64,000 nt of DNA from Candidatus Latescibacterota bacterium (lineage in GTDB: Bacteria; Latescibacterota; UBA2968). Made by a program: the position numbers and the translations under genes. This document shows positions 1-64,000 of this stretch, piece after piece. The notes below the pieces were generated by a model. It saw only the letters and a list, made by a program, of their open reading frames with translations, ran no database searches and was not told the DNA's origin. Where the stretch lies: contig OZ244960.1 in the NCBI GenBank assembly GCA_965222605.1, positions 3,264,001-3,328,000 of the forward strand, read 5' to 3'. How positions within the stretch are numbered: position 1 is the first letter of the stretch; each line of letters begins with the position of its first letter.

Positions 1-6
1 ATCACG

Positions 7-204
7 TTGAGCAAGAAAGTGCGTCAATGTCGTGAGCGAGAAAACTTGACCCAAACACAACTGGCTAAGTGTCTCAAATCCAGTCAATCTCGCGTTGCCA
101 AAATCGAAGCGGGCGATCCCTCAGTTTCTGTAGATCTATTAATTCGATCCCTCTTCGCGCTTGGGGTCACCAAATCCGATCTCGCCAAAATGCTCGTATC
201 GTAA
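7..204 (+). CDS. XRE-family HTH protein (HigA-like antitoxin/regulator), probably 5'-truncated by the window edge
   Basis: LTQTQLAKCLKSSQSRVAKIEAGD is a typical XRE HTH motif. Confidence 0.8.
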   Translation: MSKKVRQCRERENLTQTQLAKCLKSSQSRVAKIEAGDPSVSVDLLIRSLFALGVTKSDLAKMLVS

Positions 205-365
205 TACCGTGCATTTAAGAAGTGTTGTGCAAATGACGGGATCAGGGGAAGTGGTCCCATACGGTAAAAAGTTCAGTGAATGGATCAGCGTGTAACTGTT
301 TTTTTTACTATTTGCCAAAAAATAACTATAATTCTCATTTGGTAACCATTTTTCAGGGATGCGCT

Positions 366-755
366 ATGGCTAAACACGATCAAAGATATACAAGCTGGCG
401 GGGTATGCGGCACTGATTGAGCAGTACGACCTTGACGTCGGCGGAGGCGCTTTTCCGATTCATTGATCAGACCATTGATACCGAACTCGCCGATGAGCTG
501 GCCTTCCTGGCTAACTACGATGCGACCAAAGAAGCGATCCAAAACATCGTAGATATGCCCGACCGACAGATTGACCTCTTTATTCGTTTTTGCCTCCAAA
601 ACAACGGTCGCCTGTCCGCAAGAAAACGTGCAAGCCACTTTGAGGATCTTGCGGATGAGGAAATCGATTCTATGGAACAGACTGTGCAATTCCCTGGGAA
701 AATTGATACCAGCGAGCATACAGGATTTGATCCTTTCAATGCAGATTTGGAGTAA
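366..755 (+). pseudogene. Fic-family protein remnant (N- and C-terminal pieces joined, catalytic core absent)
   Basis: KLAGYAALIEQYDL (392-433, one frame) resembles the N-terminus and VDMPDRQIDLFIRFCLQNNGRLSARKR (417-755 frame) the C-terminus of long Fic proteins. No HPFxDGNGR motif, and frames are broken. Confidence 0.6.
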
Positions 756-894
756 TCTGTCGATCACCAGAGCCGTCATCGCGCCCAAAAGGCTGGATGA
801 GGGTGGGGTTTCAATACGAGCTAATTTTATACTATTCAACTGAAGAATGACAGTTTCTGTTGTCCACTTTTCTCACTTTTCCTGGAGATTTCCT

Positions 895-1236
895 ATGATT
901 TACGACATGCGAACCTACGATTTGAATCCCGGTGCTTTGCAAGCCTATATGGATGCGGTGCGCGAGGTGGCGCTTCCACTGCGCGAGGACTATGGTATCA
1001 AGCTTGCCGGGTGGTATTATACCGATATTGGGAGATTAAATCGCGTGGTTCATATTTGGGCGTATCGCGATTATACCCATTTTGATCAGGCGCGACAGGC
1101 TGTCCGCAGCGATCCCCGATGGGTTAATGACTATCTACCTCGCGTCAAGGGGCTGGTCGCGCGCCAGCAAGATCAAATTATGCTCGCGTCCGATTTCTTC
1201 GAGTCCCGGGTTCCGGCTCTTTCGGAAGATCCGTAA
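895..1236 (+). CDS. NIPSNAP family protein
   Basis: MIYDMRTYDL...IGRLNRVVHIWAY...R.AVRSDPRW; GGAG RBS before ATG 895. Confidence 0.85.
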   Translation: MIYDMRTYDLNPGALQAYMDAVREVALPLREDYGIKLAGWYYTDIGRLNRVVHIWAYRDYTHFDQARQAVRSDPRWVNDYLPRVKGLVARQQDQIMLASDFFESRVPALSEDP

Positions 1237-1247
1237 TTCCATTTTAT

Positions 1248-2210
1248 TCAGTCGTCATCCTCGCTCGGAATGTTCAGGCGAAACAGCACGGGGTGGTGAT
1301 CCGAGTAGTGCTGTGGAAATAAGTTCTTATCGTATGGGGCGCCTGGATAGGCACTGTTGCCTTGCCAGGTGTCGCGCATTTGATCGATCAGGTTGATTAC
1401 CTGGAAATCAAACACCTCATCTATCTCGTCTAACGCCGCACGACTGGCTGGGCGATACATAACGTGGTCATAAGGTTTACTGCTCCCTGCCGCTGTGTTT
1501 GTCTTTCGACACTCGTCATTCAGAGATATAAATCCCGCTGGTATTACTGCTTCAAGTTCCGCGGCATTTTCGATATTCATATCTCCTACGATGTAGAAGT
1601 CCCGCTCTTGCGCGTCATTGAGATCGATCCACTGGGCTATGCTCAAAAGTTCGGCTTTGCGTTCTTTTTTCTTGTTCCCACCGGGGGATAAGTGGACGTT
1701 GATGACGACAAAGTCCATTTTGCCATCTATAGTGCGGAAGCCGTGGGCGTGTGGTACGCGGGGATATACGGGATGGGCAGAGCGGTCTTCTGATAGGTAT
1801 CCGTGGGGTAAATCATCTGCAATTTTCAGTTTGCCGGGTTTGTAAAAGACTACGGACCATTCGGTGCTCGATCCCCTGTTGTGGATGTTTTCGCCTCTTC
1901 CCGTGTCTTCACAAGATAGGGAAAATTTAAAGCCTTGCGCGATCATGGCGTCGAAGAATGCATCGGCTTCGGGGTCTTCGCGATAGGATGTACCATCGCA
2001 GTATTGACCGTTATCAGGTGGGGCAACGAGTTCCTGGACGATGACCATGTCGTATTTTTCGACCAATTTCGCAAGTGCGTTGTTGTTCTTTTTTTTGTAC
2101 AGACCGACGAATTTGATGTTGAAAGAACAGACTGTGATTTGTTTGTCAGAGACTTGTGGTTGGCAACCGAATAACAACAGTAGAATGAAAAATAAAAGGT
2201 GTTTTTTCAT
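1248..2210 (-). CDS. Endonuclease/exonuclease/phosphatase (DNase I-like) lipoprotein
   Basis: Lipobox LLFGC; SFNI, VQE, VHL, GDMN, YDH and YSDHHPV motifs of the EEP fold. Confidence 0.85.
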   Translation of the reverse strand: MKKHLLFFILLLLFGCQPQVSDKQITVCSFNIKFVGLYKKKNNNALAKLVEKYDMVIVQELVAPPDNGQYCDGTSYREDPEADAFFDAMIAQGFKFSLSCEDTGRGENIHNRGSSTEWSVVFYKPGKLKIADDLPHGYLSEDRSAHPVYPRVPHAHGFRTIDGKMDFVVINVHLSPGGNKKKERKAELLSIAQWIDLNDAQERDFYIVGDMNIENAAELEAVIPAGFISLNDECRKTNTAAGSSKPYDHVMYRPASRAALDEIDEVFDFQVINLIDQMRDTWQGNSAYPGAPYDKNLFPQHYSDHHPVLFRLNIPSEDDD

Positions 2211-2312
2211 GGCGTTCCTGTGATGGAAACAATTTTCATCGCGGTTTTTTTATAAATATAAATAGGGTGACAAATCCAATACGGAGAAAGCCGGTTTCGG
2301 GCTGCGATATCT

Positions 2313-2876
2313 TCAAATTTGTGTTGCGATGGTGTTCAATTTGTAACCCGGCAGGTCGAATACCACATAAGATGGCAGGTCCAATTGTTGCCAGAGGTCG
2401 AAGCCATTTGTCCGGGTTTTTTGAGCGACGAATAAAGAGATGACGGTGCCGTGGGTGGCGATGGCGATAGTTTTGTGAGGGTGCGTTTTTACTGCTTTTT
2501 TAACGGCTTGAGTAAATCGTATGCGGGCCTGATTTGCCGTTTCATTGCCAAAGATCAGGTCGCTGGGGCGTGCAAAGAAGGTTTTTACTGTGGTGTGCCA
2601 GGTTTCTTGGGGGATAAGGGGTACGCCTTTGCGGTCGTGTTCGTGAAAGTTGGGTGCTGACGAATAGGGGATTTGAAGGGCGTCGGCGACCAGTTGACCC
2701 GTTTCTCGTGCTTTGGGTTCTTCGCTTGTGATGAGAAGGTCCGGTTTGTAAGGGCGCAACGCATCGGCAAGAGGGGTGCAACTTGCGCGTCCGCTGTCCG
2801 ATAGTTGCCAGTCTGGGGCGGATTTTGTCTCGTCGATTTGAGACATGGCGTGTTTGATTAAGATGAGATGGTTCAT
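2313..2876 (-). CDS. Histidine phosphatase (phosphoglycerate mutase) family protein
   Basis: LILIKHA, SEEPKARETG and IATHG motifs; start set at MNHLIL. Confidence 0.8.
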   Translation of the reverse strand: MNHLILIKHAMSQIDETKSAPDWQLSDSGRASCTPLADALRPYKPDLLITSEEPKARETGQLVADALQIPYSSAPNFHEHDRKGVPLIPQETWHTTVKTFFARPSDLIFGNETANQARIRFTQAVKKAVKTHPHKTIAIATHGTVISLFVAQKTRTNGFDLWQQLDLPSYVVFDLPGYKLNTIATQI

Positions 2877-3226
2877 AAATGCTCCGGTTGATGTTAATAT
2901 AACTCTGGCGTTTTTGAATATAAATATACTCAAAAAATGACCCCTGCGTAATCCGCACGATAGGAAATATCCTCCCTGGGCAGAATATGGCGTTATTGCA
3001 TGGGAGAATAGGCGCCTTTGTATCGAGTTACGCCGCGTGCTGATAGATATCGATTTGCTGATGAAAAAAACGCACGAGAGCGGGATGCCACACGCGGATT
3101 GGTGGATTCAAAATCGGTATCCCGGGGCAGTGATCTGAGGAGTATGAACTTCTTCGAAAAAAAAGAATGGGTAGAGAATTGTAATGTCCTCTACCCGTTT
3201 TTATGTTCTTTAAATCAAATTGTGAC

Positions 3227-3433
3227 TTAAGCCACTGGAGGTTGCACTTCTGGCCCTTTCAATACCTGATTAAGTGTAGCCCGACCAGATTCGACAGCCA
3301 TGATGGCTCTCAGGACATGCAATTCAAACATCATGTCATCGTTGGGAAACTCAGATCTGACTTGATTGCATAGCTGATTTAGTTGCACATCTGTGAGGCC
3401 GATGCGTTGTGCGGCATTGAGATAATCGAACAT
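3227..3433 (-). CDS. Small helical hypothetical protein (68 aa)
   Basis: AGGAG RBS, ATG start, protein-like sequence EFPNDDMMFELHVLRA. Confidence 0.65.
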   Translation of the reverse strand: MFDYLNAAQRIGLTDVQLNQLCNQVRSEFPNDDMMFELHVLRAIMAVESGRATLNQVLKGPEVQPPVA

Positions 3434-3615
3434 CAGGTGTGCTCCTGAGTCTAAACAAGTCTTCTATCTAATATACAATATATAAAAAAAACCAAAACAA
3501 TGGGCTGCGTTCTGATGTTACGGGGAGGGGTCAAAAAAAACACTTGAAGTCCTCCTGAAATTTCTCGACCATGTGCGCGAGCAATCATCTGACAATTCTG
3601 GATAGGAGATTTATT

Positions 3616-4173
3616 ATGAGCGATGGACAGATCATTTTTCAAGATACATTTGATGGCGCGCTCGATAGCGGCTGGTCGTGGTTGCGGGAACAACCCGATG
3701 ATTGGCGGATTCGGGATGGTGGTCTGGAGATTTGCGTGCGTCCCGGTGTGAAAGATACGGTGCAAAATGCTTTGCTCAGATCCGCGCCAGATCGCGGTGA
3801 CGGTGCGTATGCTGTCGAGGTCACGATCACGAATCACAGCCAGCCGACGCAGCAATACGAACAGGCGGGTATTACGTGGTATCACAATGGGGAACCGGTG
3901 TTCAAAGAGGTCAAGGAACTCATTGACGGCGATCTGTACATTATTCCCGGGAAGCAGCCTATGCCCACACAGAGCGTTCGCCTGCGTCTTGTTGTTACCG
4001 CCGGCACATGGGAGGCGCAGTATTGCGCCGAGGGTGAGACCGCATTCCAGACCGCTACCGATGGTGAACTTCCGCCTCCGGGCGATGATCAGGTGAGTAT
4101 CCAGTGCTACAATGGCCCGGAAGAAGGCGACCATTGGATACGGTTTTCGGATTTTTGTATTAAGCGTGTATAA
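3616..4173 (+). CDS. Concanavalin A-like beta-sandwich protein (DUF1349 / beta-xylosidase C-terminal-like)
   Basis: FQDTFDGALDSGWSWLRE and PTQQYEQAGI motifs; AGGAG RBS. Confidence 0.7.
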   Translation: MSDGQIIFQDTFDGALDSGWSWLREQPDDWRIRDGGLEICVRPGVKDTVQNALLRSAPDRGDGAYAVEVTITNHSQPTQQYEQAGITWYHNGEPVFKEVKELIDGDLYIIPGKQPMPTQSVRLRLVVTAGTWEAQYCAEGETAFQTATDGELPPPGDDQVSIQCYNGPEEGDHWIRFSDFCIKRV

Positions 4174-4209
4174 AAAAAGCACCATCTCGTTTTGAGATGG
4201 TGCTTTTTG
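4172..4209. terminator. Bidirectional intrinsic terminator
   Basis: AAAAAGCACCATCTC-gtttt-GAGATGGTGCTTTTT between convergent genes. Confidence 0.85.
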
Positions 4210-4232
4210 CTTAATTCTGAATTTATTTCAGA

Positions 4233-4433
4233 TTATGGCTTGGTGACATTCGCTGCCTGGAGCCCTTTAGGGCCCTGGGTAATGTCAAATTCGACCAAGT
4301 CACCTTCGGACAAAGACTTAAAGCCTTCGGCTTGAATCGCAGAGAAATGGACGAAAACATCTTCGCCCCCTTCTTGCTCAATAAAGCCGAATCCCTTGGC
4401 GTCGTTAAACCATTTAACTCTTCCTTCTGCCAA
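4233..4433 (-). CDS. cspA: Cold-shock protein
   Basis: [15 protein letters not shown] / [12 protein letters not shown] motifs; TTG start with AGGTGG RBS. Confidence 0.95.
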
Positions 4434-4598
4434 CGTACTTCACCACCTTTCTACATCGAAAATTGCACCATCAGAACGAAAAAAAGGCAAGAATCAGCAG
4501 TTTCGATTCTTGCCATACCGTCTTTTCAGGCCGATTGTACAGGAAACAAAACAACACATTCTTAATACTTGGGCACAAATACCCATTATACATGGGCA

Positions 4599-4627
4599 AA
4601 GATACCCTTTATTATCTCAGAAGTCAA
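4599..4627 (-). promoter_or_regulatory. Sigma70-type promoter of cspA, giving a ~155-nt structured 5' UTR
   Basis: TTGACT-N17-TATCTT on the minus strand; hairpin GGCAAGAATC...GATTCTTGCC plus U-run at ~4480-4514. Confidence 0.65.
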
Positions 4628-4652
4628 CGCTTTTTCAAAAAAAAGTTCCATT

Positions 4653-7600
4653 TCAAACTGTAGCCCCAGCGAGCATCATCTGTCCTTTTTCCGTGTACTG
4701 CGCTTTATCCTCTGGTGCTACGGTGCGCCAGATCAGGAATTGTTTGCGTAGCGCGTTCATAAAATTCTTGTTGACCCGCCGCCATGACGAGGCATCGCCC
4801 GATAGCCGATCTATGGTCAATGTCATGGCAAAAATATTGTGCTCACCTGTGGGTATAGCTTCAAAATGCACCTGCTGGCTCACGCCCAAATCAAAAGGTG
4901 CCAACCAGATTGTTGTGTCAATTGTATGTCCCTGTCCGGTTGCGGTTTCAACTGAGCCGAGTCGCGCACCGTCTGTATAAAATGTGCCCAGGCTTTCACC
5001 TGCATGCGCTTGAAAATAATCGACGAGGAACACGGACAGGCCAAATACGTCTTTGCCGCCTACGGTAAATGGAAATTCAAAATGCCATTGGTCGCCTTGC
5101 GGATCGGGAAATTTCCAGCGGCGCGTCACGTCGGGCACGGCCATCATGGATGCCTGGCGCGCGGGATAGATTGACGAGAGCAAGACCACCAGCATGACCA
5201 GCATTGAGGATGTCACGGTCGAGAGTGCCGAATAGTTTACGGTAAGGCCTTGTAAGGCATCTTGCCACAGTAAAACTTTGACGACACTTTGTCCCAAAAG
5301 ATACCCGCCAACGGTTCCCAAAACAGCGTAAACACATGCCTCGGCAATAAACAAGAAGGCGATGTGCACGGGTGCTAATCCCACAGAAGAATAAATGCCG
5401 ATCTCTCGGAAGCGTTCGTACACCGATCCCATCATGGTATTGAGCACGATCAGCGCGGCGACCAGAATGGGGATAAACAAATTGGCCATGCCCTGCAAAG
5501 ATGTATTGCCCAGCGAACTGTAAACCGCGACGCGTATGCCGCCATCTGCTGTTGGAATGCCGGCAAATAATACCACCGATAACCGCGATAAAAACGACTT
5601 GATCTCGGCTTCTACATCTACTTCTTCGTGAAATCGCACGGCTACGGACTGCAATGGACTGCCCACATCGCGCAACAAGGCATAGGGTACGATCAAAATA
5701 TCATCGGGGTCCAGATGCTCAAATGGCATGGTCTCGACTTCGGGGCGCTCCAATCCTTGCCGCTCGCGGGTCTCGGTTTGCGACATGACGGTAATAAATT
5801 CGTCTTCGGTGACTTGAAAATCTGCCGGCGTCAGCGGTTCCTCATCCAGATCGACAAACAGACGCATTTTCTCCGAACTGATCAATCCAATCACCGTGAG
5901 TTGCTTGCCAAAAAGGCGAATGTACGCCTTGCCGACCTCTTGCTCTGTGATACCCAGGGTCTCCGCCATTTGATCGGGCAAAATACAGGCAGACTCGCCC
6001 GGTTGAAACCAGCGTCCAGCCCGCAACAGGGTATCGATCTGCGTCACTTGTGTCTCTTCGGGTGCCGCCCCCAGGATCCCCTGGACGCGAGAATTTCCCT
6101 TTTTATAATGCACCACGGCTTTTGATTTTTTGTCTTCTCTTGTGGCAACATACCAGCTTCGGGGGGTTACGGTTCCTCTGTCTTTAAAATTTATCCGCGC
6201 GTAATCATAAGCCGTATCTTCCAGTGGTCCCCAGAATTTGCTTCTGATCAGTACGCCGGGATACGCGCCTTCCGCATCGCGCTGAAGCTGGTGGAATTCC
6301 AATGCCGATTTAATAGATGTAAAGGATAGCACGGTAAATGTCAGCAATACCAGGGTTACAAATGTCAACCAGGTGCGCAATTTGCGCTTTTTCATATTGG
6401 CAATGCCCAGTTGAAACGCCGCTACTGATGCGCTGATCCGTCCCACGTCGGTTTCGTGTAGTAATACCTCGGCACTGCGGAGTCGCCGAATATTCTCGCT
6501 GAATCGGCTCGATAAAATCGAGATCACAAATATTGCCAGTGCCAGAATGACAAAAGCCAGCAAAATCACAAAGGGGTTGGAGAGATCAAATGCGGGGTGT
6601 ACCTGAGACAGAAAAATCCAGATGACCACAAAGACGATGCCGATCCCGCCGATTTGCAGGCGAATATCGGAGAAGGTAAAAATCAACCGCTCGAGGAAAA
6701 ATGCACAGGGAATGACGAGTAGCATGAAGAAAATCACGCCGCGGATCACATCGTTTTGCGTTGTTTTTACGTCTGGATATGCCCGCGATTCAATGCCCAT
6801 GCCCGCGCGCGTGTGTTTGACAAAAGCATCCCATTGTTTTTCCTGCATTGCGGTTTCTGCTTCGTCTAAATGTTGTTTGGCCTGTGCGTGCAATATTTCC
6901 AGTCGCTGATTTTCAATTGAGTACTGGCGCAATTTTCGCATGCGCGACTCGTTCAGCATCCACATGTCTCGCGCTGCCTGATAGGGCGTGCGAATTAGTG
7001 AGCCTGATGATAGGGTTTGAAATCCCTCCCCCCGGGCATCCCATTCGGTGTCTGCGCTTTTTGAGTTGAGCAACAAATAGCGCACGCCAATCGCGCCTGC
7101 GCGCATCGCTATTTTTACTTTTTCACCGGGCGATGTATAGACCACGCCGACGGGTTCGTCTGGACCAAATCCGATGTCATAACCGTATTCTTGCGGTGCG
7201 GTATTGCCTGCGCCATATACGCTGATATTGGATAATGTGTTCAAATACCGGGGATCGACTGTGCCGTAAAAATCGGTTGCCACACAGGGAAATAGAATGA
7301 CGGTTTGTTTTGTGATCCACCAGTTCATATTGAAATGGCCGCTGTAAATTTTACCCTGCCGTCCCTGATTGGGCGCGTATGTGATTTCGCCACTGTGCGG
7401 ATCGATGTAGTATGCCCGCACGTGTACGCGGCGCTCTGCCACGCCCGGGATATAGTATTCGCCGTTTTCATCTGCGAGATCGTAGTAAATGCGCCGCACG
7501 CCTTTGACCGATTTTTCCAGGCCCATCCGCATGGCCGCTATCGCATCTGGGCGCGATTTATCGGGGGTGATACTGCGCCGAGGAAATGTGCGTACAAATC

Positions 7601-9218
7601 CCTTGAGGCCGCGCATGCGATCGTCGGGGTCCAGTTTGTAGTCGGGCAAAAATTCCGCGTCATTGAACGACAAATCCAGCATGCCCGCAAGTACGCGAAT
7701 CTGTTTGGTCAAGTTGGTGTAGTTCACATACTCGGCCTGGTCCAGGGGGGTATCTACCCTGAATCGCGCGTCGTTTACGGTTGTCAATGACAGTGCTGGG
7801 GTGCCGGCATAAAGTACGACTTCGCTATCGCTTTTGACATTTTCGCCGGGGATGTACATATCCCAGGTCATGCCGCCTTTGGGGTTGATGCCATCGACCA
7901 TTACGTCTTTTGACGTCACGCCCATGCCTTTGGCAATGGCGGTTGCATAGCGTATAAAGGATTTGCTAAATGTGGCAAAAAATCGCGTGGAGAAATAATT
8001 GACCGCTGTATTGACCCCAAATCCCGCTGTTTGGGTCGATACGCCCATTTCATCTGTTTGGCTCGAGAGATCCAATCCGATGAACAGGTCGATGTCGATG
8101 GGTTCGGTCATGAGCGCGGCAAAGTGCTCTTCTTTGCGCGAGTGCCGGTTCAGAAAGTCGCAAATCCCTCGGAATCCCAGGTGGTGTGCCGAAGATGCGA
8201 GGAAGAGTACGGTGTATTTGGGGCGGTGCGCTTGAAAATACTCGGCCAGACGCATGAGTCCGACGATACCACACGCCATTTCAGCGCCGGGTGCCTGTGC
8301 GGGTACGACAGACATGGCGTCGTAGTAGGCGTTGATGACCACAACTTTTTTGCTCATTACTGGATCCGATCCTTCGATCCAGCCCAATACGTTGGATATG
8401 TCGTTTTTCTTCCAGGGCATCCGGGATTCGAGTTGGACTTCTATTTCGCCCTGGTCTGATAGGAGAGCGCGCAATTTTTTTCCGTGTTCGCGGTCGATCC
8501 AGAATCGCTCTACGCTGTTGGGCACTTGCAAAAATTTGGTTTCGGCCTGTGTATAAGATGTGGTGTCTGGCGCAATAAAAATGATTTGTTGCGCGCCCAG
8601 GACAGCGGCGTCGAGCCATCTGTTCCAGGTGTTAAAGTTCAGAAGGACGACGGTGTTTTCCACGTCTTTGCCGTCGTATGCCTTAAATTCGCCGTCGCCT
8701 CCGTCGATCAGACGCGTTCGCACACCGCCCGGTGGCAATGTGGAGGTTTTGACCAGGTTGGGCCATAGTCCGGAGAGCGGAAAGACTTCGCCGGATGAGA
8801 CGATTGTCAATTGGCTGCCTTCATCGACGGGTGAGGTCACGCCGTAGGTTTCTGTTTCTACGTTTTTTAAGCCGAGTGCGCGGAAGCGTTGTTCGATAAA
8901 TTGCGCGGCGGCATCGTGACCCGGGTAGCCCGGTACGCGGGATTTATATTGGGTAAAGGTCGCCATTAATGCGCGCACCTCTGCTTCTGTGATTTCGCGT
9001 TTGACGCGATCAGCGACGACTTCGGCACCCGGAACAGGTGCTGGTTCTACGGGTTCGGGGGTTTGCAATCCCAGTGTTTTTTGTAGCAATGGATTGACCG
9101 TATCAGGTCCCAAAATAACTGCGCCAAACCCAAATACGACAACCCCGAGCAATGCGAACCAACCGATGCGACGATACATGGGGGTCCTTTCAAAGATGCG
9201 ATATGTCGTGTAATCCAA
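4653..9218 (-). CDS. 1521-aa membrane protein: degenerate M28 peptidase-like ectodomain, multi-TM region, MacB-like periplasmic domain and FtsX-like permease
   Basis: N-terminal TM; SRVPGYPGHDAAAQFI and VVINAYYD..APGAE (M28-like); NMKKRKLRTWLT and SVYERFREIGIYSSVG (FtsX/MacB signatures). Confidence 0.85.
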   Translation of the reverse strand: MDYTTYRIFERTPMYRRIGWFALLGVVVFGFGAVILGPDTVNPLLQKTLGLQTPEPVEPAPVPGAEVVADRVKREITEAEVRALMATFTQYKSRVPGYPGHDAAAQFIEQRFRALGLKNVETETYGVTSPVDEGSQLTIVSSGEVFPLSGLWPNLVKTSTLPPGGVRTRLIDGGDGEFKAYDGKDVENTVVLLNFNTWNRWLDAAVLGAQQIIFIAPDTTSYTQAETKFLQVPNSVERFWIDREHGKKLRALLSDQGEIEVQLESRMPWKKNDISNVLGWIEGSDPVMSKKVVVINAYYDAMSVVPAQAPGAEMACGIVGLMRLAEYFQAHRPKYTVLFLASSAHHLGFRGICDFLNRHSRKEEHFAALMTEPIDIDLFIGLDLSSQTDEMGVSTQTAGFGVNTAVNYFSTRFFATFSKSFIRYATAIAKGMGVTSKDVMVDGINPKGGMTWDMYIPGENVKSDSEVVLYAGTPALSLTTVNDARFRVDTPLDQAEYVNYTNLTKQIRVLAGMLDLSFNDAEFLPDYKLDPDDRMRGLKGFVRTFPRRSITPDKSRPDAIAAMRMGLEKSVKGVRRIYYDLADENGEYYIPGVAERRVHVRAYYIDPHSGEITYAPNQGRQGKIYSGHFNMNWWITKQTVILFPCVATDFYGTVDPRYLNTLSNISVYGAGNTAPQEYGYDIGFGPDEPVGVVYTSPGEKVKIAMRAGAIGVRYLLLNSKSADTEWDARGEGFQTLSSGSLIRTPYQAARDMWMLNESRMRKLRQYSIENQRLEILHAQAKQHLDEAETAMQEKQWDAFVKHTRAGMGIESRAYPDVKTTQNDVIRGVIFFMLLVIPCAFFLERLIFTFSDIRLQIGGIGIVFVVIWIFLSQVHPAFDLSNPFVILLAFVILALAIFVISILSSRFSENIRRLRSAEVLLHETDVGRISASVAAFQLGIANMKKRKLRTWLTFVTLVLLTFTVLSFTSIKSALEFHQLQRDAEGAYPGVLIRSKFWGPLEDTAYDYARINFKDRGTVTPRSWYVATREDKKSKAVVHYKKGNSRVQGILGAAPEETQVTQIDTLLRAGRWFQPGESACILPDQMAETLGITEQEVGKAYIRLFGKQLTVIGLISSEKMRLFVDLDEEPLTPADFQVTEDEFITVMSQTETRERQGLERPEVETMPFEHLDPDDILIVPYALLRDVGSPLQSVAVRFHEEVDVEAEIKSFLSRLSVVLFAGIPTADGGIRVAVYSSLGNTSLQGMANLFIPILVAALIVLNTMMGSVYERFREIGIYSSVGLAPVHIAFLFIAEACVYAVLGTVGGYLLGQSVVKVLLWQDALQGLTVNYSALSTVTSSMLVMLVVLLSSIYPARQASMMAVPDVTRRWKFPDPQGDQWHFEFPFTVGGKDVFGLSVFLVDYFQAHAGESLGTFYTDGARLGSVETATGQGHTIDTTIWLAPFDLGVSQQVHFEAIPTGEHNIFAMTLTIDRLSGDASSWRRVNKNFMNALRKQFLIWRTVAPEDKAQYTEKGQMMLAGATV

Positions 9219-9285
9219 AACTCAAATACTATCATGCACAAAAAGACAGATTGTTCCAAATAAAATTAAGGCTACTAAACTTTAC

Positions 9286-9338
9286 AAAAAAGGCAGGCCA
9301 GGTCGCGCTTTAATGATCCGTGCGAACAAGTCTGCCTT
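9286..9338 (-). terminator. Probable terminator downstream of the TA pair
   Basis: AGGCAG...CTGCCT stem followed by TTTTTT on the minus strand. Confidence 0.5.
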
Positions 9339-9431
9339 CGACTATTTGCCAAAATCTGATTGCTAATTGGGACTATTTACAGGAGTCTGAGATTATTCCT
9401 CGAAACCCGGCTTCTGATTTTAGTATGCCAC

Positions 9432-9833
9432 CTATGGCACCATTGTGGATATAGCTGCAGTTTGTGGTTCTGTATCGATGTTGTCATCTGAAAAGCTGAT
9501 AACGTTAAAGGTTTCTGGATTAAATTCTGATTCTCGGCGAACTAACTCGCTGAATGAGACAAATTGAACAAGTAGTCCCACATCAAATGCAGCACAAAGT
9601 TTGTGCAATATTTGTACTGATGGTGGGCCACTATCAGGGTCTTCCAATTCGGCTATTTGGCTCTCGGGAATGCCACTGTACTTTGCAAGATCCTTTTGTG
9701 TCCACCCTCTCGCCCTCCGAAGAGCGCGGATTTGGAAAGGAACCTCAATATCAAACTGCCCCTCGACATAACCTTTCCGATATTCCTTATCTTGTAATTC
9801 TTCCCAAAGTTCAGAGCTTGAATTCAAGTTCAT
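9432..9833 (-). CDS. XRE HTH antitoxin (HigA-like)
   Basis: QIRALRRARGWTQKDLAK...IAELE; overlaps the upstream toxin. Confidence 0.8.
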   Translation of the reverse strand: MNLNSSSELWEELQDKEYRKGYVEGQFDIEVPFQIRALRRARGWTQKDLAKYSGIPESQIAELEDPDSGPPSVQILHKLCAAFDVGLLVQFVSFSELVRRESEFNPETFNVISFSDDNIDTEPQTAAISTMVP

Positions 9834-10176
9834 GAGCTTCTCCTCTTTGTATTTCGGAGTGACGTGTTACCGCCGTCTTATATGCGTTTGGTGGTTTATA
9901 TATGTTGCCTTTATGGGTAAAACCACACAAAAATGTTATCTGCCTTAACGATGGAAAGTAACAGAATATTCGATGTGGTACACGGTGTTCACCGGGCCAA
10001 CGCGCTTCGTGCAATGCTTGAAATTTGTCAAAGTAAGGTCTTTGGAGTTGAGTAAGTTGTTTTACAATACGCAAAAACCGTTTAAGACGCGATCTGTTGT
10101 TCGGAGATAATCTCTGATACCAGTCAGTTACAGGGAGCCGACCATTTTTACTTTGATATTCTTGGAAATACCACAC
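9811..10176 (-). CDS. RelE/ParE-superfamily (Gp49-like, HigB) toxin
   Basis: YQSKNGRLPVTDW...LHEARW...HRIFCYF...FLCGFTHK; toxin-before-HTH order. Confidence 0.7.
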   Translation of the reverse strand: MWYFQEYQSKNGRLPVTDWYQRLSPNNRSRLKRFLRIVKQLTQLQRPYFDKFQALHEARWPGEHRVPHRIFCYFPSLRQITFLCGFTHKGNIYKPPNAYKTAVTRHSEIQRGEAHELEFKL

Positions 10177-10330
10177 ATCTACCCCACTTCACAGGCCCTA
10201 CGCAGGTGTACAAAGTAAATTAAACGATGACGAGATGAAATAAATTAGCAAAGCGCATATCTGAAAGCAAGGGAATAAATTTTGACAGGACATAGCTACA
10301 TTTGCGAACAGAGAAATGGATAGTTTTTAA

Positions 10331-12676
10331 TTATTGTTCCATAATTCTTTCTATGGCCTTTTGGTATCTATCTGAAAGAGTCTCTTCCTCTCGCTTTGTT
10401 ACTCGTTCATTGATTTCATTTTTGTTTAAAATAAACAGTGCCTCTTGAGAGCTTGTTTGCTGGCTTATCAAATCATGAACCACAACTTCAATCTGATAGA
10501 GACCCGGTTTTAATTTTTCTGTATCCAATTCAATATATACCGGCTCTGTGGTGCTGTTTCCATTATAGTCAGAACTAATCGAGATCTCTGGCTTTTTGTC
10601 GGTAACTAATTTGCCCAGGAAATATGATATGCTGCCCAATAGACTGGCATTTTTTCGTACATCTTCCCATATCGTGTATTTAATGCGGAATTTCGTTTGA
10701 CCAAATGCATCTTTTTGCAAATTGTAGATTTCGTAATAGATATTAACTGCCTGATTTCTGAGATAATTTCGCGTGGGCATGGGAATGACCCAAACATCGC
10801 CCTTTTGAAACTTGTATGATTGGGGTTCGGTGAAAATGTGCCAGGCCATTTCAATATCGCTTATGCTCAGTGAATCAACAGCATAATTTGGGATGTGAAT
10901 TTGCTGTTGAAAGAACCCCCATTTTCCAGAATTTTGGTCCGTGAGATGAATGATGAGTCGATAGTCTCCCGATGAAGCTTTGAGAGACATGGCATCAATC
11001 GCGATACCGGATTGCATATTTGACAAAGATACCGTCTGTTGAGAGCTGTTGATGACAACACCTTCCTCATTCACAAGAGATGCCGTCCAGTTAACAAGTG
11101 CAGGGGTTTTTGAGGTGTCATTTGGGGCAAAAATATCCTTTGGCAATAATCCAAGATAAATATTCTGATCTGTTTCGCGGTTCTTTCCCCGGAATGTCGC
11201 CAGGTCATAGTAAAAGTTCAAAATATCAGTGCCGGGTATTCCATTATAAAAATCCGGTGCCTCTTTGGCATGGTGCCCAATAATAACTTGAGGATGGAAA
11301 TCTTGTGCTGCTACTGCCATTTTAGGACTCTTGGGAGGGAGCGGATAATCCCAACCGCCACTCATAAATCGATCCGTAAATACAATTTCTATGCCTTTGC
11401 CAATACCGAGATAAATCCACGATTCCCATGGGACTATGGGCGAACCACCGCGATCGCGATCTATCGGATAAATAGGATCTGTCAGAGCACCTTTACTCTG
11501 CTTGCGCTTCAGTGTGTTCCATTCGGGAACTTGCTCTATGCGCTCAGCCCTTTGAATATTTAAAGCAAGTTCGTAAGCCAATCTTTCCTTCAAAAATTCA
11601 ACAGATAGGGGAGGGACTGTGCCTCCATGATTTCCGCCAAATTTATGATCCGGTTCACCAAATTTGATATACACCTCGCCGCGCCGATCCCAGGGTTGTT
11701 TCCCGTTAAAAAACTGGCGTGCATACCATACTCGTCGATAGTGTTCTATTTTCCTGATATTGGCCTTTACACTCAATAAGGGGTCTCGCTTCTTCCAAAA
11801 TTCATTTATGAACATTCCTCGTTCTTCTTGTTTTAAGCTGCTAAAGATATTTTGTTCTTCGGGCGACATCATAGATGTGATGTTATCGTAATATCTGCGC
11901 TCATCTTCTGGAATCAAACGCAGGAACCGGTGAAATAAATAATCAGCCACCTTTACTTCACCCATGGCTGCGTAGGCTTGAGCCTGAAGCGGTAACCAAT
12001 AGTCTTTGTCCGCGTGACTTGCTGGTAATTGTTCAATAATCTCTAAAACCATCTTATACCGATAGTCCTTTGCGTAATTCAGTGCCATTTGATACAGAAA
12101 GTCCGCATCTTGTGGAACTAACTGAAGATATGACTTAAAATACGCCAGCATTTTCTGTTCGTTTTTTTGTTCGGCATACCATTCTGCAAGTGCCATGTGA
12201 GCAGGTGCATATAAAGAATCATCCTTGACAATGCCTTTTAGAGTTGATACGGCATCGGTACTTTTGTCTTTCATTTGCAGATGTACAATATCCATTTTTA
12301 CTTCTGTCATATTTGGATCTATGGCAAGTGCGCGACGAAGATTATAAAAGGCTTTTTGCAGTTTGCCTTTTTGGTTCGCGTATGTTAAGCCCAATCCGTG
12401 ATACGCTTGTGCTGATTTTGTGTAACGAATGGCTTTTTTAAATGCTTCTTCGGCCTGCTTAAAGTCTTTCTGCTTCAACGTCAGCCAACCCAATTGCATA
12501 TAGGCATCTCCGTCTTTGGAATTATCCTGTAAATGGGATGTAAGAACCTCAATAGAGTCTGTTAACGACTCGAGATTTAATTGGTCATACGCTACATCAG
12601 GCTGATTCTCGATTCCCCACAATATTTGCGGAAATAAGAAGATCCAGAGCAGCAACCAATGGTTCTTTTTTTTCAT
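10331..12676 (-). CDS. Exported TPR + GWxTD-domain protein (paralogue 1)
   Basis: Signal peptide, TPR repeats, FWKKRDP...EHYRRVWYA...PWDRRGEVYIKFGEPD, C-terminal beta domains (LSISDIE, IYYEIYNL, PGLYQIEV). Confidence 0.85.
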   Translation of the reverse strand: MKKKNHWLLLWIFLFPQILWGIENQPDVAYDQLNLESLTDSIEVLTSHLQDNSKDGDAYMQLGWLTLKQKDFKQAEEAFKKAIRYTKSAQAYHGLGLTYANQKGKLQKAFYNLRRALAIDPNMTEVKMDIVHLQMKDKSTDAVSTLKGIVKDDSLYAPAHMALAEWYAEQKNEQKMLAYFKSYLQLVPQDADFLYQMALNYAKDYRYKMVLEIIEQLPASHADKDYWLPLQAQAYAAMGEVKVADYLFHRFLRLIPEDERRYYDNITSMMSPEEQNIFSSLKQEERGMFINEFWKKRDPLLSVKANIRKIEHYRRVWYARQFFNGKQPWDRRGEVYIKFGEPDHKFGGNHGGTVPPLSVEFLKERLAYELALNIQRAERIEQVPEWNTLKRKQSKGALTDPIYPIDRDRGGSPIVPWESWIYLGIGKGIEIVFTDRFMSGGWDYPLPPKSPKMAVAAQDFHPQVIIGHHAKEAPDFYNGIPGTDILNFYYDLATFRGKNRETDQNIYLGLLPKDIFAPNDTSKTPALVNWTASLVNEEGVVINSSQQTVSLSNMQSGIAIDAMSLKASSGDYRLIIHLTDQNSGKWGFFQQQIHIPNYAVDSLSISDIEMAWHIFTEPQSYKFQKGDVWVIPMPTRNYLRNQAVNIYYEIYNLQKDAFGQTKFRIKYTIWEDVRKNASLLGSISYFLGKLVTDKKPEISISSDYNGNSTTEPVYIELDTEKLKPGLYQIEVVVHDLISQQTSSQEALFILNKNEINERVTKREEETLSDRYQKAIERIMEQ

Positions 12677-12757
12677 TATGTACCTCCTATTGGCACATGT
12701 TGAACAATCAAACTCAGGTCATTACCTTTATACAGTTTTATACAGCAATAGTTTCGA

Positions 12758-14743
12758 TCAATACCATTTATGAACCGTATGTCCGCGGGGCATGAACCAT
12801 AGCGCATCTACAATGAGGCCCAGTGCGGTTGATAAGATGTATGCCACGAGCATGCCGACAAAAAACGGCTTTGAGCGGCGGTAAAAGGGCGCTCCGCCAA
12901 TGCGCAATAATGTGAATTTGATCAGCCAGGCGGCAAAGATGGTGAAGCTGGTGAGGCGGGCGAGCATGGTGCCCGATAGGGCGAGTCCGATGGGGTGCAG
13001 GGGCCACGATGTGAATTGGTATCGCAAGAATAGCAGGGCGTACATGGCGAGTGCCCCGATAAGAAAGAACCAGTAGTCGATCACTTCCATCGGTTGCGGC
13101 GATACGATTGCGTTGACGGAATTTTGATATCCGCCTACGCCAGCGCGAATGATGAGCCAGTTTGGCGAGAAATTATACCCGCCAATGCGATAGCCCAGCC
13201 ATATTGTAAATAGGGTGGATGAGACGATACCGACTACAAAAGCCACGCAGAGGCCGCCAAAGAGGGGGCGTTTGTTGCCGGGGATGAAGTCGGATAGGCG
13301 GTTGAGGTGCGTACCCACGGAAAAGGTAAATCCGCGAAAGTGATTGATGGCAACAGATGCGGGATAGAGCATGGCGTGTGTTGCTGCGGGAATGGCGCGG
13401 GCGCCGCCCATGAGCGCGGTTGTCAGGGACCAGGCCGAGGCCGGCGCATTGACGTAAATAAGTCCAGAATCGGCCAGGATTTTTGATACAGCGCCGTATG
13501 TCAAGAACATGGTTGGCAACAGGATGGCGATGACTTTCCACGCAATGCCCGATGCCGACAACCAGACCAGTGCGTAGGCGATTGAAACGGCGAGGCCGCA
13601 AAAGGCCGCGCGATAGGACATGAGTTCGCGGCTGTCGTCTATGTGCTCGCTTTTTGGATAAAGGGCTTTTTGAAATGCCTCTTTTAGATGTGCCCGCGCA
13701 ATCCATACCCACCACAGAGATAGGGCGACAAATGCGCCTGTTGTTTGCCAGGAATAGCGTTTGGTGGCATAGTAGCGGTGAAAGGCCGGTACGCCCAGTT
13801 GATCGAGAATGCCGGATTCTACGGTGAACATGAGATCGAAGAGCCACAGGCTGAGCAATACTTCCAGGCTCGCAAAATACGAAAAGCATATTCCGACGGT
13901 GCTTACGAATACCCACTGCGGCGGAAAGTTCCGGCCTATGGGTACCCAGGTGCCACCAGCGGTTGGAAATCTTGGCAGCGCGGGATGAAACCACGCGATG
14001 ATGTTCCAGACGAATATCACGCCTACCACGCCAAATCCGGTCCAGAACATCCGACCTTGCATAAATTCGGGCAAATAGGTCCGCCCGGTGCCGGGCTGTG
14101 TGGTCAGTTCAACGATGGGTTCCATCGCGGGATAGACCAGTTTTTCGTATTCTGCCCATTGTTTGCGCATGATGACCGAGGCACAAAAGCAGGCGAGTGC
14201 CACTGCACATATAAAGGTGAACCACCAGAAGAGCGGTCCGATCCAGACGGACCAGGGCACGGGCGCACCGGCGGGCAAGCCATCGTAAAACCAGTTCATT
14301 GCGCCGTCGCGATTGGATGGGATAATCCAATCGGGCAGGTACGGATGCAAAAACTCTGCCCATCGGTTTTCGGGTGTGGAAAAATAGTAGGGGGTTACGA
14401 TGACGCCGACGAGATATCCGCTTACGCCATAAGTGGGACCGAGGGAGCTGATAAAGCCCATTGAAAAGATTACGAGCCATTCGCTCGGTGAAAAGGCAAA
14501 GGGTTTGCCAAACCACCGCGCGAGCACACTGCAGACAATCAGACACAATAGTGTGAGCATCAGATTGCCCATGGGCATGTGGCTGTAGGCCATGAAGGAG
14601 CTGTGCAAGATATATCGCACGACTGTTGCCAGTGCGCTGATTGCTATGACCAGCACAAGCCCAAAGATCAGTGATCGGACTGTGACCCCTTTGTTCGCAT
14701 GATCTGGCGAATCTGCGATTGGATATGTTTGTTCTGCGCTCAT
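12758..14743 (-). CDS. DUF6785/DUF6784-type multipass membrane protein (putative OPT-like transporter)
   Basis: YYFSTPENRW, IMRKQWAEYEKLVYP, WPLHPIG and KPFFVGM motifs; many TM helices. Confidence 0.8.
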   Translation of the reverse strand: MSAEQTYPIADSPDHANKGVTVRSLIFGLVLVIAISALATVVRYILHSSFMAYSHMPMGNLMLTLLCLIVCSVLARWFGKPFAFSPSEWLVIFSMGFISSLGPTYGVSGYLVGVIVTPYYFSTPENRWAEFLHPYLPDWIIPSNRDGAMNWFYDGLPAGAPVPWSVWIGPLFWWFTFICAVALACFCASVIMRKQWAEYEKLVYPAMEPIVELTTQPGTGRTYLPEFMQGRMFWTGFGVVGVIFVWNIIAWFHPALPRFPTAGGTWVPIGRNFPPQWVFVSTVGICFSYFASLEVLLSLWLFDLMFTVESGILDQLGVPAFHRYYATKRYSWQTTGAFVALSLWWVWIARAHLKEAFQKALYPKSEHIDDSRELMSYRAAFCGLAVSIAYALVWLSASGIAWKVIAILLPTMFLTYGAVSKILADSGLIYVNAPASAWSLTTALMGGARAIPAATHAMLYPASVAINHFRGFTFSVGTHLNRLSDFIPGNKRPLFGGLCVAFVVGIVSSTLFTIWLGYRIGGYNFSPNWLIIRAGVGGYQNSVNAIVSPQPMEVIDYWFFLIGALAMYALLFLRYQFTSWPLHPIGLALSGTMLARLTSFTIFAAWLIKFTLLRIGGAPFYRRSKPFFVGMLVAYILSTALGLIVDALWFMPRGHTVHKWY

Positions 14744-15101
14744 AAGGGGCTGGGAACAGGAACCACCGAACAGATACTGTCATGAGCAACCAATGATAGC
14801 ATAGTTACCCCGGCAATCCCGCGATCAGTTCCCTGGATGTCAATGAGTAGTGTCCGAACATTTCGAGAAAAAGCACGGCGCCCCGCGTCTGTCCGAGGTT
14901 TTCGTGCGTTTCAAAAGATTCCATTCCCGTGCGGTTTTCACTTTACCATTGTTTTTTTAGAGCGGTAAATTTTCGTGGCTTATCACCGCTATGTGTGACT
15001 ATATTAGCCCAACTCAATCGCAAAGTTACGTGACATATTTTGAAATACAAGAAAATTTGGGCTTGCTTCAAACGCAAAAAAGTCCATTCCTCGAAAATAC
15101 T

Positions 15102-17090
15102 ATGGCCCTTCCCAAAACTCTGTCTCCCATATCTGAAGATGCCCAAAGAAAAGAGGCGCGCATTACGCCTCGCAGTATCGCGTTGGGGCTTCTGATTTCA
15201 TGTTTGGCGAGTGCATGGGTGACGTATTCTCGCACGGCTGCCAATACTTCTGCCGTCAATATTACGCATCTTCCGGTTTCCATTTTTGCCATTTTTCTGT
15301 GTGTTTTTATCGCTAATACGCTCTTGAAAATTCGGTTTGGTAGGCAGGGGCTGGCTTCTCGAGAATTGGCTGTTATTTTCGCGATGGGCCTGATCGGTGC
15401 GATTATTCCCGCGCGTGGGCTAACCGGTGTCTGGCTGGGGCTGATGGCCGCGCCTCATTATCTGGCAACGCCGGAGAACGGATGGATTGGCAATGTTCAG
15501 CCCTATCTTCCGTCCTATCTTTTTCCCTCCAATGAACACGGCCAGACCACGTTTCTGTACGAGGGGCTACCATCGGGTGTGCCCATTCCGTGGGAGGTCT
15601 GGGTGGGTCCGGTTTTCTGGTGGGTTACGCTTATTTTGGCCGGGTTTGTGGTGTGTTTTTGTCTGGTGGTTATTCTTCGCAAGCAATGGGTTGAGAGCGA
15701 GCGTCTGGATTATCCCTTGCTCGCGCCTGTTCTCGAGATGGTTGCCGAAACACGCGATTCTTCGGGACGAAGCGGCTGGCCGGTCCTGTTTCGGGGGTAT
15801 CTTTTTTGGATTGGTTTTGGTCTGGCTTTTGGGATTATTGGCTGGAATATTATTACTTATTTTTCCACCACGGTTCCTCGCATTAGCATGAGTCCCAATG
15901 CCGGGCTTTTTTATTTTGCGCGCCTTTTTCCACCGCTGTTGACACATATTAATACTTATACGATCGGTTTCGGATATTTTGTCAATCTCGAAATTCTTTT
16001 TTCGATATGGTTTTTCCACTTTGTGCTGATGGGCGAAATTGCTCTTATCCGAAAAACCGGTTTTCAGTTTGGACGCATGCACCAGAAGGGCGGTGGATGG
16101 GGTGATCCCCTGGTGCAGTGGCAGTGCATGGGCGCGCTTTTTGTGTTTGTGGCGTGGGGTCTCTGGACAGCGCGACGGCATTTGAAGGCGGTTTTTCGGA
16201 AGGCATGGAACGACGATCCCGATGTGGATGACGCGGATGAACTTCTTTCTTATCGCACCGCGGTGATCGGCTTGATTGTCGGCATTGTCTATATCATTGC
16301 CTGGCTTCTGAAGGCGGGGGTCGCGCCGGGTCTCCTAATGATCACCATTCCGGCTGCTATTGTGATCTATCTCGCTCTTGCACGCTTTGTGTGCGAGTCG
16401 GGTACGCTGTACCTGGGTATTCCCACGACGCCTCTCGATATGGGATTTCAACTCATCGGCACTGTTACCATTGATCCGAGGACGATTGCCGTGGGTTCTA
16501 CTGCCCACGCGCTGCGCTGGATGCTGTTTATGCCGGCTCTGTCGCAGTGTGCCAAAGTTTTTGACCGCGTGCCGGGCAATAAGCGCGTGCTTTTTTGGGT
16601 GTTGCTTTTGGGGTTGGGCGGTGCGCTGGTGGTCAATATTTCGATGGTGCTCTATCTGGGCTATACACACGGGGCGTACAATTTTACGGAGTATCCTTTT
16701 ACGCGGTACGCACCTCGTCTTTACGACGCTGTTGTGAACAACATCAAATCTCCAGAACCAGCGTCATGGGAGCGGGTAGTGCTGTTCGGCTTGGGGGGCC
16801 TCATTTTTGCGATTCTCACTGCTCTTCGGTATCGTCTGCCCTGGTGGCCTATCCATCCCGTGGGTTTTATTATTACGACGACCAGTATCCTCCACGAAAT
16901 TACGTCTCTTATTATTGTCTGGCTGTTCAAAGCTATTGTCACCCGGGTGGGCGGTGTATCTCTCTACCAGAAGTACCGTCCGCTCTTTTTTGGTATTATT
17001 GCGGGCAGGGCCACGGGTGTGCTCATTTCGTTTATTGTCGATTTGATCTGGTTCCCCGGCGGGGGTCACGGGGTACACGGTTGGGCGTGA
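15102..17090 (+). CDS. DUF6785/DUF6784-type multipass membrane protein, divergent paralogue
   Basis: HYLATPENGW, ILRKQWVESERLDYP, WWPIHPVG and RPLFFGI motifs; start set at MALPK. Confidence 0.8.
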   Translation: MALPKTLSPISEDAQRKEARITPRSIALGLLISCLASAWVTYSRTAANTSAVNITHLPVSIFAIFLCVFIANTLLKIRFGRQGLASRELAVIFAMGLIGAIIPARGLTGVWLGLMAAPHYLATPENGWIGNVQPYLPSYLFPSNEHGQTTFLYEGLPSGVPIPWEVWVGPVFWWVTLILAGFVVCFCLVVILRKQWVESERLDYPLLAPVLEMVAETRDSSGRSGWPVLFRGYLFWIGFGLAFGIIGWNIITYFSTTVPRISMSPNAGLFYFARLFPPLLTHINTYTIGFGYFVNLEILFSIWFFHFVLMGEIALIRKTGFQFGRMHQKGGGWGDPLVQWQCMGALFVFVAWGLWTARRHLKAVFRKAWNDDPDVDDADELLSYRTAVIGLIVGIVYIIAWLLKAGVAPGLLMITIPAAIVIYLALARFVCESGTLYLGIPTTPLDMGFQLIGTVTIDPRTIAVGSTAHALRWMLFMPALSQCAKVFDRVPGNKRVLFWVLLLGLGGALVVNISMVLYLGYTHGAYNFTEYPFTRYAPRLYDAVVNNIKSPEPASWERVVLFGLGGLIFAILTALRYRLPWWPIHPVGFIITTTSILHEITSLIIVWLFKAIVTRVGGVSLYQKYRPLFFGIIAGRATGVLISFIVDLIWFPGGGHGVHGWA

Positions 17091-17299
17091 TGGGGTGTGC
17101 GGACATATCTAACTCTGGCTGTCTTTATATTACAATTGGCGATGATTATGAATAGCGTATGGGGGCTGCTAATCCGAGCCATTTCACACATCAAGGCCGT
17201 GTGGGCTTGAATTATGCACACCCCTCATTTATATGATTGTCTTTTGAGGAATTTAATCTATATTTCTTCACAAAAGCAATGGGATCCCGGAGAAAGCAC

Positions 17300-17482
17300 A
17301 TGATACAAAAAGTCGTTCAAAAACGAAATCTGACAACGCATTCTCAGGCAAAAGAAGATCTGGCCTATTGGCTGAGTCGGCCCGCAGAAGAGCGGGTTTT
17401 GGCTGTAGAATATCTCAGGCGACAACACCATGGGAGTACAGGAAGACTTCAAAGAGTTGCTCGCATTATTAAACGCGCATGA
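17300..17482 (+). CDS. Small protein partnering a nucleotidyltransferase (putative TA component)
   Basis: DLAYWLSRPAEERVLAVEYLR...RLQRVARIIKR; overlaps the NTase gene. Confidence 0.7.
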   Translation: MIQKVVQKRNLTTHSQAKEDLAYWLSRPAEERVLAVEYLRRQHHGSTGRLQRVARIIKRA

Positions 17483-17877
17483 TGTTGAATATGTGATCGT
17501 GGGTGCTTACGCGCTTTCACATCATGGTGTACCGCGATACACCGGAGATTTGGACATTTTGATTCGGGCAGAAACCGAAAATGCGCGACGAATTTTAGAT
17601 GCTTTATCTGAATTTGGATTCGGAAATCTGGAATTGACATTGACAGACTTTACCATGCCCGATCATGTCATTCAACTTGGATATCCTCCCGTGCGTATTG
17701 ATCTGATTACGTCACACAGGTGTCTCATGGGAAGAAGTAGCAGAAAACAGGGAAACGGGAATATATGGCGGCATTGAGGTCTTTTATATCGGGCGACCTC
17801 AACTGGTGAAAAACAAACGTCTTACTGGTCGCCAAAAAGATTTGGCCGACCTGGAGGCACTCGAAGAAAGCGAATAA
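17430..17877 (+). pseudogene. Minimal nucleotidyltransferase (DUF6036-like), frameshifted at ~17715
   Basis: VGAYALSHHGVPRYTGDLD motif; the natural C-terminus TGVSWEE...NKRLTGRQKDLADLEAL continues in another frame to TAA 17877. Confidence 0.75.
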
Positions 17878-17906
17878 AGATCACCGATGTGCTGTTCTCC
17901 ATTGTA

Positions 17907-17945
17907 TAAAAAAGCCTTGCAGAATCCTCTGTGAGGCTTTTTTTA
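17907..17945. terminator. Bidirectional terminator
   Basis: AAAAAAGCCTTGCAGA-atcc-TCTGTGAGGCTTTTTT. Confidence 0.75.
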
Positions 17946-17949
17946 TTAA

Positions 17950-18073
17950 TCTTTTCGAAATCGCCTATCAGACTGATAGCGATGGAGAAACTGCGTGTTC
18001 CTGTCCTGCCGTGTGCATCGGTGACAGTCACGGTAAGTGTGAAAGTGCCTCTCTGTGTTGGCGTGCCTTTCAT
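17950..18073 (-). pseudogene. Fragment of a putative Ig (He_PIG-like) repeat
   Basis: KGTPTQRGTFTLTVTVTDAHGRTGTRSFSIAI matches the second half of He_PIG/Ig repeats; no full gene is present. Confidence 0.55.
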
Positions 18074-18159
18074 CGCTTCCTACAATATCCGTCTAATTCG
18101 ACCAGGTGCCGCCATTTTCTCTCTGCTGATATTGATACTTCTCGATGGCAGACCATGCA

Positions 18160-18194
18160 AAAGCCTCGTCTGACAAAGGTCAAACGGGGCTTTT
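18160..18194 (-). terminator. Terminator of the Lys-rich gene
   Basis: AAAGCCTCGTCTGAC-aaag-GTCAAACGGGGCTTT stem-loop. Confidence 0.6.
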
Positions 18195-18219
18195 AATATT
18201 GGCGGGTATATCTGCGGAC

Positions 18220-19371
18220 TCAAGCGTTTTTCAAGGCATTTACCGCTTCTATCAATCGCCGATCGGCTTTGTAGCGCAACTCTAAGATCGCGTCTATATC
18301 CGCCAGTGCGTTCGACTCGGCCTGCAGGCGGCATACGTCAATGCGGTCTGACAGGGCATTCATCACCAGGTCCAGCAACATCAAATCTGTGACATCGTCG
18401 GCAACCATACACTCATCTGCCAGAACTTTGCGGACCATTTCCAGGGGTTTTTTGAGTGCCTCGGCGTCTGGGATGGTTTCGCGGTTTCCATAGTTGACCA
18501 GTTCGGGCGACAAACTGCCGAGAAAGCCTTCGCTGATAAATTGCCGCGTTTTGTCTTCGGTCCACGATTGCGCCAATATTTGTGTCAGTTTGTTCGACGG
18601 TTGATCGGGTTTCTTTTCTCGACTGCGATCGCTTGTGCGCTTTGAAGACCGCTGCCTGTTCTGATTGCTTTGTTCGTTGCGCTGGCGTCCTTTAGGTTGG
18701 CGAGACACATTGCGCGGGTCTTCTTTTTTTGGTTCATTTCGCGTGTTTTGAGCGGGTGTTTCGGTTCGCGCTTGCGGTTGTGCTTCTGGCTCAGCAGATG
18801 CTTCAACGGGTTGCTCTTCTGCGTTCGCGTCCTGCCGTCGAGTGGGTTGGGCAGGTGTGGTTACGCCAACGCGGTCTTGCCAGCCGATTGGTGCCGACCG
18901 CCTTGTTCGACGCCCCCATTGCATTTCTTCGGTTTGTGCATCCTGGGGTGTTGCTTCTCCAGTTTTTTGGTCTTGTGCAACAATTGCTTCGGTCTTTTCG
19001 GTCTCTCTGCGCTGTCTGGATGGCGGCGATGAAATCACCGTGCGCTCTTCCTGTTCGGCTGGCATTTCAGCCTTTTTCGCAGGCTTTTTGGCTTTCTGCA
19101 CAGGCTTTTTGGCTGATTGCTTTTTCGCTGTTTTTTTAGATGGCTGCTTTTTCGCAGGTTTTTTGGACGACCGTTTTTTCGATACACGCGGCGCAGGAGA
19201 TTTGGTGCTTTCAGACGTTTGTTTTTTTTCAGTCGTACGCGTTTTCTTAGCTGGCTTTTTGGCTGTTTTTTTTGTTGCCTGCTTTTTTGACGGACGTTTT
19301 GCTTTTTTTGCTGTGGATGTCGCGCCTTGAGTTTCTCGAGGTTCATCAGCCTGGGGTTTCGTTTTTGCCAT
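18220..19371 (-). CDS. Hypothetical protein with histone H1-like Lys/Ala/Pro-rich N-terminus, long disordered linker and helical C-terminal domain
   Basis: Repeated AKKPAKK/KKTAKK motifs; AAGGA RBS before MAKTK. Confidence 0.75.
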   Translation of the reverse strand: MAKTKPQADEPRETQGATSTAKKAKRPSKKQATKKTAKKPAKKTRTTEKKQTSESTKSPAPRVSKKRSSKKPAKKQPSKKTAKKQSAKKPVQKAKKPAKKAEMPAEQEERTVISSPPSRQRRETEKTEAIVAQDQKTGEATPQDAQTEEMQWGRRTRRSAPIGWQDRVGVTTPAQPTRRQDANAEEQPVEASAEPEAQPQARTETPAQNTRNEPKKEDPRNVSRQPKGRQRNEQSNQNRQRSSKRTSDRSREKKPDQPSNKLTQILAQSWTEDKTRQFISEGFLGSLSPELVNYGNRETIPDAEALKKPLEMVRKVLADECMVADDVTDLMLLDLVMNALSDRIDVCRLQAESNALADIDAILELRYKADRRLIEAVNALKNA

Positions 19372-19455
19372 ACTATCCTTTCGCAAATGGGTTGCTCAAA
19401 TTTGGTTTAAGTCTATGCATAATATAGACAAAACTTCCCATAAATTCAAACAAAC

Positions 19456-19489
19456 AAAAAAAAGGGGCTGACCAACGGTCAGCCCCTTG
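19456..19489 (-). terminator. groESL terminator
   Basis: AAGGGGCTGACC-aac-GGTCAGCCCCTT with a U-run on the minus strand. Confidence 0.85.
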
Positions 19490-19519
19490 CGGAGGTTGAG
19501 CATATTTTGACAGCTCAAT

Positions 19520-21139
19520 TTAGTGCATGTGCCCGTGATCGTGGGCGGGCGCAGCACCTTGATTTTCTTCCGGCTTATCTGTCACCAGGGCTTCTGTTGT
19601 CAACAACAACCCGGCTATTGATGCGGCATTTTCTATCGCGGTACGCACCACTTTTGTGGGATCGATCACACCGGAATCTACCAGGTTTTCATATTCCTCG
19701 GTGCGTGCATTAAACCCATAAGCGCCTTCGCCTTCGGTCACTTTTTGCACGACAAGGCTGCCTTCTAAGCCGGCATTGTCGGCGATCTGACGCAGCGGGG
19801 CTTGCAGTGCGCGACGCACGATATCTACGCCTGTGCTCTGGTCGCCATGCACACTTGTTTCGTCTAATGCGTCAAGACTGCGCAGGAGAGCGACCCCCCC
19901 GCCGGGCACAATGCCTTCTTCAACTGCAGCACGCACGGAGTGGAGTGCGTCTTCGACGCGGGCTTTCTTTTCTTTCATTTCTGTTTCGGTTGCCGCACCA
20001 ACGTTGATGACGGCCACACCACCGGCCAATTTCGCCAATCGCTCTTCGAGTTTTTCGCGGTCATAGTCAGAGGTCGTGTCTTCAATCTGCCGACGAATCT
20101 GACTTGTTTGGCCTTGAATATCGGCTATAGACCCCGCACCTTCTACGATTGTGGTGTTGTCTTTGTCGATTACCACGCGCTTGGCCTGCCCGAGATCGCT
20201 AAGTTCGACGTTTTCGAGCTTGATGCCGAGATCTTCCGTAATCACGCGCCCACTTGTTAGCACGGCGAGATCACCCAACATCTCTTTGCGGCGGTCGCCA
20301 TATCCCGGTGCTTTTACCGCACAGGCAGCGAGGGTGCCGCGCACTTTGTTGACGACAAAAGTGGCGAGAGCTTCACCTTCAACATCTTCGGCGATTACCA
20401 GGAGCGGCTTGCCTGTGCCGGCGACTTTTTCGAGCAAGGGCAATAAGTCGTTCATGTTTGACAACTTTGCCTCGTGGATGAGGATCAGCGCGTCTTCCAG
20501 TATGGCTTCCATGTTTTCTTGATCGGTCACAAAATAGGGCGATAGATAACCGCGGTCAAACTGCATCCCTTCGACCACGTCCAACGTTGTCTCGATGCTC
20601 TTGGCCTCTTCGACTGTGATGGTGCCGTCTTTGCCGACTTTGTCCATTGCATCGGCTATAATCTCGCCGATGCTGCTGTCGCTGTTGGCGGAAATTGTCC
20701 CTACTTGTGTGATTGAATTGCGGTCTTTTACCGGTTGGCTCTGGCTTTCCAATGCTTTGACCACGGCTTCAACGGCCGCATCAATACCGCGCTTGAGGTC
20801 CATTGGGTTGGCCCCGGCGGTCACATTGCGCAAGCCTTCACGGAAGATCGCTTCGGCGAGTACTGTCGCTGTGGTTGTGCCGTCGCCTGCAATGTCAGAA
20901 GTCTTGGAGGCGACTTCTTTGACCATCTGCACACCCATGTTTTCGTAAGCGTCTGGGAGTTCGATTTCTTTTGCAACGGTCACGCCGTCTTTTGTCACGG
21001 TGGGAGATCCCCAGGATTTGGCGACAACCACATTTCGTCCAGCAGGTCCCAACGTGGCCTTCACGGCCTTGCTCAAGAGCGTTACACCATCCAGAATACG
21101 CCCGCGAGCATCTATTCCATAGGCAATTTGCTTTGCCAT
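19520..21139 (-). CDS. groL: Chaperonin GroEL
   Basis: [23 protein letters not shown] and [27 protein letters not shown]. Confidence 0.98.
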
Positions 21140-21154
21140 AATATCAATCTCCTT

Positions 21155-21442
21155 CTACTGAATAATGCCCAATACGTCATCTTCGTTTACGATCACGTAA
21201 TCATCGCCGTCAACTTCAATTTCTGTGCCGGCGTATTTGCCAATCAAAATTTTTTCCCCAGATTTTACCGCTGGCACGATCACGTCGCCATTTTTGTTGC
21301 GTTTGCCCGGGCCAACGGCAATGACTTCTGCTTCCTGAGGCGTTTCTTTCGCGGTATCGGGGATGATAATGCCTCCCTTCACTTGCTCTTCAGCATCCAC
21401 CCGTCGCACCAGAATGCGATCGGAAAGCGGACGGACATTCAT
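21155..21442 (-). CDS. groS: Co-chaperonin GroES
   Basis: MNVRPLSDRILVRR...GGIIIPDTAKE...KYAGTEI; AAGGAGG RBS. Confidence 0.97.
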   Translation of the reverse strand: MNVRPLSDRILVRRVDAEEQVKGGIIIPDTAKETPQEAEVIAVGPGKRNKNGDVIVPAVKSGEKILIGKYAGTEIEVDGDDYVIVNEDDVLGIIQ

Positions 21443-21492
21443 GAGAACCCTCCTTGAAAAACAGTTGGTTAAGTGTAATTTTTTATGTGTTG

Positions 21493-21519
21493 TTAGCACT
21501 CTATTATTTCGAGTGCTAA
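21493..21519. promoter_or_regulatory. CIRCE element (HrcA operator)
   Basis: Perfect TTAGCACTC-N9-GAGTGCTAA, just downstream of a minus-strand TTGCGC-N17-TATATT promoter and upstream of groES. Confidence 0.95.
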
Positions 21520-21568
21520 GGGCGGGAAAATATACAGAAGCACCAATATTTGCGCAAGTGTAAAAGGG

Positions 21569-22039
21569 CTAAATATCAACCAGCTTTGTTTTTTTTTCAG
21601 CCAATACTTTTTCAAGATGATCAATTTGCTCTTTGAGCAATTCGGGTTTTTCCGGCGCGCCTGTTTCTTCCGGTGGCGGCGGTATTTCAGCCGGCAAATG
21701 CGCATCTTCCCAGTCTCCGTATCCGCCGTCCATCGAAATCACGTTTTCGTATCCCATGGCTTGCAAGGTTTCGCCAGCTAAGAGGGATCGCACGCCGCCT
21801 GCACAGATTACAATTACTTCACGCGATTTGTCGGGCATTGCCGCTTCTGCCCTGGGTTCTAATTCACCGCGCGGTATGTGTACAGACCCTTTCAGGTGCC
21901 CGCGTTCCCATTCATCCAGTCCTCGCACGTCAAGTAATACGGGATCATTGCCCTCTTTTAGATACTCATGTACTTCCTGTACGGTCATTTCCGGAATATT
22001 TTGACGCGCATCATCCAACAAATTTTCACGCGACTTCAT
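21569..22039 (-). CDS. Rhodanese-like sulfurtransferase
   Basis: LLDVR...GHLKGSVHIPRG, active-site CAGGVRS, MDGGYGDW. Confidence 0.85.
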   Translation of the reverse strand: MKSRENLLDDARQNIPEMTVQEVHEYLKEGNDPVLLDVRGLDEWERGHLKGSVHIPRGELEPRAEAAMPDKSREVIVICAGGVRSLLAGETLQAMGYENVISMDGGYGDWEDAHLPAEIPPPPEETGAPEKPELLKEQIDHLEKVLAEKKTKLVDI

Positions 22040-22061
22040 AGACTTATCTCCTTATTGCTTC

Positions 22062-25000
22062 TCAAGCTCTTCCATGGCAGTGTTTGTACTTTTTTCTACT
22101 TCCGCACGGACATGGCGCGTTTCGCCCTACCTTTTTTTCAACGCGCACCGGCTGTTTTTTTGGCTCATTGCCTTCTGTAGAATTGGCGGTCAATTCATCG
22201 GCACCCGGTTCGGGCATGCCGGCAAAGCCCATTCCCGTGGCATCGCGGTGCTCCAATGACAGGCGTGCGGGCTGTTGGGTGCGCGGTTGTGCGGGTGTTT
22301 CTTCAATAGAAATGCGGAATAACAATCGCAATGTTTCGCGGTTGATGTCTTCGAGCAATGCCACAAACATTTCATAACCTTCGCGCTTGTATTCGATCAA
22401 TGGATTTTTTTGTCCATAACCGCGAAGGCCAATGCCCTCTTTCAGATCGTCCATCTCGCGGAGGTGTTCTTTCCACTTTTCGTCAAAGACGCTCAGGTAA
22501 ATCATGCGTTCTATCTGGCGCATGCGGTCTTCCCCAAGGACCCTTTCGCGGCGATCATAAGCCTCGCGAATCCCGCGCAACACGCGATCTCGCAAACCCG
22601 CTTCGCGCAATTGGGGCAGATCTTCATCGGGTATGACGGGTGCTTGCAAAAACACATTGCGCAAATCTTCCATCAAGCCATCAAAATTCCAGTCTTCGGG
22701 ATGTGCGTCGGGCGGTATATGAATATCGAGTAGTGCATCGACGGTTTCGTCGATCATTTCGCTGATCATCGCCGAGATATCTTCTTCTTCCAGCGCGTGT
22801 CTGCGTCTGTCGTAAATTACTTCGCGCTGTTGATTCATTACGTCGTCGTAATCCAGCACCTGTTTTCGAAATTCAAAATTGCGCGCTTCAACCCGTTTTT
22901 GCGCGGTCCCAATGGACTTTGTCACCCAGCTGTGTTCGATCACTTCGCCTTCTTCGGCTCCCAGGCGGTCCATGACACGGGCAATGCGCTCGGATCCAAA
23001 CAAACGCATCAAATCGTCTTCCAGTGAAATGAAAAACCGCGAGCTTCCCGGGTCTCCTTGCCGCCCAGAGCGACCGCGCAACTGCCGATCTATGCGCCGG
23101 GATTCGTGTCGTTCGGTGCCGATGATAGTCATGCCACACGGGACTTCATCCCGACACCCGTACTCGTCTATGTAAGGACACAGAGGCTGGGTGTTATCGG
23201 GATCTGCAATCAATGCACACTGATGTCCTTCGGGTGCTTTTACGATGCCGAGTCCCAGTTTGATATCTGTACCGCGCCCGGCCATATTGGTTGCAATTGT
23301 CACCGCGCCCGGTTGCCCGGCTTGCGCGATGATCTGCGCTTCTTGTACATTTTGTCGGGCATTGAGCACCTGGTGTTTGATTTTTTTGCGCGCGAGCATC
23401 CGCGAAATCAACTCGGAGGTTTCAACGGAAATCGTGCCGACCAGGACCGGCAATTTTTGCTCGTGCAGATGCTCAATTTCATCGATTAGGGCATTGTATT
23501 TTTCGCGTTTTGTGCGATAGATCCAGTCGTTAGAATCGATGCGGCGCACCGGCTCATGCGTTGGGATTGCCACCACATCGAGCTTGTAGATTTGATGAAA
23601 TTCTACGGCTTCTGTCTCGGCAGTACCCGTCATTCCCGCCAATCGGTCATAGAGCCTGAAATAATTTTGCAATGTAATGGTTGCCACCGTTTGCGTGTCG
23701 CGTTCGACCTTCACCTTTTCTTTGGCTTCCAATGCCTGGTGCAAACCGTCGGCAAAACGGCGTCCGGGCTGTGGTCGTCCCGTATATTCATCGATGATGA
23801 CAACTTTGCCGTCGTCGATCATATATTGCACATCTTTTTCGTACAGAGAATAGGCTTGCAACAGCTTTCGCACGCTGTGGATAGATTCATTTTTTTGAGC
23901 GTAATCCTGATAGGCGGCTTCCTTTGCCTGGTCTTGTTCCGCGTCTGACAGCGATTTGTTCTGTTCGATATCCTGAAGCACTTCATCCAGATCGGGCAAT
24001 ACAAAGTCGTCTGGGTTGTGGCTTATTTCGTCGCGTCCATTTTCGGTTAGATCGATGATATGGCTTTTTTCATCGATGCTAAAATAAAGGTCTTCGTCCA
24101 GTTCTCCCGTGCGCTTGTCGCGGATATAATCGGCTTCAACCCGCTGCACGAGGCGCTTGATGCCCTCTTCCTGAAGTCGCTTCATGAAGCGCCTGTTTTT
24201 GGGCATTCCGCGCTGAACCTGCAATAACAAAATGCCGCCCTCGTATTCATCTCCGGCCTCGAGTTCTTCTTCTGCTTGCTTTAAAGTATTATTTACGATT
24301 TGGGTTTGCGTGCGCACCAATTTTTCGACCAGCGGGCGCATTTCTTCATACCGATGCGATGTGGATTCTGACACTGGTCCCGAAATAATCAGCGGCGTGC
24401 GCGCCTCGTCAATCAGGATGCTATCTACTTCGTCAATAATTGCAAAATAGTGCTCGCGCTGTATCAAATCTTCGGGGCGAATCGCCATGTTATCGTAGAG
24501 GTAATCAAAACCAAACTGGTCTTTTGTGCCGTACACGATATCCATAAGACAGGCGTCTTTGTGGTCGCACACGCGCATGCGATACCCATCTTCGCCCTCT
24601 TCTTCCATAATAAAACCTTCCACACCCAAGGCGCGGTCCTGTATCACGCCTACGGTGAGGCCCAGGAACAAATACACGGGTCCCAGCCACATGGCGTCGC
24701 GCTTGGCCAGGTAGGAGTTTACGGTGACGAGATGTACACCGTGCCCGAGCAAGCCATTCAGGTACAAAGCCAGGCCCGCGGCCAGTGTCTTGCCTTCGCC
24801 CGTGGCCATTTCGGCGATCTTGCCCTGATGCAATACGGTCGCACCGACCAATTGCACGTCGTAGGGTATTTCATGCCATTCGATTTGATCGCCAGCCCGA
24901 TCCCAGGATTTGCGCCGCTCCTTGAAGCGGCGGCACGTTTCCTTAAAGACAGCATAAGCTTCTGGGTGAATTTCATCGAGTACATCGCGCTCAATATCCT

Positions 25001-25280
25001 TGATTTCGGTTTCGACTTCGGCAATGGTTTCCAATTGTTCGGTGCGGTCTTCGTCTCGCTGCAACGCGGCCAATTCTTCTTTGAGCTGAATGAGATGTTT
25101 TTGAGTATCATCAGTCGCTTCGGCAATGCGCGTGCGGAACTCCGTTGTTTTGTCTTTTAATGCCTCGTCGGACAAAGAGGCATATTCTTTGTAGAATTGA
25201 TTGATTTCATCCACAACCGGTTGCATCTTTTTGACATCCCGATCGTGTTTGCTGCCGAAAATTTTTGTCAGGAAATTCAT
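22062..25280 (-). CDS. secA: Preprotein translocase ATPase SecA
   Basis: MATGEGKT, DEVDSILIDEARTPLIISG, ATNMAGRGTDIKL, RRIDRQLRGRSGRQGDPG and C-terminal SEC-C CPCGS..KYKHCHG. Confidence 0.98.
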   Translation of the reverse strand: MNFLTKIFGSKHDRDVKKMQPVVDEINQFYKEYASLSDEALKDKTTEFRTRIAEATDDTQKHLIQLKEELAALQRDEDRTEQLETIAEVETEIKDIERDVLDEIHPEAYAVFKETCRRFKERRKSWDRAGDQIEWHEIPYDVQLVGATVLHQGKIAEMATGEGKTLAAGLALYLNGLLGHGVHLVTVNSYLAKRDAMWLGPVYLFLGLTVGVIQDRALGVEGFIMEEEGEDGYRMRVCDHKDACLMDIVYGTKDQFGFDYLYDNMAIRPEDLIQREHYFAIIDEVDSILIDEARTPLIISGPVSESTSHRYEEMRPLVEKLVRTQTQIVNNTLKQAEEELEAGDEYEGGILLLQVQRGMPKNRRFMKRLQEEGIKRLVQRVEADYIRDKRTGELDEDLYFSIDEKSHIIDLTENGRDEISHNPDDFVLPDLDEVLQDIEQNKSLSDAEQDQAKEAAYQDYAQKNESIHSVRKLLQAYSLYEKDVQYMIDDGKVVIIDEYTGRPQPGRRFADGLHQALEAKEKVKVERDTQTVATITLQNYFRLYDRLAGMTGTAETEAVEFHQIYKLDVVAIPTHEPVRRIDSNDWIYRTKREKYNALIDEIEHLHEQKLPVLVGTISVETSELISRMLARKKIKHQVLNARQNVQEAQIIAQAGQPGAVTIATNMAGRGTDIKLGLGIVKAPEGHQCALIADPDNTQPLCPYIDEYGCRDEVPCGMTIIGTERHESRRIDRQLRGRSGRQGDPGSSRFFISLEDDLMRLFGSERIARVMDRLGAEEGEVIEHSWVTKSIGTAQKRVEARNFEFRKQVLDYDDVMNQQREVIYDRRRHALEEEDISAMISEMIDETVDALLDIHIPPDAHPEDWNFDGLMEDLRNVFLQAPVIPDEDLPQLREAGLRDRVLRGIREAYDRRERVLGEDRMRQIERMIYLSVFDEKWKEHLREMDDLKEGIGLRGYGQKNPLIEYKREGYEMFVALLEDINRETLRLLFRISIEETPAQPRTQQPARLSLEHRDATGMGFAGMPEPGADELTANSTEGNEPKKQPVRVEKKVGRNAPCPCGSRKKYKHCHGRA

Positions 25281-25308
25281 TGTGATTTATCCTGTGGATA
25301 ATGAGGTG

Positions 25309-26058
25309 TTACATCCCCAATTCAATGCGCTCGGCCAAAAAAGGCGGAAGTCCCGCCGATAGAATTTTGGCCTGTGCTGCTGCCACATCGTAAGACACGC
25401 GGCGCAATTGGAGGTTCCCTTTTTCTCGATCCCATACGACAAAAGCCGCCCGCGCATCGCCGTCGCGAGGTTGTCCCACACTGCCGACATTTACGAGGTA
25501 GCGGTCATTATCGGACAACTGCACTTCTCCTTCGCGCATAAGCACTGTTTTTTGAGATGCCGAGCACACAAATGCGCGGTGAGAATGACCCACAAAACAC
25601 ATCTCAAAGTCGGTTTGAGCGAGCATTGACCAGCCATCTTCGGGGTCGAACAAATAGTGCCACAACTCGGGTTCAATTGGCGAAGCGTGGGCATAACAAC
25701 AAGCAGATTCATTTTGAAAGGGTTGGTAAGATCGCAATAGCGAGGCGTTTTCATCACTCAGCATCTGAACGGTCCATTGTATTGCCGCCAGTGCCACGGG
25801 GTTAAAAAATCCCGGATCTTCCAGGCCCACAGCTGCCCAATCGTGATTGCCCGCCAGCACGAGGTCCGATACTTCGCGCACGCGTTCTATACACATATTG
25901 GGGTCTGCGCCGTATCCAACTATATCGCCCAAACAAATAATTCGATCTACCTGTGCTTCTGCAATTTTTCCCAGCACGGTTTGCAAGGCTTCGAGGTTTC
26001 CGTGTACATCTGAAAAAATCGCAATACGTCCAATACTATCCATTGGGTTATTCCGCAT
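25309..26058 (-). CDS. Calcineurin-like metallophosphoesterase
   Basis: SDVHGN, GDIVGYG, GNHD, GHSH and NVGSVGQPRDG. Confidence 0.9.
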   Translation of the reverse strand: MRNNPMDSIGRIAIFSDVHGNLEALQTVLGKIAEAQVDRIICLGDIVGYGADPNMCIERVREVSDLVLAGNHDWAAVGLEDPGFFNPVALAAIQWTVQMLSDENASLLRSYQPFQNESACCYAHASPIEPELWHYLFDPEDGWSMLAQTDFEMCFVGHSHRAFVCSASQKTVLMREGEVQLSDNDRYLVNVGSVGQPRDGDARAAFVVWDREKGNLQLRRVSYDVAAAQAKILSAGLPPFLAERIELGM

Positions 26059-26065
26059 TCATCAG

Positions 26066-26467
26066 CTATTCTTTGGACAGGGTGTCGAGAATACCATTGA
26101 TAAAGTTAGAAGCATTGGCTTCGCTAAATAGCTTGGCCAGCTCTATGGCCTCGTCAATAGAGACTTTGTAGGGAATATCTTCGAAATAGCGCATTTCCGC
26201 AAGTGCCATCCAGAGCACGATGCGATCGATGCGCGAGACCCGGTCTAATGACCAATTTTCCAGCACGGGTTCAATGGATGCGTCCAGTTCTTCGCGGTGT
26301 TCCCAGGCTGTTTGGGCCAGATTTATCGCAAAATTCGAGGTTGATGCCGAAAGGCGTGCGCGGATGCACATGGTCTGCGCTGTCTGTTGTACTGGGTCGC
26401 CCACACTTGCGGTCCAATAAAGTGCTTGCAACGCAGCCCGACGCGCTTTGCGTCTCGATTTTATCAT
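26066..26467 (-). CDS. nusB: Transcription antitermination factor NusB
   Basis: [23 protein letters not shown] and FINGILD; follows ribH. Confidence 0.95.
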
Positions 26468-26940
26468 TTTTTTGCCTCCCAGGCTGCGATAACCCCAATC
26501 ATTTCAATTGCGCCCAGCGCGGCTTCCCAACCCTTATTGCCGGCTTTTGTACCCGCCCGCTCAATCGCCTGTTCAATGGTATTGGTTGTCAAAATGCCAA
26601 ATATGGTAGGCACACCTGTTTCGCGACCAACAGCTGCCACGCCTTTTGCGGCTTCATTGCATACGTAGTCAAAATGCGGTGTGCTGCCTCTGATTACTGC
26701 GCCCAGACAGATAAGCGCGTCATATCGACCGCTTTGCGCCATTTTTTGTGCTATTGTGGGAATTTCAAAACTACCCGGTACCCACACCACGTCTATGGCA
26801 TCTATATCGCCACCGTGTCGCGCAATACAATCGAGCGCGCCGCCGAGCAATTCTTTGCTGATAAACGCATTGAATCGCCCTACTACAATGCCAAATCGTT
26901 TGCCTTCTGCCGATAGCTGACCTTCATAAACTTTGGGCAT
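26464..26940 (-). CDS. ribH: 6,7-dimethyl-8-ribityllumazine synthase
   Basis: [22 protein letters not shown] and [10 protein letters not shown]. Confidence 0.97.
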
Positions 26941-28180
26941 CGCGATCTCCTTCTTCGCCTAATTGCAATTCGTCCTCTTTAAATAAATGCCCCATCTTTT
27001 CCTGCTTGGTTCGCATATATGTCAAATTCCACTTGTTGACTTGAATAGCGACGGGGATGCGGTCTATAATTTCTATCCCATACGCTTCCAATCCCACGCG
27101 TTTTGATGGGTTATTGGTGATGAGTACGACTTTTCTGATCCCCAAATCCGACAAAATTTGCGCGCCAATGCCGTAGTCTCGTTCGTCCATTTTAAACCCG
27201 AGTTTCAAGTTGGCTTCTACAGTATCATATCCCTCTTCCTGCAGTTTGTACGCATGCAATTTTGCCCGCAGGCCAATACCTCGTCCTTCCTGCCGCATAT
27301 ACACCAGTGCTCCGCGTCCTTCTTTTTCGATCATCTCGAGTGCGGAGTGTAAGTTTTTCTCGCAATCACATCGCAATGAGCCGAGTGAGTCACCCGTCAA
27401 GCACTCGGAATGCATCCGCACCATTACGGGCGCGTCATCGGAAAGGTCGCCTTTTACCAGTGCGACGTGCTCGCGTTCATCCACATCGCTTTCATACAGG
27501 TGCAACTGAAAGGCACCAAATCGCGTGGGCATATCCACTTGCTCGACACAGCGCACCAGTTTTTCGGAACGGCGGCGATAGGCAATCAGATCGTGAATTG
27601 TCGTCACTTTCAAGCCGAATTGATCGGCAATTTTCAGAAGTTGTGGCAAGCGGGCCATGGTGCCATCTTCGTTCAGGATTTCACACAGTACACCGGCGGG
27701 ATACAGGCCGGCCAAACGCGCCAGATCTACTGCTGCTTCTGTGTGTCCCGCCCGTCGCAACACTCCGCCGGGCATTGCGCGCAGTGGAAAAATGTGCCCG
27801 GGTCGGCCAAAATTTTCAGACCGCGATTTGGGATCTACAAATTGTCGAATTGTTTCCGCTCGATCATGTGCGGAAATACCGGTCGTCACACCGTAGAGTG
27901 CGTCGAGGCTCACCGTGAATGGCGTGCCGTGAAGTGCTGTATTGGTATTGACCATCATGTCCAGGTCGAGTTCTTTGAGGCGGTCGGGTGTTGCGGGCAA
28001 GCAGACCAGTCCGCGTCCATGGCGCGCCATAAAATTAATGGACTCAGATGTTACTTTTTCTGCCGCCATAATAAAATCGCCTTCATTTTCCCGGTCTTCG
28101 TCATCAACGACAATGACGATTTTTCCCGCTTGAATATCTTCGAGGGCGTCTTCGATTTTTGCGATTTTGCCCATACACAC
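26924..28180 (-). CDS. ribBA: Bifunctional DHBP synthase / GTP cyclohydrolase II
   Basis: [32 protein letters not shown] and QEGRGIGL. Confidence 0.97.
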
Positions 28181-28191
28181 CTTCCTGTAAA

Positions 28192-28842
28192 CTATTGGTC
28201 GCTCATCATTGCCCGAATGCGATCTTCTGTGAGCTTATTTTTACCATCTCCGAGCTGCACCAACCGCTCCAGATAACGCGCGATCATATCCACTTCGATA
28301 TTTACCCGGGCACCCGGATATTTTTCCGATAATGTCGTAACTTTCAGTGTGTGCGGAATTGCCGCGATCGAAAAGGTGCGGTCGGTTACTGAAACCACTG
28401 TCAGGCTGATTCCGTTGACGGTGACTGATCCTTTCTCGGCAATATAAGGGGCCAATTCAGACGGTACTTCAAACTCAAATACAATTTGATCGGGAGATTC
28501 CGTGCGGCCTGTCACGCGGCCCACGCCATCAACGTGTGCGGCAACGAGATGGCCGTCGAGGCGGTCGCCGAGTTTTAATGACCGCTCCAGATTAACGCGG
28601 CTACCCACGCGGCAATCACCCAATGTCGTTCTTTGCAGTGTTTCTGCTATGGATTCGATCACAAATGTGTCGGCATCAAAATGTACGACGGTATGGCACG
28701 CACCTTCGATGGCAATGCTGTCGCCTATTTTCACGCCATTGAGTACCTGCTTCGCTGCAATGGTCGTGCGCTGGTAACCCGCGCGCGATTCAATATGCCG
28801 AATCGTTCCCACTTCCTCTACAATGCCAGTAAACATGATCAC
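28192..28842 (-). CDS. ribE: Riboflavin synthase
   Basis: [15 protein letters not shown] and [13 protein letters not shown]. Confidence 0.95.
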
Positions 28843-29535
28843 TCAGACGTTTTGGGACAATTTTTTCACGCGAGCAGTGAACAAAAAATCATCGCCGATG
28901 GATTCGACTTTCACATTTTCGAGTGCAATTGCATCGGTTATCGAAGCAATATCTAATGATCCGATTGAGGGCAATCCCGCGCCCATGATTTTGGGCGCGA
29001 CAAATGCGGCTATTCGATCTACCAGGCTCAGGCGCAATGCCGATGCAGCAACGCGACTGCCGCCTTCGATCAGGATGTGTCGCAATCCCATCTGGGCGGC
29101 TTTTTGCAAGACTGCCTTCAAATTTATTTGACCATTCAGTATTGGCAACTGCCAGACCTGCGCCCCTTTGTTTTTTCGCTCTTTTATCCGTTTTCTGCAC
29201 ACCTCTTTAGTCGTTGCTATAATCAGAGGTGCTCCGCCAAAAATCCTGGCGTTTAATCCGATTTTTAGCTGAGTATCCAGAACGATCTTTGTCGGGCTGC
29301 ATCCATCGACATAGCGCACGGACAATTCTGGATCGTCGGCCATCACTGTGCCGCGCCCGACCAGAATCGCGTCGGCCTCTGCGCGAAGTTGATGGCCGCG
29401 CACCCGCGATGCCTTTGATGTGATCCACTTCGAGTCGCCTGTGCAGGTGGCGATGTTGCCGTCTAATGTTTGCGCCAATTTTAAGGTGACAAAGGGCAAT
29501 CCGGTTGACCGATATTTGGTTTCGAATTTGTTCAT
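28843..29535 (-). CDS. ribD: RibD reductase domain only (no deaminase domain)
   Basis: PFVTLKLAQTLDG, SKWIT, DAILVG..TV.ADDP and IEGG motifs; 230 aa, no HAE/PC..C zinc motif. Confidence 0.85.
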   Translation of the reverse strand: MNKFETKYRSTGLPFVTLKLAQTLDGNIATCTGDSKWITSKASRVRGHQLRAEADAILVGRGTVMADDPELSVRYVDGCSPTKIVLDTQLKIGLNARIFGGAPLIIATTKEVCRKRIKERKNKGAQVWQLPILNGQINLKAVLQKAAQMGLRHILIEGGSRVAASALRLSLVDRIAAFVAPKIMGAGLPSIGSLDIASITDAIALENVKVESIGDDFLFTARVKKLSQNV

Positions 29536-31580
29536 TATTTTACTTCAAAAACGGTTTTTCCAACACCCACGTTGCCCAGTGCATCTTCCGCTTTCACTAC
29601 GAGTGTATAAGAGCCGGCTTTCAGATTTTGAATAGAAAAATTCAGTGTCTCTATCGGCGAATCAAAAATTTGGTCAGTGGGAAAGACCACCTTCCAATCG
29701 TCGGAATTGAGTGAGTACGCTGCCTTGTGAATCGCAGTGGCAGCATCTTGAATTGAACCGGTTACACTCACCTTTTTGTCGGTCTGCCTTATGTTGTGCA
29801 ATTGCACAGTTGGTGCCGAATTATCAATGTCAAAGGGCGCACTGACCGCTTCGGCTGTTAATTCGAGGGGATTGTCCAATCGGTCTGATGCAATGACCTT
29901 GACTTCGACTGTGCCATCGGGAACAGCTTCGGTGTGCCAATAATAATGTGAGGCCTTCAAATCGTCTTTTAATAGCCGCCAGTGCGATTCGCCAATACTT
30001 CTAAAATACAGGGTATAAATCAAGGTGTCGTCGTTGGCATCACCAGCAGTCCAATCAATTTTCCACACGCCTTTTTCCATAAACTCCGGGTTTTCATCTT
30101 CGTTGCCAGACAGGTCGGTCTCGGCTTTAATCCGCAATATTCTGGGATGAACATTGTCCTGCAAGCCCGCGAGTCTGATAGAACGCACCAGAGGTGTCGC
30201 ATTTTCCGATCGCGTCTTCAAGACCAACCGATATTGCAAAAAGCGCCCCGGGCGACTGGTAATGGATTTTCCCGATGTGGTGATTGGCTCTGACCACGCG
30301 CTCCATGTATCATCGGGTTCTTCACTGTTGCCGGACCGCGTTTGAATAGCGACCGATGTTTCTGACGGTGTTTCGCTTTGCCAGGATACGCGCCCCCAAT
30401 GCGATACCCGGTCAAAGTCATAAGGTTCGGAAGTGAGTTGCCCTTCCACAGCAAATCCTTTTTCTATTCGATAAATCTCACCTGATCCACTGCATCCAAT
30501 CCACAATGCGTCTTTGTGCGCGGCAACCATAACCCAGGGATTTACATTTTTTAATACTGCGAGCAAAGTGGCGTTGCCATCGGGCCAAACGCGATGCACG
30601 CGGCCGTGTTTTCCCGTGACCAATTTTACTGTTCCATTGGCATCTATTACAGAATCCAACAACATCGGGTCATCGGTGTTCCACAGTCGCATTGCCGATC
30701 CCGAAGGTCGGATCGCATACAGTGTTGCGCCGGATTGATCTGCCCCTTTTTGCTCTCTCCCATTTCCTTCCGTCCGACCGCTTTGTGCCATCGCTGTCGC
30801 ATAAATTGTGCGATCGGGCCCTACACTTAGCGAGTGAATCTCTTTTTCACGGGCATCGTAAAGCACATCTGCACCGCCTTGATCGCGCACCCGATAAATT
30901 AGGCCGCTGTTATCTGTGCCCGCATAAACCTCACCCTGAGCACCCAGCGCGAGCGATACCACATTGGGGTCCTTGCTCGCGTAGAGCGCGACGACTTTGC
31001 CCTGTTTGTCAATTTTCAAAATGCGTCCGCGGTCACCACCTGTACCCGCGTATAATCCACCGCCCGGACGCGCGATTAGTGCAAATACATGGCGATCGCC
31101 TGTCTGACAAAATTCCGTGGGTTCTCGTCCCGGTTCGATGCGATAAATCAGCCCGCCCGGCGATGTGCCTGCGTAAATAGCACCATCTGCGCCAATAGCG
31201 AGGCTAAAAATGTGAACTTCGGAGGAATCAAATTCGGAGGAATCAAATAACAATTCTGCCCGATCACTATCGGGTTTGAGCATGTAAATTCGACCTTTGT
31301 TACCGGTTCCGATATACAGGGTTCTGTTCGCATCCACAGATAGTGCCCACACAAAGTCTTCACCTGTATCTGCTACCATTTTATAAGCTGGTGCCAATGT
31401 CACCGTACCTTCTTGTGTGAGCGACACGCCATTGGGTTCTCCTTTCAGGAAAGCCGTCTGTGAATCTTCTCGCCAAATTTTGGGCGAGACCGCCTCGGCG
31501 ATTGTCCCAAGGAAAACAAAAAGCAGCACATGTGTGATACCTGTCTTCAATATTTTATTGCTTCTGTTCACCCGAACCAC
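29535..31580 (-). CDS. Exported beta-propeller protein with C-terminal Ig/FN3-like domains
   Basis: Signal peptide; repeated LAIGADGAIYAGTSPGGLIYRI blades; TRSGNSEEPDDTWSAWS. Confidence 0.8.
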   Translation of the reverse strand: MVRVNRSNKILKTGITHVLLFVFLGTIAEAVSPKIWREDSQTAFLKGEPNGVSLTQEGTVTLAPAYKMVADTGEDFVWALSVDANRTLYIGTGNKGRIYMLKPDSDRAELLFDSSEFDSSEVHIFSLAIGADGAIYAGTSPGGLIYRIEPGREPTEFCQTGDRHVFALIARPGGGLYAGTGGDRGRILKIDKQGKVVALYASKDPNVVSLALGAQGEVYAGTDNSGLIYRVRDQGGADVLYDAREKEIHSLSVGPDRTIYATAMAQSGRTEGNGREQKGADQSGATLYAIRPSGSAMRLWNTDDPMLLDSVIDANGTVKLVTGKHGRVHRVWPDGNATLLAVLKNVNPWVMVAAHKDALWIGCSGSGEIYRIEKGFAVEGQLTSEPYDFDRVSHWGRVSWQSETPSETSVAIQTRSGNSEEPDDTWSAWSEPITTSGKSITSRPGRFLQYRLVLKTRSENATPLVRSIRLAGLQDNVHPRILRIKAETDLSGNEDENPEFMEKGVWKIDWTAGDANDDTLIYTLYFRSIGESHWRLLKDDLKASHYYWHTEAVPDGTVEVKVIASDRLDNPLELTAEAVSAPFDIDNSAPTVQLHNIRQTDKKVSVTGSIQDAATAIHKAAYSLNSDDWKVVFPTDQIFDSPIETLNFSIQNLKAGSYTLVVKAEDALGNVGVGKTVFEVK
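31218..31247. repeat. Perfect 15-bp tandem duplication (FDSSE x2)
   Basis: TTCGGAGGAATCAAA repeated twice, in frame. Confidence 0.9.
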
Positions 31581-33330
31581 TCCTCCCTAAAAAAGTTGCT
31601 CTACCATCTTTGCCCACGACCAGAATCGCCGTCTGACTACCGGTCAATACATAATCGGTCATCAGATGTTTTTGACCATATACCGACTGCTGTAATTTTT
31701 GCACGACATCTGATCCACGAGCCAGTGATAGTGCTGACATGACCGATGTGGGCAATCCCGAAATTTCGCGTCCGCCCATTGTCACGCCGGGGCGGGAAGC
31801 TACAAAGCGCGCAACGAGCACATCATTGCGCCCCGATTTCTCAATCAGACCAATCAATTCTTCCAGTGTTTTGGGTTGATAAGCGATACGCTTTATATCT
31901 TGCAATCGCTGTTGGCGCTCATTTACAACCTGCAATATCAAACGCCCTGGTGTTATAAACTCGGGGATTGGCAGGGCGATATCTACGATCTCGCGCTTGC
32001 CCAGCAACGGAGCCAGGGCAACAGAGACATGTACTGTATCGCCCGGTTCGTAGTGCAAACGATCCAATCGCAGCCCCTCGATATGCGCACTTTGTGTGTA
32101 CTCCTCAACGGATAACTGAAACACAGCCGAGTCAATATTGGCTTCGACAAAGGGATTCTGAATCACTTGTGCAAGGGGTTGTGTTAAGCCCAGCACCGCC
32201 AACCCGAGTCCCTGAGCACCTGCGTACTTATTTTTTATAATCATGGGTTCGCGTTTGGGCATGTGCAATGTCAATTGTCCTACAACAGTGGTTTCACCCG
32301 TCAATTTCTCAGCGGAGATAACAGAGGTCGCTACAGCCATCCGCACCAGCAATGGGCCTAATTCTCTGTGGCGAAATACTTCCATATTAAACGAAGCGTC
32401 GTGGTCGGAAGATACGACAGAGATACGCACGGGCATCATTTCTGCTTCGGACCCTATTACGCCAGCAATGCCCGGTGCGCGATCTTGTAAAATCACACCG
32501 ATATGTCGCGATGCAGTGCCCACCTTAAACGAAAGCATCTGGCTGGAAATCACTTCGTGAATAAATGCTGCGGTCATAGCCATAGCTGTGCGACCACCAA
32601 ATAACAGGGGATGCCCAAATCCCACTACCTTATCACCTACGCGATGTGTCAGCGTGCCAATACCCGTGACACTGAGATCGCCCCGAACCAATTGTACACC
32701 CAAAGGCGCGCCCGGTTCAAATGCACCGACAGACAGGGATGGGTCTGTTCCACCGCCACCCTGCATGGGCAATAGGCCGTATTTTGACAATTCTTCGCGA
32801 AATTCCGCGACTACTTGCGGGGCAAATCCCGAAAGCATCAACGGTATAGATACGGGTTTTAGCACACCGCCATGTACACCAGCTATTTGTCCATCCCACG
32901 GCGCAGATCCAAATGTCGCGCTCGAGGACAGGGTGTCACGCGATGTGCGTTGGAGCACAGTCATCATTTCGCCAATTGGCGTGATCCCCGCAATTGGCTC
33001 TTTGGCGAATGCACCAATGCTGTAGCCGACTGCACCGACGAGTTTGCCTTCGATATATACCGGACTGCCACTCATGCCGGCGATGACGCCAGTTTGCGCC
33101 ATGGGACCGCCGGATAGCCGGGCGAGAATCATATCGCTTTTTGGACCAAAAACATTGCGTAAGACACCTAAAATTTCAACGCCAAATGTATCGATGCGGG
33201 TGCCTTGAAATACCGTGCGGCCGACGCCTTTCATGCCGCGCTGGATATCATCTACGGACATGTACAACTCGGCGCAACTCGATCCATATAGCATGCAGAT
33301 CGTAAAAAATGTCAAAAATCGAGAAAGCAT
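31555..33330 (-). CDS. SpoIVB-like peptidase S55 domain protein
   Basis: GVIAGMSGSPVYIEGKLVGAV catalytic-Ser motif, GFGHP, signal peptide. Confidence 0.88.
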   Translation of the reverse strand: MLSRFLTFFTICMLYGSSCAELYMSVDDIQRGMKGVGRTVFQGTRIDTFGVEILGVLRNVFGPKSDMILARLSGGPMAQTGVIAGMSGSPVYIEGKLVGAVGYSIGAFAKEPIAGITPIGEMMTVLQRTSRDTLSSSATFGSAPWDGQIAGVHGGVLKPVSIPLMLSGFAPQVVAEFREELSKYGLLPMQGGGGTDPSLSVGAFEPGAPLGVQLVRGDLSVTGIGTLTHRVGDKVVGFGHPLLFGGRTAMAMTAAFIHEVISSQMLSFKVGTASRHIGVILQDRAPGIAGVIGSEAEMMPVRISVVSSDHDASFNMEVFRHRELGPLLVRMAVATSVISAEKLTGETTVVGQLTLHMPKREPMIIKNKYAGAQGLGLAVLGLTQPLAQVIQNPFVEANIDSAVFQLSVEEYTQSAHIEGLRLDRLHYEPGDTVHVSVALAPLLGKREIVDIALPIPEFITPGRLILQVVNERQQRLQDIKRIAYQPKTLEELIGLIEKSGRNDVLVARFVASRPGVTMGGREISGLPTSVMSALSLARGSDVVQKLQQSVYGQKHLMTDYVLTGSQTAILVVGKDGRATFLGRSGSGEQKQ

Positions 33331-33450
33331 GCGTTCACTTCCGCGTATAATGGGTGAATAGAAAGTTTTTGCATCTTGTTATTATACCGTTTTTTGGGGC
33401 GGTGAACAAGTTTCTTGTAAAACATATCAAATCTACGTATAATGGCAAAT

Positions 33451-33921
33451 ATGCAGATCACTTTGATCACTGTGGGCAAGTTCAAAGACGCCTGTTATCG
33501 AGACGCCGCACAAAATTATATCAAACGGCTGAAACACTACGTCGCTTATGATGAAATTGAAGTGCGGGAAGAGCGCGGTGGCAAAAATGCCCGTGTGTCT
33601 GATATTATCGAAAAAGAAGGCCATCGCCTTTTAAGCGCGCTGCATCCAGATGCCACAGTGGTTGCTCTTGGGCCTTCTGGCAAATTGTGTCGTTCTGAAG
33701 CCTTAGCTAAACGCTTGACAAATCTGCGCGTACAAAGAAAAAGCCGCCTCATTTTTCTCATTGGCGGCCCCTTTGGGCTTGCATCTCGAGTTTTGTCGCG
33801 TGCAGATTGGCACCTGTCTCTTTCACCTATGACCTTTCCGCACGAATTGGCGCGTGTTATCTTGCTGGAACAACTCTATCGCGCCTTCACGATTATTAGA
33901 GGTGAAAATTACCACAAATAA
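33451..33921 (+). CDS. rlmH: 23S rRNA m3Psi1915 methyltransferase
   Basis: FLIGGPFG, SLSPMTFPHELARVILLEQLYRA and terminal YHK. Confidence 0.95.
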   Translation: MQITLITVGKFKDACYRDAAQNYIKRLKHYVAYDEIEVREERGGKNARVSDIIEKEGHRLLSALHPDATVVALGPSGKLCRSEALAKRLTNLRVQRKSRLIFLIGGPFGLASRVLSRADWHLSLSPMTFPHELARVILLEQLYRAFTIIRGENYHK

Positions 33922-33924
33922 AAA

Positions 33925-34205
33925 GTCTGAAAACCGCTCGAAATCAGCCCGGGGGCAAACGACTCACACAGCCTGGGAGAGATGATTCCGCAGAGAATCC
34001 GGCTACGTTAAGTCAACTCGCCCCCGGGTTTTAACATGTCAAAACCAAAATGGCGTGTTTACTAATTCAAATGTATGGTAGAGAGAATAGGAACGGGGGA
34101 GTTCAGATAAGCAATTCAACACTCAGATGACTGAAGAAAATCCGATGGGGAACCGGTGTCATCTGCTTGTTTCAGGGGATCAACAAGTGCTTACCGCAAA
34201 GACGG
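33925..34205 (-). ncRNA. Candidate structured small RNA with multiple UCCC motifs
   Basis: Own promoter, no ORF >=60 aa, several long stems (CCCGGGGGC/GCCCCCGGG; CAGATGAC/GTCATCTG; CTTGTT/AACAAG; GGTAAGCA/TGCTTATC). Confidence 0.5.
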
Positions 34206-34209
34206 CATT

Positions 34210-34238
34210 AAGATAAGCCATTGTTTTTATTAAGTCAA
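34210..34238 (-). promoter_or_regulatory. Sigma70-type promoter firing into the ORF-free region
   Basis: TTGACT-N17-TATCTT with an A-rich upstream tract. Confidence 0.6.
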
Positions 34239-34405
34239 GATTACTTTTTTTTTATTTGATATGCGCCAGATATTGTGTATCTGGTCATCAGGTGCCACAG
34301 CCCAATGTGGTCCAAACACATCTTTTACAACCTGTGTGACTTCAAATCGGCCAGGTTCAGATTGTGTAGTTAATCCAATTAAACACACGTTTGTGTCTAT
34401 AGACT

Positions 34406-35698
34406 TTATCTTTCATTCATTTTTTTTCGAAATAATCGCGTGTACACGGTCGGTTCTTCAAAAATCCCTCCGCTTTGATCGTAGTAGTTCTCATCCAATA
34501 CAAATGCACCGCCTCGGGGTCGCAACCACGATGCATCCGGCATCGGAAATTCTGAGAGCATGCGGTCCCATGTTCCATAGTTTTCCGGACCATTAGATTC
34601 CATCAATCCCCCTTTCACACCCGGGAATGCGGGCAGTCGCGCAGCTACATTTTTGTTCCATTCCACCAGCACGGGCACACACGCATTATCTGCTACAAAA
34701 CACGGCACATTAGATAGTATTGCTGCTTCGATCATGCGAAAAGCCAATGACAGGGTTTTACCCGCAGGTTTGATCGCCATGGCACCATATCCCTGCTCCA
34801 AACGGGTGTTCACATCCGCAACGGTTTCAATGCTTTCATCCCCTGCAAAACGAGCAGGCAAGCCGTGTACATCGATATCTGCCGGGCGTGAGAAAGGCTC
34901 TTCAATCAGGACAATGCGATCCAGAATACCTTTGTGTTCCGCATGATCTAATAAGCGCGCCATGCTGTCTTTTTTGCCATAACGACCATTGGCATCGAGA
35001 TAATAGAGCACATGGCCCGAGTCGGTCATTTCCGTTTCGTACTGAGATGCCAGACTGTGAATCTGCGACAGACAGGCCATGTCTTTTTCAACCATTTCGG
35101 CTTCATCCCCAGGATGCCCAATTTTGATTTTTAGTATGTATGCCCCGCTATCTAAAATCGCCCGCAATTCATCAATGGGCAGGATATAACTCACCGCGGG
35201 TACAAGCGCGACATGCGATTGGCGATGAGATAAAAATGAGCGAAATTTTTCTGGAATTAAGGCATCGAATGTCGCTAATCCCATCCGCTTTGCATACAAA
35301 GTCCATGCGGCGTTGTCCAGTGCTACCAGCGCAATCAGTGCAAATGTTCGGCGCAAATCCCCATGGCCTGTGATGGCTTTGGCATAAGAAAAGGCCTCGT
35401 TTTCAACAACGTCGAATAATGCCATTGGGTCGGCAAATTCTCGCCCTTTGACATTCTGTAGTGCAAATTCCAGAAGAGACGCTTGGAGCAAATTGCCGCC
35501 CATTTCCGTATGTGCAGCAAATACCGCAGCGTCTGACCACAGCACGGCCAGACCGCCTATCCCAAAAGCCTCATATCCATCGGCATCTTTTAAACGCACG
35601 ACGAGATTCCACTTTTCGTGAAAAGCCGATCCCTTAAACGCAAAGGGTCGCGCGAATGGCTCGCGCTGAATTTCTAAATCTGTTTCGACAATTTGCAT
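34406..35698 (-). CDS. Enolase-superfamily protein (L-Ala-D/L-Glu epimerase-like)
   Basis: KIK motif and metal ligands LDANG / IEEP / GDES, plus AIKP. Confidence 0.8.
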   Translation of the reverse strand: MQIVETDLEIQREPFARPFAFKGSAFHEKWNLVVRLKDADGYEAFGIGGLAVLWSDAAVFAAHTEMGGNLLQASLLEFALQNVKGREFADPMALFDVVENEAFSYAKAITGHGDLRRTFALIALVALDNAAWTLYAKRMGLATFDALIPEKFRSFLSHRQSHVALVPAVSYILPIDELRAILDSGAYILKIKIGHPGDEAEMVEKDMACLSQIHSLASQYETEMTDSGHVLYYLDANGRYGKKDSMARLLDHAEHKGILDRIVLIEEPFSRPADIDVHGLPARFAGDESIETVADVNTRLEQGYGAMAIKPAGKTLSLAFRMIEAAILSNVPCFVADNACVPVLVEWNKNVAARLPAFPGVKGGLMESNGPENYGTWDRMLSEFPMPDASWLRPRGGAFVLDENYYDQSGGIFEEPTVYTRLFRKKMNER

Positions 35699-35718
35699 AT
35701 CTTGTATCCTTTGAATCG

Positions 35719-35791
35719 GGGGACGGTCCCTGTGCCGTCCCCTACACGGACACGATCATTGGATGTAGGGGCGGTGTCCCCGTGCCCGCCC
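35719..35791. repeat. Pair of GTAG-type REP-like palindromes
   Basis: GGGGACGGTCCCTGTGCCGTCCCCTAC and GTAGGGGCGGTGTCCCCGTGCCCGCCC. Confidence 0.75.
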
Positions 35792-35818
35792 GTTTAATTG
35801 ACATCACGGATAATACCC

Positions 35819-36448
35819 ATGCCCAACGCGATTTGCAAGCCCTACATAGTTGGTATTGCCGGAGGCACCGGCGCGGGTAAGACTACACTTGCCCACATAC
35901 TGTTTGATCATCTCGGTGAAGACCGTGCTATAGGCATTGCCCACGATGCGTATTATCGCGACTTTGCCCATGTCCCGGCAGGCCAGCGCGCGCAAATTAA
36001 TTTTGATCATCCCGATGCACTCGAAACAGATTTGCTGGTCCAACACCTTCAGGCACTATCCCGCGGAGAAACCGTATTGATACCAGCGTATGATTTTACC
36101 ACCCATTCCCGCACTTCTGAAACCCTTGAGATATCCCCTCGGCCCGTTATTATTGTGGAAGGTATTCTCGTATTGGTCGAACAAATACTGCGCGATGTCC
36201 TGAATTTGAAAATTTTTGTGGATACTCCGCCAGATATCCGCTTGATTCGTCGCGTCAACCGCGATGTTAATGAACGCGGGCGCACTCCTGAATCCGTTAC
36301 CCATCAGTACCTCGAAACTGTGCGCCCCATGCACGATACTTATGTCGAACCGTCCCGCAAATATGCCGATCTCATCGTTTGCGGAGATCGCGATTTTGCC
36401 ATTGCCGCGGATTTGATTTTGGGACACCTATATACCATTCTTGATTGA
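35819..36448 (+). CDS. udk: Uridine kinase
   Basis: GIAGGTGAGKTT, HDAYYRD, NFDHPDA, IIVEGIL and RRVNRDVNERGR. Confidence 0.93.
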   Translation: MPNAICKPYIVGIAGGTGAGKTTLAHILFDHLGEDRAIGIAHDAYYRDFAHVPAGQRAQINFDHPDALETDLLVQHLQALSRGETVLIPAYDFTTHSRTSETLEISPRPVIIVEGILVLVEQILRDVLNLKIFVDTPPDIRLIRRVNRDVNERGRTPESVTHQYLETVRPMHDTYVEPSRKYADLIVCGDRDFAIAADLILGHLYTILD

Positions 36449-36449
36449 T

Positions 36450-36482
36450 AAAAAAAGGGGAGACCTTTTAAGGTCTCCCCCC
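36450..36482. terminator. Terminator between convergent genes
   Basis: AAAAAAGGGGAGACCTT-tt-AAGGTCTCCCC. Confidence 0.8.
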
Positions 36483-36556
36483 TCGCCTGGTCGCATCTGG
36501 TCAACCACGCCACGAAGCAAACCAGAAATGCCGACCCGGATCGAGAATTGAATAAT

Positions 36557-37285
36557 TTACCGCGAAAAGCCGATGCTCACGCCCCCCCAAATAGTGCGGT
36601 TGTCGGGATTGATTTTTGTATCGGCATAAGAAAATCCAATGGTTGGCGCAATCGCAATTGAGCAAGCATTACAACTGAGAGAAGCCGTAACCGTGACATC
36701 GTTAAAACCCGTTTTATCTTCGTAATTGCTCATGGCAACACTTGCACCAATGCTCAACACTTGCCCATCTTCTGAACCGAGCGGAATGTCATAGCCAGTT
36801 GACAAAGACACATACCATGCCTCGACCAGACCAAAATCGTAATAAAATGTCACTGCAGGTGATATGGCATTATCCAGAGAAATCCCGATATAAGCTTCTT
36901 GTGAGAGATTTGAGTCTTCAGACGCACTGGGAAATACATATTGGATATACCCAATTGAAATGCCCAGGCCCATATCTTCGCTCAAGGACCTCGAATAATC
37001 GGCATAAAAGTCAAGTTCATCGACATTTTGGGTTTGTGCATCGGGATTTCTGTCATTAATGCGGTCCTGCACAAACCACGATCCCCACCCGCCTACCGTC
37101 AATCCCGTTTCACCGAATCCCACCTCAATACCCGGCTGGGCCACAATTCTGTCATCGGCCCCAATCACATAACCACGCCAAATATATCCCGTATAGCTGT
37201 CCAGAGTCACACTGACCGACATCTGAGCGTTTGCGGGGGCAGCCAGCAAAATTCCTGCAAGCAAAAAGCCACATAACTTCTTCAT
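36557..37285 (-). CDS. Outer-membrane beta-barrel protein (TorF/Gcw_chp-like porin)
   Basis: Signal peptide ending APANA; YIWRG, ELDFYADYS and GYIQYVFP motifs; C-terminal alternating strand ending GVSIGF. Confidence 0.75.
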   Translation of the reverse strand: MKKLCGFLLAGILLAAPANAQMSVSVTLDSYTGYIWRGYVIGADDRIVAQPGIEVGFGETGLTVGGWGSWFVQDRINDRNPDAQTQNVDELDFYADYSRSLSEDMGLGISIGYIQYVFPSASEDSNLSQEAYIGISLDNAISPAVTFYYDFGLVEAWYVSLSTGYDIPLGSEDGQVLSIGASVAMSNYEDKTGFNDVTVTASLSCNACSIAIAPTIGFSYADTKINPDNRTIWGGVSIGFSR

Positions 37286-37535
37286 AAGTTCCTCCTGATG
37301 AGTTTGTAATTCGTGGTGCATTATGACCTGTATGCAGAACTTCGTGGCGTACACACAGACCATATTTTGGTTTTTGAAGCCTGCGCTTTCAGTTTTCCAT
37401 TTGCTCCTTTCTATAATATATGAGAGAGATGTTTCATTGGGATTTCTTAAACATAAAAAAAAATGAAATAAAAAATAAAAATGCGCCCAATGTTTCAAAC
37501 GTGTAAACGGCACACTTTTTATTTTTTAGAAGGTA

Positions 37536-39287
37536 CTAAAAATAATAAATCAGATAAATTGCGAGAAAAATGATTGCAATAAGCACATTGCTTTGCGACA
37601 ACCACGAGCGGCCAAATAATCCTCTATTATCGTGTCGCCCTCGAACACCCGTAAGGAGCTTTCGAATCAATGCTTTTCCACTATAAAAAAAGGCATTGAC
37701 GAGTGATCCGCCTGTGCGGACAATGGCGCGAATACCTTTGGGTAAAGCGCGTCGATAAATCCAGTCGGAGTCGAGATTTACACCGGGCAATTCGGAAGGG
37801 TGCGTGCCTATCAATAGAAGTATCCCGACAATACCTCGCTTCATCCGCGTTTCCAGAGATATATCGATTTCACTCGTCAACATCAGTACCACAAATGCCA
37901 GTACCGCGAAGAAGACCAGTTGAAGTTGGAGCACGACATGGGTCGTGGTATAGGGCACGTAATCTACGGGATGCGGCAACAGGTTGTAGAGCAGCGGTGG
38001 ATAGGAGCCTATGACGATACAGAGTATGGCTGAGATCGTCATGGCGATCCGCATGTTGAGGGGTGCTTCGCGACAGCGAATCCCGGCGTCGTGCGCAAAG
38101 AATGAAAAAAATGGAATTTTGACGCCTGCGTGGTGAAGCACGCCCGCCGATGCAAATAAGAGCACCAGCCAGATTGTCACAGCACCGCTGTCGGCAACGC
38201 CCTGCATGACCATGGACTTGCTGACAAACGCGTTGAACAGGGGTATTGCGGATATGGATGCAGCGCCTATAATACAGCAGGCACAGGTCCAGGGCATGGA
38301 TTTGTAAAGGCCGCCCAGTTGCGAGGCATTGATACGCCCGGTGCGATGCAAGACAGCGCCCATGGACATGAATAGCAACCCTTTGAAGAGCACGTCATTG
38401 AAGGCATGCGATACTGCGCCGTTAATTCCCAGCGCGCCTCCGATGCCAATGCCTACGACCATAAATCCGATCTGGTTGATCATGCTGTAGCTCAACACGC
38501 GGCGCATATCGTTTTCGATAGCTGCATAGAAAATTGGAAATATAGTCATGATCGCGCCGATGTAGATGAGTAGTTCTTCTCCGGCAAATCCGCGCGCGAG
38601 GGCATAAACAGCGGCTTTGGTCGTAAATGCACTCAGAAATACCGTGCCCACGGGCGTGGATTCTGGATAGGCGTCGATCAGCCAGTTGTGGAACAGGGGA
38701 AAGGCGCATTTGATTCCAAAGGCTAAAAATATCAGGTAGTGATGTCCCTCATTTAGTCCGATGTGATCAAAAGCAAGGGATTTTGTGTTCAAATAGTAGA
38801 ACACCGCGCCGAGCAGGAGTAGCAAGCCCGACGAGATGTGCATGACCAGATAGCGCATTCCTGACCGCAGTACACGCTCACCACCGCGCGCCCACACGAG
38901 GAATACCGATGTAATTGCCAGCAATTCCCAGAAGATGAATAGTGTGATCAGGTCACCGGCAAATACCGCCCCAACCGCCGATCCCGCATAGATCAATGCC
39001 GTGCCGATCTGCAACCGGTCTTTGAGATGTAGCGCGTAAATTGCGCCGATAAAAGCCGCCAGATGGAACAGGTATCCAAATAGCATACTCAAGCGGTCCG
39101 CACGCAGTACGGTCAGTTCGTAGCCGCCCCAGGTGATGTGCCACAGGGTGCCATCGGCAATGGTCAGCAGGTTTAAAAATCCGAGCACGGGCAAGCATAC
39201 CGACACGATGCGGCGCGGTGTGGTTGGCAATGCAAATAACAACAGTCCGCCCGCCAGCAGGATCAGTGCGGGATGAACCTCACTCAT
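37536..39287 (-). CDS. mrpD: Mrp Na+/H+ antiporter subunit D-like (third copy)
   Basis: FIFWELL, HNWLIDAYPE, FTTKAAVY, RVLSYS and KGLLFM motifs. Confidence 0.88.
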   Translation of the reverse strand: MSEVHPALILLAGGLLLFALPTTPRRIVSVCLPVLGFLNLLTIADGTLWHITWGGYELTVLRADRLSMLFGYLFHLAAFIGAIYALHLKDRLQIGTALIYAGSAVGAVFAGDLITLFIFWELLAITSVFLVWARGGERVLRSGMRYLVMHISSGLLLLLGAVFYYLNTKSLAFDHIGLNEGHHYLIFLAFGIKCAFPLFHNWLIDAYPESTPVGTVFLSAFTTKAAVYALARGFAGEELLIYIGAIMTIFPIFYAAIENDMRRVLSYSMINQIGFMVVGIGIGGALGINGAVSHAFNDVLFKGLLFMSMGAVLHRTGRINASQLGGLYKSMPWTCACCIIGAASISAIPLFNAFVSKSMVMQGVADSGAVTIWLVLLFASAGVLHHAGVKIPFFSFFAHDAGIRCREAPLNMRIAMTISAILCIVIGSYPPLLYNLLPHPVDYVPYTTTHVVLQLQLVFFAVLAFVVLMLTSEIDISLETRMKRGIVGILLLIGTHPSELPGVNLDSDWIYRRALPKGIRAIVRTGGSLVNAFFYSGKALIRKLLTGVRGRHDNRGLFGRSWLSQSNVLIAIIFLAIYLIYYF

Positions 39288-39564
39288 CGTAATAGTCCTC
39301 CGACCGCAGCAGCTTTTTTCTTAAGAGTATGGAGCCCCAGACGATTAATAAATAAGCGACAAATCCGTAAATGGCGTAAAATCCAAATCGGCCTTCAATT
39401 GGCAACTCGCCTTCGGCAAAAGTCAAGTGCCGATGCACGATGAGGTCGGTCAGGATCAACAACGCACACCATACCAAAAAGCCCAGGATCAACCAGCGCA
39501 CGGCCCCGAGATGGGCCAAAAAGCCCCGATGTTCATTCTGTTTTGGGGATTCGGGATGGTTCAT
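39280..39564 (-). CDS. Small 2-TM protein in the Mrp operon
   Basis: GFYAIYGFVA..LLRSEDYYDE; overlaps both neighbours. Confidence 0.75.
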   Translation of the reverse strand: MNHPESPKQNEHRGFLAHLGAVRWLILGFLVWCALLILTDLIVHRHLTFAEGELPIEGRFGFYAIYGFVAYLLIVWGSILLRKKLLRSEDYYDE

Positions 39565-41030
39565 GGCATGGCCCCTCCGATCATAAGCAACAGGTTCAGG
39601 ACAGGGTCGGGATAGATATAGAGCACCAGACAGCCGCCCGCTGTAAATAATAAGGGAAGTACACACGCAAGAGGTGCTTCGTGCAGACCCTCTGCATGAT
39701 GGTCATTTGTTGCGGTGGCAAAAAATGCATAAATGGGAATTGGCAATAAATAGAGTACATTGAGCAGTGAACTCATCAGCAATACCCCTGCCGCTACATA
39801 TTGATGGGCTTCAATCGTAGCCAGGACCAGATACCACTTGCTCCACGCACCCGCAAAAGGCGGAATTCCGATAATGCTCAGAGAGCCGATCAGAAAGGCG
39901 AACATCGTAAAGGGCATCTGCCGTCCGATGCCTTTCATGTCGCTGATTTCCGTTTTGTGCAAAGCTACCAGGATGGCACCTGCACAGAAGAACAGGGTGA
40001 TTTTGCCAAAGGCATGCGTTACAATGTGCATACTGCCGCCCAGCACACCCAGGTCATTTGCAAGCGACGCCCCCAGCACGATGTAGGATAACTGGCTGAT
40101 TGTGGAATACGCCAGTCGCGCTTTTAAATTGTCCTTTGTCATCGCCACCAGCGATGCCACCAGAATGGTGAAGCCAGCGATATAGGTCAGCCATTCGCTA
40201 AGACCCGCATCCGAAAGCAGATCTGTGCCAAAGAGGTAGATCACCACTTTCATTATTGTGAATACGCCGGCTTTTACTACGGCCACGGCATGCAGTAATG
40301 CACTGACAGGTGTAGGCGCAACCATTGCCGCGGGCAACCATCTGTGGAATGGCATTAACGCTGCTTTCCCGGTTCCAAAGGCATAGAGACCGAGCAGGAC
40401 GATTACAATACCTTCGCTCGCTTTGCCGGTTAGAATACCTCCCGGCGCAAATTCCAGCGTGCCGGTCAATTGCCAGGTCCACACCATGCCCAGCAACAAA
40501 AAGCCCACCGATGTACTCATCAAAATGCCCATGTAGATCCGCCCGGCGCGCATGGCTTCTTCGGTGCGGTGGTGCGTTACAAGCGGATATGTCGATAGGG
40601 TCAATATCTCGTAAAATATAAACAGGGTGAACATATTGCGGGCAAAAGCCACGCCCAGAGCAGCCGAGATTGCAAATGCAAAGAATACAAAAAACCTGGT
40701 CTGGTTTTCTTCGTGATGTCCGCGCATGTACCCGATGGCATAGACTGTGGTGACAATCCACAAGCCCGACGCGATCAGGGCAAATATCATGCCCAATGGC
40801 TCTACCTGAAATGCCAGTGCCAGGCCCGGCATCACGTCTATGACATGCGCGGCGGGCTGTGCGCCGTCCATCACCGAGGGCAAAAGTGAAATTACAGTGC
40901 CAAAGGTCAATACAGCCGTAATCAACGTGATTGTTTCACGCACATTGGGGCTGCGCGAGGTCAGTGCAATAAAGGGCATGCCCAAAAGCGGTAACGCGAT
41001 GGATACGAGTATGGCGGTTGATCCACTCAC
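39561..41030 (-). CDS. mrpD: Mrp antiporter subunit D-like (second copy)
   Basis: FYEILT, WLPAAMVAPTPVSALLHAVAVVKAG and RLAYSTISQ. Confidence 0.88.
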   Translation of the reverse strand: MSGSTAILVSIALPLLGMPFIALTSRSPNVRETITLITAVLTFGTVISLLPSVMDGAQPAAHVIDVMPGLALAFQVEPLGMIFALIASGLWIVTTVYAIGYMRGHHEENQTRFFVFFAFAISAALGVAFARNMFTLFIFYEILTLSTYPLVTHHRTEEAMRAGRIYMGILMSTSVGFLLLGMVWTWQLTGTLEFAPGGILTGKASEGIVIVLLGLYAFGTGKAALMPFHRWLPAAMVAPTPVSALLHAVAVVKAGVFTIMKVVIYLFGTDLLSDAGLSEWLTYIAGFTILVASLVAMTKDNLKARLAYSTISQLSYIVLGASLANDLGVLGGSMHIVTHAFGKITLFFCAGAILVALHKTEISDMKGIGRQMPFTMFAFLIGSLSIIGIPPFAGAWSKWYLVLATIEAHQYVAAGVLLMSSLLNVLYLLPIPIYAFFATATNDHHAEGLHEAPLACVLPLLFTAGGCLVLYIYPDPVLNLLLMIGGAMP

Positions 41031-42505
41031 GGCGTTACCCCCAGCAATAATTCAGCAGCGCGTTGTGCCACGCTGACGGTTAAGTCCGTTTGAATACCAA
41101 AATACAATGTCGCTCCCGTCAAAATCCACATGGAGATCTGCATCATCAATGGTGCTTCTTTCACATTGGAATCATCATTGGCTTTCTGAAAATAGGCCAC
41201 TTCAACGACGCGCCACACATAAATCACGGCGAGTAGAGAACTGAGTAAGGCCAGTAGTGCTACGGGCCACCATCCCGCTTCCAGTGCGGCCAGAATTAAA
41301 TACCACTTGCTGATAAAGCCCACGGTTAAAGGTACGCCTATCAAGCTTAGACCCGCGAGTACAAAAGCCGCCATTGTTACGGGCATGCGTCGCCCCAATC
41401 CTTTCCAGTCGGCAAGGTCAGATGACCCGAGGCGCAATACCGCGCCGCCTACGGCCAAAAACAGGGCGGCTTTCATCAAGGCGTGATTAAACAGGTGAAT
41501 AATTCCACCCGTCAATCCCGTGACGGAAACAAAGCCTATGCCCAGCATCATATACCCGATTTGCGCCACGCTGGAATAAGCCAATAACCGCTTTACATTG
41601 GTCTGGTAAATGGCGGATAGGGATGCCACGTAAATCCCGATGAGGGCAAGTGGAATCAAAAAGACATCGAGGTTGAGTTTTTCAAACACAAACTCGGCAC
41701 CCCATACGGTAAATGTGAATCTAAGGAATACGTAGATGGATACTTTTGTCGCTGTTGCAGCCAAAAAAGCCGTGACTAAAGAAGGCGCGTAACAATAGGC
41801 ATTGGGCAACCACATGTGCAGCGGGAACATCGCCAACTTGATCAACATGCCCACGGTCAAGAAGGCGAACGCGACCATTGCCGTGCGGGTTTCAAACATC
41901 GCGGGCAAGCGTTCGGATAGATCAAACATATTTAGCGTGCCCGTCATCATGTACATCAGTCCGATGCCAATGACAATAAACGTGGCGCCCAATGTGCCCA
42001 TGATCAGATATTGATAAGATGCTGTTAGTGCGCGCCGGTCGCGTCCCATGGCAATCAGGGTATAGGACGATAGCGATGAAATTTCCAAAAATACAAAAAC
42101 ATTAAACGCATCGCCTGTGATCGCAATGCCCATCAATCCGGTAAAGCAGAGCAAATAAGCTGTATAAAACAAATAATGCTGCTTACCGGGAATTTCATCA
42201 GCCACGCTTGGCAGTGCAAAAAACATCAGCACGGCGGCGATGATCGAAACCAGTAGCAGCACAAAAGCATTGATTGTATCAACGCGGTATTCAATGCCCC
42301 AGGGCGCAATCCATCCGCCTATTGCATAAGAGATGACGCCTTCTTCCAGCACGCGGATGAGCAGCATAGATGCCATGCCCAAAGAGGCGACACACACGAG
42401 AGATGCAAAAGCCCAAACCAGCGTTTTTTGTCGCAATAACACACATAAAGGGGCAGACACAAGGGGTACAACGATCAACAATATGGGCAGGTGCGCATCA
42501 ATCAT
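41027..42505 (-). CDS. mrpD: Mrp antiporter subunit D
   Basis: GWIAPWGIEYRVD, FVFLEI, PLHMWLPNAY and KRLLAYSS. Confidence 0.9.
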   Translation of the reverse strand: MIDAHLPILLIVVPLVSAPLCVLLRQKTLVWAFASLVCVASLGMASMLLIRVLEEGVISYAIGGWIAPWGIEYRVDTINAFVLLLVSIIAAVLMFFALPSVADEIPGKQHYLFYTAYLLCFTGLMGIAITGDAFNVFVFLEISSLSSYTLIAMGRDRRALTASYQYLIMGTLGATFIVIGIGLMYMMTGTLNMFDLSERLPAMFETRTAMVAFAFLTVGMLIKLAMFPLHMWLPNAYCYAPSLVTAFLAATATKVSIYVFLRFTFTVWGAEFVFEKLNLDVFLIPLALIGIYVASLSAIYQTNVKRLLAYSSVAQIGYMMLGIGFVSVTGLTGGIIHLFNHALMKAALFLAVGGAVLRLGSSDLADWKGLGRRMPVTMAAFVLAGLSLIGVPLTVGFISKWYLILAALEAGWWPVALLALLSSLLAVIYVWRVVEVAYFQKANDDSNVKEAPLMMQISMWILTGATLYFGIQTDLTVSVAQRAAELLLGVTP

Positions 42506-42854
42506 TCACGAGGTCCTGTTCTATGATTTCATCTTCCTCAATCGTATTATATGCTTCCCAAATTCGCACGACGAGTGCCAATCCCAGGGAAAGGGTTGCG
42601 ATGCCTACGACAATTGCTGTCAGGATGAGCACATGGGGCAATGGGTTGGAATATGTGTCAATCCCTTCACCCAATATTGGCGCAGTGCCGCCGCTGACCT
42701 TTCCCATGCTGATATAGAGCAAGAAAACCGAAACTTGAAAGATACTCAGACCAATCAATTTTTTGATGAGATTGGGACGCGCAATTGCGGTGTACAATCC
42801 AATCATCATCAAGACCATGCAGGCCCAGTAGTTGAATAATCCGACGGAGATCAT
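42498..42854 (-). CDS. mrpC: Mrp antiporter subunit C
   Basis: NLIKKLIGL, NPLPHVLILTAIVVG. Confidence 0.92.
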   Translation of the reverse strand: MISVGLFNYWACMVLMMIGLYTAIARPNLIKKLIGLSIFQVSVFLLYISMGKVSGGTAPILGEGIDTYSNPLPHVLILTAIVVGIATLSLGLALVVRIWEAYNTIEEDEIIEQDLVND

Positions 42855-43276
42855 CGCAATTGCCTCCGACCTGCAAAAGCGAAAAAGATCGCTATCATTA
42901 CCGCAGCCACTGTAATACCCACGCCGAGTTCGACCAGAAAGATGCCCAGATGTTGTCCGTGTGCTGGGTCCTGGGGATCCAGAGCATTATAATCCAGGAA
43001 GTTGTGACCGAGAAATAAGGAGACCAATCCCGTGCCCGCATAGAGCAAGACGCCAAGGGCGACGAGAATTTCAATGACGCGGGGTTTTACGATCTGTTTT
43101 GTGGCTTGTAGGCCAAAAATGAGCGTGTAGAGCACCACTGCTGCGGCAAAGATCACACCGGCTTGAAACCCGCCTCCGGGGCTAAAGTCGCCGTGAAATT
43201 GCACATAGAGCGCGAATAACATGATCGGAGCAATTAACCACTTGCCCACTACGCGAGGAATACCCTGATGTCTCAT
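42851..43276 (-). CDS. mrpB: Mrp antiporter subunit B
   Basis: HGDFSPGGGFQAG. Confidence 0.92.
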   Translation of the reverse strand: MRHQGIPRVVGKWLIAPIMLFALYVQFHGDFSPGGGFQAGVIFAAAVVLYTLIFGLQATKQIVKPRVIEILVALGVLLYAGTGLVSLFLGHNFLDYNALDPQDPAHGQHLGIFLVELGVGITVAAVMIAIFFAFAGRRQLR

Positions 43277-43812
43277 TGTTTGTCCTCCTTGCGCCAGAGG
43301 TGTCCCATGAGCAATATTACACCGATACCCGCTGTAAAAATCACGGTTGTTTCACCCAGTGTATCGTATCCCCGATAGCTCGCCAATACCGATGTTACAA
43401 TATTGGGTATGTCTATTTCTTCTCCCGATTTTTCAATATAGCGATCGGCAACGTGTTTGTGAACGGGGGCATTGGGGTCACCGTATAGCGGCATATCCAG
43501 TGTGCCGTAAATAAGTGCGCTACCGGTAATTAGCACCGCGAGCAGTGCCAATACATTGTTTTTGCTGGCAATTTTTTCTTCGCGCGTCGTCAATGCCAGC
43601 GTGCCCAGCAGGAGCACGGTTGATACGCCGGCTCCAACAGCCGCTTCGGTAAATGCGACATCGACGGCGTCGAGCAATGTAAACATGATAGCCGATAGGA
43701 AGCTGAAAATACCCATCATCATTGCAGCCATAAACAAATTGTGCATTCGAGAAACCGCAATTGCGAGTACAATCATAAAAGACAGCAGGACGATGTCCGT
43801 AATTTCAGTCAT
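43273..43812 (-). CDS. Mrp DUF4040-containing subunit (MrpA C-terminal-like piece)
   Basis: DAVDVAFTEAAVGAG, NIVTSVLASYRGYDTLGE. Confidence 0.88.
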   Translation of the reverse strand: MTEITDIVLLSFMIVLAIAVSRMHNLFMAAMMMGIFSFLSAIMFTLLDAVDVAFTEAAVGAGVSTVLLLGTLALTTREEKIASKNNVLALLAVLITGSALIYGTLDMPLYGDPNAPVHKHVADRYIEKSGEEIDIPNIVTSVLASYRGYDTLGETTVIFTAGIGVILLMGHLWRKEDKQ

Positions 43813-44137
43813 GCTCTTTTTTCCCTTTGTTGTCGGGATCGCTAAAAAAAGGCTTGAGACCCGATGTAAAAGCAGCTTTGCCTACCGCGTGGGTTGATGT
43901 TGGGCTGGTGATGAGTAATACCACCAAAATCATCACCAGTTTTACTGTGACCTCTGTCAGACCGCCCTGAAACATCAGCCCCACCAGAACAAGGCTGGCC
44001 CCCAGTGTGTCGGTAATGCCACCGCCGTGCATGCGGCTGTAAAAATCGGGCAAGCGCAACAGGCCCAGGCCGCCAATTATGCAAAAAACACTTCCCAGGC
44101 CGAGACAAATCCAGCTCAATACATCGACAATTATCAT
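43805..44137 (-). CDS. mrpG: Mrp antiporter subunit G
   Basis: GLLRLPDFYSRMH..DTLG, TSPTSTHA. Confidence 0.92.
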   Translation of the reverse strand: MIIVDVLSWICLGLGSVFCIIGGLGLLRLPDFYSRMHGGGITDTLGASLVLVGLMFQGGLTEVTVKLVMILVVLLITSPTSTHAVGKAAFTSGLKPFFSDPDNKGKKEHD

Positions 44138-44424
44138 GGTGTTTGCGTCCTGTTTTCTTTTTCGGGATCGGCACCTAAGTCATTATAGGTCACAAATTTT
44201 AGAACGGCCAATGTACCGATAAAGTTGATCAATACATAAACAAGGGCCAGATCTAAAAAATCGGGCCGACCGGTCAAAAATCCGAGCACAGCAATAAATA
44301 ATACGGTTTTGGTGCCAAACATATTTACCGCGAGGATGCGATCGTACACTGTCGGTCCCAATAGCGCGCGGCAAAGTGCCAGTGCCATGGTGACCAATAT
44401 GCCGATCATTGCTGCAATAAACAT
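44134..44424 (-). CDS. mrpF: Mrp antiporter subunit F
   Basis: GPTVYDRILA, DLALVY..INFIGT. Confidence 0.92.
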   Translation of the reverse strand: MFIAAMIGILVTMALALCRALLGPTVYDRILAVNMFGTKTVLFIAVLGFLTGRPDFLDLALVYVLINFIGTLAVLKFVTYNDLGADPEKENRTQTP

Positions 44425-44425
44425 G

Positions 44426-44902
44426 TCATCGCTCCAATGCCGCCACACGGCGGTCCATATCGCCGCTTTGCACATCGTCAGCGGCTTCTTTTGTTAATGC
44501 GTGTACCACAATGTCTTCTTCATCCAGATCAAGTGATACGGTGCCGGGGGTCAGGGTTATTGAATTGGCAAAGATGACGCGACAAAGGTCCGTTTTTTGC
44601 GTTGCTTTTACGTGTACTACGCGCGGGGCAATGGGCAATTTGGGACTCAAGATTCGTTTTGCCACGTCTATATTCGCTTTGATAATGGCCCAGAACAACC
44701 ACGGAATATACAAAACGATGCGCCAAGTTAGATGAATCGGGATCCCTTCTTCATCTACAATCGCCAGGCGACCCGCCAGATAAACGACAAAAGCGCAGGA
44801 TAACACACCGATTACGAGAAGAAGCGAGTGATGAAGCGCGTAATGTCCAGACCAGAGCAGCCAGACGACAAATGCCAAAACGCACATCAAGATGTAACGC
44901 AT
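44426..44902 (-). CDS. mrpE: Mrp antiporter subunit E
   Basis: KANIDVA, ANSITLTPGT and VHAL. Confidence 0.92.
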   Translation of the reverse strand: MRYILMCVLAFVVWLLWSGHYALHHSLLLVIGVLSCAFVVYLAGRLAIVDEEGIPIHLTWRIVLYIPWLFWAIIKANIDVAKRILSPKLPIAPRVVHVKATQKTDLCRVIFANSITLTPGTVSLDLDEEDIVVHALTKEAADDVQSGDMDRRVAALER

Positions 44903-44934
44903 GTAAACCTCGAATTAAAGGCGGTGAGACGCGA

Positions 44935-44959
44935 GGGGACGGTCTCTGTGCCGTCCCTA
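44935..44959. repeat. REP-like palindrome (same family as 35719)
   Basis: GGGGACGGTCTCTGTGCCGTCCCTA. Confidence 0.75.
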
Positions 44960-45143
44960 ACAGTCACCCCCAGCCTACTGAAAAGGCACAAGAAACCCGC
45001 TCGTTCGCCCGAATGGGTTGGATGAGCGAAGCATATTATTTATATTTTCTGAGCGCGAAAAATCAAGCAAAATATCGCGTTGTGTCTTATCTTGGGATAG
45101 ATGCAATCTTAGAGACGATTTAATTAATAGAAAGGTACATTCC

Positions 45144-45452
45144 GTGTCAACTATTCTGATCGCGTATGTGTTTACAGCACTTATTTTTGGTTTTTTTCTT
45201 TATTATTTTGTTTGGCGCAATCGCTATGTCACGCAGATTCGTTTGGCTATTCACAAGATTGAAGGGCGGGCTGTGAGCATTGAACGCATTGTGAGGGAAA
45301 CAAAAAAAATCCGGGTGGATCAGCGTCCGGATCTGTTGGCATTAAAACGCATTGAGTGGAAAGTTATTTACAAAGATCGGAATGACAATCTCTGCGAAGC
45401 CCGTTGCCGTGTTCAAGAAGGACAACTCGACTGGCATCCTCCGCTGCGTTGA
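45144..45452 (+). CDS. Hypothetical single-TM membrane protein
   Basis: AAAGG RBS plus GTG start; N-terminal TM followed by a basic soluble domain. Confidence 0.6.
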   Translation: MSTILIAYVFTALIFGFFLYYFVWRNRYVTQIRLAIHKIEGRAVSIERIVRETKKIRVDQRPDLLALKRIEWKVIYKDRNDNLCEARCRVQEGQLDWHPPLR

Positions 45453-45680
45453 TTATCCCACTTTTTCCGCAATGGAGACTGTGGTCTGGTCTTTTTGCGC
45501 TTTCTTTCGCCGTGGGCATGTAAAGCACGCGGAATCTTCGTCGGAACCTTGTTCTGAGGTTTCTAACACATCGCCACAACAACTTTGCTGCTTTTTTTTG
45601 TATTGTGCAAATGTCAACGCACCTGCCATAAACGCAAATGCCACGACGAGAAAGATCGTCGCTGTCAATATTGTTTCCAT
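45453..45680 (-). CDS. nqrM: NqrM-like Na+-NQR maturation protein
   Basis: Single TM plus Cys cluster SCCG...CFTCP, directly after apbE. Confidence 0.65.
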   Translation of the reverse strand: METILTATIFLVVAFAFMAGALTFAQYKKKQQSCCGDVLETSEQGSDEDSACFTCPRRKKAQKDQTTVSIAEKVG

Positions 45681-45690
45681 TGTTGTGTCC

Positions 45691-46689
45691 TTATTTGAGC
45701 AGTTCCTCAAAATTAGACGTCATTTTTTCCACAAACTCATCCCCTTGTCTCACGATCATAAATACGGCGAGATTGCGTTTTTCGGCAAATACAAATCCCT
45801 TTTCTGGTCCCATTGCGTTGATCGCCGTGGCCAATCCATCGGCGTAGGCACAACTTTTGTGTATTACTGTTACGGAGGCCAAAGCGTGCGTTATGGGGCG
45901 TCCTGTGCGCGGGTCAATGGTGTGGGAATACCGCACGCCGTCGCGTTCAAAATAATTGTGGTAATCGCCCGATGTCGCCATGGACATGTTGTCCAGGGCG
46001 AGTGCTTTTTGTAGTTCGCCCTGTCCGGCTGGACTCGCAATGCCAATTCGCCAGAGTTGTCGCAGGTGATTGTGTCCCTTTGTTCGCAGTTCTCCGCCGA
46101 TTTCGATAAAATAGCGATTAATGCCCAGGCTGTCCAGATAACTCGCGACGCGATCTACACCAAATCCCTTGGCTATCGCAGATAAGTCGCAATAGACTTC
46201 AGGAATTTCTTTTTTTATTGCGGAAATAGATAGAGCGACGCGAATTTTTTTGTAGCCTACCAGTGTTTTAGCAGCTTCAATTGAGTCGGGCGATGGCACG
46301 CGGTCGGGGATGGCACTGGGACCAAAACCCCACAGATTGACGAGGGGACCAATCGTGACGTCAAACGCGCCATCGGACCAGGTGCTGATTTCTTGCGCGA
46401 TATGTAAAACATAAGCAAAGTCCGATGAAACGCCAAACCAGTCTGTTGAACGCGCGCGGTTGAATTGGGTGATTTCGGAGTTGTCACGATAAGTGGACAT
46501 CTGGCGATTGACTTCTGTCAGGCGTGCATTGATTTCTCGCTCCAGTACATCCAGGTCCATAGTTATCTCACTCTGGACGATCTTGACCTGAAATGTCGTT
46601 CCCATCGTCGGACCAGAAATCGTTATTAGCTGATCCTGACATCCGACAAGGGCAGATAACAGGATTGGAAATACCCATCGCCAGCGCAT
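45691..46689 (-). CDS. apbE: FAD:protein FMN transferase ApbE (lipoprotein)
   Basis: Lipobox LVGC, GPTMGT, DLSAIAKG, ATSGDY and SHTIDPRTG. Confidence 0.95.
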   Translation of the reverse strand: MRWRWVFPILLSALVGCQDQLITISGPTMGTTFQVKIVQSEITMDLDVLEREINARLTEVNRQMSTYRDNSEITQFNRARSTDWFGVSSDFAYVLHIAQEISTWSDGAFDVTIGPLVNLWGFGPSAIPDRVPSPDSIEAAKTLVGYKKIRVALSISAIKKEIPEVYCDLSAIAKGFGVDRVASYLDSLGINRYFIEIGGELRTKGHNHLRQLWRIGIASPAGQGELQKALALDNMSMATSGDYHNYFERDGVRYSHTIDPRTGRPITHALASVTVIHKSCAYADGLATAINAMGPEKGFVFAEKRNLAVFMIVRQGDEFVEKMTSNFEELLK

Positions 46690-46762
46690 ATCGTATCTCA
46701 AAAGAAAAGCGGAGGCCAGTACTGCGGCACTCCGCCATATATAGTTTCTATGTCGCAAATGT

Positions 46763-48013
46763 TTAGCTGCCAAAGTCGTCGAACAAGACGTTCTCGGATT
46801 CCACGCCCATATCGTCCAGCATGTTCAGGCAGGCGATTAACATCGGCGGGGGACCACAGATATAATATTCGCAATCTTCAGGCGCCGGGAGATCTTTTAA
46901 GTACTCATCGTAGAGGACCTGGTGAATAAATCCGGTCAGGCCCGTCCAATTGTCTTCCGGCATTGGGTCGGATAGTGCCACATGCCATGTAAAGTTGTCG
47001 AATTCGCTCTGCAAGCCGTCGAAGTCATCGACGTAAAACATTTCATTCAGACTGCGCGCGCCATACCAGAAGGTTACTTTGCGATCTGTGCCAATGCGTT
47101 TGAACTGATCGAAGATATGTGACCGCATCGGCGCCATGCCCGCGCCGCCACCAATGAAGATCATTTCTGCGTCGGTCTCTTTGGCATAGAACTCGCCATA
47201 GGGTCCAGAAATGGTTACGTCATCGCCGGGTTTCAAATCGAATGTCCACGACGACATTATGCCCGGCGGAATGCCCGTTGTGCCCGGCGGTGGGGACGCC
47301 ACGCGGATGTTGAGCATAATAATCCCTTTTTCTTCGGGATAATTCGCCATTGAATACGCGCGGAAAACGGGTTCATCTACTGTTGAGACATTGTCCCACA
47401 CATTGAAATGATCCCAGGTACTTTTAAAGCGGTCTTCCCCATCGGCGGCTTTGATGTCGAAGTTGTGATAGTCAACGGTGTGGGGCGGGCATTCGGTCTG
47501 AATAAAACCACCGGCTCGGAACCCGACATCTTCCCCTGGCGGTAGTTCGAGAACGAGTTCTTTGATAAATGTGGCGACATTGTAATTTGAGAGCACTTTG
47601 CAGTTCCACTTTTTGATGCTAAATACCTCGGCAGGCACTTCGATATTCATATCGCCTTTCACGGTTACCTGGCACGAAAGCCGACACCCTTCCCGCGCTT
47701 CTTTGCGGTTGATGTGGGATCGCTCGGTAGCTAAGATATCGCCTCCCCCATCGTTGATCGTCACTTTGCACTGCCCACAGGTGCCGCCTCCACCACAGGC
47801 GGAAGACACAAAAATTTTATTATCGGCCAATGTGTTGAGCAACTTGCCACCCACGGGAACAGAAATGCTGTGGTCGGGGTCGTCATTGATCATAATGCGG
47901 GCTTGCCCCGCGGCAACCAGTTGGGATCTGGCAGCGAGAATGATCGCCACCAGGACGAGTACAATGGTCGTAAACATCCCTACACCGAGTACAATTAGCT
48001 TTGCGTCTTCCAT
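46763..48013 (-). CDS. nqrF: Na+-NQR subunit F
   Basis: [33 protein letters not shown] and FDDFG. Confidence 0.96.
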
Positions 48014-48036
48014 ATCATCTCCACGCTTGCCCGGAA

Positions 48037-48648
48037 TTAAAGTTGAATTCCCGAAAAGAGCATAAATGCCATCGCCATCAATCCCACGGTCATAAACGTA
48101 ATGCCCAGCCCGCGCAGTGCAGGCGGTACATTGCTGTATTTCATTTTTTCGCGTATGCCTGCCAGCCCGACAATGGCGAGTGCCCAACCCGTGCCACTGC
48201 CCAGTCCAAAGACGACGCTTTCGGAAAAATTAAAGTCGCGCTCGACCATGAGCAGCGAACCGCCTAAGATCGCGCAGTTCACTGTGATGAGCGGCAAGAA
48301 TATGCCCAGGGCGTTGTACAGGCTGGGTACATATTTGTCCAGTACCATTTCCAGAATTTGAATCATCGCGGCGATCACGCCGATATATGTGACCAGGCCC
48401 AAAAATGTGAGATCCACATTTGGCAAACCCGCCCAGGCCAGGGCTCCTTCGGTCAGCACATGATGAAAAATTAGATTGTTGATCGGTACGGTAATTGTCT
48501 GCACCACAATTACCGCAATGCCCAGGCCGACAGCGGTTGTCACTTGTTTGGAAACAGCCAGGTATGTACACATGCCTAAAAAGAAAGCGAGGGCCATGTT
48601 TTCGACAAAAACGGCTTTGACAAATAAGCTGATATAGTGTTCGGCCAT
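48037..48648 (-). CDS. nqrE: Na+-NQR subunit E
   Basis: [24 protein letters not shown]. Confidence 0.96.
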
Positions 48649-48649
48649 T

Positions 48650-49333
48650 TTAATCCTCTTCCTCTTGTTCGGGTTTCCACGCTCGCACAACCCAGATGAA
48701 GAACCCGATTAAGAAAAACGCACTCGGCGATAATAACATCAAGCCGTTGGGCAGGTACCAGCCGCCTTCTGTGACGAGTGGCAAAACATCAATTCCCAAG
48801 ATTTTACCCGATCCCAAAAGTTCGCGAAAAAACCCCACCACAATTAAGATGGTACTGTAACCAAATCCATTTCCCAGGCCATCTAATAAGCTGTGCGTGG
48901 GGGGATTTTTCATTGCAAATCCTTCGGCGCGCCCCATAATGATGCAGTTGGTAATGATCAGTCCGACAAAGATTGACAATTGCTTGGATATGCTGTAAGC
49001 AAATGCCTGGATAGCTTCGTCGGCGATAATTACGAGCGTGGCAATAATGGTCATTTGGACAATGATGCGCACGCTGGACGGAATGTGATTTCTGATCAGG
49101 CTTACCGATATATTGGAAAGAGCCAGAACAAAGATGACCGCCATAGACATGACGATTGAAGTTTCCAGTTTGGTTGTCACCGCGAGTGCCGAACACACGC
49201 CCAATACCTGACGCCCGATCGGGTTGTCATCAAAAACAGGCGTCAATAACAGGCTTTTGGCTTCTTTCGCCGTCAATGACGGAGATGGTGGCACTTCTGG
49301 TGCTTGTTCTTCCCGTTCGATTACTTCAGCCAC
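48650..49333 (-). CDS. nqrD: Na+-NQR subunit D
   Basis: [26 protein letters not shown]. Confidence 0.95.
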
Positions 49334-50123
49334 GAACACCTCCTTGTTTTAGCGTATTTAAAAATCGACCGTATCCTTCGTTGCCCAACCAGTACTTGAG
49401 CATATTGTCTAATCCCCGCGTGGTGATGGTCGCACCCGATAGACCATCGACCTGGTATTTTGCTTTTGCACTTTTGGGATTTACCTGGCCTTTGATCACA
49501 GAGATCGCCACATCGCCCGCATCGTCAAATGCCTGTTTGCCAGGCCACAATCCTTTCCATCTGGCGTTATCTACCTCGCCACCCAATCCCGGGGTTTCGC
49601 CGTGTTCGTAAAATGTGATGCCCTGAATGCTTTGCAGATCACTGCCCAGAGATACAAAACCGTAGAGCGTGGACCAGAGGCCATAGCCGTAGATGGGCAA
49701 AATAATGCGCTGCAATTTGTCGTTTTCCATCACTTTATAGACGAAGATATATTTCGGGCGGTTGCGAATATTTGCAATGTCTTTAGCCGCATCAACAGGA
49801 CGCCCAAAAGTGGGGTCAGCGGCCATTTTCTTCAGGTCATAAGTATCTATGTTAATGCCATCGGGATATTCTTCGCTGTTCAAAATCTGCCCTGTGTCCA
49901 ATTTAATAAGCAGTGGCACGACCTTATTTTTATAAACGGATTGCACATCAACCGAGGGATCGTATAACCCGCCTGCAATCAGGATATTTTTTACCTTGTC
50001 GAGGCGTTTGTTTTCTTTTTGGATATCGTGTAGGGATACAGCAGCTAATGAGACAAAAAGAGAACATACCAGACAAAGGGCTACCGCAACAAAGATCGTT
50101 TTTTGGATGCTGTCATTCTGCAC
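49326..50123 (-). CDS. nqrC: Na+-NQR subunit C
   Basis: [15 protein letters not shown] and FMN-attachment [10 protein letters not shown]. Confidence 0.95.
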
Positions 50124-51312
50124 GGGCCAGTCTCCTTTTGATATTGCGGTTGATAAAGACGCGGTCGATAATGGGCGCGAATACGTTGGCGAATAATATA
50201 GCCAGCATGATGCCTTCGGGATAGGCCGGGTTGGTCACGCGGATCAATACTGTCATCACGCCAATTAGAATACCATAGACCCATTTGCCCTGGCGCGTCA
50301 TGGCTGCGCTGACCGGATCGGTTGCCATAAATACCGTGCCAAATGCAAAACCGCCGATGACAAAATGCCAGGCCGGAGATACGTTGAGCAGCGGATTGGT
50401 GGTGCTGCCGATCCAATTGAAGAGCCACGCAGATACAATCATGCCGATGGTTACACCGGCCATGATTTGCCACGAGCCAACGCGTGTGAGAATTAGAACG
50501 CCGGCACCCAGCAAGCAGCAAAGGGTTGAGGTTTCACCCATGGACCCCGGAATCAAACCGATAAAGGACTCCCACCATGTATAATCCATCTGGATATGGG
50601 TATCGGCATACGCCGCCAGTGGTGTTGCCTGGCTATATCCATCGACGGCGATCCAGACCGCATCGCCTGAGATTTGCGCGGGATAGGCAAAGTAGAGAAA
50701 TGCACGGCCCGTAAGCGCGGGGTTTAAGAAGTTCATCCCTACGCCGCCAAAGATTTCTTTGCCTATTACGACGCCAAAAATGATGCCAAGGGCGACCTGC
50801 CACAGGGGAATCAGAGGGGGCATTGTCAGGGGAAATAGCGTGCTGGTAACGAGAAATCCCTCGTTGATCTCGTGCTTGCGAATGACTGCAAAGATGGCTT
50901 CGCAGATGCCGCCCGCGGCTACGGTTACGAGTTGTACGGGTACAAAATAAATGGCGCCGATCGCAAAACAACTGAGTACGTCGGAGGGCAGGAAAGACAA
51001 GCCCAGTGCCTGGGCGAGCCAGATGTGCCAATCGCCAGTGCCGATCACGCCGATATTTTGATAGGCCAGACTCGCTTGCAGGCCCGTATTGTACAGTGCC
51101 ATTAAAATACAGGGTTGTAGTGAAAGGACGACTGTGATCATCATCCGTTTCAAATCCATGCCGTCGCGCACATGGGCATCGGCATGGGTGACTTCGCCGG
51201 GGGTGTAAAGGAATGTGTCCCCGGCTTCGTAAAACGGATACAGTTTTTCGAGTTTGCCGCCTTCTTCGAAGTGCTCGGCTTGTTTGTCTAATAAATCGCG
51301 TAGTGGCTTCAC
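50113..51312 (-). CDS. nqrB: Na+-NQR subunit B
   Basis: DLKRMM, EGFLVT, FMN site SQATPL, GSMGETS and MATDPVS. Confidence 0.96.
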
Positions 51313-52664
51313 TAGCCTTCCTTTTCAATCTCGGTGAGGTTCTCGCGCAAAATAGGCCCAAAATCCATTTTTGACGAACACGAAAATGTGCATAGTGATA
51401 GGTCTTCTTCATCCAATTCCAGAATGCCGAGTTTTTCGGCGTCGTCGAGGTCGCGGGTGACGAGTGCCCGAATCAAAAAGTTGGGCAAAATGTCCAGCGG
51501 CATCACCTCGTCGTAATTGCCATGCGGCACGAGTGCGCGGTGACTTCCATTTATGGAGGTGTTTAATTTGAGGCGTTGGCCGAAGAACAATTTGGACAGG
51601 GCCAGGTTTTTTATGGTGAAAAATTCTAAGCCCGGCGTGATCCAGCCCAAAAAGGCGCGTTTGTTGCCTTCTTCAAGTGCGGTAATTTGCTGGTGATATC
51701 GCCCCAAAAAGGCGCGGACTTCGTCTGCTTTGCGCCCGGAGAGAACAGAGCCGCTGATGATCCGGTTTTCGACGTTTTCGAGTTCGCCTTCTACGAGATC
51801 CATTATTGAAGCACCCATCCGCGTGCGGATCAATTTGGGGTGTTTCACGGTGGGACCGCTCAGGGATACCACGCGCTCGGTCATAATACGCCCGGTTGTG
51901 AACAGATGTCCATAGGCAATTACATCCTGAAGTCCGATGTGCCAGACTGTTTTGTTGCGGTGAACGGGATCTAAGAAGTGGATGTGTGTACCGACCAATC
52001 CGGCGGGATGGGGACCGGAAAATTCTTCGACCTGTACGCTGTCATCATCGATTTCAGGCAGATCCAATTCCGGGTCTCTACAGAGAAAAACCGTCCCATC
52101 CACGAGTTTTGAGACAATTTTGAGACCCAATGCGAATTTTTTTTCCTGCCCGGCTAATACACGCGCCATGTCCGGGGATAGGGGATTGGTGTCCATCGCG
52201 TTGACAAAGATGGATTGTGCCTCAGTCGCGGGGTCGGCTACTTTGCTAAATGGCCGCGCTCTCAGGGCGGTCCATTGTCCCGATGCGATGAGTTGTTCTT
52301 TGACTGTTTCCCGATCAAGGTTGTCGATTTCATCTTCTCGATGGGATGCAAAGGTGATTTCATCATTGCCTTCCAACCGGATTACCATGGATAAAAAGGC
52401 GCGTTTTATTCCCCGGTTTATGGAGATTACCTCGCCTGCGCCGGGTGAGGTATAAAGAACACCTTCCATTTTTTTGTCGGTGAACAACACATCGCCGAGT
52501 TTGACGCGGTCTCCCACTTGAGCCACGATTGTGGGACGCATGCCCACATAATCTTCACCTAAAAGTGCTACGGTCTGGACTGGCTTGCCATTTTGTACTG
52601 TGGATTGATCGGGTACGCCGCTAATGGGAAGGTCGAGTCCTTGTTTAATTTTTGTCAATGCCAT
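51312..52664 (-). CDS. nqrA: Na+-NQR subunit A
   Basis: [22 protein letters not shown] and [10 protein letters not shown]. Confidence 0.96.
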
Positions 52665-52683
52665 TATGGTCCTCAATTTTTTC

Positions 52684-52892
52684 CAATAAAAAAAGCAACC
52701 ACAACTGTCAAAGGGCCTTAATGAACAAGGGGGAGACAGACAGTGCAGTTGCTATTTTGTAGGTGCTATGAGCACCTACGTGCATTGGAAACGAATCCAT
52801 CGTAATCCAGATAAAGAACAGATGTGTTGTTCAAAAATGCAATAGTTTTCTTGTTTCAGAATTAATCTATTATAAGCGTTTTTAATTGTCAA
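52684..52892 (-). promoter_or_regulatory. nqr promoter with structured ~190-nt leader ending in a terminator-like hairpin
   Basis: TTGACA-N17-TAGATT (52892-52864); perfect hairpin GTAGGTGCT-cat-AGCACCTAC; AGCAAC..CTGTC/GACAG..GTTGCT stem plus T7 just before the RBS. Confidence 0.55.
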
Positions 52893-53065
52893 GGAAAAGG
52901 CGTTGTGTTAGAAAAAATAAATATAGATCGGGGTTCTCATATTTTGCAAAGAGCAATTTGCGCTTGTGCAAATGGAGCGAGTAGGGTATGCATGACACCA
53001 ATGCCATCGAAATCCATAGCTCGGAGAGGACGGTCCTGGCTAACGATCCTGAAAAAACTCATTCC

Positions 53066-53094
53066 TTGACAATAAAGCGATTTTTTAATAGAAT
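53066..53094 (+). promoter_or_regulatory. Promoter of the vapBC-type module
   Basis: TTGACA-N17-TAGAAT. Confidence 0.7.
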
Positions 53095-53141
53095 TTGAAT
53101 ATAGTCACAAATATGGTCATAATTTTTGAAAAGGAGTAAAA

Positions 53142-53375
53142 ATGTCTTCAATTTCTAAAAGTAAATTGAAAGCCAATATGCTTCGTATCTTTCGTCATAT
53201 TGAAAATACTGGCGAAGAAATGATTGTCACAGATCACAATCGTCCCGTTTTACGCATTCAGTCTATTGTACAAAAAAAGACAGTGGAAGAGGTGTTCGGT
53301 AACGTTCAGGGCAAAGTCATCTACCGCGAAGACATCAATACACCGACCACCGACGAGTGGAAAGATCTGTCGTGA
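53142..53375 (+). CDS. Phd/YefM-family antitoxin
   Basis: ISKSKLKANM...TGEEMIVTDHNRPVLRI; AAGGAG RBS. Confidence 0.85.
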   Translation: MSSISKSKLKANMLRIFRHIENTGEEMIVTDHNRPVLRIQSIVQKKTVEEVFGNVQGKVIYREDINTPTTDEWKDLS

Positions 53376-53752
53376 TCGTTCTGGACACTTCGGCTCTCAT
53401 ATTCTGGACTCTGGATCGAGAGCGACTATCTCAAATCGCGGCACAAGCGATCTCAGACGCCGACCATATTGCCATCAGTTCTATCTCTATATGGGAAATC
53501 GGCATAAAAGTTAAAAAACAAAAACTCATTATACCGATTTCTATCCGGGAATTTACGGATAAACTGAAAGCAATAGACCGCTTCGATATTCTGCCTGTAG
53601 ATGCCCAGACCTGGATCAAAAACCTCGAACTCAACTGGGATCATGGCGACCCTGCTGATCGCACAATTGTTGCGACTGCCAGTCTGCACGCTTGCCCACT
53701 TGTCACTTCAGATTCTGCTATCCGCGCATTTTATTCACAGACAATCTGGTAA
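53372..53752 (+). CDS. VapC PIN-domain toxin
   Basis: VLDTSAL, SSISIWEI, HGDPADRTIVATA and LVTSD; GTGA overlap with the antitoxin. Confidence 0.9.
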   Translation: MIVLDTSALIFWTLDRERLSQIAAQAISDADHIAISSISIWEIGIKVKKQKLIIPISIREFTDKLKAIDRFDILPVDAQTWIKNLELNWDHGDPADRTIVATASLHACPLVTSDSAIRAFYSQTIW

Positions 53753-53828
53753 GCTCGATCTTCCTTATAGCAAGAGCCTGATCTGGAAAGGGCGATTCCT
53801 CGAAAACTTTTACAGAAATGGATTTGAC

Positions 53829-56159
53829 GTGAGATATTTGATACTGAATTTGTGGATTATTTTGCTTCTGTCATCCGCGGGATGGGCGAGTTCCGAGGTC
53901 GAGGTTTTGGAAGCCGCGGTGAAAGCTGCGCCAAAAGATGGCGATGCATGGGTTGTGTTGGGCGATGTGTATCTCAATGCGGGGGAGATCGAGAAGGCCG
54001 ATAGTGCGTTTCGCAAAGGTATTCGGTATGCAGGGTCGGCAGAGGCTTATGTGGGGTTGGGACGGGTGTATATGGCGAGGGGACCAAGGCGGGCGCGACA
54101 GGGGTTGCCGTATTTTCGGATGGCGCGGGCAAAGGATCCGAAGTCGATAGATGCCGAGTTGTATCTGGCGCGGGCAAAGGTGATGCTGCGCGATCTGGAT
54201 GCTGAGGATGCGTTTCGCCGCGTGATTGCAATGGCGCCAGATAACGCACCTGTGTATTTGGAATTGGCCGATTGGTATGTCAATCACAATTTTGAAATGT
54301 ATTATGGCGAGATTCGCCTGCTGTACGAAAAGTATCTGAGGCTGAGGCCGGGTGATGTCGAGGCGCTCTACGGATTGGCGGTGTCTCATACTGAGGAGCA
54401 CAATTACCAGTCTGTCGTTGGGATTGGCGAGATGGCGTTGGCGAAAAATCCAGGCGAGGCGCGATTGTTGGCGTTGCTTGCACAAGCTCACGCAGGTCTG
54501 GGCGATCCGGATCGGGCACTGGAGTTATTCGCGCAATATTTCGATGCGATCCCGGCAGCAGAACGGGCGCTTTACAAAGATTTGCAGTTGGTGGCAAGGC
54601 CGGAGGAGTTGAAGGTATATGAATCGCTGGCAGAAGAAGAACGCGCAGCGTTTTTGGCGACGTTTTGGCGCAAGCGCGATTTGACGCTGGTGTCGGGTGG
54701 TCTTGCGCGAGAGGCAGAACACTATCGTCGGGTGTGGTTCGCAAGGACGCATTTTGCAAAAGCTGTGCAGCCGTGGGACCGGCGTGGCGAGGTGTATATT
54801 CGGTATGGGGAGCCGGATTATCGGTCGCGTTCGCACGCGCCCAATGCGGTGCCGAGTGCTGAGGCTGAGGCGGTGAAGGAGAGGTTGGCTCTGGATATTG
54901 TGGGGGGTTTTGTGGCGTCGGGTGAAATGACTGAGGAATCGTTTTTTGGCGGTGTGGATGATGAGCAGGCGGTTGGGGATTACGAGGGTGTTAATCTGGT
55001 TGAACCGGTTTATCCCGTGACGTTTAACGAGCGGTCGGTGCCGTGGGAGTCGTGGATTTACACGCAGGTTGGCGGCGGTGTGGAGTTTGTTTTTGTAGAT
55101 GAGTTGCTCAATGGCAAGTGGCAGTTTCCCTCGCTGCCAGATGGTTCGCGCATGTCGGGTGAGCGGTTGTCCGCGCTTTTGCAATACCATCCGGGCGCGG
55201 TGTTGAACGATGTGGTGGCTTCCACGCCGGAATATTTTGATTTGCCGCCGGGGATTGAACCGTTGGAGTTTTATTACGATGTGGCGCGTTTTAGAGGAAA
55301 AGAGGGTAAGACCGGGGTCGAGGTGTATTACGGCGTGCCGACTCTGGAGGTGGGTATTGAAAATGAGAATGGGCATGTGCGCCGTTCGGTGGTGATTTCA
55401 GACGATGAGGGCGAGGAGGTGTTTCGGACTCGGGATGATTTGCATTTTGGGGGTATTGATGCCAAGCAGTTGAAGAAGGGGACATTTGTGCCCGATATGG
55501 CTTATCTGGAAGTGCCACCTGGCACGTATCGCATGGCGGTGCATTTGACCGATGTGCATTCGGGTAAGTGGGGGGTTTATGTGCAGGATTTGGTAGCGCG
55601 GGCATTTTCCGATTCACTGGCGATGAGCGATCTGGAATTGGCGTGGTCCATTGGCGAGGAGGAGGAGTTTCACGACAAATACCGCAAGGGCGATGTGTGG
55701 GTGATGCCCATGCCGTCGCGCAGCTTTGTAAATGATCGCAGTGTGTTCGTTTATTATGAGATTTACAATTTGCAACGCGATGAATTTGGGCAGACGCGAT
55801 ACAAAGTGTCCTATACGATTCAGCAGGATGTGCGATCGGGTTCTTCGATTTTTGGGTTGTTGAGTGGGGGATTTAAAAAATTGATGGCCAGGGGTAAAAA
55901 GCCACAGGTGGCGGTGAGTTATGAGCATGTGGGACGAGATGTGTGGGAGCCGATCCATCTGGAGTTGGACTCAAAAAAGATGATACTGGGCCTCAATCAG
56001 GTTGAGATTGAAGTGGCGGATTTGTTGAGTGGTCAATCTGTGAAACGCGAGGCTATTTTCAGATTGGAGCCGCAGATAGCCGAAAGACAACGGCAAAATC
56101 AGGGGAATGATGTGCGACAGAATAGGCGCGAGAGGCGGGATGGTGAACGAAGTCGGTGA
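53829..56159 (+). CDS. Exported TPR + GWxTD-domain protein (paralogue 2)
   Basis: Signal peptide, TPRs, FWRKRD...EHYRRVWFA...PWDRRGEVYIRYGEPD, YYEIYNL. Confidence 0.85.
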   Translation: MRYLILNLWIILLLSSAGWASSEVEVLEAAVKAAPKDGDAWVVLGDVYLNAGEIEKADSAFRKGIRYAGSAEAYVGLGRVYMARGPRRARQGLPYFRMARAKDPKSIDAELYLARAKVMLRDLDAEDAFRRVIAMAPDNAPVYLELADWYVNHNFEMYYGEIRLLYEKYLRLRPGDVEALYGLAVSHTEEHNYQSVVGIGEMALAKNPGEARLLALLAQAHAGLGDPDRALELFAQYFDAIPAAERALYKDLQLVARPEELKVYESLAEEERAAFLATFWRKRDLTLVSGGLAREAEHYRRVWFARTHFAKAVQPWDRRGEVYIRYGEPDYRSRSHAPNAVPSAEAEAVKERLALDIVGGFVASGEMTEESFFGGVDDEQAVGDYEGVNLVEPVYPVTFNERSVPWESWIYTQVGGGVEFVFVDELLNGKWQFPSLPDGSRMSGERLSALLQYHPGAVLNDVVASTPEYFDLPPGIEPLEFYYDVARFRGKEGKTGVEVYYGVPTLEVGIENENGHVRRSVVISDDEGEEVFRTRDDLHFGGIDAKQLKKGTFVPDMAYLEVPPGTYRMAVHLTDVHSGKWGVYVQDLVARAFSDSLAMSDLELAWSIGEEEEFHDKYRKGDVWVMPMPSRSFVNDRSVFVYYEIYNLQRDEFGQTRYKVSYTIQQDVRSGSSIFGLLSGGFKKLMARGKKPQVAVSYEHVGRDVWEPIHLELDSKKMILGLNQVEIEVADLLSGQSVKREAIFRLEPQIAERQRQNQGNDVRQNRRERRDGERSR

Positions 56160-56232
56160 GAGGTGTTGTTGTATCGGTGGTGAGTTTCAGAGAAAACAGA
56201 AGAGGCGATCATGTAACTATAATCGCCTTTTT

Positions 56233-57474
56233 TTATGCGCCGGGTGGTGTCCATCCCAGATCACCGAACCGTCGGGAGGTAAGAGCGCGAATTTCATGGG
56301 CTCGGGCGAGGGTTTCGTCGAGTTCTTCCTGAAGGGATTCGGGACGATAGACTTTGCCAGCCCGGATGGTGAGTACGGGATGGATGTTTTTGCAGCCGAT
56401 TTCCAAATTGTCTCTGACGTCGCGGAATCGGAATTCGCCTTCGCGGATTTCAAAGGCCGATAGGTCTGCGACGGTGCCGATTTTGAGGGTGCCCAGATGG
56501 TCGCTTCTGCCAATGGCGGCTGCAGCTGCGGTGGTGGTTTGGCGGACGATGTCGGGGAGTTCGATACCCAGATTAAGCAGTTTGGAGGCAGTTTCTGGGA
56601 GACTGTAAACGGGATCGTTGATTGAACCGGAGTGGATGTCGGTGCTGATGACATCGGGGAGAAAGTCCTGGGCGAGGGCTTTTTGGGCGGTTTCAAAAAG
56701 GAAACTGCCGCCGCCATGGCCGACGTCGAAGAGAATTCCTTGCTGGCGGGCATAGTGGACTTCGGGACGGATGTTGTGCTGGCGGTTTAAAATGGTGTCG
56801 CCAATGGTGGCGTCTCCGTCTCCGCGATAGCAGTGGGTGACGATGTCGCCTGGGCGCAGTTCGGCCAGGATGTCGGAGAGGGCGACGCCAGCGCCCATGT
56901 GGACCATGACGGGTGTGTGGGTCATGTCGGCGGCCTGAACGGCTAACTGTAAGGGGACGACACCGTTTTCTCCGGTGATGGTTTTGCTGATGCGTACTTT
57001 GACGCCTACGCAGGTTTCGGGCCAGGTGTGGACGACGTAGGCGGTGCGTTCGGGGTCGGCATATTTGATGTCGGTCATTTCTCCGATGGGGCCGTAGGTT
57101 AGACCGATGCCGCTGATGTGGACAAAGGTAAGAATCTGGGTGCGGGCGGGGGTGGCGATGAAGTCGCGGAAGGCGAGGAAATTGGCCCAGCCGGGACTGC
57201 CGGCGTCAACGATGGTGGTGACGCCGGTGGCGAGACAGAGGGCATCGGCTTGAATGCCCCAGGTGGTAGCGCCAGCAAAGACGTGGGCATGGATATCAAT
57301 CCAGCCGGGGGTGAGGATTTTGCCAGTAAGGTCCAGGGTTTCTTTGGCGGAATCGGTGATGGATTCGGAAAGGGCGGTAATAGTGGCGTTTTGGATAGCG
57401 ACATCGTGGATGGTGTTGAGGTTTTGGGAGGGATCAATGACGGTGGCGTTTTTCAGGAGGAGGTCGTAGGGCAT
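56233..57474 (-). CDS. Amidohydrolase/deacetylase family metallohydrolase (dihydroorotase-like)
   Basis: DIHAH, GVKVR, MVH, THC, DVGHGGGSF and ISTDIH. Confidence 0.88.
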   Translation of the reverse strand: MPYDLLLKNATVIDPSQNLNTIHDVAIQNATITALSESITDSAKETLDLTGKILTPGWIDIHAHVFAGATTWGIQADALCLATGVTTIVDAGSPGWANFLAFRDFIATPARTQILTFVHISGIGLTYGPIGEMTDIKYADPERTAYVVHTWPETCVGVKVRISKTITGENGVVPLQLAVQAADMTHTPVMVHMGAGVALSDILAELRPGDIVTHCYRGDGDATIGDTILNRQHNIRPEVHYARQQGILFDVGHGGGSFLFETAQKALAQDFLPDVISTDIHSGSINDPVYSLPETASKLLNLGIELPDIVRQTTTAAAAAIGRSDHLGTLKIGTVADLSAFEIREGEFRFRDVRDNLEIGCKNIHPVLTIRAGKVYRPESLQEELDETLARAHEIRALTSRRFGDLGWTPPGA

Positions 57475-57505
57475 TGGGAGTCTCCTTTTTCTTAAAAAAT
57501 TGTGT

Positions 57506-58420
57506 TTATCCCCTGCGGTCGCTCCAGATATTATGGGCATCAATGGGTTCTTCTGTGTGGACAGTGCCCTGTTCATCGATGCCCAGGACAGGTAGCTCCT
57601 CGTGATAGTTGGCATAGGGTCCCCACATGACGGCGCGTTGTTCAGGTGTCATGCCGTCGATGTGTGACCGGTCCCAATAATTTTCGGGGGGTGCAACTTC
57701 CTCTGCGGTTCCCTGTCGGGCAGAAGTTCTGCCCGTGTATTTGTAGAGAATGGATCGGCGCTGGTGTTCTGCTTGCCAGGGCAAGGTGCCGTGCGTTTGC
57801 GCGCCGTCCATGAAAAAGAGGACATCTCCCGCTTTCATAGCGGGTTGAACGAGTACGTCCATGTCGCTTTTGAAGTATTTGAGATCTTCGGGCATGACGT
57901 ATTTGGATTTGTGAGATCCCGGTACAGCGACAAATCCGCCATCGCCTTTGCCGATGTCTGATAGTTGCCAGGAGACTGTGACGCCGCCGCAGTGCATTTC
58001 GCCATTTTGATTGCGATAGGCCACGTAAGGTTTGTGGCGGTCGCCCGATCCGTGCAGCCGGAGACCATCTACGCCTTTGATATGACCGATTAACTCGGGA
58101 CCGTGATCCAGTCGAAAGCCGCGACCACACATTTTGTTGAGGCGAGATACGATCTGGGGATGGACGAGCAATTTTCTGAAGGGATCGGCATACGGTGGGG
58201 GCATTTTCAGGAAATAGGGGTGCTGGTTGCTGGTTCTGACGACTGTATTTGCCTGAACATCTGGTCTTCCGGGCAGGTCGTCAGAGTCCTGGATTTTCAA
58301 AATTTCCCGGGTGTAATAATCGATGGCTTCATTTGCTTCCGCGACTTCATCGGGGCTGAGTACTTGAGGCACAACGAGATGCCCGGTGAGGTCCCAGAAG
58401 TATCTTTCTTTTGCGTCCAT
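57506..58420 (-). CDS. PhyH-family Fe(II)/2OG dioxygenase-like protein
   Basis: GGFVAVPGSHK, KAGDVLFF, THGTLPW and RRSILYKY. Confidence 0.85.
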   Translation of the reverse strand: MDAKERYFWDLTGHLVVPQVLSPDEVAEANEAIDYYTREILKIQDSDDLPGRPDVQANTVVRTSNQHPYFLKMPPPYADPFRKLLVHPQIVSRLNKMCGRGFRLDHGPELIGHIKGVDGLRLHGSGDRHKPYVAYRNQNGEMHCGGVTVSWQLSDIGKGDGGFVAVPGSHKSKYVMPEDLKYFKSDMDVLVQPAMKAGDVLFFMDGAQTHGTLPWQAEHQRRSILYKYTGRTSARQGTAEEVAPPENYWDRSHIDGMTPEQRAVMWGPYANYHEELPVLGIDEQGTVHTEEPIDAHNIWSDRRG

Positions 58421-58438
58421 TGCGGAATTCCTCGCGTT

Positions 58439-60112
58439 TTACGCCGGTGCCCAGGCGCGGGGTGCAATGCCTTCGATGTGTGTTTTGACATCGATGATGG
58501 CGGGTTTGTTAGAGGCAAGTGCTTGATCTAAGGCACCTGATAGTTCGCTGGGATGATTTACCGTGGCGCCAAAGCAGTCCATGGATTGCGCGATTTTTGC
58601 AAAGTCGGCGTCGGTGAGTATCCAGAGTTCATCGGATCCAGGGGTTTGTGCGCCATAGGTTCGCTCGTTGACGGATTTTTCCTGGTTGAGCGAGCGGTTG
58701 TTGTTTACGATGGTTACTGTGGGGATGTTGTATCGCAATGCGGTGTCGAGTTCGGTCATGTGATACCATATCCCACCGTCGCCAGTGAAGCAGATAACGG
58801 GGCGGTCGGGTTTGGCGCATTTGGCGCCAATGGCTGCGGGAAGACCCCAGCCGAGGGATCCGGCGCAGCGGATGAACATTTGATCGGGGTGTTTGAGGTC
58901 CATCATGGTGCCGGTCCATATCCCGGAATGACCCGTGTCAGAGACGAGGATGGCGTCTGAAGGGAGGAGGTCGGTGAGTTCTTTGCAAAGGCGTTCGGGA
59001 CGCATGGGGTTGTCGTCTGAGTTGACGAGTGGGGCGACTTCGTTGCGCCATTCGCGGACGAGGTCCTGGGCGCGGTTGATCCATTCAGCGCGCTCTGCAA
59101 CGGGGTCGGCATTGTCGATCATTTTGCGCAGTGATGCCTGAACATCGCCTTGCAGGCCGAGTGATAGTGGGAAAGAACGCCCCAGTTCAGAGGGGTTGAT
59201 GTCGAGCTGGATGACGGGCGTACCTTTGGGCGGAATTTTCCATTCGTTGGTGACCTGTCCACCCGCGTGACTGCCGATAAAGAAGACGAGGTCGGCTTCG
59301 CAGACGATTTTGTTGGCGCAGGCGCGGGAGTATTGGCCGCATACGCCAATGGCGAGCGGATGGTCGTAGGGAAAGGTTTCTTTGGCGTTGAGGGAGGTGG
59401 CGACGGGAATGGATAATTTTTCGGCGAGTTCGACGAGTTCGGCACCTGCTTCGGAATAGGTGACGCCTCCGCCGGCGATGATGACGGGGCGTTTTGCCTG
59501 GGTGAGCAATTTGATGGCTTCCCGCACACTTGATTGTTCTGGCTCTGGACGGAAGGGGGGCATGCGTGTGAATTGTTCTTCTATGATGACGTTCAGGTCC
59601 GCTTTCGCTTCTGCGATGTTTTGTCCGACAAAGCCATCAAAGTCGAGGTGAACGGGACCGGGTGTACCGGATACGGATTCTCGAAATGCCTGACGCATGA
59701 AGTAGGGCAGTTGATCGAGTTCGCTGACGTTAATACTGTATTTGGTGACCGCGCTAAAGGGTGCTTTGTGATCGACTTCTTGATAGGCGTGGCGCTGCTG
59801 GTTGATCTGGGTTTGGCGTCCGGTGATGGCGATGACTGGGGCGCAGGCGAGATAAGCGTCTTGCAGGCCAGCGGCGAGGTTGGCCGCGCCGACAGATTGG
59901 GCCATGCAGATGCCGGGACCCCGGTTGACGCGGGCGTACGCATCGGCCATGTAGGCAGCGGCTTTTTCGCCGTGTGTCATGATGCGTTCGATACCCAGGT
60001 TTTCCATTTCATATAGTGCTTTGGGTGCGATTACGGGCATGAAGAAGACATGTGTAATGCCATATCCTTTGAAGGTTTCAGCGATGAATCGGCCGCCGGT
60101 CATTTGGGGCAT
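58439..60112 (-). CDS. Thiamine-diphosphate-dependent enzyme (acetolactate synthase-like)
   Basis: HGEKAAAYMADAYAR, GPVHL and GDGG...NNN ThDP motif. Confidence 0.9.
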   Translation of the reverse strand: MPQMTGGRFIAETFKGYGITHVFFMPVIAPKALYEMENLGIERIMTHGEKAAAYMADAYARVNRGPGICMAQSVGAANLAAGLQDAYLACAPVIAITGRQTQINQQRHAYQEVDHKAPFSAVTKYSINVSELDQLPYFMRQAFRESVSGTPGPVHLDFDGFVGQNIAEAKADLNVIIEEQFTRMPPFRPEPEQSSVREAIKLLTQAKRPVIIAGGGVTYSEAGAELVELAEKLSIPVATSLNAKETFPYDHPLAIGVCGQYSRACANKIVCEADLVFFIGSHAGGQVTNEWKIPPKGTPVIQLDINPSELGRSFPLSLGLQGDVQASLRKMIDNADPVAERAEWINRAQDLVREWRNEVAPLVNSDDNPMRPERLCKELTDLLPSDAILVSDTGHSGIWTGTMMDLKHPDQMFIRCAGSLGWGLPAAIGAKCAKPDRPVICFTGDGGIWYHMTELDTALRYNIPTVTIVNNNRSLNQEKSVNERTYGAQTPGSDELWILTDADFAKIAQSMDCFGATVNHPSELSGALDQALASNKPAIIDVKTHIEGIAPRAWAPA

Positions 60113-60204
60113 GTTGTTCTCCTTTGGGCATGTTGTACTGGGATAACAGGTTATCGTTAGATAATGAACTTCAAAAATGTTTAAAATTCAAGACAAAAAA
60201 GAGG

Positions 60205-61137
60205 TCAGTGGTGTATCCGTTGTTTTGCAAGCGCGACTGCGCCGAGAAGTACGGAGCGGTTTTTGAGTTTGGCGGGTGCGATTCTGAGGTGTGGACGGTG
60301 AACTGGCATGAGGAATCGACGGGTTTCTCTTCGCAGCGGTTGAAAAAGTACGCGCCCGGCGTTTGATACGCCGCCTCCGATGACGATGACGTCGGGGGAG
60401 AATGCGTTTACAGCCATTGCCAGACCTTGCCCGAGGTCGGTGCAGATTTCATCGACGAGTGCTCTGGCATAAGGGTCTCCAGAACGCGCGGTGTCAAAAA
60501 GGGTTTTGGCTGTGATGGGGTTTGCGGTTCGCGCGATTGCGATGCCTTTGCGCGGATGTTTTTTTATTGCTGCTTTTGCGCGTCTGGCGATGGCAGTGCC
60601 CGAACATAGGGCTTCGAGGCAGCCGCGATTGCCGCAGTCGCATTGGGGTCCGTCGCGCAAGATAGGTACATGTCCGAGTTCGCCGGCATATCCGTTGCCA
60701 CCGCGGTAAATTTCGCCGTTGATGATGATGCCCCCACCAATACCGGTGCTGACGGTGTAGTAGATGATGTGGCGACTGTTTTTCCCCGCGCCAAAAGTAA
60801 ATTCTCCCAGCGCGCCCACGTTGGCATCGTTGTCAATTATTGCGGGTAAGCCGAGGTGTTGTTCGACAATTTTTGGCAGTGGGCAGTCGTTCCATCCAGC
60901 GACGTGGGTGGAGTTGACGATGCGCTGTGTGTCGAAGTTGACGGGACCGCCAAATCCAATGCCGCAGGCCAATACGGGTGATTGTGAGATCAGTGTTTTA
61001 CTTGCGGCGAGTATGCGGTCAATTCTTTTGTCGGCGTGGTCGTTTGTTTGGTGCTGGATGTGTTTGATGATGCGACCGTCGGGCGAGGCGAGGGCAAGGC
61101 CAAATTGGGAACCGCCGATGTCAATGGCGAGGATCAT
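60205..61137 (-). CDS. ROK-family sugar kinase
   Basis: AIDIGGS, DNDANVGALGE, STGIGGG and GELGH..CDCGNRGCLEA; start at MILAI. Confidence 0.92.
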   Translation of the reverse strand: MILAIDIGGSQFGLALASPDGRIIKHIQHQTNDHADKRIDRILAASKTLISQSPVLACGIGFGGPVNFDTQRIVNSTHVAGWNDCPLPKIVEQHLGLPAIIDNDANVGALGEFTFGAGKNSRHIIYYTVSTGIGGGIIINGEIYRGGNGYAGELGHVPILRDGPQCDCGNRGCLEALCSGTAIARRAKAAIKKHPRKGIAIARTANPITAKTLFDTARSGDPYARALVDEICTDLGQGLAMAVNAFSPDVIVIGGGVSNAGRVLFQPLRRETRRFLMPVHRPHLRIAPAKLKNRSVLLGAVALAKQRIHH

Positions 61138-62369
61138 GGTGTGGCTCCAGATGGCAATAGGGTGCGGCGCACGAGCAGGGCAATGATGCCTGAAATGGCA
61201 ATGGCTGTGACCATGGAGATGGATGAGGTGCTGTAAAACTGACTGAAGAGGGTGACAAATAATCCCGCCGTGCTCATTTGTATAAATCCCATGAGGGCGG
61301 AGGCAAGCCCGGCTTTTTCCGGATAGGGTACGATTGCGCCGGCCATTGCCTGGGGGCGCACCATACCACCGCCCATGGTGAACAAACACATTGGGGCGAT
61401 GATGCTGATGACCGAAAATACGCCTGCGAGTTTGAGTCCCAGCAGGAGCAGGCCCGCGCCTGCTGCAATCAGGCTGCCAATTTGAATGATGCGTGCGCTG
61501 CCGAGGCGATTGTTGAGGCGGGCAGATAAAAATGCGCCGATCATGAGTCCCACGGCGACCGATCCAAAACAGAAGCCGTAGATTTGGGGGGAGACGCCCA
61601 ACTCGGTGATGAGTACGAAAGATGAGTTTGTGATAAAAGCAAACATGCCCCAGAATAAAATGGCGACCATGAAGGTATATCCGAGGTACTGGCGGCTGCA
61701 CAAGAGGTCGCGGTAATTGGCTATCATGCGCGTTGGATTTATGGCTGTGGGATCGATCATGTTATTGGTTTCGGGCACTGCCCAGAGGTAGCCGAAGAAG
61801 AACAAGCCGCCCAGCGCACTGAGTACGACAAAGACGGCTTGCCATCCAAAATGGGCTTGCAAAAATCCACCTATTATAGGTGCGAGAATGGGGGCGAGAG
61901 CAATGGCTGTGGCCATGTAGGACATTATTCTGGCGGCGTGGGTTTTGCCGTATATGTCGCGTACTACAGCGCGGCTTACAGAAGGACCGCTGCCCCCGGC
62001 AAATCCCTGCAATACACGCGCCAGGATGAGTGCGCCTACTGTGGGTGCAAATAGGCAGCCCAGGCCCGCGAGCGCGTAACAGGCCAGGCCAATGAGCAAG
62101 ATGGGTCGTCGGCCAAATTGGTCAGAGAGTGGGCCAAAGACGAGTTGTGCAGTGCCCAGTGCTATTAAGAAGAAGGTGACGGCGGGCTGGATATGGGTGG
62201 GATGGGTTTGAAACTCCTCAACCATTGCGGGCATTGAGGGCAAAAACATGTCAATGGATAGGGGGGGCAGGCCAGACAGGCCGGTTAGCAAGATGGGAAT
62301 GAGGATGCGAGATGTGGGAGATCGCTGTTCTGCGCTCAAATTATGTCCTTTTATGGGTAGGAGAGGCAT
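61134..62369 (-). CDS. Bcr/CflA-family MFS transporter
   Basis: IDMFLPSMP, GPLSDQFGRRP and APILAPIIGG; 12 TM. Confidence 0.9.
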   Translation of the reverse strand: MPLLPIKGHNLSAEQRSPTSRILIPILLTGLSGLPPLSIDMFLPSMPAMVEEFQTHPTHIQPAVTFFLIALGTAQLVFGPLSDQFGRRPILLIGLACYALAGLGCLFAPTVGALILARVLQGFAGGSGPSVSRAVVRDIYGKTHAARIMSYMATAIALAPILAPIIGGFLQAHFGWQAVFVVLSALGGLFFFGYLWAVPETNNMIDPTAINPTRMIANYRDLLCSRQYLGYTFMVAILFWGMFAFITNSSFVLITELGVSPQIYGFCFGSVAVGLMIGAFLSARLNNRLGSARIIQIGSLIAAGAGLLLLGLKLAGVFSVISIIAPMCLFTMGGGMVRPQAMAGAIVPYPEKAGLASALMGFIQMSTAGLFVTLFSQFYSTSSISMVTAIAISGIIALLVRRTLLPSGATP

Positions 62370-62397
62370 CCCTGCCTTGATTTCTGTGAGAGAGGGA

Positions 62398-62625
62398 CTA
62401 AATCAAGGATATGATAAACCAGATAATGACGATGGCGATAAAGGGCGAGATGTCCAGGCCACCCAGATCGGGCAACAGACGGCGAATGGGTACGAGCACC
62501 GGATCTGTGATGGCGCATATTATTCTGATGAGTGGGTTGGATGGATTGGGATTTATCCATGAGATGAGTGCTCGCGCAATGATGATGTAGCCGTAAATTG
62601 TGAGCAGGTTTACCAGGAAGAACAT
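62398..62625 (-). CDS. YggT family membrane protein
   Basis: RALISWINP..NP...ITDPVLVPIRRLLP..GGLDISP. Confidence 0.9.
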   Translation of the reverse strand: MFFLVNLLTIYGYIIIARALISWINPNPSNPLIRIICAITDPVLVPIRRLLPDLGGLDISPFIAIVIIWFIISLI

Positions 62626-62892
62626 AAGAGGGCCTTTCGCAATGCGGTTGTAAGAAGCTGTTTTAAGATAGCTTCTAAGAATAGATGTGATAAATTATTG
62701 CTTTGCGCGAGAAAAGCAACGGAAAAGCCAGGGCTAAGCGGCGCGTGTTTTTTTTAAGGACCAGAGGCTTTTTAGATGTTGCACACGTTGGAAAAATTTG
62801 GTATTAATAAGCGATCAGTAATCAGCCTGTAGCTCCCCAACCCATCCTGGACGCCTACTTAAGGCATGCAGGCGTGACGACAGGAATAGCGA

Positions 62893-62965
62893 ATGTCATC
62901 GCGGCATGGTTAAAGCCGCGATCCAGGAGGTTTTTAGCTGGGACGGCACAGGGACCGTCCCCTAC
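62893..62965. repeat. Two adjacent REP-like palindromes of different families
   Basis: GTCATCGCGGC-atggttaaa-GCCGCGATCCAG and GGGACGGCACAGGGACCGTCCCCTAC. Confidence 0.7.
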
Positions 62966-62987
62966 CACTGACCATCGAGACCTTTTT

Positions 62988-64000
62988 ATGCGTTCCAGAT
63001 ATTTTTTTCTTTTACTTTGTCTTTTGCCGATGCACGCACTGGCAAGTTCGCCGGCATATCAAAAGGTCACCGATGTTTCGCTTGCGGGCGCGCTTGCTCT
63101 CCAGCACTATCGCCTCGCCAATGGTCTTCAGGTTGCGATTGTCGAGGACGATACCCGACCTGTTGTGACGTGTTATATCGCCTATCGCGTGGGGTCTGTT
63201 CACGAAGCACCTGGCCGGCAGGGCATGGCACATCTGGCCGAGCACCTCGCGCTGGATCGCTCATTTTTAGAATCGCTCTATCTTTTGGGCGCGCCACATG
63301 CCAATGCCAGCACGTCGAAAGATGGCACAAAATATTATGCGACTGTTCCCAAAGCGCAATTGGATACGCTGATTGCCTATTTTGCGCGCGGTATGACACA
63401 TTTTGATGTTTCGCAGGAAGAATTCGATCTCGAAAAAGAGGTGGTTCTGGCCGAATGGGCGAAAGATGCTCGAAATCCGCGTGATCTTCTTGCTAAAAAA
63501 CTTCATGCCCGCATGTTTGCAGGGCATCCCTATCAGTACGGTGTTTTGGGTCATCGAGATACGATTGAGACTTTTACTCTGAAGCAAGCGATCGCATTTC
63601 ACAAGCGTTATTACGTGCCGAATAATGCATGTCTTGCAATTGTCGGCGATGTGAAAGGGACTGATATTTTGCCTGTTATAGTTCAAAATTTTGGAGAGAT
63701 TCCGAAGCGCGAGGGGTTTATTCACGACGATATTGATACGCTGGATGTCGCGTCTGTACCCCAGGATTCCATGCAATCTACAACTGCGCTACATTCTTCT
63801 GTTTGGGGCGTTTGGCATATTCCAATAGATACACATCCAGACTCTTATCCTTTGTATTTGTTTGACCTATCTCTTTTTGAAGGTGAATATTCTCTTGTTC
63901 GTCAAAGACTAATTGGCTCGGGAAAGGTTCTTGGAGTAAATTCCCATTTTCTCAATATGCGCTATAAAGGGCTATTTTATTTTTATGCCGATTTACCTTC
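62988..64000 (+). CDS. M16 (pitrilysin) family zinc peptidase, runs off the window end; missing from the ORF track
   Basis: Manual translation: signal peptide MRSRYFFLLLCLLPMHALA, LANGLQV, RVGSVHE..GRQGMAHLAEH (HxxEH), HPYQYGVLG, YYVPNNA. Confidence 0.9.
   Translation, partial: MRSRYFFLLLCLLPMHALASSPAYQKVTDVSLAGALALQHYRLANGLQVAIVEDDTRPVVTCYIAYRVGSVHEAPGRQGMAHLAEHLALDRSFLESLYLLGAPHANASTSKDGTKYYATVPKAQLDTLIAYFARGMTHFDVSQEEFDLEKEVVLAEWAKDARNPRDLLAKKLHARMFAGHPYQYGVLGHRDTIETFTLKQAIAFHKRYYVPNNACLAIVGDVKGTDILPVIVQNFGEIPKREGFIHDDIDTLDVASVPQDSMQSTTALHSSVWGVWHIPIDTHPDSYPLYLFDLSLFEGEYSLVRQRLIGSGKVLGVNSHFLNMRYKGLFYFYADLP

Follow-up and report, generated by a model that had tools for sequence, protein, structure and literature searches.

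A giant Latescibacterota membrane protein with a remodelled PA-M28 ectodomain on an FtsX module belongs to a widespread, unstudied family

PA-domain M28 aminopeptidases, such as those of Aneurinibacillus (2ek8), B. subtilis (BSAP/YwaD, 6hc6) and P. aeruginosa (PaAP), are soluble, secreted enzymes, and both 6hc6 and 2ek8 carry the canonical site residues H, D, EE, D, H. The M28B proteins transferrin receptor and GCPII are single-pass type II proteins that dimerise through a helical domain, the former being a non-catalytic binder. The type VII ABC systems MacB, LolCDE and FtsEX feature an FtsX module of four helices in which a large domain separates TM1 from TM2, an N-terminal amphipathic helix and an ER.xEIG coupling helix. 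Inactive peptidase folds also recognise substrates or partners for ABC machines, as exemplified by the C39-like domain of HlyB-type transporters and by EnvC, a degenerate LytM protein that serves FtsEX. The eukaryotic single-pass proteins nicalin (BOS complex) and nicastrin (gamma-secretase) attach an M28-fold ectodomain with a non-canonical site to a membrane machine; one nicastrin study describes the aminopeptidase-like domain, E333 and the DYIGS motif as a proposed site of substrate binding (PMC2647162).

The 64-kb window analysed here (the whole stretch of DNA, G000:C1:3264001-3328000) carries on its minus strand, as do all window features given below, an open reading frame of 1521 codons (4653-9218). 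Residue numbers throughout count from its TTG codon at 9218. The true start is probably the ATG at 9179-9177, since the first residue of close homologues, which share the resulting length of 1508 aa, matches M14 and an AAGGA stands just before this ATG. We assign the product with high confidence to a large, uncharacterised family of cytoplasmic-membrane proteins, termed PA-M28-FtsX, and are equally confident of its topology: an inside N-terminus, a TM anchor, about 785 residues outside, three TM helices, a four-helix FtsX module and a cytoplasmic tail of about 155 residues. Hydropathy and models place the eight TM helices at residues 18-36, 824-842, 852-879 and 884-902 and in the FtsX module. 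The anchor (nt 9111-9167; hydropathy 2.46 over 19 residues) is followed by an extracytoplasmic PA and M28 aminopeptidase-fold domain (residues ~75-520, nt 7659-8996), in which a PA-like insert (~135-265) precedes the M28 core (268-520). Next come a beta-rich region (~536-735, nt 7014-7613; strands 497-696 of the ectodomain model), which has no Pfam match and no assigned family, and a long helical stalk into the membrane (~744-823, nt 6750-6989; model helices 705-726, 732-753 and 757-810). Three extra TM helices (~824-903, nt 6510-6749), seen in hydropathy and the model, form the junction with a MacB/LolC-type FtsX module (~927-1360, nt 5139-6440), which runs from an amphipathic helix through TM1, a periplasmic domain (~970-1240), TM2 and the coupling-helix motif ERFREIG to TM3 and TM4. 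The cytoplasmic C-terminal domain (~1365-1521, nt 4656-5126), conserved in the columns of profiles A1, A3 and A5, combines a beta-sheet with long helices; it has neither a Pfam nor an NCBIfam match and resembles Bet v 1/PYL-like folds weakly in Foldseek (E 7e-3 to 2e-2).

Initial annotation suggested a fusion of an M28-like ectodomain, extra TM helices, a MacB-like periplasmic domain and an FtsX permease, and Pfam, hydropathy, structural models and Foldseek agree with it. Pfam matches Peptidase_M28 (PF04389) at residues 276-510 (E 2.9e-8, 34.1 bits, cut-off 21.3) and FtsX at 1248-1357 (E 2.8e-14, 53.6 bits). The ectodomain model (pLDDT 86.9) matches 2ek8 (4.5e-22), transferrin receptor (1.9e-21) and GCPII (4e-17), as well as 6hc6 and PaAP. 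Similar to the PA-domain M28 aminopeptidases, which are its best fold and sequence matches, the ectodomain has a PA-type insert in the same place; PF02225 is precomputed on 7 of the 120 distant homologues listed, and the archaeal profile A5 weakly matches the PA-domain of ZNRF3. Transferrin receptor and GCPII, with their high Foldseek ranks, share the membrane-anchored PA and protease-like ectodomain but lack a permease module. For the C-terminal half, MacB, LolCDE and FtsEX are the best sequence and fold matches. Its periplasmic domain is of MacB type by Foldseek (5gko, 1e-15; the isolated MacB periplasmic domain 5c59, 5e-6; also 5lil and LolCDE), PF12704 is precomputed on many homologues, and phmmer matches the module to MacB 5lil (6.3e-9). 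ERFREIG aligns to ERTKEIG of MacB and hardly varies among the bacterial and archaeal members. Unlike these systems, the giant protein has no fused or adjacent ATPase, and it adds four TM helices, the large ectodomain and the cytoplasmic C-terminal domain. Its NCBIfam scores are all far under the family cut-offs (e.g., MacB, 24.7 bits vs 966).

The remodelled active-site block spans residues 292-346 (nt 8181-8345), running from VVVINAYYD, which starts at residue 292 (nt 8345), to SSAHH, which ends at residue 346 (nt 8181), and includes Y298, Y299, D300, S303, E313, H345 and H346. The string reported earlier for this segment is thus present, within a Pfam-recognised M28 domain. In an alignment to BSAP/YwaD, 2ek8, the Vibrio/Aeromonas aminopeptidase and nicalin, the M28 metal and catalytic positions correspond to Y298, E313, H345, H346, D383 (nt 8068-8070) and D489 (nt 7750-7752). 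The reported replacement of the motifs AHxD, GAxDN and AEE holds: the HxD histidine becomes Y298, the bridging aspartate of GAxD becomes E313 and the Glu pair becomes H345-H346. This protein lacks both His ligands. These residues are under strong constraint. Among 121 close relatives, Y298, E313 and H345 are each present in 120 and D300 in all; among 151 representatives at 30-55% identity, we found Y298 in 111 (H in 12), D300 in 148, S303 in 146, E313 in 110 (D in 19), H345 in 147, D383 in 141 and D489 in 120. The 117 more distant members retain D300 and S303 without exception, H345 in 113 and D383 in 105, and in about half of them one metal site keeps its H, D and D. The position of the second Glu, a metal ligand, varies among F, H, Y, W and N, and the last-ligand His is represented by D, G or N across the family. 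Neither the Glu-Glu pair nor the full canonical H..D..EE set occurs in any of the 389 aligned family rows. Thus, with high confidence, the pocket is a conserved, remodelled site (Y/H298, D300, S303, E/D313, H345, D383) and not a canonical two-zinc centre.

PA-M28-FtsX proteins, mostly 1450-1700 aa long, are widespread and unstudied, with 2174 cluster representatives at E ≤ 1e-3 (746 at E ≤ 1e-30). We find them in 155 of 168 Latescibacterota genomes, in other bacteria and in archaea, including MAGs named as Asgard; sources of distant members include Hodarchaeales, Promethearchaeota, Heimdallarchaeota, Bathyarchaeota, Thermoprotei, Armatimonadetes and Planctomycetes. Their genes lie nearly always beside those of other large membrane proteins and usually without an adjoining ATPase gene. 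The usual upstream partner encodes a polytopic DUF6785/DUF6784 protein, here at 12758-14743 (Pfam 4.7e-95 and 7.9e-18). All neighbourhood counts given here rest on crude ORF calls and on related, non-independent loci. Of 81 Latescibacterota family genes (79 loci and the window), 64 have a DUF6785 gene within 4 kb and 52 have one directly upstream, and 37 are directly followed by the gene for a second polytopic protein, c2. Among 76 full-length genes in diverse metagenome loci, 64 have c2 as a neighbour (45 of them downstream and on their own strand, 40 of these with a gap of at most 20 nt); where at least 2.2 kb flanks both sides (n = 42), c2 is adjacent in 40 and a DUF6785-like gene is in the locus in 32. 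We therefore describe the three genes as a conserved module, both partners carrying weak OPT-like signals. The giant gene studied here has no c2 beside it, the two c2 genes of this genome adjoining the other two paralogues. DUF6785 has 57 matches in the genome; the family of the upstream neighbour is thus very large, and this neighbour may not be a dedicated partner.

The possible link of both partners to OPT transporters is weak, falling below every significance threshold. The Atlas cluster to which c2 apparently belongs carries the automatic name 'Peptide transporter family protein' (0.98), and the DUF6785 protein has 'peptide transporter' and OPT as its nearest named clusters (scores 0.78-0.80), with PF03169 on 31% of members. 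In this genome, PF03169 has a single match, which is below cut-off (E 9.8e-4, 18.8 bits) and lies in a DUF6785 paralogue. When DUF6785 is compared by hhalign with the true OPTs of the phylum, P is 0.013 over 253 columns; for c2 against OPT, it is 0.035 over 40 columns.

Tentatively, and with somewhat less than an even chance in our estimate, we propose that the giant protein is a permease that transmits mechanical movement and uses its remodelled M28 pocket to bind the N-termini of peptides for the permeases beside it. In a membrane complex of which it would be the core, its partners would be the adjacent polytopic proteins, namely the upstream DUF6785/DUF6784 protein and, in most members though not at this copy, c2, translationally coupled downstream. 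The pocket would recognise free peptide or protein N-termini on the outer side of the cytoplasmic membrane and would not hydrolyse them efficiently, and the FtsX module would act as a mechanotransmitter, as in MacB, LolCDE and FtsEX. A cytoplasmic driver docking on ERFREIG would move the stalk and ectodomain, and captured peptides would pass to the adjacent, possibly OPT-like, permeases. The likeness to the HlyB-type C39-like domain (another fold, on the other side of the membrane) and to EnvC (a LytM/M23 fold on a separate polypeptide) is one of concept only.

The same pocket admits two other readings. The initial annotation viewed the ectodomain as possibly a prokaryotic counterpart of nicastrin and nicalin; in this reading it would control access, sterically or by substrate, to a membrane translocation or assembly machine. 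With profile A2 (the M28 core of 17 diverse members), nicalin is indeed the best solved-structure match (7tm3_7; 3e-12, 49.6 bits), 5 bits ahead of the active aminopeptidase BSAP (44.7); the HYD...V.P...GAD block aligns with a gap-free HYD-to-GA[DE] loop, the canonical site is lost in the family, and members occur in Asgard-named MAGs. This lead vanishes with A1, the profile of full-length Latescibacterota proteins (2ek8, 50.7 bits; Aeromonas aminopeptidase, 27.9; nicalin, 23.5; nicastrin absent at E ≤ 10) and with A5 (2ek8, 90 bits; BSAP, 61; AAP, 49-55; transferrin receptor, 43; GCPII, 35; nicalin, 31). Even with A2, nicastrin reaches only E 1.2 and a Dictyostelium chain 0.24. The Foldseek matches listed for the ectodomain (ranks 1-50, less some additional chains of the same entries) comprise PA-M28 aminopeptidases, transferrin receptor and GCPII-type proteins only, with neither nicalin nor nicastrin among them. 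The degenerate positions differ as well: in the A2 alignment, nicalin keeps the H and bridging D and replaces EE by G-K, whereas PA-M28-FtsX proteins carry Y for H and E for D, and the position of their general base is held by a His that hardly ever varies. Furthermore, eight TM helices and an FtsX module contrast with single-pass proteins that have other partners, and no APH-1/TMEM147-like match is among the membrane-half Foldseek rows listed. The closeness to nicastrin and nicalin is essentially no greater than to ordinary M28 peptidases, and we regard specific kinship as improbable; a functional analogy, in which a non-canonical M28 ectodomain might serve a membrane machine as its recognition module, is plausible. 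The other reading retains an enzyme: a membrane-tethered aminopeptidase with a non-canonical, probably mononuclear, metal site and His345 as general base, which would trim extracytoplasmic peptides that the adjacent permeases take up. Judged from the alignments, the conserved acidic residues and histidines at every former ligand position may fit a working metal site and binding equally well. Metal-capable residues occupy all former ligand positions but one (Y/H298, E/D313, D383, D489), and His298 (57 of the 117 distant members), Asp313 (66) and D383 (105) would make a complete set for one zinc site. In addition, the best-scoring Aeromonas/Vibrio aminopeptidase chain, 2anp, likewise has His at the general-base position, a variant that presumably retains some activity. 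The variable second Glu, the D, G or N in place of the last His, and the missing His ligands of the giant protein itself make such activity possible but on balance doubtful.

What would move the FtsX module is a related question. In agreement with the earlier observation that no ABC ATPase is nearby, PF00005 has no match in the window; the genome contains 91, and the closest (3200395-3200844 and 3331130-3331579) are each more than 55 kb from the giant gene, and the protein itself lacks both a Walker A and an LSGG motif. The module might thus work without an ABC ATPase, as a scaffold or gate moved by partner secondary transporters or by the C-terminal cytoplasmic domain, which is family-conserved where MacB, LolC and FtsX have nothing. 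An ATPase best matching LolD, FtsE or MacB occurs in 21 of 81 Latescibacterota loci, and a LolD-like one in 5 of 76 metagenome loci, all five among the 42 well-flanked ones. Given this scarcity and the copy at L136, which directly adjoins its own small FtsX-like ORF (L084 may be similar), a dedicated ATPase may not exist. Against this reading, which we consider unlikely, stand the nearly invariant coupling-helix motif, the fact that, to our knowledge, FtsX-family proteins all work with an ATPase, and an orphan LolD/MacB-type ATPase that is syntenic with one paralogue clade, lying ~0.8 kb upstream of the DUF6785 gene without a permease of its own. Its 82% orthologue in this genome (G000:C1:186351-187127), which no FtsX gene adjoins, is our candidate driver of the giant protein in Latescibacterota. 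In family f10 of the phylum, both the giant gene and this ATPase subfamily (at E ≤ 1e-85) are found in 0 of 13 genomes; family f4 has up to nine ectodomain-query matches per genome, but only one ATPase (~59% identity) was found there. The long helical stalk, the non-canonical peptidase domain and the FtsEX/EnvC complexes among the membrane-half Foldseek matches (8tzk, 3.9e-4; 8i6o, 2e-3) could also suggest an FtsEX-like regulator of envelope hydrolysis, with the degenerate peptidase domain taking EnvC's role and either activating a wall or envelope hydrolase or setting its position. This is very improbable: MacB/LolCDE are far ahead of FtsX in Foldseek (1e-15 vs 4e-4), the loci examined contain no conserved gene for an amidase or other wall hydrolase, and the family occurs in archaea whose names place them in lineages not known to have murein.

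Two further features separate the DUF6785 gene from the giant gene at this copy. A TPR and GWxTD-domain protein (c3; 10331-12676; TIGR04514, 56.3 bits, cut-off 28) is specific to the orthologue group of the giant gene. Just upstream of the giant gene, a small toxin-antitoxin-like pair with Gp49-like and HTH_3 domain matches (9432-10176) is absent at a 96% orthologous locus (L001), and is an insertion outside the giant-gene system.

The minus-strand ORF at 4653-9218 comprises 1521 open codons and encodes a giant membrane protein, in which the initial annotation had recognized an FtsX/MacB permease joined to an M28-like ectodomain. Pfam recovers both domains in this single reading frame: Peptidase_M28 (PF04389) at residues 276-510 (34.1 bits against a cut-off of 21.3) and FtsX (PF02687) at residues 1248-1357 (53.6 bits), with residues counted from TTG 9218. 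The first residue of the nearest relatives (95-84% identity), which are 1508 aa long, matches M14, and an AAGGA precedes ATG 9179; the gene therefore most likely starts at this ATG. We derived the protein layout from hydropathy and two AlphaFold models, one of the ectodomain (residues 40-850; pLDDT 86.9, pTM 0.85) and one of the membrane half (residues 850-1521; pLDDT 80.9, pTM 0.50). Behind an N-terminal TM anchor (residues 18-36) comes the ectodomain (about 37-823), in which an M28 fold carrying a PA-type insert gives way to a region rich in beta strands (about 536-735) and then to a helical stalk (about 744-823). Three TM helices (about 824-903) precede the FtsX module, which begins with an amphipathic helix and shows the four-helix arrangement (TM1-4), with its extracytoplasmic (periplasmic) domain (about 970-1240) inserted between TM1 and TM2; a cytoplasmic domain of ~155 residues forms the C-terminus. 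In total, the protein has eight TM helices, including those of the FtsX module.

In Foldseek comparisons, the membrane half matches MacB (5gko, 1e-15), LolCDE, and FtsEX, and the periplasmic part matches the isolated MacB periplasmic domain (5e-6), which agrees with the MacB-like periplasmic domain initially described; PF12704 is present on homologues of the protein. The ectodomain matches active PA-M28 aminopeptidases (2ek8, 4.5e-22; 6hc6, 9.8e-22), so that the M28 assignment holds in both sequence and fold, and the M28 string on which the initial annotation was based is present at residues 292-346 (nt 8345-8181). That observation is thus confirmed in all its parts; it is real and wider than the initial annotation could know: the protein is a MacB-type permease whose M28 pocket is remodelled and His-based. 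We rejected a frameshift or a chimera, given the uninterrupted reading frame and the many full-length homologues that share this architecture. The conserved C-terminal domain, to which no family was assigned, gave weak Bet v 1/PYL-like Foldseek matches (E 7e-3 to 2e-2).

Searching with the ectodomain, we retrieved 2174 cluster representatives at E<=1e-3, of which 746 remain at E<=1e-30. The majority of matches are 1450-1700 aa long, and the fusion is therefore the rule in the family. The source genomes are named Latescibacterota and, in some cases, Gemmatimonadota, while a search from a distant member added full-length relatives from Hodarchaeales, Promethearchaeota, Heimdallarchaeota, Bathyarchaeota, Ignisphaera, Thermoprotei, Armatimonadetes, and Planctomycetes. 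Within Latescibacterota, the giant gene occurs in 155 of 168 genomes, usually with several matches per genome, and the 13 genomes without it all belong to one taxonomic family (f10). The genome studied here carries three paralogues, namely the copy in the window and those at 145120-149610 (70% identity) and 4956567-4961393 (35-44%). We found no publication that treats the fusion or the DUF families beside it. The family is thus widespread and unstudied, and it is the core of a three-part membrane module.

The other parts of this module were identified by comparing gene neighbourhoods. In a genome sample of 79 loci plus the window (81 family genes), with ORFs from a crude call (the longest of >=80 aa, taken greedily without overlap) grouped by BLASTP, a polytopic DUF6785+DUF6784 protein lies directly upstream on the same strand in 52 of 81 cases, rising to 64 when distances of up to 4 kb are allowed. 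The second partner, c2 (about 810 aa in this genome), is likewise polytopic, has no Pfam family, and lies directly downstream in 37, and both partners are present in 31; these counts, like those from the metagenomes, are not independent because the loci are related to one another. The metagenome sample comprised 80 diverse loci with 76 full-length family genes, and its ORFs were scored with HMMs built from our own alignments. Here, c2 adjoins the giant gene in 64 of 76 cases; 45 of these place it downstream in the same orientation, with 40 leaving <=20 nt between the genes. Where both flanks extend to >=2.2 kb (42 genes), c2 is adjacent in 40 and a DUF6785-like gene is in the locus in 32. The module is still seen at identities ranging from 96% to about 25%. 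The copy in the window is unusual in that it lacks c2, and the only two c2 genes of the genome adjoin the other two paralogues. Its DUF6785 gene (12758-14743, minus strand) is upstream, separated from the giant gene by a TPR+GWxTD protein (10331-12676, minus strand; TIGR04514, 56.3 bits) and, directly upstream of the giant gene, by an inserted Gp49-like/HTH pair (9432-10176, minus strand).

To map the M28 site, we aligned the family with BSAP/YwaD, 2ek8, the Aeromonas/Vibrio enzyme, and nicalin. In the active aminopeptidase AAP, we take the ligands to be H97, D117 (bridging), E152, D179, and H256, with E151 as the general base and D99 as a further site residue. On this presumed numbering, the alignment places Y298 at H97, D300 at D99, E313 at the bridging D117, H345 at the general base E151, H346 at E152, D383 at D179, and D489 at H256. 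D383 is the sole unchanged ligand and E313 a conservative replacement, and His345 takes the place of the general-base glutamate. The initial reading that the metal and catalytic motifs are replaced is thereby borne out, and the canonical H..D..EE set is found in none of the 389 aligned rows.

Conservation of this altered site was followed over three sets of relatives, in which His345 is kept in 120 of 121, 147 of 151, and 113 of 117 sequences. Among the 121 close relatives, Y298, D300, E313, and H345 are each present in 120-121. The 151 cluster representatives at 30-55% identity retain D300 (148), S303 (146), D383 (141), and D489 (120), with Y298 in 111 (H in 12) and E313 in 110 (D in 19). In the 117 more distant members, D300 and S303 are found in all 117 and D383 in 105, position 298 is shared between H (57) and Y (55), and position 313 between D (66) and E (39). 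With such constraint, the remodelled site is not a product of drift. Of the residues whose conservation was initially to be checked, Y298, D300, E313, and H345 are constrained, but the second histidine of the pair is not: position 346 is variable and is F in 74 of the 151 representatives. As no row among the 389 is canonical, the hallmark of the family is, by alignment, the substitution of His for the general-base Glu together with loss of the neighbouring Glu ligand. On the same alignments, a canonical two-zinc aminopeptidase is excluded for the family. Our best functional guess is a recognition module on a membrane machine; its main rival is a one-metal enzyme, in which the M28 domain would have residual catalysis.

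The initial annotation had proposed a specific kinship with nicastrin and nicalin. These are of a single-pass type that works with an APH-1/TMEM147-type subunit, whereas the giant protein has eight TM helices with an FtsX module, and its partners are DUF6785 and c2 proteins. The likeness to them is an M28 fold with a non-canonical metal site. With a profile that covers the M28 core and was built on 17 diverse members, nicalin is indeed the top solved structure (7tm3_7, 3e-12, 49.6 bits), followed by BSAP (44.7 bits), 2ek8 (41.3 bits), and an Aeromonas aminopeptidase chain (39.2 bits) that also has His at the base position; nicastrin has an E of 1.2. The lead of nicalin over BSAP, 5 bits, is small and does not hold with other profiles. 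The full-length Latescibacterota profile favours 2ek8 (50.7 bits) and AAP (27.9) over nicalin (23.5), with nicastrin absent from its matches, and the archaeal profile ranks 2ek8 (90 bits), BSAP (61), AAP (49-55), transferrin receptor (43), and GCPII (35) before nicalin (31). With both of these profiles nicalin falls below 2ek8, BSAP, and AAP, and with the archaeal one also below transferrin receptor and GCPII. Structural comparison points the same way: the best 50 Foldseek ranks listed for the ectodomain are all PA-M28 aminopeptidases, transferrin receptor, or GCPII-type proteins, with neither nicalin nor nicastrin among them. Moreover, nicalin has lost the Glu pair but retains both the His and the bridging Asp, whereas the giant-protein family degenerates at different positions. 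Given these profiles, the Foldseek ranking, and the different degeneration, we conclude that the M28 domain probably descends from PA-bearing M28 aminopeptidases; it shows no consistent preference for nicalin or nicastrin over active M28 enzymes, and a special kinship with either eukaryotic protein is not supported. In PMC2647162, the glutamate discussed for nicastrin (E333) lies three residues before DYIGS and hence in the EE-equivalent block, not in the GAxD block.

FtsX-family permeases such as MacB, LolCDE, and FtsEX are ATP-driven mechanotransmitters. The initial statement that no ABC ATPase gene is nearby stands, as none of the 91 ABC_tran matches of the genome is in the window and the nearest is >55 kb from the giant gene. 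A cognate ATPase is neither fused to nor adjoins the giant gene, Walker A or LSGG motifs are absent from the giant protein and from both partners, and the candidate for action in trans is a predicted one. One reading is that the FtsX module operates in an ATPase-less mode. Most loci outside the ATPase-bearing clades indeed have no ATPase nearby, and genomes of the taxonomic family f4 carry up to 9 matches to the ectodomain each and only one ATPase (~59% identity). Against this stands the coupling helix, where ERFREIGIY aligns with MacB ERTKEIGVR; the ERFREIG motif is near-invariant in bacterial and archaeal members (membrane-half and archaeal alignments), which suggests that something still docks there. 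Furthermore, in one Latescibacterota clade an ATPase without a permease of its own, with LolD, FtsE, DarD, DevA, and MacB as best models, lies ~0.8 kb upstream of the DUF6785-giant-c2 cluster. The genome studied here has an orphan LolD/MacB-type ATPase (186351-187127 of the source contig, outside the window; locus L080 7349-8128) that is 82% identical to this clade ATPase, has no adjoining FtsX gene, and lies 37 kb from paralogue 2; across the genus, coordinates give distances of 3 to 60 kb between giant gene and ATPase. Both the giant gene and the ATPase subfamily are missing from family f10 (0 of 13 genomes each), a co-absence that counts as one event because it concerns a single lineage. 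A search of neighbourhoods for a partner ATPase found a LolD/MacB-type gene in 21 of 81 Latescibacterota loci and a LolD-like gene in 5 of the 42 well-flanked metagenome genes. Complex prediction of the membrane half with the orphan ATPase (scores of 0.27 and 0.30 against a mark of 0.32, controls not run) speaks neither for nor against binding. Weighing this evidence, we prefer a driver acting in trans on the FtsX module and regard the ATPase-less mode as a serious rival. Separately, in the locus nearest a Heimdallarchaeota-named member (L084; 67% identity), the stretch 1130-3211, about 3-5 kb upstream of the DUF6785-giant-c2 cluster, carries a tandem pair of LolD-like ATPase genes together with a short FtsX-like ORF.

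DUF6785 (PF20581) has 57 matches in the genome, compared with none in 14 control genomes, and is therefore a greatly expanded family; two matches, each a DUF6785+DUF6784 polytopic protein, are in the window (12758-14743, minus strand; 14991-17090, plus strand). Neither the DUF6785 protein nor c2 gave a Pfam match to the oligopeptide transporter family OPT (PF03169) at E<=10, one DUF6785 paralogue scored 18.8 bits, under the 25.8 cut-off, and hhalign to OPT gave P of 0.013 (DUF6785) and 0.035 (c2). Further leads toward OPT-type peptide carriers came from Atlas clusters, but all of these signals are weak, and an OPT-like nature of the two proteins is a possible lead only. We make no claim that DUF6785 and c2 are paralogues, since hhalign found nothing in global mode and no significant relation in local mode (E 0.05, probability 1%). 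A 683-aa ORF of locus L182 (48.7 bits with PF03169) was rejected as a bridge between the families, as the DUF6785/DUF6784 HMM gave no match. In NCBIfam, the giant protein, its C-terminal domain, the DUF6785 protein, and c2 had no match above cut-off.

M28 domains are otherwise known as two-zinc aminopeptidases or as a few eukaryotic non-catalytic receptors. The present family, with hundreds of 50%-identity clusters, a presence in nearly every Latescibacterota genome, and archaeal members, joins such a domain to an FtsX permease, carries an invariant His for the catalytic Glu, usually has no cis ATPase gene, and is tightly linked to one or two polytopic partners that are uncharacterised. It is conceivable, if improbable, that the PA-M28-FtsX protein and its translationally coupled polytopic partner or partners form an unrecognised membrane machine, in which an FtsX mechanotransmitter, served by no ATPase of its own or by a shared one in trans, would join OPT-like carriers in capturing extracytoplasmic peptides and processing them via the His-based M28 pocket, from Asgard-named archaea to several bacterial phyla. 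In a bolder version of this reading, the archaeal members would be the stock of eukaryotic membrane-bound M28 pseudo-peptidases such as nicalin. Working out the family would give a function to DUF6785/DUF6784, test if an FtsX module can work with a trans-acting driver or in the absence of ATP, and provide a bacterial and archaeal model of ligand recognition by non-canonical M28 ectodomains.

Several further features of the neighbourhoods were noted. The small pair upstream of the window copy consists of two overlapping genes, 9432-9833 and 9811-10176 (both minus strand), that encode a Gp49-like protein (weak, 18.2 bits) and an HTH_3 protein; it resembles HigB/HigA-type toxin-antitoxin pairs. 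L001, the orthologous locus of 96% identity, lacks it. TPR-GWxTD proteins occur in up to three copies per locus around orthologues of the window gene and are absent around the other paralogue clades. A 244-aa minus-strand ORF at 3451-4185, which had clustered as a conserved downstream neighbour, was dropped as a partner, as it is probably a shadow of the overlapping plus-strand ORF 3571-4173: the former is unusual in composition and matches no family, the latter gives a weak concanavalin-like match (GH43_C2, 1e-4, just below cut-off), and so the plus-strand ORF is probably the gene. In four metagenome loci (L094, L134, L138, and L153), other proteins of ~950-1100 aa with weak scores to the family HMM lie a few genes from the giant gene; these neighbourhoods may contain additional FtsX-bearing proteins. 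Finally, the window encodes a SecA of 1072 aa (22062-25280, minus strand), whose DEAD match extends over residues 5-561 against a 290-position profile, with the preprotein cross-linking domain at residues 388-518; this layout points to a sizeable insert within the motor domain.
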